Below, in pieces: positions 1 to 64,000 of a stretch of DNA of 64,000 nucleotides; positions within the stretch are counted from its first letter, which is position 1; each line of letters starts with the position of its first letter. Under the pieces are notes generated by a model. The model saw nothing but the letters and a program-made list of their open reading frames with translations, searched no databases and was not told the DNA's origin. Origin of the DNA: Lytechinus pictus. Its lineage: Eukaryota. The translations under genes were made by a program, and so were the position numbers. The stretch covers positions 10,046,001-10,110,000 of the forward strand of contig NC_087251.1 in assembly GCF_037042905.1 (NCBI RefSeq), in the 5' to 3' direction.

Positions 1-90
1 CTATGTCCATAGCATGGCACCCATCTTATTCATAGAAGTTAACCTTCAAGTTATGAATGCTTTTTGCACATGTTTGGAGTAACCAGATCT

Positions 91-321
91 TCAATTACTA
101 CTTGTATCACTTGTGTTGGGCTCCTCAAAACCATCTCTTTCGGTGATCAGTGCCCTCTCCAGAATTGTGCGACCTTCTTTGTACCTCTGGTTGTCCTCTG
201 TTGCAAATTCATACATCCAGCCTAACTTGGTGTCGCAATTCTTACAGAAGACATCGCGCACCATGTGCCGGCCAGTGATCATCATACGATCTTGTACATC
301 ACTGTATGATAGATTAACAAC
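91..321 (-). CDS. YPEL5: Yippee-like 5, last coding exon ([29 protein letters not shown]...SSN*)
   Basis: Second CxxC and KLGWMYE/YKEG motifs. Acceptor TTCCAG at 322-323, TGA at 91-93. The two exons give 123 aa. Confidence 0.95.
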
Positions 322-749
322 CTGGAAAATAGAAAACAATTGTAATAATCCTTAAAGATAAGAATTCACTTGTGTTATCGAAACATACGATTATGTTACC
401 TATATTAACAGAATCCAACAAAATGACTATCAAATGTTGCATGTAAATACGAGCCAAATGAATCTGGTAGAAAATTTCTTTAATAGTCTCATGATGAATA
501 GTAAACTACTGATGAATCCTTTATTTAGACAGGTGATTTCAAGGCATCTACTGGTTCAATGCACATCTTTTAATCATCATGATTTGAACTTTTCAATGAG
601 AATTTTTGACATCAATATTTCACAGAATTTGATATTACTTTAGTCTATAAAAACCCCAACAATTCCACATTTCTGTTACAAGGAATTCACTTGCGATTAT
701 AAAAAAATAACTTTACTGAAATTAATTTATACAAATTACAAAGAATTAC

Positions 750-890
750 CTTATTGAAGAGGAATGCTCTCCCTGTTGAACCAGTAAACCTTGTTGATAG
801 CAACTCGGCTCTGTTGGTGAGATTGGAATCACAGTTGGCGCAAGAATAGAGTCTGGTGCCACCCATGTGATCAAGGAACACACGACCCAT
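750..890 (-). CDS. YPEL5: Yippee-like 5, first coding exon ([11 protein letters not shown]...GRAFLFNK)
   Basis: Translation matches the YPEL5 N-terminus with CxxC (CANC). Acceptor TTTTAG puts the exon start at 915, ATG at 890, donor GTAATT after 750, phase 0. Confidence 0.95.
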
Positions 891-2016
891 CTTGGCAGAT
901 GAACAGCGTTGAGATCTAAAACACGGAAATATAAACCCACATCTTTTGAATTACATGCATATTCATGCCGTTACAGTCCTTTAAAAATGGACAGGTCACT
1001 TTTCATTAACAAAAAATTACTCAAAATAACAATGAGATATACCTGGCTGGTGAGACATCTTTTCCTTTAATTTTCCATTAAAAAAAATCCAACTTAAAAA
1101 GTTGTGAGGTATCATTTGTGAAAGTATAATAAAGCGAAAGTCCACCCCAATAAAAAGTCAATCTGAATAAAAACAGAAAAAGTCAAACAAGCATAACACT
1201 GAATTTTCATTGAAATTGGATGTGAAATAAGTTCTGAATTAATTTTTTTTTTTAAATTCTCGCCTACATGTAGATCTTTCACAAAACAGTTCAGTCATAC
1301 AGCAGCATTTCGGCTTCGTTAGAATTCTCAGTCACACATCACTTCGCTTGGATTTGTTCTAATTTTTAAATGGACCGAGGGTAGTGACCAAAATCATGCA
1401 AACATGAAGCGAACAAATGAGTGAGCTGCTGGTGCCCCAGGGAGATCTTTCGGTTGCTAACTTTAGCCTGTCTATGGCGAAGCCAAGCATTGCCAAGCAA
1501 AGTGATGTCTGAATAAGAATTTGACAATGACCTGCTCAAGATACAACCGAGATCTACAGCCGTTCCCAATTGCGATATTCGGAAAAGTGGTGGGCATAAC
1601 AGATATTGGGTGATTTCAAGTTAGGTATTCAGTGTTGATGTTGAGAACGTAAAAAGGCAGCTGAACCGAGCTCCAACACCGAGCTGAGTTCAGAGGAATG
1701 TTACCAATCGCGTTATCGATAGCATATGACGTCATGCCTCTGCCCTGCGTTGCTGATCATCTAAACTTGTACACACGGGTGGCCAAATTATTTCCAAACA
1801 CCCCCTAAAAGAGTTTTTCTCTGTGTGCAAAATAACCCCCTTAACAAGTTTTTTTGCGGGCAAAATTTATTTACACATTTTGGCCCCTTAACAAGTTGTC
1901 GCCCGTAGGACAAAAAAAACGAAACGGCATTTCTACTAAAAAGCATCACCTTAATATATTCTTTATTAGCATTATTGTCAAAGAAATTGCTCAAAACTTA
2001 CTATAAAATTTCTTAA

Positions 2017-4030
2017 ATAGTGATATAAGTGATATAAGTTTATTCAAACCAATCAAGTGATATAATACAAATATTTAGTACAAGGTTGGCAAAGAGAATA
2101 TAACATGAACGGTTTGGGACCCCATAGAAGCAGAGCTTGTGAAAGGGGCCCCTTGATGAACATAAAAAAAACAGAGGAAGATATATAAAATTATAGCAAA
2201 ATATTGATGATAAAACAAACATAAAGACAAAACAAAAATAATATAAGAAGATATAAAATGATAAAACATTGTAGCAAAAATATTGATAAAAACAAACATA
2301 CAAAATAAGAGAATATTACAAATATATTTACAATGATAAACTAGAAAGTAAACAAAACAAGTGGAATGCCTCTGGCCGTCTCACCTGCATCACGCGATTC
2401 AATATAGCAGCAGTGCTGATTTTGAAAACTACTATAACTCGCACAAGATGTTCAGTGATACTTGGTTACTCTTATTTCCATGTTTTATGAACTAGACCAA
2501 TACACTTATAGAGATATGATGGCAATTCAACAAATACCCCCAATGTGGCCAAAGTTCTTTGACCTTACATGACCTTTGACCTTGATCATGTGACCTGAAA
2601 CTCGCACAGGATGTTCAGTGATACTTGATTACTATTATGTCCAAGTTTTATGAACTAGACCAACACACTTTCAAATTTATGGCTGTAATTCAACAAATCC
2701 CCCAATTTGGCCAAAGTTCATTGACCCTAAATGACCTTTGACCTTGATCATGTGACCTGAAACTTGCACAGGATGTTCAGTAATACTTGATTACTATTAT
2801 GTCCAAGTTTCATGAATCAGATCCATAAACTTTCAAAGTTATGATGGTAATTCAACAGATACCCCCAATTCGGCCAAAGTTCATTGACCCTAAATGACCT
2901 TTGACCTTGGTCATGTGATGTGAAACTCATGCAGGATGTTCAGTGATACTTGATTAACCTTATGTATAAGTTTCATGAACTAGGTCCATATATTTTCTAA
3001 GTTATGATGACATTTCAAAAACTTAACCTTAGGTTAAGATTTTGATGTTGATTCCCCCAACATGGTCTAAGTTCATTGACCCTAAATGACCTTTGACCTT
3101 GGTCATGTGACATGAAACTCAGGCAGGATGTTCAGTAATACTTGATTAACCTTATGGCCAAGTTTCATGAACTAGGTCCATATACTTTCTAAGTTATGCT
3201 GTCATTTCAAAAACTTAACCTCAGGTTAAGATTTGGTGTTGACGCCGCCGCCGCCGCCGCCGCCGCCGTCGCCGTCGCCGTCGGAAAAGCGGCGCCTATA
3301 GTCTCACTCTGCTATGCAGGTGAGACAAAAATTAATTTAAGACATTTTGCAAGCTCTCAAATAAGAATTTTCGACATGCTTTTTGAATATTGGCAGTGTT
3401 GGACTGGATCTTATGCTTTGCGGTAATCTATTCCATTCTTTGACACAAGCTATCAGAAATGAATTCAAAGCAGTTTTTGTTCTTGCAAACGGTTGATGGA
3501 TAAGATTTCTCTGACGTGTATTGTATGAATGAATGTTGGAGAATTGTGATTTGTACATGAATATTAAACAGTTCAAGGATACTAAATCATCAAGAGGCAG
3601 AATATTGAGCTGCAGAAATAAAGGAATGCTTGGACTTCTGTAATTTGAATATGTAATGATGAGTTTGATGACTTTCTTTTGAAGGATCAGTAGTTTGTTT
3701 AAATGATTCCTGTAAGTATTCCCCCACGCAATATTACAATAAATTGAGGCACAATGATAGAATTATATAGAGTTACTAAGGTTTGTTGGGGTAAAAAGAA
3801 TTAAAGAAACATAACTTTGGTACAAACATTGCTGACGTGATTTTTCCATGATAGATGATCATCTACAACAACTCCCAGAAACCGCACAACTTGACTACGA
3901 TTGATCTGATGACCTCACTATTGATAATGAATCTATATCATCAGGGGTTCTCCTACCCCTTGTTCTAAATACAACAAATTGTGTTTTACTAGTTTTTAAT
4001 AAAAGCTTGTTGGAGCAAAACCATGTAAAT
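2017..4030 (-). mobile_element. Degenerate 5'-truncated non-LTR retrotransposon (CR1/L2-like RT C-terminus plus 3' tail), interrupted by the element at 2356-3330
   Basis: ORF 3337-3576 reads HSYNTR...KEWNRLPQSIR...FKK, typical of the CR1/L2 ORF2 end. WFCSNKLLL remnant near 4020. AATAAA and a short-repeat tail near 2017-2045. Confidence 0.7.
2356..3330 (+). mobile_element. Tsp/DINE-like (non-autonomous Helentron-type) element with internal minisatellite
   Basis: Starts AACAAG. Subterminal inverted repeat GTCTCACCTGCAT (~2378) / ATGCAGGTGAGAC (~3314-3326). About five ~163-190 bp tandem units, a (GCC)n tract at 3243-3281 and a 3' hairpin. Confidence 0.8.
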
Positions 4031-5167
4031 ATTAAATGCTCCATAAAATGTGTCTGGAAATGCAAACAGCATTTTGGCCCATCCCATAGGCTATATTGTG
4101 TGGGCTAGTGGCTGAAAATAGGCATTTTAAAGTCTTTATGCTGACTTACATGTAGACTGTTCGAGCCTCTGTGAGGAGCCAATAAAACATGTCACACCGA
4201 TAGATAATCAACTTGGCTGCTAGAAAATGTGAAGATGTTGCTACAGTACATTTTACTACATTGTTCACTTTATATAGAATGAAAATTTGAGGCAAATTTG
4301 TCAATTGACTTTTTTTTACACATGTCTACAGCACAAATCTGGTGCCATTGCCCATCCTACCAGAATATGACCCCGCGGAAAAAGCGTGGGGAAAATATTC
4401 CCTAATTACGTTTGGCTAGTCTTAAAAAAAAAACCTTTGGTAAAATGAACATACCCTAAATACGTTTGACCCTGCGATTGACCATTGACCAATCTTTCAA
4501 AACTAGGCTACCCCTTTTTTTTTATTCCCGTAACGAGTGCACGCGCGACCCACGTCCAAAACTGAAAAATACCCCTCTAAACGCGTTCTTTTGGTCACGC
4601 GTGTGTACATGTACAGCAATATATTTTACTGCCCCCCCCCCCGGGTCATAGGGTATTGATAACACGATTGGTATCACTCCTCTGGCTCTGAACCCAGCTC
4701 TGTGTTGGAGCTCAGATTAGCATCCTTTTCACGCTCTCAACACCAACACCGTAGGATGGGGGGGGGGGGGGGGGTCGGGTGTCCGGAGACTATATTTTTG
4801 AAGCCTTCTTTTTTGTCTTTGAATTGCACTAAATTTATGAATTCAATAGTCTGATAGTTGTAATCATCTTCTATTTTATTCTCTATAACATTTCCTAACA
4901 TTTTGTACTAAAAATTGATGAAACTTCGCTTGTAAATTTTTCCAAATGACTTTCTAATCTAATCATTGATCATCCGGACACACAACAACTGGGTATACTT
5001 GAAATCACCCAATGTGTGTGTGTGTATTTGAGTTTTGTGTATCAATCAGATGTGATTATTGACGTCTGGAACCGACCTTTAACGTCACCATCTGAAAGAT
5101 GTGACCAGGGCTTGAACCTTGAACCTCTGCATCAATTTGTAACTTCCCCACATAGCTTGGATTACAG

Positions 5168-6442
5168 TAGACCAAAAGCTTCGGTCTCTGTTTGGTTGTT
5201 CCGCTGAACTCTGTTGGCTTCACTCACCAAATTCAGAGACCGAAGTTCTAGCTCGATCTGTTCAGGGACTCAATGGCCATATGTTAATGTATTAAGTTCG
5301 AATAAAACAGGGAAGTGAAGTTGTGTGACAGCCGAAGTAAGTTTATTTTTCCCCGTTTTGGTGCATTTCAGGCCAAAATTGAATAATAATCTTTATTTTG
5401 GTACAGTTCTTTTCATATATTTTTATGAAATAAAGACAAAAATTAATGAGCCCCGTCGGGGGGGGGGGGGGGGGGGGGTTTGCATTGTTAACCCCCTAAT
5501 GGTGCCTGCACGATAGCGAGCCGTCTGTGTATGATGGGGTGTCCAAACTTCCAAGAATTTTCAAAAATATATATCAGGCTTTAATTTGTTCACAAAATAT
5601 TCACAATTTATGCAAAACCACTTCAAGAAATAGTTACCACATTGACGGCAAGATCGTAAACTATAAAATCATTGACGAAAATGAGAAGTAGGTCAAGGGG
5701 CTTTGCCGGTATCGCGATCTCAAAATTCTATTCCGATCGACGAATGCGCGCTGTGCTGGAAATCCGTTCTAAAAAAGTGTGACCTAACTTCGCAGACCAA
5801 AGTTTTTGTGGAGATTTAAACAAAAACTCTAGCTCAAACGGTGAGATATTTATATCAGATTGAGGACAAAATGCTATAGAATCAGCCAGTACCACATTGA
5901 ACTCACATTTTTCATGATAGCTGCTTGCAAACTGATGATATCGTGATGCTTGTTGACAATGTCAGATTTCTTCGGAACGGGCGCTAATAGTAATGTAGAC
6001 AGCTGGCAGCCGTCTGTTTCGAGGAGTTTTTTAACATTTTATTTTATTTCTTTTTCTCCTCATACACAGACGGCTCGCTAGCGTGCAGCCACCATTAGGG
6101 GACTTGCAATGCAAAATCCCCCCGTCGGGGCTCTTCAATTTTTGTCTTTAATGAGTAAAAATTTTGAAAATTCACGCGACCAAAATGCAAATTAATATTC
6201 CCTCTTGGCATCAATTGCCAAAAAACGGAGGAAAATCAAGTTAAAAGGAACAAAAACAGTGACTTACCTCGGCTGTCGCGCAAATTCACTTCCCCGTTTT
6301 ATCCGATCTTAAGTACATAAACATATGGCCATTGAGTCCCCTGTACAGATCGCGCTAGAACTTCGGTCTCTGTATTTGGTGAGTGAAGCCAACGGAGTTC
6401 AGCTGAACAACCAACATAACAGAGATCGAAGCTTTTGGTCTA
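5168..6442. mobile_element. Non-autonomous DNA transposon with ~370 bp TIRs, TA-bounded
   Basis: TAGACCAAAAGCTTCG... at 5168 is the inverse of ...CGAAGCTTTTGGTCTA at 6442. Arms are 5168-5533 and ~6061-6442. Related fragments at 7218-7295 and 8093-8198. Confidence 0.8.
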
Positions 6443-6525
6443 ATAGTAATGGTGACAAATTATCTGATCTTTTGTCAATATTTTCATGAATACTGAACAG
6501 TGAACTCATCCTAAAGAAACTTAGG

Positions 6526-7088
6526 CGCTAATGCAGTTTCGCACCGGCCGATTACCAGCATACCTCATCACCAATACTTGTTCCCAAATATCATGACAAG
6601 TCTCTCAGTCACATTTCGAGGTCACTATACCCACCTCTTTTCCAAATATTGCAATCGGGAACGGCTGTATTTCAGCTTTGATCTCGATGTAGTTGTTCGA
6701 ATCCTCAGACATCACTTCACGGATCGCTTGGATTCGCCGTGCGCCGTAATGTTGATATGGACTGAAGTTATGCGACCAAAAGATTCGCCTCCAGCATGCT
6801 GGCAGTTTGTTCGCCACAATCCCACATGTTCGCATGATTTGGTTGCTAACTTCAGTCCATATCAACATTACGGCGCACAGCGAATCCAAGCGATCCGCGA
6901 AGTGATGTCTGACTCTGAGGATTCGAACAACGATATCGAGATCAAAGCTGAAATACAGCCGTTCCTGATCGCAATATTTGGAAAAGAGGTGGGTATATTG
7001 ACCTCGAAATGTGACTGAGAGACTTGTCATGACATTTGGTGATGAGGTACTTTATGCTGGTAATTGGCCTGTGCGAAACTGCATTAGC
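6526..7088. mobile_element. Palindromic MITE/foldback
   Basis: GCTAATGCAGTTTCGCAC... / ...GTGCGAAACTGCATTAGC. Long self-complementarity explains the mirrored ORFs 6578..7018(+) and 6605..7030(-). Confidence 0.8.
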
Positions 7089-7438
7089 ACCGAAACTTAC
7101 GTCAAAGGGTAATTTTAGGTCGCTTTTCACGTTGATGTTGTCAGATTTTTTTTTAAATTTAAGGATATTATTGGCTAGTTTTTTAGATAATGACCGTCTG
7201 CGAAGTATGGACACACGTAGACCAAAAGCTTCAGTCTCTGTATTTTGGTTGTTCCGCTGAACTACGTTGGCTCCACTCACCATACATAGACTGAAGGGGA
7301 TGGGGCCCCGTACCTACAGCCAACGTATAGTGAACTAGCGTTTTATAGATCGCGATTTAAAACTGTTTTTTAAGCAAAATTGAAAGTTTCATGGTTTCCA
7401 TTATCAGGGAAATATAAATAAATTAAGTAATTGCATAC

Positions 7439-7555
7439 CTTGGGCCGGAGTTATTGAAAAAAATCCTCTGGATGATTGAGAAATCTGTCATCTAAGACAT
7501 TTTCACCTGACCTGACGGTTTTTCTTGCAAGTTGCCATCTTGAATGACGTCATTA
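7439..7555 (-). promoter_or_regulatory. YPEL5: Candidate YPEL5 first exon/promoter
   Basis: CRE palindrome TGACGTCA (7545-7552), YY1-like CAAGATGGC (7534-7542) and donor AAG|GTATGC after 7439. Lies among transposon fragments, so the assignment is tentative. Confidence 0.45.
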
Positions 7556-9270
7556 TCGTATTAACTTAATGTCTCGAATCGATATATCGCGATTATAACT
7601 AGTACTAGTACTAGTATAACTAGTATCGTTTTTCTTCGGTTTCGTTCGCATATGGAGCAGATCGTATAATATCGAAAGCAATATCGATATCACATTCGTG
7701 ATTGTTGACGTTCGTTTGTAAATATTTTATAGTTAGGCTGCCATTTTGACCATTTTTATCGTGTTCAACCCAATTAAACATCGGTAAAGTATATTTTTCA
7801 TGCCTTTTTCATCTATATCGTTTAAAGTATTTAAATGTTAAAATATCCAGTTTTAAAAGTTTGTTGTTTATACATCCTTAGATTGTAAATTCGATGTGTA
7901 AAATTACATCAAACTTTGGACTGTGAATTGACAAAAGGGAGGGAATGAGAACACATGCGAGCCCACACGTACACCCTACCGTCGGTAAATGGGGATTACA
8001 GTAAAATGTCAGAAATTGTTGAATAAATCCCCAGAAACGACGGTTATTCCTGTCTAGGACACACGCAAAGTTTGGTTGGACTCACTGCCATACGAGGAGA
8101 AATAAAATATTTAAAAAACTCCTCGAAACAGACGGCTGCCAGCTGTCTAATATATAGGTCTACGGGCTTTTAAATGTCTGCGAAGTTTGGACACCCCATA
8201 ACCTCCTCTGAGTCTAGATCTATCCTAATTTGGCCTGGCCTGGCGGTGCGGCTTCTGTTCTTCTTGTTGTTGTGCATGCATGAGCAACGCGGAGCGGAGG
8301 CGCATGCATGCCTTGATGCACTGAATCGCCGATGCACTCCCTCGGCCTCGCGATCTCGCATTGGCCACTGCGCTGTTCATGGTCTCCGAATAAAAAACGG
8401 AAGTCGACACTCATTACATACTCAGAATTCAGACTAATTAGCTTCAAAATAGTCTACTAAATTTTATCTGAAGTAAGGCATAATTAACTCACCACATTAA
8501 TGCTTTATTTCTTCACTGAGTTGAAAATTACTCAACACGCGAGCGTATGTAACCTCGTGTTGATGCTACACACATACGACGACGTCGCTCGCAATGTTAA
8601 TGTAAACAATGTAAACATTGCGATCGATATTTCATTTTCCGATATTATTGATTGGTACTGGTGGAGGTGCATGAGATTTAGTTTTGAGAAAAAAAAAACT
8701 TTGAAATATATTGTTTTGCGTGGGGGTCTGTTTCATAAATAACTTATGACTGTCATCACCAGAGGAGTACAAATGGAAGGGGGGGGGGGGGGCTGAGGGC
8801 TCATCCCCCAGCGGGCCCCTCCTATATCATCGGTAAATGAATAGAGAAAAGGAAAGAGAAAAGGAAAGGGAAAAGGGTGAACATTATTTACTGAATATTA
8901 TGTCAAAATCTATCACAAAATTTGATTTTCGTAATGAAAATCTCAAAATTTGTGCTCGCTCGCTTCGCTAATTTGTTGCAGCTTTTTATAAATTTTGCCC
9001 ATATATATCTGGCACCTTCAAATTTTGGCTCATTATACGCCACTGGTCATAATAACTTTGCCATTATGATAACGGGATCCGCGACCACTTGACTGAAGAC
9101 CCGCGAGGTCGAAGGGGGGCCGAAGGCCCGCGATACCGACTTTTTTAAATTTTATTTTATTTTCCTTCATCAGGTGCCGATTGGTAAGACGCCTCGTTGC
9201 AGTGGCGTAGGCCAGTTATCAGAGGGGGGAGGGGGGCAGAGCCAAATATTTCCCAGTAACTCCGAATTAG

Positions 9271-9893
9271 CCGGGAGGGGCCCCTTCCATTGACGAGTGG
9301 ATACCATGCGCGACCACGGGGTCTTGAAAAGCACCCTAAACACGTATTTTCCATATTCTGAAAATGCACCCCTTAACAAGTATTGGCGTGTGAAACCCTA
9401 CCCTTAACAAGTATTGGGAAACAAATACTATTGGCACGTATTCCAAGAATTGAGCCCCTAAACAAGTACAGCGATGTATTTTCCATATTCTGAAAATGCA
9501 CCCCTTATTATTGGAAACAAAATGCTCTTTGGCAAGTATTCCCTGAAATGAACCCCTAAACAAGTGCAGCGATATTTTATTGTTATGTCACGGGTCCGTC
9601 GGTTTTACATTTTATACACCATTATTTTGGTTTAGTACGGCCTCACCTTCCACACCTCGCACAATTCAGACTCTAAACACGTAGTGTTGGGGCACGAATC
9701 GCATCCTTTCTAAAACATATATATTTTTCCGAGCGAAATAGATACCCTTTTTTCAATATTTTTGTGTTTTTGACACCCTTATCACGTTACGTACGTAACG
9801 TGCTTTGTCTTGAAAAAGACATCCTTTTTACATGTTTTTTGGGTCGCGCATGGTATCCACTCGTCAATGTAAGTGGCCCCCCCCCCCCCCAGG
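9271..9893. mobile_element. TIR MITE with G/C-run termini
   Basis: CATTGACGAGTGGATACCATGCGCGACC (~9288) is inverted at ~9842-9869. Internal CCCCTTAACAAG repeats also occur at 1800-1900. Confidence 0.7.
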
Positions 9894-10255
9894 CCTACAT
9901 GTTAAGGACAGCTTGGACTTGGCCATGGAGACATAAATATTCCAACAATCAAATAATGCGAGCGCGAGCTGAAAATTTTTGACATTTCTACATAAAGAAT
10001 GGAAAATATTAATCAATAATTGTAATCGTGAACAGGATAGCTATTTAACTAAATAATTGATGCGAGCGCGCAAAGCGCGAGCGGGAAAATTCAAGATTTT
10101 GACCTTAAACGGGACACTCTATTCATGTTTTGTAAATCATGAAAAGGATGAGTAATAGGGGATCTTCCTACATTAATAATGCGAGCACAAAGCGCGAGCA
10201 GATGCGCGTGCGTGTTTCAGATTTAATCTAGAATCTAGGCATTCTAATACCGTGC

Positions 10256-10701
10256 GTGTTTACATGTGATCGGCTTTTGGTTCAGAACCAAAAGCCGTTG
10301 CAGAATCGGCTTTTGGTTTATCTTGCACTGCGTTTACACGCTGTTACAGCTCGTGGTGCAGAATCAGCTCGCGTGGCAAAAACCTGAAATGATACGCGCA
10401 CCACCAATATACGTCAAAATAAAGACAACGCTGGATCCGTACACTTTGAAGTACGTCATAATGGTAAAGTAAATGATATGCACGCTAATTGCTGATGCAA
10501 AATCGGCCTTCAGTTTACACGTAGTAAAAAAGCCGATTCTGCATCGGCTCGCGGTTCTGAACCTACTACTTTGGTGGTGCAAAATTGCCGATTCTGAACC
10601 GAGAGCCGATGCAAGTTAATCGCGTTTACACGCTATGAAAAAGCAGATGCTGCATCGGCTCGCGGTTCTGAACCGCGAGCCGATCACATGTAAACACGGC
10701 C
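10256..10701. mobile_element. Harbinger-like MITE
   Basis: GTGTTTACATGTGATCGGC / GCCGATCACATGTAAACAC inverted termini with internal repeats. Confidence 0.65.
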
Positions 10702-11750
10702 ATAAATATATCTTTTATCATAAAAAAATCAAAGCGAGCGCGAAGCACGAGCTTAAAATATTTGATATTTCGATCTAAAAAATGTCAATTTCAGCTGTAT
10801 ATTTCAAGCACTTCGTAGGAAAATTGTGAGGTGGATATGGCTTGCACTTAATAAAGAACTGATATTTTTCATTATTATTACTTTGACTTTTGACATAGGA
10901 CCGGCCATCCTTAGGACATGTCATCATATGAAAATAATGACTATCTTTCTATTCCTCTTGCTAATTAAGCGCGAGATGAAACAAAAGTGACAATGTGATT
11001 ATTAAATTTGATATCTTATTTATTAATGCGAGTGCAAATCGCGAGCCGAAATTTTTGATAAACTGTCATGAAAAGAGGATTTTAAGTAGTTTGTAATCAA
11101 TATTGACACATACATAACTCACCAATCAAAATGCGAGCGTGTAGCGCTAGCTGATACGTTTTGACAATCAAACCTGAAAAGGGATATTTTGAAAACCTTA
11201 TGGAATACACGAAAATAATAAGTACCTGATAAATCAAAATTTGCGAGCGCGCAGCGCGAGCAGAAAATATTAATATACTGACCATAAAACTGAAATTTTT
11301 ACAGAGCACTTTATAAGAGTCACAAAATAATGAAAGTTTGATTTCCGAGGTTAAATATGTTTTGTATATTGACTTCCAAACTTGATATTTAAGCTCCATA
11401 TTGAACAAGATATGTAAATCACCTAACAGGCAATGCAAGCGCGAAGCACGAGCGAAAATTTTATATGGTGACATAAAAGATTCTTTTTACTTCCCAAGTC
11501 TTCCCCTCATTTTAATCTTTTTTATTCAATCGTCTTCCTCCTCTTCTTTTTCTCCTCTCTTTTCCTTTTTTTGCTCTGCCAATAGGGGGGGGGGGAGTCC
11601 GGGCCCCTCTGGATCCGCCTATGGATATAAAACAGAAATTGAGTAGAATAAGCTCCACTGGGCATGTTGCCAACATGCCATAATACTCTCTCATTTATCT
11701 GACACACATAAAATAAAATAAATGTCAAGTCATGTCAAAGCATTCAATAT

Positions 11751-11756
11751 TTTATT
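11751..11756 (-). terminator. RBM25: Candidate RBM25 polyadenylation signal AATAAA (predicts ~2.6 kb 3' UTR)
   Basis: TTTATT on the + strand, followed on the minus strand by U/GU-rich sequence, at the border between unique and repeat DNA. Confidence 0.5.
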
Positions 11757-14324
11757 GATTATCAAAAGAAACTGAATTGACTATAATACAGGATGCTTGA
11801 CACGTATCATGAGATGAACATCATGTACCATCTTTTACACCTTGTTGTTGATTGGTACACACGTTAAGTGAACAAAATATACATATTTTAGAAGACACCA
11901 GATAGAGGACCCCATCCCATGGAGTGTATTGTCTGTCATTTTAATCAACAAGTCTGCTCTAAGCCAATGAAAGGCAAGGATTTCAGTAGCTTATAACAAC
12001 TGCTAGTTTAAAAGAAATCATACAGATAACATTAATCCAAGGTCTTGTTGTAGTATCATACTCCACCAGATAAGTCAGTACTCAACAAGATTATTACTGA
12101 ATATAGATCAATATTCATGAAGTATATTTCTGTAATGCTGCACTTTTTTATCACAATAACAAAACACAAGTGGAATTTATGGTTTTTATAGAATGCATAC
12201 CTCTACGAACAGCTGCATTACATGTTTGGTTCATAATTATACAGCAAGTACTACAGCTCTTGCCACACCCACAGCGATATGGACAACATACCTGCCACCT
12301 CAAACAAGGAAATTCTCAAGAGCCAGTACTGCTCCATTACCAAACTGTTCACCAACATTATATCCTGTTTTTATCTTGTCATCTAATTTGCATCAAGGCA
12401 GATATAGAATATAAACTAACTTTCTGACAGAATGTAAGTGGATAAAGAAAGCTGCTTATGAGTAAGATACCTCAATAGTTTAATCTGCATATTTCCCTTT
12501 CTAAAAATGGCTCAAATAGAGGTGGAGTACAATTTTTTTTAAGACATCACAAGACATAGTCATGGTTAAGTTAAATGTGCATGTAGGTTAGAATTAAATT
12601 CATTGTAAATAAAACAATAGTAAGTCCATCTTTGATTTTTTGAAAATTAGATGATTTTGAGAGAGCATGTTCCCTTTGCTTGTGGATTGATGACTATCAA
12701 ATCCTACACATTCAAGCATTGACTGACAAGTTCTTAAATTATCTCAGTGGTATATATTACTTAAAATAGGGAGCATTTTATCAACATTTTTGCCCAACAA
12801 GTTGTCTGAGGAGCATTCCATCAATATTTGTTGTCTTACAAGTTGTCAGATCTAGCAACTTTCATTGTTTTTGATCGACTGCGAAGCACTGTTACTATGT
12901 GAACTGTCAGATAAATCATAAAACAGGACTTGTCGGAGAAAACATCTGACAAGTCCTTTCATGAAACGCTCCCAAGATGAAAACAACTAAAAAAAACCAC
13001 CAAAACCAATGCAAGTCAAGTAATGGACAAACCTTCCAGACTTTACAGTGAGTACGGAATAAAACAATGTAAATGAAATATTTCAAAGAATCACATCATT
13101 AAGAATATTAATGGAATACACAATGTCCACCTACAAGTATTCAGTGATACATAGAATACTGGAGAGGTCAGATTTGCAAAGTGATATTGGGCCCATAGAA
13201 GAATAAGAACTGAACACAATTCAAACATCAAACGCATGTCCCCAATGAGCACTTCTGAGTGGTTGAAAACCATGTTGCTTGATTGCGACTATTTCTGCAA
13301 CTGCCCAAAAATGGTAATAAGATCAGGTTGATGATGCAGCTTTATCAAATAATTTCATTCATACATTCACATTACATGGGAAATTGTTTTCTTCCAATAG
13401 TTAGAATGTACACAACTCGTCCATATAAATATTTTGAAAAACATTCATGAAGACTGCTGTATGGAAAAAAAATTGTATAAATTACTATATTTGACACAGA
13501 TTTATTCAATTCAACTTCGCACAATACCCTAATAATAAGTAGATTGGCTACTGATATAGAATACCTATAAAGAATTAATACGGTAGTTATATGAAGACAA
13601 AGCCCACCCAATAGTCCAAGGTATTACTGTCTTTTGCTGTCTGCCAGAAGAAAATAATAAAAAAGTAAAAAGAACAATTCGATCAGAAAATGTTGAATAC
13701 CAAATTCCAGTATTGACCTGTGATGAATTTAATGCTGCAGTTATACCAATGAAACCTACTTCAGACCGAGTAATGGTAAGTCACTGGGTATGACATAATA
13801 GCTTTTATCAATCTGAGTCACTGTGATGACTGTGGCATTAAAGGCATATACGAGCTGTTTCCTGGTGACTTCCTACTATGATTGTGCAATGACAAAATAT
13901 GAGATTCTTGACATCTCTTCTTAAAAGTATGCTCTCTCCTGAAGACACTCTCGCATTCCACTTTATGTCCTTGCCTCACATAGCAGAGTCATCATCTCAT
14001 CATTCCTTGTTTCCAGTATCATTCAAAGGAATGTCTGCGACTGATTTGATCATACAGTATAATTAGCTAAGTCTAAAATATTTAGCCGTGTTACAGGGCT
14101 ATTCATGGCTTTTCGTAGAGTCTGGTGTCATCCAATTATAATTCCTTTCCATGGAAACTCAAAGACAATGTTGACTTTAACACAAAGGAATTAGTCCACT
14201 TCCAACAAAAACAGAAATGAGAAGAAAAAAAATCAACAACATGAGATATAAGTGTTTCTGAGATTCAATTGGCCATTCATTTTGATGTATAAAGTCCACT
14301 ACATTTCAGATGTAATACGGAATA

Positions 14325-14417
14325 TCATTTGACAAGTCCATGTTTCTTGGCCTCAACCTCATATATAAGCAATCTCCACATCTTGACCACGAAGACTTCT
14401 GCTTCTTCATCCAACAC
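14325..14417 (-). CDS. RBM25: RBM25 coding exon 18 (last)
   Basis: VLDEEAEVFVVKMWRLLIYEVEAKKHGLVK*. Confidence 0.95.
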   Translation of the reverse strand: MLDEEAEVFVVKMWRLLIYEVEAKKHGLVK

Positions 14418-17400
14418 CTACAAAAAAGAGACAAAGAAAAATAAGGTAATGTAAATGTTATTGTATAGAGAGACTAAATTATGATCAATATAGTCCTGAG
14501 ATCTGTTTAATACGGGTAATACAGTGAAACAAAAAACAAAGATAAATTGGAACAACAATCTTTCATGACAGATTAAAAAGAATTCCTCTCTACTTTCCCA
14601 AGCTATGTCAACATATAAATAGGGGAAGGCGGGGTAAGTTGAGCATAGGGGCAAGTTGAGCCACCGCCCCCAGGCCAATAATGAATGAGTCAGACATTAT
14701 GGTGGTGTCATGTATTGATGACCCATTACATAACCATTAACCCCACCACATTGTTTTCAACTTTGAAACAAAAAGTATATTTTTAGGGGGAAAAATACAA
14801 ATTTCAGCCAAAAAAGTAAAAAAGGGTGTGAAATAGATAAGTGTTTTTTACACACACACTTCTTTACATATAATAAAGCATAAGAACAACATTGTCAGTC
14901 CAGGTATGGATCTTCATTCTTGTCACAGTCTTTTACATGATGGATACATAAGAAATGTGTGGATGCGAAATTATCGCATTAAGTTCGGACTGGGGTAAGT
15001 TGAGCCAGCAAACATGGGGCAAGTTGAGCCATGGTAATTCTTATGGTAATGTAAATAAAAACACAATCAAACCTTAAAAAGCCATCGATATGCAGGCAGA
15101 AAAGAGCAAATTCACATGACAGTTCTTTTACTTTTAGAGCCTGTTGGTATTTTTAGAGAATTAGCAAGTGAAAAGACTTTAAATAAAAAATTGACATGCT
15201 GGTTCTTCCCGCATACATTTTGTACATAGTTTTTGTGGCTCAACTTACCCTCGAAGGTGGCACAACTTACCCCATAGATGGGGCAAGTTGTGCCACTTGA
15301 CAACGTTTTTTTCAAAGGTCACAACGACTTTCAGTGTGGGGGTAGAAAGTTGTATATAGGTGAAAAAGATTTCCCAAGAATCATATTTAAAGGCAAGGTA
15401 CTTATTTCTACAATATTATTAGTCATATCAATTCTATCATGCAAAATGCAAAAAGTGTCACAACTTACCCTGCCTTCCCCTACATTTGTTTGAATAGCTT
15501 TCACTGCTCCATACTTTTGCACAACAAAGTTATGCAGTGTATTTTCCACAACATCTTTGGGTGCATTTGCAGTTGCTACTAAAATACTTATGACAAAACA
15601 GTCAATACTTCAATACCAAGTATTATATTCAGACGAATCCCATCCAATCCAAAAGATATTTCAACAGTGCGTTTTCCTCGTGGTTACAAAGCCTTAACAC
15701 AAGAATCTACAAGTTTGGGCCACACACCATGTTTGGGAACATGATGTCAAGTTTTTGGAACAATCATCAATGAAGATTGTGATACCTACCATGGTAATGT
15801 CATTGAGAATGCTCTCTGCATTGCTGTGTAATAGTAGCTTAGAACAGATGAACTCTGTCAGAGTAGGCTCCTCCTCACCGATGTATTCAACAATCTTCTT
15901 ATTGATCCAAGGTTTGATACGACGATCCATCAAAGACTGCAGAGAGAAGAGATAGAGAGGGTGAGAAAGAAAGAATTATTATATAGATTTCATCATTTCA
16001 TTCTGCAAAGTTGTCGTATTGTCAGTTCAATAATGAAAATAGTTCACAGAATTTTGTCACATGTATGGCCATAACAGGCTTTAACCTTGGCAACATAATA
16101 GGGGAAGGCGGGGTAAGTTGAGCATAGGGGCAAGTTGAGCCACCACCCCCAGGCCAATAATGAATGAGTCAGATATTGTGGTGGTGTCATGCATGGATGA
16201 CCCATTACATAACCCTTAATCCCACCACACTGTTTTCAACTTTAAAACAAAAAGTACCTTTTTAGAAGGAAAAATACAAGTTTCAGCCAAAAAAATTAAA
16301 AAGGGTGTGAAATAGATCAGTGCTTTTTACCCACACACGTCTTTAAATATAATAAAGAAATAAGAACAATATTGTTAGTCCACGTATGGATTCTCATTCT
16401 TGTCAGAGTCTTTTACATGATGGATGCATAAGAAATGTGTGGATGTGAAAATACCGCATTAAGTTCGGACTGGGGTAATTTGTGCCATCAAACATGGGGT
16501 AAGTTGAGCCATGGTAATTCCTATGGTAATATATAATAAAATAAAAAAAACCTTAACAAGCCATTAATATGCAGGCAAAAAGGAGCAAATTCACATGACA
16601 GTTATTTTACTGTTAGAAGATGTTAGAATTTATAGAGAATTAGCAAGTGAAAAGACTTTAAATAAAAATTGACATGCTGGTTCTTCCCGCATACATTTTG
16701 TACATAGTTTTTGTGGCTCAACTTACCCCAGAAGGTGGCACAACTTACCCCACAGATGGGGCAAGTTGAGCCATTTGACATCGTTTTTTTTTTCAAAGGT
16801 TACAATGACTTTCAATGTGGGGGTAGAAAGCTATATATAGGTAAAAAATATTTCCCAAGAATCAAATTTAAAGGCAAGGTACTTTATACTACAATATTAT
16901 TAGTCATATAAATTCTAACATGCAAAAAGTGTCACAACTTACCCCGCCTTCCCCTACCTATCGCATTAAAACAAATTTGGCTTTCATATCTCCACTCCAA
17001 GAGCAAAGTGTGTGTCAAGTCTTATGAGTCAGTATTCTGGGAATACTAAGGAAGTCGTTTCATCGCAAGATTTGCAGTGGACCAACTGCCTGACCATCCT
17101 CCAATAATATACTGATTCACCCTATCTAAACTGGGCTATTTGGGACCAGAATTTACTGGGGGGGGGGGGGGGGGGGATCTCGGCCGCTGATTGCGCGATC
17201 GCCGCAAAAATTTCCACGCGCGTAAAGCCGGATGTAAACTACAAGATTGTATAGAAGTATTTCAAAAAATTAATTGTTTATATTTTATATTAATTATGCA
17301 AATGAGCGTATGAAATTTGCCCTACTTTATAAATTTGGTTTTTGTGCATGTTTTTGCTTTTAACTCAATTTATTTAGCTAGTAGAATGCTAATTTTTGGT

Positions 17401-20400
17401 GGGAGTATCAATAATTACATTTCTAACAAATATCCACAAAAAAATTGCAAAAATATAATTAATTTCTTATGTATTTAATTGCTTTTTAAATTCTTATGTA
17501 TTTCTTTGTTTTTTCAAGCCTTTGTTTTTTATTGTTTTTTCCGATGAACTTTGTCGGGGACCCTTTTGCTATCATCAATAGCATATAATAAATCCATTTA
17601 AACCAACAAAAGTGAAAATAATCATACATTTATGATTTTTGGTTGAAAAACACAATTTGCATTGACTTTGTACACCGAATCACGTTTGTCAGACACTTTC
17701 GGGTCTGACATACACTTACAAAATGTTGCGTAATTTCGGAACTGTGTACCTGGGCGTCACAAATTTGGTCTCAAAAGATGCACAAGACTTGAAAGTAAAC
17801 AGTCAGTGAGCAGCGCGGTCAACAAATTTTGTGCACCGGCGAAGTGACAAAATTTGTCGAGGGGGTGTCAAATTGACCCCCCCCCCCAGATTATTAAGGA
17901 TTAACACCTGCTTCAAACTTTGTTTGGCGGGGACATAATTATGAGAAATGTCATTTTACAAAGCAAATTTACCTCATCTACTATTGCCCAGTCCACCTTG
18001 TACGCAAAGAGTTCTTCTTTGGCTGTAGGAATCTTCTCAATAAGGTTCTTGATGGTCTTTCGCTTCTCTTCTGCTGCATTAGCTATCATTTGTGACTGTC
18101 CCACAGCCATCATCTCTTCCTCTGAGTACTCAATAGGGACCAGCTTGCGTTTCTTCTTCCCTGCAGCATCCGCTGTTTCCTCCTGATTGAATACATCTCC
18201 TACTGTTAACTTCTTGCGCTTGCTGCCAACCTGCGCTGTAACCAAAGGCCTCTGGTGACCCTCTGTATTGGAGTTGGCTTGAGGGGAGTCTTGGGCACCT
18301 GTAAGGTGAGTAATGAGAATGGGATAAAGGAATTATTTCAGACTTAGCTCCACAATATAAATGAACACTGAGATTACCATTCATCATATATAGTCTTTTT
18401 TTTTTCATAATACAAACATTAAAACAAATGCTGTGATACAACTTGAACTCCTAATATAACCCTTCACCTAAAAAAAAGGGGGGGGGGGAGTTGCATCACA
18501 AACAATTACAAATCATGCTCACATTTGTCATATTGAGAACTTGTCATGCAAAAAAAAATACATTTCACAAGAAAATGGAGAATATATTGCAGAGGATATG
18601 TTTAAAATGTTGATTGATTTGCATTAAATCTTGTTAGAACTCACAAACAATTGAAAAGGCAAAGCATTGTCACACATGGCATGCATGTATGAAACTTCAC
18701 AGAAATGTCAAAATTTGTATCTATGTTTTAATACCATTCTGGCATTATTTGGAAGCAAGCCCCCCCCCCAAAAAAAAAAAAAATCATTTTGTTTACAAAT
18801 AATATTTCAATTACATTTTTGAACAAGGAGAAAATGGAAGATGATGCACATATACTTGCATTTTCTTTTGCCAGTTACCATTCTTAATAAATAAATAGCA
18901 CACAAACCAAATAATTATAGTCTCATTGAGCACAATCTAAAATATCTATGACACTTAACAATAACAGAAAAAAAGATAAATTTCATAACACAAAAATATA
19001 GATGAATATAAGAGCTGTATTTAAAGGAAGGTGTTAATGAAATATTTTAAGTACCCAGCTATTAGAAAACGGATGCAAAATCATCTTTAAGGTAATTCCA
19101 GACACGCAAAAACAATGGAATTGGTATTACTACCGTTAGTCTTACTCCAACATAAACAAATTATTCACCACTTTCTCTTACCACCTGAGAGACATATGAA
19201 GGTGGAACTAGGCAGAACACAACATGCAGTGAAAGTAGTACAATTCTGACTTGATTCATAGAATGTGTCAAAATACATTTGGAAAAATCCACAAATTTTC
19301 ATATCTTTATAAATTGACAGAATTACCAAATATCTGATGCATGAAGATTAACATTCCTGCTGTATACAAATCAGAGCATTTCAATATCAATTTTAAAGCA
19401 TGCAAGTTATGATTATCGCAATAAAGAAAACACATGGGTTATGCCAAAACATAGCAGTGAACAATGATTGCCAATTCACTTTGAGCAAATCCTAACTAAA
19501 ATTGTTGCACCGAAATTTGTGAAGTTACACAAACATGCCATGAATGTCTCTATATAAATATTTATAAGCTTATTATGATAGAGGGGGAAAATCCTTTGGC
19601 AAAATATATTTAGGTTCAAACTGTTGTTTGGTTCACAGTACCAACATATTGATGTAGTGTAGGCAGAAGAGCAAAAGCACTTCCATGTTTCTGTCAAGTC
19701 TCTAGCATTTCATTATATCCTAATTTTGATTGACCATATCGACATCATAAAAAGACAAGATCATTATATGACCACAATTTACCTAACATAACATTGCTGG
19801 ACATGTTTATTCCACCTGTTTAATAAAGCACAGCTGAAATAAAACACTACTCCTATGCAATTTACACTATTATAATTAGCTTAGAGTTCAGATTAAATCT
19901 GACAGGGATAACATACACCCAACTTATTCTCTCTTACTTAAAATCAAACGCACAATATAACATAGTAAGACTGAAAAACAATTCAAACATATGTATAAAA
20001 GACACCTCCTATATACTTTACCAGATCGATTCACAATTCACATACCGAATGTTTCTATCTTCTTTCTTTGTTCTTTCCCTCCTCTATTTTGTATTATACC
20101 TTGTTGCCATTTGTGTTATTTTATCTTTGTTTATTTGTACTGTAAGGGGTCATTTTTAATAAGCCATCATTTGTGCTTTTTGTGATCCCCCACTATACTA
20201 ATATGTATTGAACATTGTATTGATTTGTATATATTGTTGCTTCTTATAGTGGAAATAAATTGAATTGAATTGAATTGAAATTAAAATTACCCCGGTACAA
20301 CATTTTATGCACCAAGATCATCAAGTTCTTAATCATTATATTAAGAAAAACAAGAATAAGAAATCTCTTTGAATTGTATTTCATTGTTTGTATAGGACAC

Positions 20401-23400
20401 TAGCATACACTGGCTCCAGTGCAATGGCCTATTCAAACATTTGTTATAATCACCAGTGTTGTACTCCATTGATTGGTTATCTCTATCTAGTCTATGTTGC
20501 GGAAATTCCTCGTCTGAAGACATGGCTTCAACTGTATGGAAAGAATGGTTATCATCAACATCTCTCATTCTCACTATCTAATATCAAAGCCTGCTTTATA
20601 TCCCTCATATGTTGTCTTGTATATCAGGTAAAAGACTACAATGAAAAGTGAGGTTCATAAGGATTATGCCTTACATACAGAAGTCAATTATAAGCAGTTT
20701 TAAGGAACTGTCATAAATATTATAAGGATATCTAATTTATCTTAATACTTCTGATTTTAAGACAACAGGGTGAAAAATTATCTAGGACATGCTGCAAGAT
20801 GTAGCCTCCCTACACGTTCTATACTAAACTCAATTCTTTTCATAACCCTTTCAATAAGCCCTAGTTATACAAAATATTTCAGGCCATGAATGGCAACATA
20901 GACTGCCATTTATCTTACCTAGTTTAATTCGTCCGAATCCTAACTGCTGAGCTTTAGCAGCTGCTGAATCATCTTCTGATGATTGGCTGGAATGATCAGG
21001 GATGGCTTCAAACCCTCCTCCACCATCATCATCATCACTGCTACTAGCTGGAGTATGGGGTCCCTGATTGTTCTACATTTCAAAAGATCAATATTTGACA
21101 ATTATTACTGTGCCATCAAATAATGCATTATAGAGTTAATTTTAAGTTAATTTTGTTAGATCCTGACATTAGATTGCATATGAGAAAACTTCTGGGTAAA
21201 CCTGGTTTCCGTCATGAATTTCGAACCGATAGAATATCATTCTCTGATAATTTCTTAATTGTTAGTGCTGATTGGCTAAGAAGCACCAATCTCCAACTGT
21301 TCAACACTTTCATTAAATAATGGCCTTTCTGTCATTGGAAAGAATGCACAACTTCATGGCAAATGAAATGTATCCAATTCTCGCTACCCCAAATAGGAAC
21401 AAAAATCTCATAATGCGCGAGACGAGATAATTTTCACTCCGTCGGGTCGTCATCACCACTTCCGGTTCAGAGTCATGCTCGCGCGAGGTTCGTGATACTG
21501 AGTTTTCCACCACGCTGAAATCGATGCCAATCAGCGTAATATGTACAGATTATAATACTTTTTATTTAATTTGGTCAGTTTTGATTCTATTTGAATTATG
21601 AATAAAAATAAAAAATATATTTCACGTGAAAATAATTTTTATTCATGTTTTTATTAGGTTATAAAAAATTAAACAAAAAATGAATATCTTAAAATTTTGC
21701 ATTTAGCGACCGGCCTGACATTACGGTCGTATTCGACTAGACGCTAAATATATACAGCATTCATTCCGTTCAATTTTTCGTCGACCACAAAATGGATAAA
21801 AAATCAGTTTCGGAACTTTAAAAAAATCTTAACTGACAGAGGAATACCGTGCAATGGAAAGCGTCGGGCAGAATTTGTGACTTTAGCAGAAAAGGCCGTT
21901 AAACTGTATCGTGAAAGAGAGGGTTGTGATCACGAACTTTCCGAGCGAAAGCTATGTTGTGTTGTTGTGCATGACGGCACTGTTGATCTGAATGGCAAAA
22001 CAGTGCATTGGACTTCCGAACCGGAAGTTGTAATACCGAAAAAGCTATCCCATAATGCAATGCGCGTTACAGGGATTTTCCCGGATCTCGACGAAATCGC
22101 TATTTGGGGTAGCGAGAATTCAATATCCAAATCATTAAAATAAACTACAAAGGAAAGAAATCATGACAGAGTTGATTCATTGAGCACTTTGTCCTAGGCT
22201 TGTGCTGCTCCTGTTTTAGCAGAGATCCTGTTATACAGGTGTTGAGTGTCTCTTGAAACAGCCTTTTCTGCATTACCAATTGCTTTGTATAGGATGAAAT
22301 GTGAGGGCTGGTAATAAAAAGCCACATATGATTTCCTCTGGGTTTCCTGTGGGAAAGACATGGTTCTAACCTATGACAAGGTGCATTAACCCCCTTAGTA
22401 TTTGCTAGAGTATTTTCATACATAGAGCCTGTTACCTTAAACTATGGTAACTTGGTAAACAATCAAAAGTTTGCTTTTTTTGTTGTTGTAGCGACCATAA
22501 TGGCAATTACCATTTTTATAAGTCTTTAAGATATGATAAATATGGCAGAGTGCTGCAAAAGTAAAGGGCTTGTAATTTCTTTATTCTTCAAATATTTTAA
22601 TTATTGAAGAATTAAATAAAAGTTCATATACACTGTATGAAAAACATTTTTAGGCATTAAAGCAGAGAGAATTTCTTTATTTCTCATCTTGTAAGCAGTA
22701 TGAACTTTATCATCAGTGTCATTATCATTCATCACAAATATATCATTGTCTATCTATTTTGTTGCAGGAGTTCAAGAAGCCCATAATCTACATTCATTTT
22801 CAATAAATATTTCTAACCTCTGGTGGCATGGGTGCATCAGCTGGTTCAAATGTTGATTTCAAGGTGGGTGGTTGCTCCTGTTTGATCTGTAGCGCCCTTG
22901 GTGTTAAAAGTTTGTCAAGCTGTGGTTGCTTGTGTTTCTCTCGCTCTATTTCCAACTATAACAGTAAAAATATTTGTGGCACTCATCAACATAAAATTCA
23001 TTGAAGTACATGTATACCTTTAAAGAAGCAAAAGGAATTCCATATATTCTGAAATGTTAAGTACATTTGAACATTTTAAATATTTCTACAACTTTCGAGC
23101 TAGGGTTCAAACACCAATACATTTCCCAAAGTTTCCTCACTTTCAATAGCATAAAAATGTAAATTTTCATGGCTTTTCATCTGAGTTCCGTGCTTACATA
23201 AGGCAAGCCTAGTGCAACTATTTGAAATTATAATCTACACAAATTCAATCAAAATTTCCAAAAGAAATTGATTAACTTTCAGTGACTTTTGCTTATATCT
23301 TTGCTAACATGAACACTTCACCTCCATATAAATGTAAATTGCTTTCCACAAACCTTTTCTATTTCAGCATCTAGATCTTCCCCTCCTTCTTCCATCAGTC

Positions 23401-26400
23401 TTCGTTTGATATCTTCAATTTCCTCTCGTTCCCTTCTCCTATCCCGATTGTCGCTGTCTTCTTCCTTTTCACGTTCTTTCCGCCGTCTCTCTAGGGCACT
23501 ACCCCTGGTAACCACAACAAATTTAAAATATCAAACTTAAAAACTTAAGAAATGGCAATGTAGCCATACCCTAAATTCATTATTCATTTTCCCACAATTA
23601 TAAAAGGATTAGAAATGATATGAGCCTAACTGACCCTTTCAGAGTTTGCAACATGTAAACTCAAAACACACCAACAGAATATGGATATTGCAAACACATA
23701 ACTATGGTCATCCCCCTCCTAGCACTGCACAATAATGACAATAATGACAATAATATTGATATAACATGACATTGAAACTTCAATGACTACATGATGTTGG
23801 GTCAAAGATATACCACCTCCCGCTTTATCAAAAGCGATCAAGGTGTTAGGATGTTTCTGACCAGAAACCTGTCTTGAAATGCTATCAACCAATGAGGTGG
23901 GGTCATAAAGCCAAAATATTTTCTTATTATCTTAATCAAATTACTAGAGTCCACGCAAAAGAGTCATAGAAACGACCCTACCAATTTCCACTCCTAAATC
24001 TATCGCATCTTATTTATGTGTTAGGCTTAGCTGAAGAAAGAGTGGTTGGTATGCATACCTGCCAACCTTTGATAATAAAAAATCAGTATCAAAGTCACGA
24101 GGGCGCCGAGCGGGTCGCGCGCGAGATAGTTTCCCCCTCCCATGGTAGGGACTCTGCATTTTCTGCATGTAAAAGTAGCATTTCCCTACCCTTTTTAAAG
24201 CAAATTTACCCTCTTAACCATACCACAGGATGACCTACATGTAACGTTAGTCTACTTATATGTAATATAATATCATTTATCAATCAAACATTAAAACAAG
24301 GGTCTTTAAGATATCACGTTTGTGACAAAAAAATACACCCAGTTTCATTCAGGTGTGATTTGTTTTCATTGAAATCTATATAGATTTAGGAATAATTTGA
24401 TTTTGAGCATATTTTTGTAAGGCCCTCTATTGTTGGAAAGTTTCTGGAAAGATTCTCTTTTTAATCAGAAAAAAACTAATTTCAAGAATTCAATTGAGTT
24501 TTGGGCCAAGGGATATTTTGTATCATTAATTCAGATTCAAGTTGGCCTAGCCTACTGTATTAAAAACTGAGTGCAAAAAAATCTAACAAGTGATGGAATC
24601 ACTTGAGTGACGCTGTCATCAACTCAACATCGACAAGCTCATTCAAGAAGGCCATTGACAGAGCTTTCTAATCCTCACCCCGCCCTCTCTCACCCGATGC
24701 GTTTATGCCCAGGAGGGCCCTGCATCGTATACATCCAGATCCAGAACATTTATTTATCATTTATAATTATATCAAGTCTATCATATGCATCAAAATAAGC
24801 CAAACATTGTCATCTTATTCATGTTTATATTTCACCACACAGGAGTAGTGACTGAGGACAAGGTTATATCATAACCTTTATTAGATAAGTGCTTGTTGGC
24901 ATAAGAAAGCATATTTTCAGCCATGACAAAAACGGAGCCGAAGTAATACGGCGGAATACGCCCGACCCGCACCCACCACTGCACTTGCGGTGCGCCGATG
25001 AGACTGGGAGGCTGAGGCGCTGCAACTCGGGCGCCGGGAGTTTAGGCAAGCGAAGCAAGTAGATTTGGCGTTCGGCTCCGATGGATCAACTTGACTCGAA
25101 AGTTGATAATTGCCGCTTTCTTTCTCACAAATTTGACAATTATTCGAAAAAATAAAGTACAGATCAATTTAACATTGCGTAGGGATAAACTTGAGTAACT
25201 GCGGCAGAGCCTCCCGATGTGCACGGCGCGGCCGATCGGCCGGGTAAGCAGGCGCCGGTAAGCAGACTCATCAATGATATTACCAACACACTCTAGACAC
25301 CAGGACACGACTCATTCACTAACTCATTCCACAATACAAAATCATCCGGCGAAAAGAGCAAAACCTCGAATAAAAAGTGAAATTATCTTACTAAATCACC
25401 ATATTTCGCGTCAAAAATATCACCATCCTTAATTCTATACATCGTAGTTAGGAAACAAGGGGTCTAAAAAAGTGAATTTTTCACGGTTTTTCCGATGTTC
25501 GTGGATTTTGAAAACGTGTCCTCACTGAAAACTGGCACTTTCGCGAGCCGATGTCAGCCGCCATTTTGTTCCGGAAGTCAACGCTAATATCGGCCGCGCC
25601 GCTGTGGCCGCTGCTCGTAATTTTCACATGCAATTGCAATGGAACTGTGCACTTAGCACTTAGCCGTGCGCCCCAGTTGTTTATGCGTTAGTCGTATGTT
25701 ACAGCCGCTTATGCGTTAGTCGCATCATACAGCCGTTTCAATAATTTCAACACTATATTGATTGACCTAAAAATCGGAATTTTGGTTTAAAAATTCGGAA
25801 TTCGGAATGGAGGCTAAAAAATCGGTATAATTCCGCCAAAATCGGAATGGTTGGCAGGTATGGGTATGTGAACATTGTTGGAATGATGAATAATAGGATA
25901 TCACTGCAGGTGAAAACTAAATACTGTAAACATTTAATATCATGGAGCTTTGCCCCTTCTAAGTCTTTGAAGTATCCATAAGTACATCATCAGTAATGAT
26001 TAATTTTTTACTATAATTTTTCAAATATCAAATACATGTACATGAATCACCATTTTGAAGTTATATTATACCTTTTCAGAATTTACCAACCCTATATCAA
26101 ACTCATAATACTGAATGCCAAGATGTCTGTGAATGACATCTTATATGCAAACATGTACTCACTTTTAAACAAAGAGGTTATCGATTTACTTACTTGTAAT
26201 ATTTGGGGTCATCTCTCTCATCTTCATAGTCTTCAAGGAATTCTTTGAGACGTTTACCTTCTTTATCCATCTCACTCCTTTCAGATTCTTCTTTTTCCAT
26301 CATCTTCTCATGATCTCTCTGTTTCTTGCGTTCTCTCGTTTCCCAATTCCTGAGACGCTGTAATAGAGAATAAAAACACACATATATCATGTATGATGAG

Positions 26401-29400
26401 ATATTTCATGTTACACCTGTGACACTGTTTGACTTGAAACTTTTACAAATTACATACAATTTTGTGACACTTTACTTCTTGTAAAGAGTGTTCTTTAAAA
26501 CTATTCAATTTTTATCACTTAAAATTTTATGTAAATGTATACAACTGGAGTGATAAAACTATAAACCCTCAGATTTCTACTTTTATCAACACTCTAAAAT
26601 GCACATGTATAACATGAACTCGGAGATCAACTTACCTCTTGATATGCTTCCTCTTTTTCTCTGAGTTTACGTTCAAGTTTCCTCTTCTCATAATCTTCTT
26701 CTTCTTCAAGACGATCTCGATCCCCATCTCTGTCACGATCACGATCCCGATCTCTCCCTCGCTCGCGGTCATAGTCTCGATCGTAGTCTCTGCTTCTGTC
26801 GCGTTCATACCTGTAAATATATTTCATAACACTGTCATTTCAATCAAGAAAATGCTTTTTGTGGCTTTAAACAGAAAACACACAAAATTCTCTTCTAGGC
26901 TTAACAGTCCATCTTAAAGATATGAAGATTTAGCAAATAAAACCAAAAAAAATCACAATACATTTTTTCTGCAAATTCATCTTTCAATCTCAAAGCACAA
27001 GGGGGCACTTAAATAACATAAGTTTTCAAATGCAAAAACATAACCAACCAGCCCTATGATAATTTCTTATCTGATGGAGTAAACTACTCAAAATAAAAAT
27101 TTGAAAGCACAAATATATCTCAACCTCATGAACTTTAATTTCATACACACTAACACATATTCATACCATAAATCATGCAGAGAAAGCATGAGTAATGAAT
27201 TATCTTACCTCTCTCTTTCATCCCGTTCTCGTTCTTCTCTGATCCTTTCCCGCTCACTCTCTCTGTGTCTGTCTCGTTCTCTGTCCCTGTCTCTCCTCTC
27301 ACGTTCCTTGATCTGTTCTCTCCTCTGCCGATCCCTCTCTCGTTCCTTCTCTCTCTCCCTCCGGCTCTTCTCCTTCTCCTCTGGAGTCTCCTTCTGTTCT
27401 AGTGCTTCCCTCTGATCCTGTAGACAGCAAAATAGGAAATAACAGCTATGTGTAGTTATCTAGTATAAAACATGGTGACATTGCTTAGATCTAATGGGGT
27501 ATACTTAATAATTAAAACCACTCAGTTGACACTTTAAAGGGTAATTATCCTCACATCTTTACAGGGTTCTACAATGTTTGCTGACACTGTAAGTCTGTAA
27601 TATAATTTGTTAGTGTATCTTGTGGTAACAATATATGCATCAACAGACCACAAATTACACATTTTGTTATAGAGAATGTTCCACATGGAACTACAGTCTA
27701 TCAGTGATGCATCAATGCCACAAGTGCACATGAAAAGAGCATGGGCAAATGGTATCTGTATTAATCCTTTTGTGCAAGTACAATAATATCCCTTTAAGTC
27801 AACTTTCTATGGTATGGGAACACATAACATGTAGTATCCTAAAATTATGTTTTCTGACAGGTATATTAACAAATGCTAAGGTATCAAGGGAATTAATCCA
27901 ACTCAGATTCTAGCATGGATTGAAATAAATTTGAGTTTGGAAATGCAGTGCGCAGTCTGTTAAAAATAAAGTTTGTTGAAATAATTCCAAAAGGGCAAGA
28001 TCAACAATCAAATAGAATGAACCAGATTTTCAGTACACTGGAATCTTGTAAAAAAAAGTAACTCTTTGGAGATCTATATATTAATTGGTGCAAGTTTTTT
28101 TAGTATGAAAGATCAAATTTGAATATGTGGATGAATTCCCTTTTCACAAAGACAAATAAGAAATATTAGTGAAATAAAAGCTACTACGTAAACAGGTCAG
28201 GGAATATAGACAATGCTTCACCAGCCTTCTCCATGAATTGCTGCCAATTTTTCTTCTCTTTTTAAATAATTAATCAATTGGCACCCTGCATTGGCTAATA
28301 GTGTCACAAATCATAGAAATTTAAATATCTAAACAAAAAAGAGCTGTGATCTGTCTTACATCCCCTGGCCTACCAAGGCAACATTTGGACCTCATCCAAT
28401 TACAAAACCTATTTCCATTGGCAATGCTTGTCCTGCTCCTGCTCCTCCATGAAGTGACCTTTTCCGCTGGAATCCAAGGCTTGGCTGTAATCTCTGCTAT
28501 TTACCCCATCATTTCCAATATATTCATCAGAGCAGTTCGTGTAGCATTACAGTTAAGTCAGTTTTCTTTTCTTTTTTTTAATACTTAACTATCATTGCCA
28601 CTTTTGCAGAGGGCTGCTAGCTTGTAGAAATGAAAATGACTGATGATAAATGTCTCCAAATGTCAACATTCAGTATCAGAACAATTGGAAAGCAGTCTCG
28701 GTCCAGACAGGATTCAATCTTGGAGAACTTGAAGGCATGGCGGAAGACTGCTCCATGTCGCAACGTTGACTCCGATGATTGTAGCTTGACAGGACCAATG
28801 GATAACTCAATGTGGAGAAGGTCTCAAATATTGCCTTGCTTTTACATTAAAACAAACTTAAATCATCAAAAGGAGGTACATGGGGAGAGCATGCAGTACA
28901 CATCATTTCATCAATCAATGTCTAACAATAAAGGGATGAAAAGGAGAACACCTCAAACAATAGCTATATCATCATATTCAAGCAAGAACTTACAAAATGT
29001 CATCTTGCTTTAACAGTGCCTTGACAAATCTAAGATTATCAGGTGCAAGTTTTGTGTAAAATGCTCTGAACTGCCCAAAGACAAAAATGGCAATTAACTT
29101 TATCATATTTCAATTTCAGGATAGTTTATGAAGCATAAATAAATTCAATGATCCTTGCTAAGTCTGTGCTGACATTTTTCTCCAAAATACAGCAACAAGA
29201 TCAATCTTAAATGAAATTTGAATATATTTTTGCATTTTTCCCCCAAGGTCTGAAAGCCTGCACCATTTTGAGAACTTTGGGCATAAGCACAGGCACATAT
29301 AAATACATACATATTCACCAAATCAATCTTATAAAATAAAAAGCAACAGTGAAATGAAACAGCATAAGTAATGAAAGCTACATTGTATTGACTTGCGCAT

Positions 29401-32400
29401 TACAGTGACATCTTGGGAATCTTGCTCGGACTGGATGGAACTTCAACTTCTCTGCTGGCGAGCTTCTCAGGCCTGACAATTCATCGCATGATTGTCATAC
29501 TACCATGTGACTTGTCACATGACACATATGTCACATATGATCATGTAACTAACTTAGTAAACATATTCAATGCCAACTAGATCATTTTCATTAAGTGAAA
29601 TTATTCAAACAAGGTTTGAAATTGAACGTGATATATAATTGAAGAGGAGATGACCAAATTGATGAAACAATGTTAAACATATTAAAAAAACATGTCTCCA
29701 CTAATAGAATATTACAAACAAGAAAAACAAATAATTAAACATTAAAAATACACCAAAATTTTGAAGAAAAAAAAAGATCACGAGTAAAGCCTTTTATGAA
29801 AAAAATATTGACATAGGACATACTTAAGAACCTATTTTTTTCATCTCTTTTTTGCTAAAAATATATATATAATTTGTTCTATCTGTGAATATCTATAGAA
29901 AGGAAATAAACGTAAAATGACTTGGGGATCGATCTACAAATAAAATGAATATCTGAATTGTACAGATAACTAATGTTCATCCCCTAAAGATGAGTTTGAA
30001 TTTAAGAGTAATAATAATCCAAAATGTCAAATTTTATCATTACCAGATGAGTAAAAATGGTAAAGTACACACATACACTTGTACCTTCATTCTCAATAGC
30101 TTTCCATTAGGTCTTGAACTGATAGTATGTCATCCTGTTAATGAAATAGATACTAGTTAATTATACACCACAATCAAATACATTCCACATACCTAATTGT
30201 ACAGCATCCTCATCTGTTGGATCAGCTTCAATCAGCCCAATGATACACATCCAATACCATCAAAGTTATTTTAGTGTAATTTAACATTTCCTCTCCCAAG
30301 AATAAGTCATTTACTGTCCTTTACAACGAAACAAAATATTTACTAATTTCATTTTATAAAAAAAATCCCATTGGCAACACGGAGCTAAAATATACAGTTG
30401 CAAGGTAAATCAATGTACAGTGCCCACCACCTAAAAAATAAACCTTTAAATAATTAGCATGAATAAAGTAATAAAACATGATAAAAATGAATTGCATATA
30501 ATTAAACATAATAGGACAATTGATTAAAAGAGCATGCTGTCTATCAAAGAAGTCTACAGTTTCATAAACATTTACAGAAGATAAAGGATCCACATACCTG
30601 TCAATTTTAAGGTCCAAAATACCTTCCATATCCTGCAATAAAGAGATCTAATTGATTTCCTAACCAAAATAGAAAGATATCAAGTACTCACCCGTGATCA
30701 AACATTAAAAATTGAATCAGACGCAGGCTGCAGCGACTATCACGCCCCCTGACGTAGGCCCAAGCCATGGGGCCGTTGAAGGAGTACTATAATAATCATG
30801 GCAGGGGTACAATTGTTGCAATGAGAAAACTTATTTTTATCACGAATTAAATTCAAGCACACATATGTCTACTAGCCCTGATATGTTGATCTAATTGTTA
30901 TTCTCATCATCGTTATGATACCCTCTTTCAAAAATTCCAAAATTATTTTGATACCCTCTTTCAAAATTTCCAAATTCTTGAACAAATAATGCCAGCAAGA
31001 GCTAACAACCTGGTAATAATAGCTCGCTACATACATCCCAATACAAACAAATGTAATAAAAAGGATCTATAATCCTCTCATTTCTGTGTTATATAGGAGT
31101 GCAGCCGATCTCTGCACACAAACCCAATCAAATAACAAGTTTCTGAAATAAATTTTCATATGGATTTTTCGCTTTTGATGAGTTTTGCTCCAGGTTGTTT
31201 TTTTTTTAATTCCTGATGAGTCTTTATCTTCTTACATCCATTTTCCACTTATTATATGTTAATAGAAAAGATAATATGGGGGCAACAGCATCCTGCAAGA
31301 TGAAAGCAAAGGTAAAGAACATGATTTATACAAAGATAACTTTAATTCAATAAAATCATTGAGAAGGACAGGAATGTCAATCTTATGGTGTATTCTTACC
31401 TTATATGATTGTCTGAAACGATCAATCTCACGGTTTATGAGATCTTTCTTCTCTTCCTCTAAATTCATGTCATCAAGCTTATCCTGCAATTAAATGAAGA
31501 ATTAAGGAAAATATTCATAGGAAACAACAAGCTATAGACCAATGGCTATTGAACTTTGTAAACACATAAGCAAATCTATTTAAATGAATATGAAGATAAT
31601 TCAAAAATAGGTTTCATTGAACAAGACAGTTAAAGCTGTCCCTATTAAAAAGGCAGATTTGTATTCTCATGTCTCTCTCTTTTCTGCTACAATTTGTCAA
31701 ATCATTCCAAACTGTTGCCTCAAATCTTACTTAAAATGAACGCAACATTATATTTCTAAGTAATGATTACATACCAACTGAATAAAGTTGTATATAAATG
31801 TGGATATTCATTTTTACATTCATTAAACAGGTGTTTCATAAGCTCAAAATAATAAGCAAGCCCAACAAGCTCGACTCACAACAACTCTGACATGATTCAC
31901 TGGTTTATTTTTTTTTCAATCTCACAAGAATGTTGTGAAGCATATAAATGTGACATTCTACAAACATACGACAAACATTCAACTTAATTTTATATTTGCA
32001 AGCCAATATAGGTTTGGTGCATATTACATGCACTGGTCAAAGAAATGGAATCAGTAAAAATCTGTCACTTCTAATACATGAATCAATGAAATAGCCAGGT
32101 AGATCAGGAGAACGACATACCTTAGCCTTTTGCTTCTCATCTTTTTGCGTCTGCTTCTGCTTCTGAACACCATGGAAGGGCTTCTCTTCTGGTGCTCCTG
32201 AATGACCAAAAATAATGCTATCAGGAACACACATAACATAAATGCAAACAACAATACAGCATGACAACTACAGGTTATCTTTTCTATAATTATGAAGTGT
32301 CATGAATATGAGCAAAGGGATTTCTCCCAATATGACAATTATTCTCAAACTACTTTAAAATAGTCATATGTAATTCATATACAAATTCAATCAGCAATTA

Positions 32401-35400
32401 TGTGGGATATATAGGACCTGCAAATCAGGTTGCTGCCCCATTAAAAACTAATGCTGTCACGATGAATCATTTAAGCTATATATCACTGTGCATCCTTCGT
32501 TAATACTGTTCACCTAGCAATCAACAGGCCTTAAATTTTCACATTTTCATGGCAAGGCTACTTCTCATTAGGGCACATTTCTACAATACAGCACAAATGA
32601 AAAATAAAAGATGACACAGCAAATTTCAAAGACCATTGAAAGGGGCATTAATGTTAATCAGAAGGGCATCCAAAGGACAGATCTTTGATGGCCTTGGTAA
32701 GCCCTGAATCAAAGAGCCTGTACATTCACATATTTATACCTGGTGCTCTCTGTAGCTGTGAAGAGTAATCATGGATAAGTCTACGCATGTAAGTCCTGAC
32801 TTCAGCATCTTCCCTCATTGTAGACTCATCTAGCTCAGATGCCTGGATAGAAAGAAAGTGCATGACTGGTGCTTTAGGGAGTGGTGGAAATAAGGCATAC
32901 CTGAAAGTGCATGTGATTTCCATACAGCGGGGTCATGTATTTGAACCATAACAAAGCACTGGCATCCTTTGGCAAGTTGTCAATCTAAACTTTGCCACTC
33001 TCCACCCAGGAGTAGATGGGATACTGATGTAGCTGTGTGGTAGATACTATGGTATCATTGCTATAAAATGGTAACAATGATAAATCTGAAGTGTCATGAG
33101 CATCACAAGGCAGCAGATGCTACGGTAATTCATGTATTCATTATTTTGATAAATCATTATCATTATTTTGAAAAATAATTACTCTTATTGTTTTGAGATA
33201 TCATAAAAGGATATTCCTTACCTGATCTCCCTCCCTCTTCTGTAAATATTCATCAAGAAGTGTTCTTGTTTTGCCATCAACTTTAACCTGAACAATAAAT
33301 TAAAAATGGAAATGAAGTTTCAATGACAAAGAATCATAATATGTATGAATTAAATAAAATAAATAGGAAACATATATAGGCTGTTATACTGCCTGGATAT
33401 CTGGATACAGGGCGGGAGGAATAAACAAATTCCTTGAAATGATAGACAGTATAATACATTATGAAATAATTGATTTTTCAATTATTTCAAAAAAGGCAGT
33501 TCCTTTCTTGCTGCAACAAGCTTTGCAATATTATCCTTTTCTGTATTGTTGTTTATATTGTAGTTTACTTACTATTTTTTTTCAACTTTTACTGTTACAA
33601 TACTGTCATGTTTTTTATTACAAAGTGAAATAAATCTCAACTGAATTGATTTGAATAATCATGCATTCTATTGAATTGTGACTGATACTAAGTGTACTAC
33701 TCTGATAACCCTGTACATACGCATATGTACAATTTAAAAAGTTATATGTAAAGACATAGTTAAGACGTTTTCTTACCAAAAGTTTTTTATCTCCTATGTC
33801 AAGTTCATGAAGTAGACGGATAGCTCTAAGACTTGCATCTGGGTCTCCATACTCACAGAAACCAAAGGCTTGTAGTTTTCCCGATGCTCCTTGTACTCTC
33901 TTCCAGCTCAACACCGCACCACATCTCTATACATTGTTAACAAATAAATTGCTCAACACCGCACATCTCTATACATTGTTAACAAATAAATTGCTCAACA
34001 CCGCACCACATCTCTATACACTGTTAACAAATAAATTGCTCAACACCGCACATCTCTATACATTGTTAACAAATAAATTGCTCAACACCGCACATCTCTA
34101 TACATTGTTAACAAATAAATTGCTCAACACCGCACATCTCTATACATTGTTAACAAATAAATTGCTCAACACCGCACATCTCTATACATTGTTAACAAAT
34201 AAATTGCTCAACACCGCACCACATCTCTATACATTGTTAGCAAATACATTATTCAAAGGTTTTACAATCATGGCTAATATGTGATACAAAGGGGTTTCAG
34301 GGAGTTTTTATTTCTCATACAGTACAACAGGTATTTGGTGTGTATACCCGATTTGTATTTTTAAAATTGTATTTCCAGACAACATAGCGATTTAAATAAA
34401 TTCTGGAAGCAATATTTCATAAATTGTCACATTGTAATGTTGGATAAAATGACTGAGAATGAATGTCCACAATTATCTGTGCTATTTGATGAAAAGAAGA
34501 GGTACCAATAGCATTTCTGTTTGTTCAGATACCATTTCCTTTATTAAACTACTCATTTGACAATCATCTCAAAAATGATTAAAGTGACAAGTGGAATATA
34601 AAAGAATATGACCTCAAATATTATATACATTTGGTGACAATTATTTTATACAGGTAATTCCATATAATATTCAACCTTTTTATATAAAAATTTAAAAGAA
34701 TTACAACTTTTCATATGAATAAAAACAGGAAGATCCCACTCATACGTACTTCATGGAATTGCCCTTATCCATTGGTCACTAAGTTCCTACCCCCCCCATC
34801 ACCCTCCCCTCTCCCTCCAATATTCCATGCCCCTAGTCCAACACAAACACTACTCACTATGAAATGAACATAGAATACAAAATCATTGAATCATATTAAT
34901 AGCTATATGAAATACTTACACCAAGTAAGCCTCTAATAAGTGTATCTGGTGCACGGTCGGAAATATTCCCCACAAAGACGGTTGTCTTGGGTTTATTTGA
35001 ATCTTCAGTCCTTTCTTCCTTCTGAAAAATAAAGCAACAATATTGACTTCATAAAAGACATGAAATATTGCACATTTAAAAAAGCTGATTACCCAAATAT
35101 TTACACTCAATCAAAGATCATGGATCAATTGCTTTTATAGTCAGAAGTATTTGTGGGATGTAAAAATTACCAATTGATAAGGTTTGAATATGTAACTTTG
35201 CCAGGGTAGAAAAACCTTGTACTTTAAAAAAAAATCACTTTTTTAATTCCTTTACCATCTCCAAGTGATAATGTGTGAGAATCCTAGCTCTTTATAGGGT
35301 TTCACATTGGATAGAGTGTTATGTTGGCTGTATTTTTTATTTCTCTCTCTCTTGTAGATAAAAGGTTTTGCTCACACAAGCAGTGATAAATCAGTCAAGC

Positions 35401-37584
35401 AATACTAAAACATAGTGCAACAAAGCTCAGCTACATTTTGTGTAGAAAGTCAATGAAATAAAGACGTAAAATAGAAAAGTCTTCGGCCTGCACAACGAAA
35501 CTCGTGACATCATAATGAATTCATTATGACATCATATTACACACCTCAAGCCATCATAAAAAAATCACTGTGATGTCATGAGTTTTTGAAGTGTGAAATG
35601 GGCATTGATTAGCATGGTGAGATTTGCCTCACTATGTTTAACCACTATGAAAAATGGTGCTGAGTTTTTTATCGCCATAACTAATCTAGGCTTCATTCTC
35701 TGGAGTCAGCCAGTGATATAATCCTGAAAAATAATATCTCAAGAGAATTTGCCAATTAATATTGCTACTACTTTATACAGAAGGTGAACACTTACAGGAG
35801 GAACAAAAGGTTTGACAACTGAAGAAGATCTGTTTGAAGACTGGTTGTTGGTAGATACAGCTGTCTGGAGACATTAACGAGAAAAATAAAAAGATAGGGG
35901 ATTAATAAAAAGTGAATAATTGAAAGGTAATAATAGTAGTTCTCGCATTACAAATGAGTGATGTATTTACTAATGAATACTAACTAGAAATTTGCATTGC
36001 AAAAGCATTGTCATCTGCCCCCATCATCTATTATATTACAGATAATAAAAGTGATCATTTAAATAAACATGTAGATGATATCAGATTTATATAACTTGGG
36101 TAACCTTATCAATAATATCATCCTTCCTGATGGCACTTTAAAATAGTTACAAAAAATTATATATCGATTGATAAAAGTCATGTTTTAGCGACGCATTAAA
36201 AATGCATATTTTGGTCGGCATCAAATGTCTGTTCAATACGGGAGCATACTCCTCAAAGGACCAAAATCTGACCAATATCGCATTGGCACCTGTACAAAAC
36301 TTGCTGCTCAATATGAGACCGTATTCAACAGTCTAGTGTGCATGCGCGAATGCATGAAATATACAACACGGCTGTACAACAATGAATGCAATGCGATGCG
36401 CATCATAGAGCACAATGATACTTATAATGACGTCATAATAAAATACATATCTACGATCAAATTTGATCTTGAGGCTGTATTAACCGATTGTGGTAAGTGA
36501 CTTGACTTGCTTGATCACATTTTTCCTCTTTTTTGGGGGGGTGGGGGGGAGTGGTGTGGGATAGATAATAATTATATTGGGTGGCTTTATTTCATGTAAT
36601 ACTAGAATCATTCCACTCATCTGCGATTCATGTATATTTGCCCTAACTCTTGAAATATTTCTGGAAATTCTGGTATTCCATTCTGAGCCATCCTATATAG
36701 GCCTAAATATAAAATGAAATACTATTGACTTATAATCATTGTTCAGAATTTACATCTAGTGCATAAAGAAAATTTAGTAGCATTATGTGCTTAATCACCA
36801 TACTACTGCTAGATCTACTCAGTGGGGTGGTAGTGCGGAAATCAATTCATAATAGATAATAGATAGCGGGTTCAGATATTATTTTTAATAGTTATATATG
36901 TGTTATTTACAGAAATACAAACAAAATTTCCTAATAAATTATACAAAAATACAAAAGATTGGTGAACTTACCCCTGGTGGTGTTGGTAAAAGTCCAGACA
37001 TTCTAACGTTTTGCCTCACTGAAAAAAAATGAATTCCAGTCATTATACAACACACATAAAATTAGATCATGAGGATACAGTAGAACTCTCATTTTTGGGA
37101 AAGTTATGATTCATAAAACACACTAATCATGTCTTCTGCTTGGAAAAAAAGAGGTTTGCAAAAGTGAACTTTGCCCCAGACAAACATAGATTTGCAATGG
37201 ATCTATTGGTTTACAAAAGATGATATTCATGTGTGCGCCAGTGTAGGTCCCATAACAATGTAATTCTCAAATCACCGTCAAAAAGCAATTTTCTTCTGAA
37301 GATTGCAGACTTACTCTAAAATACTAAAAACATTATTGTTACAGCCAAGGTAACAAACATCAAAATTTGACAAAATTACTGAATCAAGTTTCTACAAAGC
37401 TAACTTCCAAAAAAAAACTCTCACAAGCCCGTTTGAAAAACAAATAAAAAACAAAAACAATATTCTTTTGTAGTTTTAGTGTTTTACCTTGTGACATTGA
37501 TCCAAATTGTGAATACTGTGGCCGCATGCCTGGTGGGTATGTTCCTGGCGCACCAAACGGTGGCCGTCCACCAGAGAAGGACAT
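14325..37584 (-). CDS. RBM25: RNA-binding protein 25 (Snu71/RED120 family splicing factor), 18 coding exons, ~783 aa
   Basis: All exons join in phase with GT-AG boundaries (2352 nt). RRM (TTVFVGNIS...SWKRVQGASGKLQAFGFCEY), RE/RD-rich middle and C-terminal PWI (IKPWINKKIVEYIGEEE...VLDEEAEVFVVKMWRLLIYE). Confidence 0.95.
14620..15482. mobile_element. Tc1/mariner-type MITE, copy 1
   Basis: TA-GGGGAAGGCGGGGTAAGTTG...CAACTTACCCTGCCTTCCCC-TA with subterminal repeats. Confidence 0.85.
15790..15936 (-). CDS. RBM25: RBM25 coding exon 17 (PWI core)
   Basis: SLMDRRIKPWINKKIVEYIGEEE... Confidence 0.95.
16099..16956. mobile_element. Tc1/mariner-type MITE, copy 2 (same family and orientation)
   Basis: Colinear with 14620-15482 and has the same TIRs. 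Confidence 0.85.
17116..17904. mobile_element. Degenerate piggyBac-like MITE
   Basis: Ends resemble TTAACCCT...AGGGTTAA, with a subterminal G-run (17157-17176) and C-run (17877-17887). Confidence 0.5.
17973..18298 (-). CDS. RBM25: RBM25 coding exon 16
   Basis: KRKKLTVGDVFN...KRKLVPIEY...LIEKIPTAKEELFAY; phase 1 to 0. Confidence 0.92.
20919..21072 (-). CDS. RBM25: RBM25 coding exon 15
   Basis: NNQGPHTP...FGRIKL; phase 0 to 1, donor GTAAGA. Confidence 0.8.
21376..22121. mobile_element. Non-autonomous TIR element
   Basis: AATTCTCGCTACCCCAAATAG / CTATTTGGGGTAGCGAGAATT inverted termini. Confidence 0.75.
22818..22955 (-). CDS. RBM25: RBM25 coding exon 14
   Basis: LEIEREKHKQ...PMPPE, 138 nt in frame. 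Confidence 0.8.
23354..23504 (-). CDS. RBM25: RBM25 coding exon 13
   Basis: GSALERRRKERE...; phase 2 to 0. Confidence 0.9.
24054..25862. mobile_element. 1.8 kb non-autonomous DNA transposon with 6-bp TSD
   Basis: TIR CATACCTGCCAACC / GGTTGGCAGGTATG. Direct repeat GGTATG at 24048-24053 and 25863-25868. GC-rich interior. Confidence 0.85.
26194..26357 (-). CDS. RBM25: RBM25 coding exon 12
   Basis: RLRNWETRERKK...LKEFLEDYEDERDDPKYY; phase 0 to 2. Confidence 0.92.
26636..26810 (-). CDS. RBM25: RBM25 coding exon 11
   Basis: ...YEKRKLERKLREKEEAYQE; phase 2 to 0. Confidence 0.92.
27209..27417 (-). CDS. RBM25: RBM25 coding exon 10 (RE/RD-rich)
   Basis: Open purine-rich frame; phase 0 to 2. Confidence 0.9.
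31400..31483 (-). CDS. RBM25: RBM25 coding exon 9 (DKLDDMNLEEEKKDLINREIDRFRQSYK)
   Basis: Conserved RBM25 helix, canonical sites. Confidence 0.9.
32121..32197 (-). CDS. RBM25: RBM25 coding exon 8
   Basis: GAPEEKPFHG...KAK; phase 1 to 0, donor GTATGT. Confidence 0.8.
32740..32842 (-). CDS. RBM25: RBM25 coding exon 7
   Basis: ASELDESTMRED...; phase 0 to 1. Confidence 0.85.
33222..33287 (-). CDS. RBM25: RBM25 coding exon 6 (VKVDGKTRTLLDEY...)
   Basis: End of the RRM, canonical sites. Confidence 0.9.
33777..33926 (-). CDS. RBM25: RBM25 coding exon 5 (RCGAVLSWKRVQGASGKLQAFGFCEY...KKLL)
   Basis: RNP1 motif. The acceptor lies in the last unit of a tandem repeat. Donor GTAAGA. Confidence 0.92.
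33906..34250. repeat. Tandem repeat, 8 units of 42/45 bp spanning an RBM25 intron-exon boundary
   Basis: Unit GCTCAACACCGCA(CCA)CATCTCTATACATTGTTAACAAATAAATT starting at 33906, 33951, 33993, 34038, 34080, 34122, 34164 and 34206. Confidence 0.97.
34920..35021 (-). CDS. RBM25: RBM25 coding exon 4 (RRM start, KTTVFVGNISDRAPD)
   Basis: RNP2 motif and canonical splice sites. Confidence 0.92.
35796..35864 (-). CDS. RBM25: RBM25 coding exon 3 (TAVSTNNQ...PFVPP)
   Basis: CTCCAG acceptor, GTAAGT donor, 69 nt in frame. Confidence 0.75.
36972..37018 (-). CDS. RBM25: RBM25 coding exon 2 (VRQNVRMSGLLPTPPG)
   Basis: TTTTCAG acceptor, GTAAGT donor, phase 1 to 0. Confidence 0.75.
37488..37584 (-). CDS. 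RBM25: RBM25 coding exon 1 (MSFSGGRPPFG...SQ)
   Basis: Acceptor gives exon start at 37663, ATG at 37584, donor GTAAAA, phase 1. Confidence 0.85.
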
Positions 37585-38735
37585 TTTGAAGTCAGTGTGT
37601 ACAGTTCCACTTCAGCAATATATATCACACTGCTGGATAGCAAGCTTCAAGATGGTGAAGTACCTACAGACAGTTTAACAAGAAAATAAAATAATATATG
37701 TGTTCATGGATCAAAGCCACTACAATCAAATGCTAATTTGAATAAAAAGCAAAATTAAACAAACATGATATCATCATATTCGGATGTAAACTAAGAAAGT
37801 TATGACATTTTAAATTTCGCTTGGAATTCAGGAAAAGGGTTTTGTTCACATCCTCGTCACTCTGCAAATGATGACACCTAAGACATCACCCCACCAGTGA
37901 CCACGGTTTGCATTGATAAAAAGCAATAGAGGCAATTGCCTTGAGCGTGTCTTACAATGGCTGCAATATAAGTGACTGGAAGTTGTGTCTGCAAGTTCTC
38001 AATATTGAAATAAAATTCATATTCAGAATGAACTGAAATGAAAAAAAATTACATAATAGTTCAGTCAAAACTGCAAAAAAAAATCAGTTTGGTTTTAAAG
38101 GGCTTTTCAAATATTGTTATAATCATAATGGGGAAGACTTCGCCTCTATTTGAAATGTAGTATGCAAACACTCACCCATGGGTGCATTGCATGCGTCATG
38201 CGTATGAAAATCAAAAGAACAACACATACAATTGCAACAGATGATAACCTTAAACTAGTAAAAGTAATCACTTGTTAAATGGATTTACAGAATTCTCTTA
38301 CAACTTACTGAACGATATGAAGCCCTTTTTTCTTACTTTTTTTATCCCGGTGTGAAATATAGCAAAAAATTTCTTTATTTTGTAGAGGGACCATTTTTGC
38401 TAATATCAAAGACACTACAATGAAAAGACTAGACACCTTAAATCAAAATTCGGTTAAGTGTCCCACATTTTTATTGTAGTCTTTGATTCAGAAACTCTGC
38501 ACATTCAGGTATACCTTTTGTTTACAAACGGACTGAGGTTAGCGATTTTTAATGAATTTTCTTATTAATAAAAATCGAGATCAACATTATTTTAATACTG
38601 TCAAGACATAGTCTGTTCGGTTTTAATTAGGCCGATTTTCGGCAAACATTTCTTCTGTTATGAAGCAATGTTTGCAAACATTTTTGAAAATCAACAGTCA
38701 CAAGACATTCACTGTGCAAGGTTTGTCTGTATATG

Positions 38736-39147
38736 AAGAGCTCACTTGCAAAAGGGGTTAGGTCCATTTTTCATCAAATTTGATTTTTTTATGTCTCAAT
38801 GTATACATGTAGATTTTCAGTAGCTCTATAAGATGATACCAAAGAAAAGTTGAAATTCCTATTAAAAAGTGAACTAAAATGGAAAAGAAAAATCACTTTT
38901 TTTTCAAAAGGGGTAAGGTCCATTTCAGTTTAGTTGCAAAAGGGGTTAGGTCCACGCAGATTTGTTTTTTTAAAAAGAATATCTTAAAAAATATGAAGAC
39001 AGGTAGATTTTTCTTATACCCAATTTTATGTTCTCATGGTAGGGTATCATGAAAATTCAGTTTCGCATAAGAATATTGCAATATGGGAGAATTAAAAGAA
39101 ATGATATTCTTGGAGTGGACCTAACCCCTTTTGCAACCAAACTCTTC
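38736..39147. mobile_element. MITE with GAAGAG...CTCTTC termini, followed by an adjacent truncated copy (~39149-39500)
   Basis: TTGCAAAAGGGGTTAGGTCC / GGACCTAACCCCTTTTGCAA inverted repeats. Confidence 0.7.
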
Positions 39148-40179
39148 TGAAGAACTCATTTGTCAAAAGGGGTTATAGGTCCATTTTTCATAAATTTTAT
39201 TGTTTTCTGTCTCTAAACCTCTAAATTTTTAGTCACTCTGATGATACCAAAGACAATTTGAAATTCAAATGAAAACACGAATGAAAGTGGCAAAGAAAAA
39301 TCACAATTTTAATCAAAAGAAATAGGATTAATTTCAGTTTACTTGCAAAAGGGGTAAGGTCCACAATAATTTATTTTTAAATATATAGAAAAAAAATTGA
39401 AGACAGGTAGATTTCTTTTCTATCCAATTTTATGTCCACATGATAGGGTAGTACATCATGACAATTTGGTTTCTCATAAGAATATTGCAATAAGTGAGAT
39501 TCATTTGTAGACAATCATTCAGGAAAGGATTTGACCACAAACCGGTATAGTCTTACACTGGTAACGTTAATCTTGCTTCAATCTCTCAGAGTAGGTCAAC
39601 CCTATTTTGTCACACTTGTCCCGCCCTAACTAATAATGACAATGTCTCCAAATTAGGGTGACCAGCGAAGAAGAGATCCAACATTACCCTTTTTACTGTA
39701 ACCTTAGTCAGATCAAGTGCAGAGTAACGTGCCCAGAATTCGACCTGTGCCTCCATTCAACATGGCAAACTTATTTCACAAGCTAGCACAGTCAATCACC
39801 ACAACATACACCAAACACATTTTATATACACTGTAACTATTACTCACCACATGAAAGTCCCGATTTCAACTTAAAAATCCCCTTTAAAAAGTCAAATTTT
39901 GCCAATGAAAATGTGGATTGAATCGATTCTATGCCATATTTCCAGAGCATGTGGTGGCTTAGCTCAATTTACGATGCAGGGTTGCCAAAAAATGTAAAAA
40001 TCTGGTTTTGTTCTGAGTTCACGAACATTCTTGCACATTTAGGATTGTATCTTAAAAATGACTGATCAAAAATGAAACTAGCACATCAATGATGTGGAGC
40101 TCATCCAGCATCTCACAACAAAATTTAAGAAAATTGTAAATTTCAGCCTAGTTGACACTGTAGTGAATTATATTGGTGA

Positions 40180-42192
40180 CATAAATTGAGGAAACAGAAT
40201 TGACATTGATGAAGAAATTACATAAAACAAGAATTTTTTGTGATTTATGAATAAATTTCATATCAATTAGCATAAATAATTTTAAAATTAATAAGTCAAA
40301 ATTTCAAAATTCTGTGTGGAAATTTGGTGACCCTCATGTAGCTCTACCAGATGGATGAAAAAAAAAATGGTCAACAAATAGAGAAGCATTTTTTGTGATT
40401 ATGAATAAATTTTGCTTAAATTAGCATAAATAATTTTCTTCTCAAAAATTCAAAACTCTGTGCAGAAGTTTGGTGAACCTCATAAAGCTCTAGATACCAG
40501 ATGGAAGAAAAAAAAATCAAAATCGGTCAACAAATAAAGAAGAAGCATTTTATGTGAATTTTTAAAAATATGCATAAATTAGCATAAAAAATTGTAGACA
40601 AAATTTCAAAATTCTGTGTAGAAGTTTGGTGAACCTCATGACGCTCTACCAGATGGAAGCAAAAAATCAAAATCGGTCAACAAATAAAGCAGAAGTAGCA
40701 TTTTTGTGAATTTTGAATATGTGCATAAATAGGGACAGTGATTTTCCGTTTCAAAAAATTGCCTTTTCCGTTTCAGAAAATCTCAAATTCCGTTTCAGCA
40801 TGTCAGAAAATGGAAATTCCGTTTCCCCATAGACTTTGTACACACGGAAAAGTGACAATTCCGTTTACACATTTACATGCACACTCGCACTGGTCAAAAT
40901 TTGTATCTGCTACTGTACCAACAACACAATAAAATCCGTTCTAATCGGATCTATGCGGGTGAATAAAATATTCTAACACACCCATTTTGCATGCATACAT
41001 CCTCACCTTTCATATTATTAGCATTATTTCACGGTGAAATGATATTTCATCGATAATTTTGGGGGTTTTTGGACATCGTTATCATCAGTCATCGTCTTTT
41101 CCCAATCCGCCATCTTGGATTTTAAGACCACGATATCGTGCTGTTACATCTTCAAACGTAGAGGGCAGCAACACACAACTGTGTACATGTAGTTGAACGA
41201 TACATGTGTGCATGTGAAGCCCAACCCGGCCGGCCGGGTACGGGTACGGTGCGGGGTACAATCGAGTGTGCTGATGTCGAGTGCAGTCACGATGTGTGAA
41301 TTGTCATGATAGTAGCGAAGTGAGATCGTGTTTTCTGGGGTTTTTTTGGCCATTTAATATTCTCATTTTGTTGTGATTTTGGAGTAATTTCTGTTGCTAT
41401 TCTGTGTATTTTGAGGGAAAATACGTTTTCCGTGATTTTCCGTTTGAAATGCCATTTTCCGTTTCAAAAGGCCCTTTCCGTGAATTCCGTCCGTTTTCCG
41501 CGATCGCGGAAAATCACTGTCCCTACATAAATTAGCATATTCAATGAGTTTCAAAATTTTGTGTAGAAGTTTTGAATCCCCCACCTAGTGCTATCATATA
41601 CAGCAAACAGAATTGAAATCGGACTTTAAATGACGAAAAAGAAGCATTTTGAAATTCGGTCAACAAATAAAGAAGATGATGCATTTTCTGTGATTTATGA
41701 ATTTCGCATGAATAAGCATACATAATTTTTTACTCAAAATTCTGTGTACAAGTTTGGTGAATCTCATGATGGTCTACCAGATGGGAAAAAAATCAAAATC
41801 GGTCAACAAATAAAGAAGCGTTTTATGTCAATTTTTTAAATTATGCATAAATTAGCATAAAAATTGTTCTAGACAAAATTTCTAAATTTTGTGTAGAAGT
41901 TCTGTGGACCTCAAGAAGCTCTACCAGATGGAAGCAAAAAAAATCCAAATCGGTCAATAAATAAAGCAGAAGAAGCATTTTTGTGAATTTTGAATATGCG
42001 CATAAATTAGCATATTCAATGAGTTTCAAAATTCTGTGTAGAAGTTTTGAATCCCCCACCTAGTGCTATCATATACAGCAAACAGAATTGAAATCGGACT
42101 TGAAATGACGAAGAAGAAGCATCTTGAAATTGTGGACGGACGCCACACCACGGCATAAGCTCATTTGGCCCTTCGGGCCGGATGAGCTAAAA
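40180..42192 (+). mobile_element. Helentron/DINE-like element with internal tandem units, carrying a nested insertion
   Basis: Repeated AAATTAGCATAA...CTCTACCAGATGG...AAATCGGTCAACAAATAAAG units and a terminal hairpin AGCTCATTTGGCCCTTCGGGCCGGATGAGCT followed by AAAA. Left edge is approximate. Confidence 0.7.
40730..41525. mobile_element. hAT-like non-autonomous element nested in the tandem array
   Basis: TAGGGACAGTGATTTTCCG / CGGAAAATCACTGTCCCTA termini, CATAAA duplicated on both sides, TTCCGT subterminal repeats. Confidence 0.8.
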
Positions 42193-44142
42193 GCGGAGAA
42201 AGTATACCACATTGAATTTGCATAGAAATCAAGTTGACGGCATGCTAGCAGCGGGCCTCCATTCGACTTGAGTGTAATAATGCGGGAGCGAATGGTCATT
42301 GCAACTTCTGGATTGTATATCGCATGTGGTGCAATTTAGCAGCACTCGCACGCATTGATTTTTCAACACGCGGTGAGCTATGTCAAATGGCCAAAATGAA
42401 GGGGGCGGGGGCTGTCGAAGGGCGGGCACAAAACATGTCGATATATTTCAAGATTTTAATTACACATGTATAACATTGAATTAGGAGAAAATTAATTGCA
42501 ATTAAAAATATTCAAATATATATTCAACAAACATTAAATCCAAAATTAATTTTGTGTAAAGACATTTTAGAAGACATTTAAAAAAATTGAAGAAAAGCTT
42601 GATTAATTCTGGGCAGATTACTCTAGTTTAACTTCAAGTCTAAGCTCTAGCCTACGTTAGATCTAGAGTAACATGCCCAAGATTCGACATGTTAACGTAA
42701 AATATCATGAAGTGATTTCATATCTATTAGCCGATGCAAGTATTTTACAATCGATGATATTTATTTGCCGACGCAAGTATTTTTAAAAATCTAAGTTGGC
42801 ACTGCTCATGATATTGTCGCCCTCTATACGCGTCTAGTATATTTGGCTACGATAACAGAGATGGCAAGATGGCGACAACAACATATGGGTAAGTAAACGC
42901 TCCTCTGCTTTTAATATTTTAATGAATTTAAACTTTATTTAACGAAAAAAATTTAAAAAAATTTGGCCAATAGTTGCCAACCAATATTGTAGCCCATGTA
43001 CACAATCATAGGCTTAAAAAAATAATAAGTATTTTGGCGCAACATTATTGTTGCCCAATTCGTTGGTGCGTGTAGAGCAATGGTATGCCAACCCAGGCTT
43101 CATGGAGAGAAAGCCTACGTCAGTACATGGTCATCTGAATAAAATTCTCTTCATAATAGTCTTCTTTGGTCCTATGATCATCACCGTGAAAAGGGACTGA
43201 AGCGGTTCGTGATTGGACATTTATATTTCACAAATTATATACGCAGTTGATAACAAATAAATGAAATAATGGAAAATCGATGTGCAGTTTTTGTATACCT
43301 TTGGTAATCTTAGTTCCATATGTTTTATTTGGGGAAATGTCTGCATATTTTAATAGAGGCAATATTGTGATTGATTGTTTACCATTTAAAATTCAATTTT
43401 CCCAAGTTTCTACATAATATTCCAGATATACGTGGCACATGACAAGTATAGATCGTGTATCTCCCAATGTTATTGAGGTCCTTACATGTATGTGTGAGCG
43501 GTAGTTAGCTGATCGAATAATATCATATTTTATATCATATAAATCGTCTGCTTCTCAAGTATATGAAGCATGTTGACTAAAAGGCACATGCTGAAACAGG
43601 GTATCAGCCAACAAAAATCAAGACCAGGAAACCGTTCTGTCTTTGAGTGATCAGATACCCTTGGCAGTCATGGTAATTGCTATTGTTACAACACCTGTAT
43701 TTTCTCATTAAGATGCGCGTAACCAGGTGACGGTGACTATTATTGGATCAAAGAAATGCTCGCGTTAATCGTCCATCTTTTCATAGGTCCATGGTCAGTA
43801 GTACTACTTTTACTCTCCAGAAGCCTCCAGGCTAGATTTAACCCCTGGAATATATTTTTTTGAGCGGCAACTTGGATCCACTATGTGTGCATTTCAATAG
43901 CAGGTATGTTCATGTATCTTATGCATGAATGTCCCCTGCCAGTGCGAGTCCCTGTGGTTGTAGTTATGGGGAGGGAGTTGAAGTCATTTTGGAAGTCATT
44001 TTCGTCCAATATTTGGAACCGTCCGAAGTTTGGGGACTTTAATCTCTATCATCATTTTTATACTGAAAGACAAACTTAGAAGAGGAAATGTGTGGCTTCA
44101 CATCGTTCATTCGGTCAGTTTTCTTTTTAAAAATGATCATGT

Positions 44143-44308
44143 ATAAGGTCTATCGCTAATCAGAACCGCAATGCATTATGGGATCGCAAAAGAAGCCGTT
44201 GTGCACGCGCTCTAGCAGACAGTCCGCAGTGCATGTGCGCAGAACTAGCTAACGGCCCCTTTTGCGATCCCATAATGCAATGCGGTTCTGATCAGCGATA
44301 TACCTTAC
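44143..44308. mobile_element. Small palindromic MITE
   Basis: TATCGCTAATCAGAACCGCAATGCATTATGGGATCGCAAAA and its inverse. Confidence 0.75.
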
Positions 44309-44764
44309 TGTAGGAATTACCAATTCATCTAACTGGACCCTCAAAAAGGGAAAAGTTCTGTCTCGTTCATTCTCCTTCTTTCAAAGTTGAAAACAAAATG
44401 GCTGATCGATACCGAGAGCAAACGCGACAGAGGTGTAACTTTTCCTTTGTTGAGTGTCCTGTTTGTGCCTTGATGTCAGGATTGTGTCTCACGATAGACC
44501 TTCAATCCATATAATCGAGGTAAGTACTTAATTTATTTTCCCCCCCTTTTATTTGGAGTGCTATTGCGACCCCATTCTACCCCATTTTGGACAGCATATG
44601 TCCGCCTAGTATTACACGGACGAGTCCCTGGCCTGGGTTACGAAAAAAAAAAAATCGTAACAAAATGGCCAATCGAGACTGGGATACAGGAGAGAACTTT
44701 TCGTTTTTTTGAGGTTCCAGTCTGTGCCCAGATGTCAGGAAACTGCCACTCGTTAGACCTTCAT

Positions 44765-45232
44765 CAGTAGAGGCGCACGGCCAATATTGGAGACTGTCTC
44801 CAATGTGGGAGATTATCTCCAATATCAAAGACTTTTGTAAAGAATTTGGGTATCCAATTTCAGAGACAGTCTCCAGTTTTGGAGTCCAAATTTACTCCAA
44901 TTTCCTTTGTTTACATTTGCTGCAAAAGGATCAACTTGGCGGCAAATAAAAATGTGATAAGCAGATTCCTCATGAAAAATTACCCCTTTTCACCGTCTAC
45001 TTTAAAAATTCACTGTCTACTTTTGTTTTGATAAGGATTTTTGTTGTCAATCACACACAAAAAAAATGGGCTTCTGACCTCAGTGAGACAAAATTTTGGG
45101 TGGAAAAAATCATGCTTTTGTTGGTGTTGACTGTTGTTTCTTTTGTCCTTTTGCAAAGCAAGTCTCCAATGTGGGAGATTGTCTCCCCTATTGGAGAGAG
45201 TCTCCCATAATATTGGCCGTGCGCCTCTACTG
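44765..45232. mobile_element. MITE with 5-bp TSD
   Basis: CAGTAGAGGCGCACGGCCAATATT / AATATTGGCCGTGCGCCTCTACTG termini. TTCAT duplicated at 44760-44764 and 45233-45237. Confidence 0.85.
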
Positions 45233-45420
45233 TTCATCCATATAATCGTGGTAGGTATACTTTCTGTTTTCACAATTCATTTGGAGAAATATTTAGACCA
45301 TAAATCACCCTAGTCTGGTGACTATGGTCAAATACACGGTAAGCTGCTGGGCTGCCGCCCGCTGCGCGGGCGGGAGCTCCCTGACCCGCAGCCTGGGTTA
45401 GTTGTGTGAGTGGTATTGCC

Positions 45421-46312
45421 TAGTCTTGAGGACGCAATGATGATGATTTTTAAAATAATGAAATATACTTCTTCATCATTGACGTCTTGACACTCTTCCC
45501 CCAGTCGCATAAGAGAAGGACCATAATAAAGATGGATTTCCCTCGGAAATCCATCTTTAGAAACAAAAATCACTTTAATTGTATTGATTTCATTAATTTT
45601 CACACCTTCCTACGCCTAATGCGTAGGAAGGTTTTAAAAATTATAACATGAAAATGTGAAAAATTTAAGGTTTCTTACCTAACTGATGCCGGATAAACAC
45701 CTCGATCCACATGTAAACAACGTAAGTACAATAGCGTCGACCCTTGAACCGCTTATGTATGACGTACTTCCGGCTAGCGATGCCGTTCTGATGAATAATT
45801 TATAGAAAAAAAAAATTATTTTGCAAATGTTTAAATGTATCACATAAATTAAAAATAATTGTCAGTTTCATACCAATTATTTTTAATTACGTAATAAATT
45901 CTAACATTTGCGAAATAATTTTTTTTTCTATAAATTATTCATCAGATCGGCATCGCTAGCCAGAAGTACGTCATACATAAGCGGTTCAAGGGTCGACGCT
46001 ATTGTACTTACGTTGTTTACATGTGGATCGAGGGGTTTACTCAGCATCAGTTAGGTAAGAAACCTTAAATTTTTCACATTTTCATGTTATAATTTTTAAA
46101 ATCTTCCTACGCATTAGGCGTAGGAAGGTGTGAAAATTAATGAAATCAATACAATTAAAGTGATTTTTGTTTCTAAAGATGGATTTCCGAGGGAAATCCA
46201 TCTTTATTATGGTCCTTCTCTTATGCGACTGGGGGAAGAGTGTCAAGACGTCAATGATGAAGAAGTATATTTCATTATTTTAAAAATCATCATCATTGCG
46301 TCCTCAAGACTA
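45421..46312. mobile_element. Foldback element with 9-bp TSD (Mutator-like signature)
   Basis: Near-perfect palindrome centred at ~45867. GGTATTGCC at 45412-45420 and 46313-46321. Confidence 0.9.
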
Positions 46313-46963
46313 GGTATTGCCTATTGGCCGTGCTTCTCTACTGTTTACAAATTAAAAACCTGTTTAAGAGTTTACTTTTACATGACTGGCTATCTTGACC
46401 CATGTGGCATGTGCTCTAAGTCTAAAAAATAAATTTGACATCCTGTGCAATCCAAATTAATGTATCACAGAATTGTGATTTTTCGCCTTTCATACGCGGT
46501 ACAAAGAATCGCACGCGATGCCGATGCTAACGGAAAGCCAATGTCACTTCATGCTGGTACCTCTCTCTCGTTTCAGTTCCTCCGCTGTTCGGAGATCGGC
46601 AGGTATCACTGCAAAAGTTGAGTTAATGAGTCTGGTAAATGTCAAGTCCAGGGGGATTGAAAGACAGGCAGGTTACTGAGAGTTGACAGGTTTAAGGGAC
46701 AAGAAAAGGACATGCAGCTTAAAGATGAAGTGCAGTGTAGCTTTTAGGATCAAGGAATTTAGCGGGTGAGGGAGGGAAGCATCATAGGGTAGTAGGATGG
46801 CTGCTGTGAGTTGCCGTACGGACAGCTACAGTCTAGCATGCAAAAGCCCAACCTCGCATTTTTTTTTATTTCGGAGTCGCAATACCGGTACGTGTGAGTG
46901 AGCGAAAGCGACCGCGGGTCTGGCTAACCGAAAGGAAAGGGCGAGAGTGAATGCAATACTCAC

Positions 46964-47507
46964 CTAAACACAAAAGGAATTTTCTCTAGCTTCGACAAAA
47001 ATATTTCTGTTGTCCCTGTAAAGAGTAGGAGATTTATACAGTCTTCTCTTTTCCTAGCAATTCATTCAAATAGCTAAAGCTTACTGAGAGTACGGTAATC
47101 GCCATGTTGCCATATTCATTTCTCATCGAGAGATGGCGCTGTTTATTTTTGCAGCTTGGCGACTTGGTTAGAAACAAACTCCGCAGATCAGAAAAGGATA
47201 TTTCACTCGTTTTAATCTCCTATCTTAGTTTGTATAATATGTAACTTATGCAGAGGGGTGACCAGGAGAAGGGATTTGCGAAGGATCGTTCGTTCACTTT
47301 ATACAAGCAGATTAGACCATATCAGAGCTCACTCAACTCAGAAGTTACAGCTCTGTGTTTCTGCATGACTTTTGCCGAGTCGCTATCCGTCATCTGCGGG
47401 AGGTCTCTGGAGTAGCAGTCAACGCCGGGCCCGCTGGTAGAGAAGCCCGGGCCCTGCCCTGCTGAATTATGTTGATCATATTTTTGCGCCGTTAGAGTCT
47501 GCCTCAG
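46964..47507. promoter_or_regulatory. Candidate bidirectional promoter with non-coding first exons of RBM25 (-, ~47113 to 46964) and the F-box gene (+, ~47140 to 47507)
   Basis: Non-repetitive CpG-rich region. Divergent ACATGGCG (-) and AGATGGCG (+) motifs ~30 bp apart. Donors TAG|GTGAGT (-, after 46964) and CAG|GTGAGC (+, after 47507). Confidence 0.55.
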
Positions 47508-47940
47508 GTGAGCTATTTATAATTATATTAATCAACATCACTCAGCAATACCATAGATTCGATTTAAGAAAATATGCCATACAAAAAATTTTGAGCAGAA
47601 AATTTGAGGAGAGAGAGAATCGGAATGATGTAAGTTGTAACTTAATACATGTATGAAACTGAAAGGGGGACCATAATATTTGGTATGTGACAAAAAAATA
47701 AAAATCATCAAATATCAATGAATTTGGTATCATTTGAAAGCTCTTAAAAAGACCTTTCAAATGATACCAAGAACTCTAATTTTCATCAAGAAATTATAAA
47801 GTTATTCCAGTTTAAGTCACGCATATAATTTGTGGTCATTGTCTTAATGTATAATGGTGGTCCCCAAGTCTGCGCACCTAACAATTTGAGTTAAGATTTA
47901 ACATGAATTTCTTCTTATTTCACAAAAATCTTTCAGTTAA

Positions 47941-48524
47941 AGGAGAATGAAACTCTTGGAGCAAGTTAGCTTTTGTGAAAGCAGAAAAATCAAAGAATAA
48001 GATCAACAAAAGTTTGAGTAAAATAGGACTAGCAATAGAAGAGTTATAAGCATTTGAATGTCGAGATCACTAATGCTATGGAGATCCTCCTATTGGCAAT
48101 GTGACCAAGATCTATGATGTCACAGATGAACAACTCTCCCCTTTTGGACACTGAAAATATACCCCAAAACATCTCTTTTTGCTCATTCTAATCATATGAC
48201 AAACAATTCATCAATGATATAATGTTGTGAAACCTCTGTACTTGTCCTCTCATAAAGAGAACACCTCACCTTGTGATAGATTCTATAAAAGTGAGAATAT
48301 AAGTGAAATAAGTACTAAAGTAATGAGGGAGTTGTACGTGTGTGACATCACAGATCTTGGTCGCATTGCCAATGGGAGGATCTACATGGCGTTAGTGATC
48401 TCAATATTCAAATGCTCATAACTTTCTTATTATTCATTCAATCTTCCTCAAACTTTCAACAATATGTTTCTTTGATTTTTCTCTTTGATATGGATTCAGC
48501 TGGTTTCAAGGGTTTCATTCTCCT
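47941..48524. mobile_element. Kolobok-like MITE (TTAA TSD) nested in an older element (~47550-49300)
   Basis: TTAA-AGGAGAATGAAAC...GTTTCATTCTCCT-TTAA with internal inverted repeats. Confidence 0.8.
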
Positions 48525-48668
48525 TTAATAATATTCCTTATATTATTATGAGTAAGTGTACCAAATTTTTCATTGAAAAATGACAGAAAATATAGGATTT
48601 TCTTGAAAAAACCTTGGGCAGTCATTTTCAGATTGAAAAAAAAATGGTACCCCATGTCTGCGCACTTA

Positions 48669-48821
48669 TACCTTGGTCACATTTGTTCTACGGCGAGTCG
48701 AAAACAGCCGTTTTAACATTTGTTTGTACCAGCTACATATCGGTGGTTTGAATAAAAATGAATAAAACGACTGTTTTCAACTCGCCGTACGGCCGCCGTA
48801 GAGCAAATGTGACCAAGGTAT
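48669..48821. mobile_element. Small palindromic MITE
   Basis: ATACCTTGGTCACATTTG / CAAATGTGACCAAGGTAT. Confidence 0.75.
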
Positions 48822-51311
48822 CATTCACTTTGTACACGATTAAGGGATTTTGATGAGAAAGGCTGCATTTTGAGGCCGTCACATGAAATGCCCTAAATTC
48901 ATTATTTTTCCACTATTTTGAGTCAAAATTTTTTATGAATACCTGTCTATGTATTGCATGTGTAAAGTCTGTGTTCGTTGCGTATCTTCTTTTAATAGAA
49001 TCGCGCAGATAAGCGAGTGCGCAGACAAGGGGGGCTGCGCAGACTTGGGGGAACTTGCCATAAAGTCAATGGAATACAAAACCGATTTTTGTGACCATTT
49101 TGAACCCAAGTCTTCAACAGGCTCTAACTTCTTTGTTTTTTTAGCCCTTTGAAGTAATGTAGGTATCAATGGAAAGGTGAAAGAAAGCTCAATTGATGTG
49201 TAATCATGTCACTTTGTAATTTTTCTTCTTAATATGTGTAAAATAATTTCTTCTAATTTTAATTAATTAGGCAAATTACGGAAAATAACAATTACTCGCC
49301 TGTTTTTTTGCCAAATGAAAGTGATCATGATAGATAATTTATATAATTTAGTTGGCATCAAAACAGCATCATGTAGAGAATTTCCTAAATTAATTTGTTT
49401 AAAGTATTGTTTTTGTAATTTCTAATGTATTTCTTTGCTTTTCTGATATAAATTACAAGCTCATTTTCAACTTTAGTATTGTATACCGGTACAGTATGTA
49501 CGGGGGTCTTTTTTTACATATGAAAATTATCATTCCTTTTGTACTTTGTATGACCAAATAAAAATACAAGTATGCTATTTTCTGATGTATTTGATTGTTT
49601 CACCGATTCCTTATGTATTCTATTACTTTCAACAATTTGTTATACATAATATGTAGCTTTTGAGTTTAGAGACAATGTACATTTGATTACAATTTTTTTC
49701 GGAGGGATGAGCAGCTGAGTGTGAAATACATGTATGTATGTAGCATTGTATGCAATTTATTACAAGTATCAAGAAGTGTAAAAATTAAGCTTTAATATAT
49801 TCTATCGGTTTTCAATGCATTTCTTAGATTTGTATACATGTTCATTGTATAACAAAGGTCCTGTTTGAGCTCTCTTTTTTAAGAAAAATAAATAAATTCA
49901 GATTCGAGAGTGAAATCACTGCACATAAATGTAGGCCTACATAATTTTTACACATACTTCCATATTGTTATGAAACAGAACAAAAAAATTTGCAAGATTT
50001 TGTGTAAAAGAACTTAACAATCCAAACTTACCAATCTCCCCATGGATAGGCGTGAAATGCACCAAATTATTAGTTGAAGCAAAAAAGAAAAGGAAAAGCG
50101 TGGTCTATTTCTTTCAAAACAAAACAAAAAACAACCAGGAAAAAACAATGTAAATAGTTACATTTACATTGTAGTTTACTGACAATTGACCTCGCCTTCA
50201 TACAAAAACATATAGGTCTAGACTTTGTTAGATACCGCTGAAGTGGAAACATTTTCATCCTTTAGAAGGAAAATCCTACTGAAAATGAAATGAAACATTT
50301 TTTAACAATGAAAAACAAGAATGAGAGAAGCAGACAAGTGAATTCTAATCATAATCAGACAAATAATGATTATAGATTTAGGAAGTTGTAAATAGTATGT
50401 ATTCCTTTCTAATTAGCTAAAAAGGTAATGTTATTGTGATGTAAGGTAGAGATAACTCCAATTGCTTCTACACACAACTGACTATAATGCAATATTTTCA
50501 AAAGATTTGATTAGTAGGCATACTATAATTTTCTTACATGAGATCGTATGAAAACATGTGATATGTGTTGTACCTCACATATATCCTAGCCTGAGGGTAG
50601 CTGCTTCTAAAGGAGAAAGCCAGAAATTTCTGTTTATTAAGTACATGGTAAATGAGAAAATGGTCCTTACCATTTGTTACAATCTACATACCAAGTTGCC
50701 AATTTGATAGTGTTAATTGTCTCATTTTTTTAAACAGTCAACTTTATTATACCTTTTCCAGCTTTCCATCAAACTAATAACCCTATATTTTTAATGCAAA
50801 TCATTTATTACCAGTTGGGTTCCTTTTTAATTTCTACAGTATTCTAATTTTTTAAATGGGTAATCAGTAATATATATTTTTTTTCTCTCTTTAGAGTTTA
50901 ATATTAGTTTAAGTTAAGTTAGTTGATCCCAGTTGAAACCAATGACAAGACAGTTATAACTTATTTGCTGACCAGAAAATTTTCCAGAATTTTCCCATAC
51001 TATAGGACACATAGCATCGTGCTAACAAGATCCAGCTTACTTGTGTATTCATTAAGCCAACAAGCCTCGTAATCGCAACTCTTTTCATTGACCTGTTTCC
51101 ATATGAAAGAATACACCAATACATATAATATATGTATGGTCCTTATGTGATGAATACTGCTTATGCTTTGATCTCATTGTTACTATGAATGAATTATCCT
51201 AAAGCTGTCACTCTAAAAGTAATTATGTTAATCTTTCTGCAGCTGACTGCTGACCTATATATGTATTTTAAAGCTTTGCTCTTTTTATTCTATATAATTT
51301 ACAGAATCAAA

Positions 51312-52527
51312 ATGGCCAAATTCATCACACCTGTATCAGAGACAAGAGAAAATGTACAAAGATTAAAAGGGGACTACCGTTATGGACATTTTGAGGTCAT
51401 CCCAAACCTTCCAACCTCAGGTCCTGCCCAAAATTCTGAAAAGCATGTCAGGACTTATTTCAATAACAAACAAATATTCCGAACCATTTGTGAGTGGTTT
51501 GAGGTCTGGATGCCATGGCAGAGGCGCATTGTTCTCTGTGGTACTACAGATAGGTGTTCTACATCTCAGCTTGAGTATCTTGCTACAGCCTTAGAACCAG
51601 TGTTTCACAGGGACTTCCAGACCTCCCTGAGAGGGAGCTATCCATCACTGACCTCCAGAAAAGTGATCCACACCAATGAACAATGGGAGAGAGCAGTTAA
51701 AATGGCAGATTCTGATTTGAGTATTGTCTACACTAAGAAAGAGAGCCAACCTTTGTCAAACAAAGAGTTACATTCTGTAAACACATTTGCTTTAAAATTT
51801 GTCAGTGGTGTCATTGCTGAAGCAGTTCAGATAGCTGCAAGAAAGGATGCAGAAGACAGTTCTGGTGTAGACTCTTATGATGACAGTCAGAAATCAAAGG
51901 GCAAAAAAGGACATCAGAGAAAGCCTTCGCCAATAGTAGAAGTCCAAGAGACCTCACCCATTGTAATTGAGAGTAATGGATCTCGTACCTTGAGCCCAAC
52001 TACTAGTCGGTCACAGCAAAGTGGATGTTCATCATCTTCCAAAGACACTTTGCTGAAAGTTCCAAAGAGTGAAAGGACCAGTTTCTCTGGCACAAAACAC
52101 AGCACAACTTCCAGTCAAAGAGATGGCCTTCTGTTTATAGAGCGGAAGAGTGTTGACACCTCATCTTTCGTCAACCAAATTAATTCTTCCGCTCACCCCC
52201 TTGAGTCTTCCTTTTCTGCAAAGCCATCAGAAAGGCGAAAAACAAAGAATCGATCAATGGCTTATAATCAGTATTTCTGTGGACAGGAGGATACAGGCTT
52301 AGTTGATCAGCATCACTTGGATGCTCTACCACCTCTTGAGGCCAAAAAGGTGTCCACTTTCAACTGGTGTATGAGTCACAGGGTCACACCTTCTGCAGGG
52401 TCAACTGTAGCTGGATCAGCAGAAAGCCATAGAAGTAAACTACACAAGCACACCAAGACCTATCCAACCCCAGGAAGTGCAGCAACCACAACAGACTTCT
52501 TTGATCGCTCAAAGATACAGAAACTAG
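51312..52527 (+). CDS. F-box gene coding exon 1 (MAKFITPV...KIQKL)
   Basis: Acceptor TTTACAG ends at 51304, ATG in AAAATGG context, 1216 nt open, donor GTAAGA. Confidence 0.85.
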
Positions 52528-55500
52528 GTAAGATATTTATGTAAAGGTATCCACAACCAAAATCCAAATTTATTCATATTGGTTTGAGTGAGATATGGAT
52601 TACATGTACCTTTATGATGGTTGGGGTCTACAAGTTTGGAAAACATTTTATAAGAATGAGAAAAATTCCATGAAGTATGTACATATTTATTTGAATAAAC
52701 AAGTAGGAGTTGTAAAGCATCGCAGGTAATCAATTGGTATTTGGCTTAGCACGGGATGTTTTGTTTAATTGTTGAAGTGTAGTGAAGAATTAAGTGAATA
52801 GCTTCATGTGTGTATTATTCTGAAACTATGTGTTAATTTGTGTGTTTGTTGAGATTCCTTGAATATTCTGAAAGAAGCAAACACAATAATTATCATGACG
52901 TGATTTATTGATTTTTATTCTTGAATGCAAGTACTTGTTTAATGTGAAAATGAATCCTTGGATTTATTTGCTGTGGCATATGCTTACTGAAGATTTTTAT
53001 CTTTTATATTGTTATCCATATGCTTAATAAAATTAGAAAATATCCATTAACTAATGTCATTCCATTTATCAAGAGGTTTTTTTTCTTTAATATGTTGATA
53101 CAGGTGCAATGAAAGGGGTTTTACGTACAGGTCATATCAACAAGCCACCCCTAGTTCAAGATCTGTACATCCCTGTCCAGAAAACTTTCAAGCCAAGCAA
53201 GTGGTGGACACCTAGACCTGTAGTGGTCCCTGCAAAGAAGCAACAACTGAGGGCAGCATTCAAGGATCAGTTGGAACAGATATGGATTGTATGATAACTT
53301 TTCTTCTGATTATTTGAATATACTTTGCCATTTGAAATTGATTCTCTATAAGTATCTTGATTCACTGTCCCTCTGTGGATTATTTATGTAGTTTGCTTCT
53401 CTGAATGTTGTCGAATCATAAAGATATCTCTACAGGAAACAAAATTAAGTAGTAGAGGACTTTTATTATTTTATTTGGCATAATATAAAATAAATCATTT
53501 ACAGTGATAAAAATGATTGTTACAGTAACACAAAAAATATTTAGATACTGGATTCATCTGGTTGAGCTGCCAGGCATTGGGTAAAGTTAACAAAGTAACT
53601 ATAGTCCACCCTAACCCATACCCCATCCAGGTGAATCCAATGTAGTATTTTAATGTGACATAAACATACCATGCATTTGCATGTAATATATTAGGCCTAC
53701 ATATAACAAAATGTTGAATTGCTCAGAATCTAAAGCTTCTATTGAGAATGCAAAGCTTTGTAAAGAAGTTGCAAAAGATCTTAAAATATATTGTTATCTC
53801 CTAGAACTCTTATTATTTTTTTAAATCTTTATCATAATATCAGATTTTAGATATCAAATATCTTCAGATTTATGATTTTAAACAGACTTGTGAAGTGTTG
53901 AACTATGATAATTGCTTGGGAATCAAAATTGTCCTGCCCAAAGTCCCATGGTTAATGCTGCCTTCTTTGCAGCCATTGCAGTTTTTCAAACCTTCATGCA
54001 TTGATATCGGTTTGGTATTCTGAAATGCTGTTAAATTTTTGTTATAATGTTTTTGTTTGTTTTCATTTTACAGTGGTTGAAAGAATGGGAAGACCATGAG
54101 AAAGGGGATCTTTTAGTTGAACTCATCAAGATGTGTGACCAGGAACTTATCAAGTTCTTTGCTTCCTGCCTCACCAAACGGTAGGGATCATTTTAAGAGA
54201 TGAACTACAACATACAGCCCAGAATATTATTATTCATTCAGAATCTGTATCTTGTAGTGAATCAAAATATATTAAAAAACAATTTTGATAGTCATCATGA
54301 TGTAAACAAAATAGTTTTCTGATCCATGGATTGTTTTATTGTCATGAAATTCAAAATACAAAGCAAACTTATTGCCCACTGGAATTAGTATTAAATCAAG
54401 TGCATTCGTCAATTATCAATAGAACACATAATGCCACCCTTAAGTATCCTATGAATATTGTTCTTCTTTTATTCATTTATGATACCAATCGATATATCCT
54501 TTACTAATGATCTTAACCCTAAATTATATAATGAAATTGTCTAACAAGATTTAGGTCCCATGCTTATTAATTTAATAGTATGAAGTAACATCATATAGAA
54601 CAATTCTAATATGTTTATTGCTTTATGAATTATTTATTAATAATGATGGCATGCATGCATTTCCTCTTTGAACTGAAACCGATGTTCAGGTTACATCAGT
54701 ATGTGAATTGGTATGTGACATATTTATTTGCATGTTTTGTGATTGTACAAAAATTATTTTGATTAATCTTTCCTGACTGCTTTTTGTGCCATTGCTTATT
54801 GCAAGAGGGTTTTTGGTATTGCCGTTTTGTGAAGCTAACAATGATTATTATTTAGAAGAAAGAAGTAGTTCTAGATAAGGGATGTACAGAGAGATAATCA
54901 CCCCCGGGACCCGTTGCATAAAAGTTACTATTATGGTAACGTTGCCATCCAATGGTAATTACCATGGTAACGATGATCATCAGACTAAAGGATTCCATGA
55001 AAGATACCATTGGATGGCAAAGTTACACTGTACCATAATGGTACCTTTGATGCAACAGGCCCAAAGGGCCATCTACCCTGTAACAACAGGGTAGAAGAGA
55101 CAGTGTGTGAGAGAGTGAGGGAAGGAGGGAGGGGAGAAGGAGGTAGAAATTAAGGATATAAAAAGGCAGCGCTTTCTCACTCAGTTCGATAGCGAGCTTT
55201 TGTGTGTGTGTGTCTTGTGGAAACCCAGAGAATGGCAGACTTCAGTCATTTCCAGTTATTTATAAAAAAATTAAAAAAGTATCTTTTGCACTGCCTTCGA
55301 ACAATTAACTGCACTCTTATGTTTTGCATGGTGGGTTGTGTACTGCTGACTAATATTTTTTTCTTCATTATATTTTTTAATTTTTTACTTGCCCTCACCC
55401 TTTTTCTTTTCTTGCTGTGCAATCTCGTCTTTGCATTTGATGAATATACATCAGTATTTACTACTGTGTGATAATTTTTTTTAAAAGCAGTTTTATGTAA

Positions 55501-58500
55501 TTACATGGGTGAAAGCAGAATTTTCTGCTCTTTGAAATATTTGGTACTTTAAATTTAATGCTAATCTAGAATCATATAAACAATTTTTTTAGTTATTGAA
55601 GAATGTGTTGAGTCTACTGAAATATTCATCTGTAACTGCTATAAACTGACATCTTATTTAAGACCGAGTCTCAGTCTGAGGTTTGTAAAGATCAACTTTA
55701 TGTTCATTCAATTTCATGTGCTGTCAGGGATACATTGTTCTGATTATCTTGATTAACTATCCACTGAAAAAAAGCATCTATTTTCGTAACAAACATGGAT
55801 TATGTGAGATGTTGGTATAGATATGGTTACATTTCAAAGACTGATAGAAATCTGATGGTTAATTTGTGTCTCAATAAAAACCATCATTTTTATGTGAAAA
55901 GATTTGTTGCTTGATATTTATTAAGAATTTAAAATTAAAAATTTATTGTAGAATTTTTTAATACATTGATGATTATTTTTTATGGGTAAAAAATTTAAGG
56001 ACTAACAAGCATTCATTCCCAAAATGTTTATATTAATGTAAGTTACAAAAGAGCTCCATAAATTTGGTTTTGCACTAAATATAATTCAAGATGAGGAAAA
56101 GCAGAAATAAAAACCCATTACAGATGAGAAGAATATCCTTTTGATCTTTTTGTTTTATATACCAGTTCAACTTATGTGCCGTTTCTGGTTACTAATGATA
56201 CCAGTAAAACATTTAAGATTGTTCTGGAATATTATTTGCTCATGTTCCTCAAATTATAATCGGTTTTATATGGTCATTTTACCAGGTTAGAGGATCGTAT
56301 GGATATCAACAGCCTTCCAGATAAAGTTCTTCTTCATATCTTCTACATGCTATCTCCTAAGGACCTACTACAGGTAGAGTTGGTATGTAGGAGATGGCGA
56401 TTCCTTGTCTCACAAGAAGAGCTCTGGCGCTACCAATGCTTACTATTAGGTGAGCATTTACATGTGAAAATTACTAGTGTTTAATTGAGGTGTATTCGGG
56501 TATGATGCAAGGCAGAGAGGGGGTCTTTGTTACCGCAATGCTATGTGTCCCCTAGTATGAAAAAATCTGGAAAATTTTCTAGTCAGTAGATAAGTTATAA
56601 CTTTTTTGTCATTGGTTTCAACTGGGATCAACTATAAACTGAAGTTAATCTCCTCTCAAATGTCTTTGTTATCTGTTCTATTTATATTGTACTAAACTGA
56701 AATGGTTATTTGATATGAGACAGATGCTGAACACCAATATTTGTACAGCTGTGTTTGCTGTAGGAATGTGTTACACTGCTAAAAAAAATCAGTCCAATCA
56801 AGTTTGGACCAAAGTAATAAAATTTCAGGTTAACTACACCTGATGACCAAAAGAATTTATACCCCTTTGGTACCTAGAACACATGACCTCAGACAGTGAT
56901 CAAATTTTCCATGTCTCTATGGCCTGTAACAGGCGTGTTGGCTCAGTTGGTAGAGCGTCCGTCTCACAACTGGGAGGTCGGGGTTCAAACCCCGGCTGTG
57001 TCAGACCAAAAGATGGGAGTTACTGCTACCCTGTTTGGTGTTCAACAATTAAAGAGATAAAGCCTTGTGGATCTGGCGCTGCAAAGAAAGTTTTCAGAGT
57101 ATTTCATTACATGTCTATTTCGTATAATGAAATATGAATTTTCTTTTTTTTATTCTTAACTCAAGTTTTCACATTATTTACACTCTGGTCTTAAGTTGTT
57201 GTTCCAGATTGGATAGTGTATTATGTGAATTTTCGTGGCCCAATCATGGAGTCATGTATGCAGGGCGCTTTATGATCGATAGGAAATGATGATATGTCAA
57301 ATGACTATTGGACTGAATTGGACTCTTATTGAAAATATGCATTTTCTTTTTTTACAGGAGCATCCCATGGGTCTCCTGATCTTGTTCAACTGATTGAGTT
57401 CTATATGAGTGAGAATGCTGTAGACTGGAGGGAAGCTTATTGGAACCTTACTGATATTATGGTACATCATGATGAAGTAGTCCTAGTTGGATCAATACCA
57501 AAACCTGGTAAGTATGGTGTCTCTATAACATGTATGTTTCCAGACTAAATCTTTGTTAATTATTCTTCACAGTTTTCTTATCTTTGATGCATTGTACAAC
57601 ACAAATAGCGAATATTCTTATTTCTGCATTGGGTTAAGGTTTAAGGTGAAAGAGGGACACTCGGTTCAACTTGCCTCATCAAATACAGCATCTTTCTTTC
57701 GAATGCAAAATATTGTACCATTACACTCATGCCTATTCACTATTTGTACGTCATATTTTTTATATTTATTATTTGCACAATTTTACCTATCTCTTCATTT
57801 CAGTGCTATATAGTTCAGTTTAGTTTGAGTAATGGGTCGTGTGGTTTAGTGGTTAGAGCACTGGACTCGTAATCGCAAGGTTGTTAGTTTGAATCCCCGC
57901 TCTGCCATTGTCTCCACTTTGATAAAAGATCCAAGATCTGTTGTCTATATCTGCCACTATGCCTGATCAACTTAGACATAAAATGTTTCCTATTTTAATT
58001 GGTTAAAGGACAAGTCCACCCCAACAAAAGATTGATTCAAATAAAAAGAGAAAAATCCACCAAGCATAACACTAAAAATTTCATCAAAATCGGATGTAAA
58101 ATAAGAAAGTTATGACATTTTAAAGTTTCGCTTAATTTTACAAAACAGTTATATTCACATCCTTGTCAGTATGCAAATGAGGAGACTGATGACATCACTC
58201 ACTCACTATTTCTTTTGTATTTTATCATACAAAATATGAAATATTCAATTTTCTCTCTGTTGTCATGTGAAACAACGATTAATTCCTCCCAGAACATGTG
58301 GAATTAGCATTGTTTAATACTATATGGTTCAATCAAGTTGGTCCTTATTGTCAAATCTGTAAAAATGAAATATTGTATAATTCAAACAATGAAAACAAAA
58401 GAAATAGTGAGTGATGGACATCATCGACTGTCTCATTTGCATGTCACCGAGTTGTGCATATCACTGTTTTGTTGAAAATAAGTGAAACTTTAAAATGTCA

Positions 58501-61500
58501 TAACTTTCTTATTTTACATCCGATTTTGATAAAATTTTCAGCATAATGATTGTTTGATTTTTCTCTTTTTATCAAATAAACATTTTTCTGGGGTGGACTT
58601 GACCTTTAAATACCAGCTTGGCGTTTACCAGCATGCAGCTTTTCTTCTGAGTTCCTATGGGAGTTGCCATAAATAGTATAACTTTTTTCAAATATAAGTT
58701 TCTTTGAATATAAGATAGTATAATTCAATTTAATTAGATTCAATTCAATTTGATTCAAATCAATTGATTTTATCTCACTTCAATTAATTAGTCTTCAAAA
58801 TGATACATGTCTCTTGTCAAAATTCTTTTCTAGCAATAGATATTTTTATTAACAGTAAATTTGTGACATTTGCTCAATTGACAATTAATTGCCCTGATGA
58901 AAATTCAGCCAAACATGAAAGTTTGTATAAAGCCTAAACCTGATTACAATCCTAATCATAATCCTCATTAATCTAAACTAAAAGCACTATTGCATCCCTA
59001 ACCCTTATCCTGTTTCTCCTTTCTCCTTATATGTGATCGATCATACCGAAATGAGAGAGAAGTCGCAAATCAAAATTCCTAGAAATTCGGCAAACTATTA
59101 AAAAAGTCAAAAGTTTGAAAAAAAAATTTTGTTCATTTTCTGATTCTTCCATGTTTCATAAATACTCTGTGAAAACAATGAGTGAATTTGATGACGGAAA
59201 AGTGATAAAAAAACAGTTTTTCTGCGAGTGTTTTTTTCGGTCAGTTCGAGATTTTCTGATACTTGGCACGCTCGACTTGATCGAATTTTGCTTCATACTA
59301 AGCTCCGCCCCTAGCGACGTACGCCATTGTTGATTGGCTATTCATTTAAACTCATGTACAGCTGGCCGCTCGCTCGATTGATCGGTTCAATGAGCTTCAA
59401 AAGAAAGATCAAAAGCATCGCTTTCAATACGTATTCTGAAATTGAAAAGGCGGCTTCTTGACAAAAGTTAACAAACGGGATTCAACTTCAAAAGGGTTAT
59501 TTTTGTGATAATGCAAGTAATCGGGATGTTTCGAAGAGAAAACTTTTCAAAAGAAAGGGTTTAAAATCTATAAAAGTAATTTATGTTCGCGGATGTGGGT
59601 TAATTGATCTGCAGTATCATTAACAATAAAAAAAAGTTTATCATGAAAGCTTGGTGGGCTTCATTATTTCCAATTATTTTTGCCTTCAATTGTTTATCAT
59701 GTTTGAATGAACGATAGAGAAAGAAATAACTTTTAGAAATAACAGGAAGTCAGAGACAGTAGAATATTGACTTCGACAACTGAGGCGCGGATCCAGGGGG
59801 GCACGTCCCCCCACCCTTGAGAAGAAAAATTAAAATTTGTAATGTAAAAATGCCATTGAAGCCGAGATGTAGCCCGGGATGTACCCCCTTTTGAAATTGA
59901 AGACCTTCTATTCTTTTTTTTTGCTTGTCAATTTTTTGGCGGTTACGAAATATTCTTAATTTATGGTTGAAAACCTTTTTTTTGTTAAATCCTGGATCCG
60001 CCCCTGACTTTGACCAATGAAATATGGCCCGAAAGGACCATGCAGTAGGCCTGCATTTTTTTTATTTTTTTATAATGGTATACGGGTCATACGATATTGA
60101 TTTAAAATATTAGTCATTTAAAATACACCTATTGAAATTAACATTTCCTAAAAGTCATTGCCATGTTGTCCCATTCAACTGTGCCCAGATCTATTCTCTC
60201 TGTCCCTCTCTGTTATTCTCCTAGTTTCTTCTTTCGTCTTTCTTGTGTTTTATTTATTCCTTTCTTCCCCTCTCCCCCTTTTCGTTCGCTCTTCTCATTC
60301 AGATCATTCGGTCTCTTCTTCCCAAATCTCCCTCCTTGTTCTTCCTCAACCCCTTTCTCTTATTTAATTCTAATTTGTTAATTCCTCTTTTGTTTTCCGT
60401 TCTTCTCCCCTTTCGATCTTCTCTTATTTTTCTTTGTCGATTATTTTCTCCTCCTTTCCTTCTCTCTCCCCTTTGTTCAACCTCCACCTGTTTTCCCTAT
60501 TTTCCCCTTTTCTTCGTTTTCGTTTCTATTTACATAACTCTTTTTTTCGTTCTTCTCACCCTTCGATCTTCTCTTTTTTTGCCGGTTTTCTTTCTTCTTT
60601 CCTTCTTTCTTTTCTCCCTCCCTCACTCACCGTCTCATTCCTCTTCTTTTTTATTTCGTTTCTCTTTAATATAATATATTTCTGTTTTCCTTCTTCCTCT
60701 CACCTGCTCATCCCTACAATCTTATTCCTCCCCCTCCATTTCTTTTTCTCCTACCTCGTCGATCTGCTCTAATTTTTTTACCTCATTTCTTCCCCTTTTC
60801 CTTCTCTCTCTTACTCATCCAAACGTCTTATTCCTCTCACTTTTCGCTCTTTTTTTTGTTCTATATAATTCCTTCTTCTCCCCATTCGATCGTCTATTTT
60901 TTATGACAGCCGTTCTTTAAGGGGGAGGGATGGGAAGGAATAAGTGAAAACAGAGCAGAAAGAGAGAGAGATGGAAAGGAATTAGCGAAAACAAGAACAA
61001 GAGAGAGGGGATCGGTATTATACAGTGAAAACATGAGAAAAAATATTGTACAGCTTTTATTGTTTTTTGTTGTCCTTTCTCTAAAATTTCCATTTTCCTC
61101 CCGTAAAATAATATCAGTGGTGTAACAGGCAGGGGGCAGGCTGCCCTTGCTGATTTCATCGCCATAAAAAGGGGGGAAGAAAGGGAGCAAAAAGAGGAAA
61201 GGGAAAGAAAGCGAGGAAAGGGGGAAAGGAGAAATGGAAGAAAAGGGAAAGTGAAAAAACAATGGCGGATCCAGGGGGCAGAGGGGGCGCACGCCCCCCT
61301 AATATTTGAGAAAAGTAAAAGAAAGAAAAGGCGCCGCTTAAAAAAATAAAAGATAAGGAAAGTAAAGAGCATTTGACAGGGTCAGACTTTACCCTTTTTC
61401 AAAATTTTCTTTTTTGGCGCCGGTGATGTATAAAAATATGTGCGCCGCTCAGCGGTACGCCCCCCCCCCCTTTCCCCAAAAGCTGGATCCGCCTATGAAA

Positions 61501-63571
61501 AAGTAAGAAAAACATACAAAGAGGGAAAGGAAAGAAAGAAGAACATGTGAGAAAGAACAAATCATTCAAAAATAATATGCTAGCGTGATTAGTAAGAAAG
61601 GGAAATTAACAACAAAGATGACAAAATAGCAAACAATTAACAGCGGAAAATTACGGTAGAATGGAATGAGTCAAAAGTTCGATTGGAAAATTACGAAAAC
61701 AGTCAAGAAAAAAACAGAGAACTTTAAACACAACCGGGCTGCCTAACATTTTAATCATACCTGCAATTTGATTTAAAATGGCGGCTAGTTTTAAGGTTTA
61801 ACATGGAACTTGGTAATAATAATAATAGACATACACAGGCTCTTCAATCAATATTTCTATCAGAAACTTTCTTGAAATGAAGTAAACTGACAACGATAAA
61901 CATTTCATTTATTGATATCTATTTCAAAAACCTTTGGTAATATAAAAACAAATGATTCGACGAGTTCATTTTTTTTCGTGGGAAATGAGTATAGATTTGG
62001 ATTCTCCAGTCACGATACCCATGATAATGATGATTATACGCCTCTGTATCGATCTTGGCAACTTCGCTTGGCGGATACGCATTTACATGGTAAAATGTCT
62101 TTAAAAGAAATAAAAAATCAATAAAGGTCTTTTCATTCTAGCGCTTTCTTATGGCGACAAAAGAAAGAAGGGGAGAAATCCCCGTTGTTTTCCCTTTCAT
62201 TCTTCGCAACGCAGTGTAGGCCTATTGACAGTGAACAGGGTCAAGTTGATTCCAAAGGCGAAATTTTAAACAAGGCCTGACCTGTGTGTGTGTGTGTGTT
62301 GGGGGTGGGGGAATCATCCCATTTTCGAGGGATAACTAACAGGGGAACTTGAACTTTCTTTCAACAAACCACACCCTTCGCTTGATTCGATCATTGCCAG
62401 TATGAGAATGATAGTTGTCATGAAGAAAGCTATTTTTCTTATTCATTGGTTTGATATATACCAAGGAAGACAAAATTGCAATAAATCTAAAATTACATAA
62501 TGTATATCAATCATTTGATAACTCAGTTTGTCGCATATGAACTTGTAATGAAAAGAACATTAATTTTACACTCATTTTAAACTTTACTAGATAATTAATG
62601 TTACGATCAAGCTTAGCATTCGGGACATCGCCCTGTCATGTCTCGGATTTTTGTTTTATTTCATTTTATTTTTTAAATTTTAAATATTGTTATTATTATT
62701 ATGATGTTTGTGTCGCCTTTTTTTTTGGGGGGGGGGGTTCTCTCTCCAAATTTAATCATTCAATCTTACAAAGACTTGTTGCACAAGGCATTTGCATGTT
62801 CTCATTCTTTATCTGTTACTGTATTAGAATAAAATATTGGTTGTGCTTGATATCGATCCGAATCAGCATTGGTCTAAGGTCCCTGGCTATACATGGAGGT
62901 TTTTAGGGCCAACCTTTTATCCCCGCCTTTTATTTCATTAATAAGGGAGATCATGGCATTCTTTTTCTTTCACGAAGATTATTATAAAACCCCGGTTTAA
63001 CCAATGATGTGTAGAAGATAACGTTGTTTCGTCTTGTGGTCGCGCGTGACTTGCAAGTTGACTATTGTTCTCAATGCAGCCTCTTCATTGGTTAATCGTT
63101 TCGCCTTTTTTGGCAAGCGGTTACTAGGGCATTTCGGTTAGCTAGGCGGTGGTAAAATCGATTTTTGCATGGAGCAGGGTCAAAACGGAAGTCAAACTTC
63201 GAAGGCGTTTTTCTCTTGATTTTTATTTTCAAGAGCCCAATTCTTCTTGCATTCTTAGGCTTATATCTCCACTAATATTTACTCTTAAGGGTCGAGTGAT
63301 ATATCAAATTAAAGGTAAAGAAACGGGGAATAATAATCACTAAAAAAATTGGATATGAAAAATTCCGACTTGTCTCTCATTTCGATGTGACGAGTCACAT
63401 ATATTAAGAAAGTATGAATTATCAAAGGATGAAATGTGATGTTATCTTTAAATAATTTATTTCTTTTATTTTGTTCACTAGCTTTGAAGAGGATGTGGAG
63501 GATGGTAACTGATAGAATCTCTGAATTAAGAAGAAGACATCTTCATGAAGACACTGAATCAGAATCATCAG
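51312..63571 (+). CDS. F-box protein with two D-domain-like helical motifs (FBXW10/FBXO16-like architecture); 3' end beyond the window
   Basis: Six exons join in phase. F-box consensus INSLPDKVLLHIFYMLSPKDLLQVELVCRRW and downstream VDWREAY. No stop codon reached. Confidence 0.85.
53104..53288 (+). CDS. F-box gene coding exon 2
   Basis: GAMKGVLRTG...QLEQIWI; phase 1 to 0. Confidence 0.85.
54074..54180 (+). CDS. F-box gene coding exon 3
   Basis: WLKEWEDHEKGDLLVELIKMCDQELIKFF...; phase 0 to 2. Confidence 0.85.
54905..55062. mobile_element. Harbinger-like palindromic MITE
   Basis: GGGACCCGTTGCATAAAAGTTAC / GTACCTTTGATGCAACAGGCCC. Confidence 0.6.
56286..56449 (+). CDS. F-box gene coding exon 4 (F-box domain)
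   Basis: LPDKVLLHIFYML...VCRRW; phase 2 to 1. Confidence 0.9.
56930..57135 (+). mobile_element. tRNA-derived SINE
   Basis: A box TGGCTCAGTTGG and B box GGTTCAAACCC, no proper acceptor stem, followed by a SINE-like body. Confidence 0.75.
57358..57507 (+). CDS. F-box gene coding exon 5
   Basis: GASHGSPDLVQLIEFY...VDWREAYW; 150 nt, strong splice sites. Confidence 0.85.
57834..58002 (+). mobile_element. tRNA-derived SINE, interrupted by a Kolobok-like MITE
   Basis: A box TGGTTTAGTGG and degenerate B box GTTTGAATCCC. The body appears to resume after 58609. Confidence 0.6.
58007..58605. mobile_element. Kolobok-like MITE (TTAA TSD)
   Basis: TTAA-AGGACAAGTCCACCCC...GGGGTGGACTTGACCT-TTAA. Related fragments at ~1130-1290 and ~37740-37880. 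Confidence 0.85.
59032..63399. mobile_element. 4.4 kb non-autonomous DNA transposon with TGT...ACA termini and nested insertions
   Basis: TGTGATCGATCATACCGAAATGAGAGAGAAGTCG versus CGACTTGTCTCTCATTTCGATGTGACGAGTCACA, with TATA on both flanks. Confidence 0.65.
60190..60900 (+). repeat. CT-rich low-complexity tract
   Basis: Extreme pyrimidine bias generates the spurious F/L/S/P ORFs here. Confidence 0.85.
63482..63571 (+). CDS. F-box gene coding exon 6
   Basis: ALKRMWRMVTDRISELRRRHLHEDTESESS; pyrimidine tract plus TAG acceptor, donor GTAGAT, phase 1 to 1. Confidence 0.65.
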
Positions 63572-64000
63572 GTAGATAGGCTTTCATATCCCATCTAATC
63601 CTTTTTCATGCTTTCATGCAATGTGGTCATATAAATCATATCATCAAATGTGATCTTGCATGATAATCATTTTTCTTACAGGTGGCGTAATTCTAATTTC
63701 CATCCTTCTATACCCCTTCCTCATGCCCCCCTCCCTAAAAAAAAAAGCTTTTCAAAAATATATGTAGTATCCTTTCTTCACCTAAGATCGGTGTCCTGTC
63801 TTGTTAAATCTTATTATCGATGACAGATGTTAGAAGTCTGTGACAAATTTGATCTTGGTTAATCAAATCTCAGAATTTCTATAGGTCATAAGAATAGCTT
63901 TGTAGATCACATGCTTTATATAACAATACTTTGGTTCATATTGGCAGTTCTGTATTATCGGTACCCTGAAACAGTAAAAGTGCATTAGTTATACAATTAA

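What the first reader, a model, noticed from the sequence alone, without database searches (positions are those of the whole stretch)
30598..30786. Two candidate frameshifting (poison) exons in RBM25 intron 9
Seen on the minus strand: exon A 30786-30692 (95 nt, TATAG acceptor, GG|GTGAGT donor) and exon B 30632-30598 (35 nt, TTATTGCAG acceptor, CAG|GTATGT donor). Either alone joined to exon 27417 reads ...ATC AGA GGG AAG CAC TAG, an early stop far upstream of the last junction. A+B (130 nt) also shifts the frame. Established: SR proteins and RBM39 autoregulate through poison exons. Inference: an autoregulatory NMD switch located between the RRM and the RE/RD domain.
Basis: partly seen in the sequence, partly recalled or inferred. 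Interest (0 to 1): 0.7.

Follow-up and report, generated by a model that had tools for sequence, protein, structure and literature searches.

The report
Retained RBM25 intron with poison exon
In some samples this sea urchin's gene for the splicing regulator RBM25 leaves its 4-kb ninth intron unspliced, and related urchins splice into a conserved stop-codon exon hidden inside it, which likely forms a self-limiting off-switch that vertebrates appear to keep at the same intron.

Summary
Both candidate exons are present as described, but RNA data support only part of the picture. The 3,982-nt intron after coding exon 9 is selectively retained: contigs cover it in 5 of 5 contig runs (one only partly) while neighbouring introns are empty; 3 shallow raw-read runs show almost no intron reads, so retention varies by sample. 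Exon A's acceptor (30786) is real: it is spliced in a close relative and in an old S. purpuratus RefSeq model, whose tail matches two different window frames (DNA kept, frame not). Its donor and both exon B sites showed no joint in 8 runs; an unlisted donor at 30193 did. Read-through of exon A stops at 30690. Of 120 short RBM25 homologues, 77 leave the protein at this same junction, including a vertebrate RSYGD-stop isoform, and human and mouse RBM25 detained introns flanking a 61-nt gap are listed in a published supplement. Best reading: a detained intron with a decoy/poison exon, as in SF3B1 or SRSF5. NMD and autoregulation are untested.

The parts
31400..31483 (-). Coding exon 9 of RBM25 (84 nt, aa 238-265), phase-0 donor AAG|GTAAGA
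   Evidence: Exact match to P0004; joints 32121->31483 and 31400->27417
27418..31399 (-). Intron 9 (3,982 nt), selectively retained in some samples; single copy; no sense-strand AATAAA
   Evidence: Contig cover in X15, X1, X5, X9 (whole, in pieces) and X10 (27418-29653 only), flanking introns near zero
30717..30786 (-). Conserved GC-rich core of cryptic exon A, starting at the used acceptor 30786
   Evidence: Joint 31400->30786 in X9; S. purpuratus P0010 tail matches 10/12 and 10/10 residues in two frames; 63% GC against 33% for the intron
30692..30786 (-).
30688..30690 (-). In-frame TGA overlapping the exon A donor; ends the frame after 32 new residues when 30692 is read through
30598..30632 (-). 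Exon B candidate (35 nt); good splice motifs, no joint seen
   Evidence: no joint in 8 runs
30187..30195 (-). Cryptic donor TAG|GTATGT (last exon base 30193), spliced to exon 10
   Evidence: Joint 27416/30192 (cut +1), X5, depth 10
30193..30786 (-). Inferred long decoy/poison cassette (594 nt) between the two sites seen in use; the two joints come from different runs, so the joined form is not shown
   Evidence: Inference; stop at 30690
31253..31312 (-). Second cryptic acceptor region (first exon base 31292), apparently conserved in another urchin; use not seen
   Evidence: Score 11.1; read-through tail of Logan protein P0001 resembles this stretch
27209..27417 (-). Coding exon 10, start of the RE/RD region

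Best explanation
Intron 9 of this sea-urchin RBM25 gene is selectively retained in some samples and hides a conserved cryptic exon whose acceptor at 30786 is spliced in related urchins, and it likely works as a detained-intron switch in which that exon acts as decoy and poison exon to limit full-length RBM25. Shown: clean skipping gives the 809-aa protein; whole retention stops at 31261; splicing into 30786 with read-through stops at 30690; a donor at 30193 can join exon 10. Inferred: the weak acceptor and three strong donors (30692, 30598, 30193) engage the real splice sites without finishing, so the RNA stays partly spliced in the nucleus, and the fraction that finishes goes to NMD. Inferred and least secure (about 0.55): RBM25 itself, a U1-associated inclusion factor, favours the cryptic exon and closes a negative feedback loop.
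For: Retention: X15 one contig 27410-31086 (depth 12.1, downstream spliced exons 36.5), X1 three contigs (11.8-24.9 against 135.6), X5, X9, X10 likewise, with introns 8 and 10 at depth 0-0.7 and intron 7 covered only at a repeat; rough intron/exon depth ratios 0.04-0.47. In X9 the depths balance: 16.7 spliced into A + 6.65 unspliced, against 20.2 downstream. P0010 (S. purpuratus XP_786257.3, 285 aa) ends with exon 9 joined to exon A; 20 of 22 aligned residues are identical but split over two window frames, with the stop at the same TGA, whereas coding exons 1-3 and 6-8 are 77-78% identical. No sense AATAAA (4.0 expected, P=0.018; 37 of 1000 shuffles). Of 120 listed homologues of 156-499 aa, 48 read on with Val (GT read-through), 29 have another short tail, 4 end at the junction, 19 continue, 20 lack exon 9. 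RSYGD-stop occurs in mammals, a bird and teleosts. Boutz 2015 supplements list human and mouse RBM25 high-coverage introns of 551 and 529 nt followed by a 61-nt gap. Model: PMC6097662.
Against: Three raw-read runs of one study (X19-X21, about 6% of each read) show almost no intron reads; by hand table 2, 30% retention would have given roughly 10 and 17 reads in X19 and X20, so retention there is low. Each cryptic joint rests on one contig in one run, both in organism B; none was seen in organism A (5 runs). The A-to-30193 cassette was not seen as one molecule; in X5 the part upstream of 30193 looks unspliced. Contig depth is a poor measure of level. Organism B differs by 3.6-5.5% over the intron with no neutral-intron control, and only 40 of 220 difference rows were shown, so no conservation peak was measured. 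The homologue count is biased by the length filter and by gene models that may stop before the low-complexity exon. Orthology of the Boutz intervals to this junction was not tested. No nuclear, NMD or binding data; the G-rich core scores only 1.08 in G4Hunter and lacks CGGGCA.
Confidence: 0.68

Rival explanations
1. Classic poison cassettes: A (95 nt) and B (35 nt) are included as discrete exons and the products are removed so fast by NMD that they are not seen; retention is a by-product.
For: Both donors match U1 at 7/9 and 8/9 and B's acceptor scores 9.4; all combinations give early stops; A's acceptor is used; NMD targets are rare without NMD inhibition (PMC6097662).
Against: No joint at 30692, 30632 or 30598 in 8 runs; X9 runs through all three in one contig. 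P0010 stops before the A donor, so it does not test it. No conservation evidence for B.
Confidence: 0.15
2. The intron is simply slow to splice and the cryptic joints are splicing noise or intermediates with no regulatory role.
Against: Frame-independent conservation of exon A with S. purpuratus; the same junction is the exit point in 77 of 100 homologues that have exon 9; AATAAA depletion.
Confidence: 0.09
3. Exon A is an alternative last exon or the retained RNA is translated, giving a functional RRM-only RBM25 of about 290-300 aa.
For: Short proteins are annotated in S. purpuratus (285 aa) and mammals (294 aa), and the vertebrate tail RSYGD is constant.
Against: The urchin tail is not kept in frame or length (25 against 32 aa); no AATAAA in the intron; contigs run on into exon 10; the exon A peptide has no real protein relative (3 hits in 1.84 billion, all with many repeated stretches; two read and found to be tandem-repeat ORFs).
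Confidence: 0.08

Closest known systems
SF3B1 intron 4 decoy exons and the OGT, ARGLU1, DDX39B decoys (Parra et al. 2018, PMC6097662; parts 1-3 of 6 read, 4 supplementary files searched)
   Same: Splicing-factor gene; one intron over 1 kb retained while neighbours are spliced; conserved cryptic exon with early stop; leaky joints to both flanking exons; several alternative donors; partial retention of the downstream part.
   Different: Decoy action, nuclear location and U2AF binding were shown there and are untested here; RBM25 was not found in the searched supplements; here the host is an echinoderm.
SRSF5 intron 5 unproductive splicing (Lareau and Brenner 2015, PMC4379411; passages read)
   Same: Poison exon plus retention at one intron position kept across animals, sea urchin included; stop after the RRM part.
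   Different: Different gene family. DNA similarity between urchin and human was reported for SRSF5; for RBM25 it could not be tested. RBM25 does not occur in that paper's main text.
Human and mouse RBM25 detained introns (Boutz et al. 2015, PMC4281565; passages and Data S1, S2 rows seen) and the 294-aa RSYGD isoform (UniRef100_A0A2K5DJH3)
   Same: Retained intron with a small exon about 530-550 nt after the donor (613 nt here); mouse span 3.3 kb (4.0 kb here); protein stops a few residues after the exon-9 junction.
   Different: Listed only as table rows; RBM25 is absent from the main text and from Table S2. That the listed intervals are this intron is inferred from geometry and recall, not tested. 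Vertebrate gap 61 nt; urchin exon 95-594 nt with other sequence.
RBM39 and SR-protein poison-exon autoregulation (PMC10477243, search listing and abstract start only)
   Same: Splicing factor limited by an early-stop exon in its own pre-mRNA.
   Different: Self-binding and NMD are shown there, not here; here retention is the main form seen.

Membership tests
Detained intron with decoy exon | Intron over 1 kb retained in otherwise spliced RNA while neighbouring introns are removed | tested here: met
   5 of 5 contig runs (X10 partly); not seen in 3 shallow raw runs
Detained intron with decoy exon | Cryptic internal splice sites with joints to the flanking constitutive exons | tested here: met
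   31400->30786 (X9) and 30193->27417 (X5), one contig each; P0010
Detained intron with decoy exon | Cryptic exon conserved as non-coding sequence and carrying an early stop | tested here: met
   20 of 22 residues over two frames against S. purpuratus; stops; DNA itself not aligned
Detained intron with decoy exon | Retained RNA is nuclear, polyadenylated and not an NMD target | not testable with these tools
   No fractionation or NMD data
Detained intron with decoy exon | Removing the cryptic exon or its splice sites lowers retention | not testable with these tools
   Needs a minigene
Autoregulatory poison exon (AS-NMD) | Cassette seen with both joints in one transcript | tested here: inconclusive
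   The two joints come from different runs; no joint at 30692, 30632, 30598
Autoregulatory poison exon (AS-NMD) | Stop more than 50-55 nt upstream of the last junction | tested here: met
   All 11 non-skipping isoforms modelled stop at or before exon 10 of 19 coding exons
Autoregulatory poison exon (AS-NMD) | Isoform rises on NMD inhibition | not testable with these tools
   No such data found
Autoregulatory poison exon (AS-NMD) | [quoted passage not shown] | not testable with these tools
   Only indirect: G-rich core, G4Hunter 1.08, no CGGGCA; RBM25 binds an rG4 near a BCL-x 5' splice site (PMC10639069 abstract)
Intronic structured ncRNA (C/D snoRNA-like) | Rfam match or folding beyond shuffles | tested here: not met
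   No Rfam hit on exon A at E<=10; z -0.07 to -0.34

The most novel reading that the evidence does not exclude
RBM25 carries an ancient homeostatic switch at one fixed intron, just after the RRM half and before the RE/RD region, kept from protostomes through echinoderms to mammals as a detained intron with a lineage-specific decoy/poison exon and driven by RBM25 itself: a second SRSF5-like case, in a U1-associated factor, catalogued only as stray table rows and odd short isoforms.
Probability: 0.5. Interest if true: 0.65.

Novelty: new member of a known kind. Interest (0 to 1): 0.5.

Why it matters
RBM25 is a dosage-relevant global splicing factor and the effector of the dCasRx-RBM25 tool (PMC12699894 passages). 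A conserved retained intron with a decoy exon would explain how its level is set, recast the annotated 285-300 aa 'isoforms' as unproductive RNAs, and point to a site where antisense oligonucleotides could raise or lower RBM25, as reported for other decoys (PMC7373989, listing only). It also adds an invertebrate deuterostome case for dating decoy-exon regulation. The mechanism class is known, so the gain is a new gene and its depth in time.

Tried and rejected
Rfam scan of 27000-32000: 6 weak hits, none at gathering score or on exon A; a C/D-box-like reading of exon A was dropped. Folding: exon A z about 0, B region z -1.5. Own-genome searches: exon A region and whole intron single copy. No run is on record as an RNA holder in the index; the contig runs are taken as RNA because they hold GT-AG joints and lack the flanking introns. 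X10 has no cover above 29653 and X5, X9, X10 lack the upstream exons: holes may be filter effects and were not used. Protein search with P0010 aa 246-285: 3 candidates, none passing. Exon A peptide against 1.84 billion representatives: 3 repeat-type hits. Metagenome scans: a 22-mer gave 0 hits; an 18-mer gave 110 loci, none similar to the intron or to RBM25. A Pfam scan failed on coordinates and was not repeated, so domain names rest on precomputed PF00076 and PF01480 for P0002/P0003. Ten literature searches (RBM25 with poison exon; detained intron; autoregulat+nonsense-mediated+intron retention; retained intron+isoform+NMD; ultraconserved; unproductive splicing; a six-term feedback search; G-quadruplex/CGGGCA; plus decoy exon; sea urchin+poison exon) listed no paper on an RBM25 intron-9 switch. 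RBM25 passages in PMC13561874, PMC7733475, 10.1101/2025.04.25.648738, PMC12699894, PMC3620060, PMC5431906, 10.1101/2021.08.13.456151 and PMC11336944 do not describe one; the PMC6547761 supplement has no RBM25. One RBM25 paper sought by recalled id was not held; subscription papers and bioRxiv supplements were not visible and may bear on novelty.

Full report
Setting. The minus strand carries RBM25. Nineteen coding exons match the L. pictus protein XP_054758948.2 (P0004) in exact peptide runs (names), so the window is a Lytechinus pictus-type genome. The flagged stretch lies in the 3,982-nt phase-0 intron 31399-27418 after coding exon 9. The first coding exon has its own acceptor, so counting from the transcript start would give a higher number. 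Direct splicing 31400->27417 is seen in X19 (2 reads), X20 (2 reads), X15 and X1.

Observation. Coordinates, motifs and frame arithmetic are correct. As sequence alone the two exons are not beyond chance: 3 donors at >=7/9 U1 match against 2.4 expected, and A's acceptor scores -0.1 on a small gene-derived matrix, below all 18 constitutive acceptors (5.1-15.1), with 63 sites in the intron as good. What stands out is that all three strong donors sit within 500 nt (30692, 30598, 30193) and that the first 70 nt of A form the most GC-rich window of the intron (40 of 60 bases; 0 of 300 shuffles reach it, though introns 12 and 17 have richer windows).

RNA evidence. Eight of the 21 listed runs were laid. 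In the five contig runs the intron is covered while introns 8 and 10 are empty: X15 by one 3,677-nt contig, X1 by three, X5 and X9 in pieces end to end, X10 from exon 10 up to 29653 only. Crude intron/exon depth ratios run from 0.04 to 0.47. Two cryptic joints appear, both in organism B, a coded close relative: 31400->30786 in X9, followed by one contig from 30788 down to 27605, and 30193->27417 in X5. In X9, 16.7 (spliced into A) plus 6.65 (unspliced) roughly equals the 20.2 downstream. No joint was found at 30692, 30632 or 30598. Against a constant high retention, the three raw-read runs (one study, about 6% read, 0-5 reads per junction) have almost no intron reads; retention therefore varies by sample.

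Consequences. Skipping keeps the frame open. Use of 30786 with read-through of 30692 meets TGA at 30690, giving 297 aa, whether the rest is retained or closed at 30598 or 30193; whole retention stops at 31261 (311 aa). All lose the RE/RD and PWI parts. The intron has no sense AATAAA (4.0 expected from the other introns, P=0.018), as expected if it must be read through as part of a transcript.

Conservation. The old S. purpuratus model XP_786257.3 (P0010, 285 aa) ends with exon 9 joined to YSFNGPLAWAQVFASGGVIVAAACA. Its first 12 residues match the window from 30786 (10 identical) and the next block matches a different window frame from 30752 (10 of 10), with the stop falling on the same TGA at 30719-30717. 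An 8-nt indel is inferred. DNA kept without frame is the mark of a non-coding constraint, and the model shows independent use of the same acceptor. Organism B differs from the window by 3.6-5.5% across the intron and 0.5-2.3% in exons; no neutral control or per-site profile was available.

Other animals. A search with P0010 aa 80-285 limited to 156-499 aa gave 201 hits, 120 listed. Of the 100 with an exon-9 match, 48 continue with Val and a short non-charged tail (38 Logan-only; named ones include deer, monitor lizard, Lingula, a woodlouse, a crab), 29 have another tail, 4 end at the junction and 19 continue into the charged region. The tail RSYGD-stop (or SSFGD, TSYGD) recurs in several teleost orders, a bird and mammals, which implies a conserved vertebrate cryptic exon at this junction. 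The length filter selects truncations, and genome-based models can end here by error, so these counts show a hotspot, not a frequency. That the Logan proteins come from spliced RNA is inferred from their continuous frame over several exons on contigs of a few kb.

Literature. Boutz 2015 lists RBM25 high-coverage introns in human (73566458-73567008 and 73567070-73567421) and mouse (85001628-85002156 and 85002218-85004928), each pair split by 61 nt, without mention in the text; their identity with this intron is inferred. Parra 2018 defines the decoy model. Lareau and Brenner 2015 show the position-conserved SRSF5 case. Chlamydomonas RBM25 has a regulated early-stop alternative 3' site, position not checked (PMC7534427 passages). 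RBM25 is described as part of a U1-associated complex (PMC7733475 passages) and as binding an rG4 near a 5' splice site. Ten searches found no account of an RBM25 intron-9 switch.

Mechanism and verdict. Shown: selective, sample-dependent retention; use of acceptor 30786 and donor 30193 in relatives; early stops; frame-free conservation of exon A. Inferred: decoy action, nuclear detention, NMD of completed cassettes, feedback by RBM25. It works like the SF3B1/OGT/ARGLU1 decoy introns; membership needs the fractionation and minigene tests. New member of a known kind, interest 0.5.

Noticed in passing
window 33906-34250, minus strand: A 42-nt x 8 tandem array repeats the acceptor and first codons of RRM exon 5 eight times; use of any of the 7 upstream copies would hit a stop after 13-14 codons. 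Could be an allele, an assembly error or a further unproductive site.
   Followed up: partly
window 20531-20454, minus strand: A 78-nt in-frame exon is alternative in both L. pictus (P0004 against P0005) and, by length, S. purpuratus (P0007 against P0008) models.
   Followed up: no
window 30134-30085, minus strand: A further candidate mini-exon (50 nt, acceptor score 8.0, weak donor) with an in-frame stop at 30095; no joint seen.
   Followed up: partly
window 30171-30380: X5 shows extra contig depth here (28.4 against 10-13 beside it), just upstream of donor 30193; the listed contigs do not fully explain it, so another acceptor or allele may exist.
   Followed up: no
window 32960-33015: A dispersed-repeat fragment in intron 6 attracts many foreign reads.
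   Followed up: no
window 51189-52544, plus strand: A 451-codon stop-to-stop frame of a neighbouring gene, not identified.
   Followed up: no

Follow-up and report, generated by a model that had tools for sequence, protein, structure and literature searches.

Eight tandem copies of a splice acceptor at the intron 4–exon 5 boundary of RBM25 in the sea urchin Lytechinus pictus: a probably tolerated, mirage-like minisatellite

The mirage minisatellites of amphioxus consist of tandem copies of an intron–exon boundary, in units of 10–160 bp, and include arrays on the acceptor side (PMC3087553, PMC3902484). The hosts named there are Adh3, the globin genes BflGb6 and BflGb9, troponin C and PGBD5; haplotypes differ, and splicing is reported to be undisturbed (PMC3087553, PMC3902484). 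In the human CBS gene, the variant 844ins68 duplicates a 3′ splice site together with the start of the exon, and the distal copy is used with formation of a normal mRNA (PMC2630376, PMC1802585). The 37-bp VNTR in intron 7 of human F7 has an edge unit that spans the splice junction (PMC1557585). A further system is the control of splicing factors, including SRSF, TRA2B, RBM39 and SMNDC1, by their own products through poison exons and alternative splicing coupled to nonsense-mediated decay (AS-NMD).

The window analysed here, 64,000 nucleotides of L. pictus contig NC_087251.1, contains an RBM25 gene that is intact and single-copy. Its coding region comprises 19 exons (14325..37584, minus strand) and encodes 809 amino acids identical to L. 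pictus RBM25; the exon boundaries were sought by comparison with database protein P0121 (809 aa), and one solution remained. RRM_1 and PWI domains are recognized by Pfam, and a genome DNA search and a protein search gave one match apiece, at the same place. Coding exon 4 (34920..35021, minus strand) has 34920 as its last base and is followed by a U2-type donor, GTAAGT. Coding exon 5 (33777..33926, minus strand; 150 nt) encodes the core of the RRM, is in phase 0 at both ends, and its 50 residues are 100% identical to RBM25 of L. pictus and 92% identical to that of Strongylocentrotus purpuratus. Coding exon 6 lies at 33222..33287 (minus strand), as placed by RNA joints and the boundary search. 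The introns flanking exon 5 measure 993 and 489 nt, both longer than 250 nt, and internal exons of the gene range from 47 to 326 nt. All four members of the cluster of L. pictus database proteins are full RBM25 isoforms with the normal junction, and the boundary search of all 19 exons revealed no duplication at any other exon edge.

Elsewhere in the gene, exon 16 (20454–20531, minus strand; 78 nt, in frame) is missing from isoform P0122 (783 aa), and S. purpuratus RBM25 likewise has an isoform that is 26–27 aa shorter (782 versus 808/809 aa); this exon may be a conserved cassette exon. In exon 11, the window and P0121 (809 aa) have one more unit in a run of RD dipeptides (26636–26810, minus strand) than P0001 (807 aa) does, so that two database versions differ in the length of a coding repeat.

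At the boundary of intron 4 and exon 5 there is one tandem array, at 33906–34250, with a period of 42, 8.0 copies, 94% matches and a score of 588 (TRF). Both TRF and comparison of the units confirmed the original prediction of eight tandem acceptor copies at this place. The units lie head to tail on the minus strand and measure, in transcript order, 45, 42, 42, 42, 42, 45, 42 and 45 nt. Each joins the last 24 nt of intron 4, with TAG at their end, to the opening 18 or 21 nt of exon 5, and the candidate exon starts of units 1 to 8 are 34226, 34181, 34139, 34097, 34055, 34013, 33968 and 33926. The TAG is retained and the splice junction reads AG|AG in all eight. Unit 1 (34206..34250) is a 45-nt edge unit with two private changes, at intron positions 34247 and 34240, and has the lowest acceptor score. 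Units 2–5 (34038..34205) are four identical 42-nt units in which 3 nt are gone from a GTG-GTG run in the exon part, and unit 7 (33951..33992) has the same 42-nt sequence. Unit 6 (33993..34037) is a 45-nt unit with an A>G change, which gives an additional, out-of-frame CAG (AG at 34022–34021) and turns one NNV into NSV. Unit 8 has the 45-nt form and carries the AG that is used (33927..33928), as witnessed by the joint 33926–34920 in RNA. The unit lengths are indeed all multiples of three, as had been pointed out, and this carries little weight: a first unit would have such a length by chance in one case out of three, and loss of 3 nt accounts for the 42-nt type. The earlier description of unit 1 as set apart by GCTAAC holds in that this unit differs from the others, and falls short in that the difference consists of the two changes mentioned above and not of GCTAAC alone.

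Since the units are so nearly identical (91–100% alike, with five the same), the array is probably young. On inspection, rather than in a tree, the five interior 42-nt units are identical while edge unit 1 stands apart; the duplication junction, also inspected by eye, displayed no clean microhomology. The homogenised interior and divergent edge units are also found in amphioxus mirages (PMC3087553), and the unit, like that of the BflGb6 array, combines the 3′ end of an intron with the 5′ part of the exon behind it (PMC3087553, PMC3902484). The RBM25 array shares these features of a mirage: a boundary-spanning unit, here of 42/45 nt, retained splice signals, edge exclusion, and normal splicing, the last as judged from low-depth RNA with NMD active. 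The host is different, being a sea urchin and the gene a splicing factor, and copy-number variation and somatic instability are described for amphioxus only; in the present material a differing first unit in RNA run X1, seen in one contig at depth 2.7, may hint at variation between haplotypes. Likely, then, the array is a tolerated, mirage-like repeat rather than a control device. According to the Rogers model of intron gain, a duplicated AG|GT site can serve as both donor and acceptor (as cited in PMC3087553); this was rejected for RBM25, where all eight units read AG|AG.

The repeat is also present in RNA. Run X1 yielded a contig of 188 nt at depth 2.7 that reaches from position 34377, in unique intron, across the first acceptor to 15 nt inside the second unit; it includes 150 nt of plain intron and hence is unspliced. 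Five positions of this contig differ from the window, four of them listed, and through three of these differences its first unit has the sequence of window unit 6. It likely represents another haplotype, because the changes do not resemble errors, although a single contig of such low depth may be chimeric. The ancestral status proposed for the GCTAAC copy is thereby left unproven, as the first unit of the X1 contig, like window unit 6, is of the GTTAAC type. Runs X2 and X10, the second of them from a separate study, each gave one 72-nt contig with no mismatches and with the same 30 letters at both ends; such ends imply one complete turn of the 42-nt unit, from which copy number cannot be read. 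The duplication and the 42-nt type are thus present in three runs from two studies, and the array is no assembly artefact, given that the repeat junction is found in RNA contigs of each of these runs. It is hardly credible that the real locus has one unit: the X1 contig spans unique intron into a second unit, the cyclic contigs of X2 and X10 point the same way, and assembler error would not be expected to yield units of three types arranged non-randomly, even if the exact number of eight is taken from the assembly alone. An exact-pattern scan of metagenome contigs for the array gave 0 matches. Among the DNA runs of organism B, X5 had no coverage and X8 covered only 34404–34480, with exon and array outside.

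With respect to the acceptor that is used, all seven raw junction reads from exon 4 lead to 33926 (one in X22, five in X23 and one in X24); these runs are rRNA-depleted RNA, about 6% of each was read, and the array genotype of the animals is not known. Raw RNA depth in the same runs was zero over the array bins 34010–34855. The 34920>33926 joint is present in all three mRNA contig sets, at a depth of 200 in X1, 95 in X2 and 34 in X10, and in X2 and X10 it is the sole loose end of exon 4. Neither a joint nor a loose end at an upstream AG occurred in the six RNA-type runs (X22, X23, X24, X1, X2 and X10). Skipping of exon 5 was considered as well and found unsupported, no such joint being listed in the RNA. 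Junction mapping from the donor at 34920, with NMD active, therefore places every observed joint at 33926, and of the options offered in the original prediction the RNA, through both the reads and the contigs, fits the one in which the spliceosome skips seven near-identical acceptors.

The splicing data are steady-state, of low depth and obtained with NMD active, contigs drop rare forms, and zero upstream reads out of seven allow an upstream use of up to 35% (95% bound). The question whether the array is a mildly leaky allele has to be seen in this light. Upstream AGs would then attract a few percent of splicing, without regulation and more so with rising copy number; NMD would clear these products and leave RBM25 slightly lower, as a side effect and not as a device. 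The seven intact AGs share the context of the true, weak acceptor, the raw-read bound is loose, array k-mers occur in the RNA of three runs, and many human loci show a link between repeat length and variable splicing (PMC10078293). However, the six RNA-type runs contain no upstream joint or loose end, the X1 array contig is unspliced, and exon 5 skipping is not listed. Array-type contigs have a depth of 2.7 versus 200 for mRNA in X1, 3.2 versus 95 in X2 and 2.5 versus 34 in X10; if all of them were due to mis-splicing, the share would be 0.6–7% in X2 and 1–14% in X10, the spread reflecting which AG is taken, with contig depth being a poor measure of isoform share. Taken together, a leaky allele is unlikely.

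The consequences of an upstream choice can be read from the sequence. When exon 4 is joined to any of the seven upstream AGs, 13–14 residues follow before a stop at the TAG of the next unit, and the RRM frame is kept from acceptor 33926 only, in agreement with what had been noted from the sequence. The stop would fall at codon 119–120 of 809, with 14 junctions downstream. Every upstream AG is followed by a stop because intron 4 is in phase 0 and ends in TAG: the TAG is in frame whenever the length of an acceptor copy is divisible by three, and a copy of different length causes a frameshift. That a single open frame starts from the last AG is thus automatic and no sign of design.

This bears on the idea of a regulatory decoy array, in which RBM25 or another factor shifts splicing upstream, towards NMD, with the gain set by copy number. 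RBM25, with its RRM and PWI domains, is itself a splicing factor, AS-NMD autoregulation is common among such factors, and an early stop follows every upstream choice. Poison exons are alike in these respects: the host is a splicing-factor gene and the alternative choice introduces a premature stop with numerous junctions after it. Yet poison exons are ultraconserved, and the RBM25 array is probably young and is repetitive, with no alternative isoform seen and no sign of feedback; the high conservation of known poison elements is stated in PMC11357089. A stop-bearing RBM25 isoform, the hallmark of an AS-NMD element, was absent from the six RNA-type runs, in which NMD was active, the stops are automatic for an acceptor ending in TAG, and similar arrays occur in Su(H) and V-ATPase C, where no link to a splicing factor is needed. 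Published RBM25 autoregulation of this kind was not found in the literature covered, which lacks most subscription papers. We consider a regulatory decoy array highly improbable, and neither it nor the hypomorphic allele put forward earlier gained positive evidence from RNA checked with NMD active.

A more elaborate possibility is that the array acts as a copy-number dial on RBM25 dosage, with an upstream share hidden by NMD and set by the number and type of units, the 3-nt loss having spread because it hides the decoy AG. Open 45-nt units would in that case be opposed to self-masking 42-nt hairpin units. We regard such a dial as very unlikely. If it were true, the gene of a core splicing factor would have only just acquired AS-NMD control, in the form of a segregating minisatellite.

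Why the last copy is chosen cannot be explained by the acceptor itself. On a matrix built from the 17 other RBM25 acceptors, units 2–5, 7 and 8 score 2.1, unit 6 scores 2.7 and unit 1 scores −1.4, where real RBM25 acceptors range from −2.8 to 11.4 and about one-fifth of 1022 intronic AGs score no lower than the true site at 33926. With acceptors so weak and nearly identical, acceptor sequence by itself cannot decide the choice. A U12-type intron was also considered. The donor consensus of such introns is RTATCCTT, and their branch site is close to the AG; a YTAAC motif does precede every AG by 11 nt, but with GTAAGT as the donor this candidate is not supported.

What differs is the sequence that follows. 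Behind unit 8, positions +22 to +61 (33866..33905, minus strand) are 70% purine and 47% GC with five GAR triplets, whereas behind units 1–7 the same positions fall in the AU-rich next unit, with 55% purine, 30–38% GC and one or two GAR triplets. By composition only, 33866–33905 is a candidate splicing enhancer. Furthermore, the exon measured from acceptor to donor would be 150 nt from unit 8 and 192–450 nt from units 1–7. In human data, where flanking introns are longer than 250 nt, exon definition prevails more readily and preference goes to the sites that are nearest to each other over the exon (PMC9225289). In the same study, competing human 3′ sites lean upstream overall, and exon definition only lessens this lean, with no clear reversal (PMC9225289). 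Since the lean persists, proximity alone may not explain the near-exclusive use of 33926.

It is instructive to return to the human loci here. CBS 844ins68 resembles RBM25 in that an acceptor is duplicated and the distal copy is used, but it consists of two 68-bp copies as compared to eight of 42/45 nt. In CBS, use of the distal site is promoted by runs of G that lie between the two, whereas the RBM25 array is AU-rich between sites and has no G run of four. At the F7 VNTR, identical pseudo-sites are silent and splicing goes to the copy that adjoins the complete exon, as in RBM25; the F7 repeat is on the donor side and the RBM25 array on the acceptor side (PMC1557585).

Folding may contribute to the choice, too. 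For the 42-nt units, the prediction is a hairpin of 12 pairs whose GAGA loop lies over the AG, at −10.2 kcal/mol versus −6.4 for unit 8. Over 30 folding settings, the acceptor of unit 8 was among the three most open in 29 and the most open in 13, and that of unit 1 was often as open. Compared with shuffled units in tandem, the 42-nt unit folds no better (z −1.2). An apparently strong fold of the whole array (z −3.6 versus plain shuffles) was rejected on the same grounds, with z values of −1.2 and 0.1 from tandem-shuffled units. RNA structure may thus be a minor, unproven help in acceptor choice.

Our preferred reading, to which we assign a probability of roughly 80%, is that the array is a young minisatellite of the intron 4/exon 5 boundary, that the transcripts seen splice to its last copy, likely by exon definition, and that the upstream copies are near-neutral. 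One 45-nt tandem duplication may have been followed by a 3-nt slip in the GTG-GTG run, giving the 42-nt type, and unequal exchange or slippage would have expanded and homogenised the interior while the edge unit diverged. Exon definition would pick the last AG by means of the purine-rich, GC-richer exon sequence and the donor 150 nt away, and the long flanking introns (993 and 489 nt) are consistent with this mode for exon 5. In addition, the predicted hairpin of the 42-nt type may hide five decoys out of seven. The seven upstream units would be removed as intron and hence be close to neutral, and any rare leak to an upstream AG would presumably result in an early stop and clearance by NMD. 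Such arrays may persist at genes of this genome because their geometry is harmless.

Two other genes of L. pictus have comparable arrays, as established at the DNA level. In Su(H), a 64-nt acceptor unit occurs 9.9 times before the BTD exon (L103:1628–2260), and in V-ATPase C a degenerate 86-nt acceptor array precedes an exon. In view of these, the splicing-factor host of the present array needs no special account. Splice-junction arrays are recurrent at unrelated genes and not dense: a base-rate sample of 1 Mb of the same genome, in five 200-kb blocks, contained 86 arrays with a period of at least 20 and 42 candidate frames at 29 of them, none with a Pfam match, while the positive control was recovered; this screen is blind to exons outside Pfam domains and works without an exon count as denominator. 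Inspection by eye of seven of the 86 arrays revealed no clear splice-junction case.

Su(H) has a second acceptor duplication as well, of 111 nt and 1.9 copies, one exon earlier, before the exon that starts the BTD domain (L104:2645–2852; G000:C6).

The RBM25 array thus offers a natural and compact test of 3′ splice-site choice, with eight near-identical acceptors that differ only in what follows them, in an animal kept in the laboratory. With it and the arrays of Su(H) and V-ATPase C, the range of mirages widens beyond lancelets to include echinoderms, for which no case was found in print, in a literature that lacks most subscription papers. If leakage that depends on copy number were to occur, control by unproductive splicing could arise in one step from a repeat.

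Some observations on the surroundings may be added. An intronic stretch of about 50 nt at 32962–33010 attracts most of the aligned raw RNA reads, all with loose ends on both sides, which include the motif GTTCGAATCC; it is likely a tRNA-derived SINE fragment that is matched by transcripts of other loci. The neighbour at the left end of the window is a Yippee-family gene (94–950, minus strand; Pfam), and to the right an F-box gene lies within 51189–57545 (plus strand; Pfam), where a 451-aa frame at 51189–52541 has no Pfam match. A 40-bp minisatellite of about 52 copies is present at L042:97–2145, for which the screen found no exon link. Finally, a family of 163-bp tandem units occupies 2436–3009 of the window and occurs in 7 of 100 sampled 10-kb loci, on several contigs (L032, L035, L046, L058, L064, L081 and L085).
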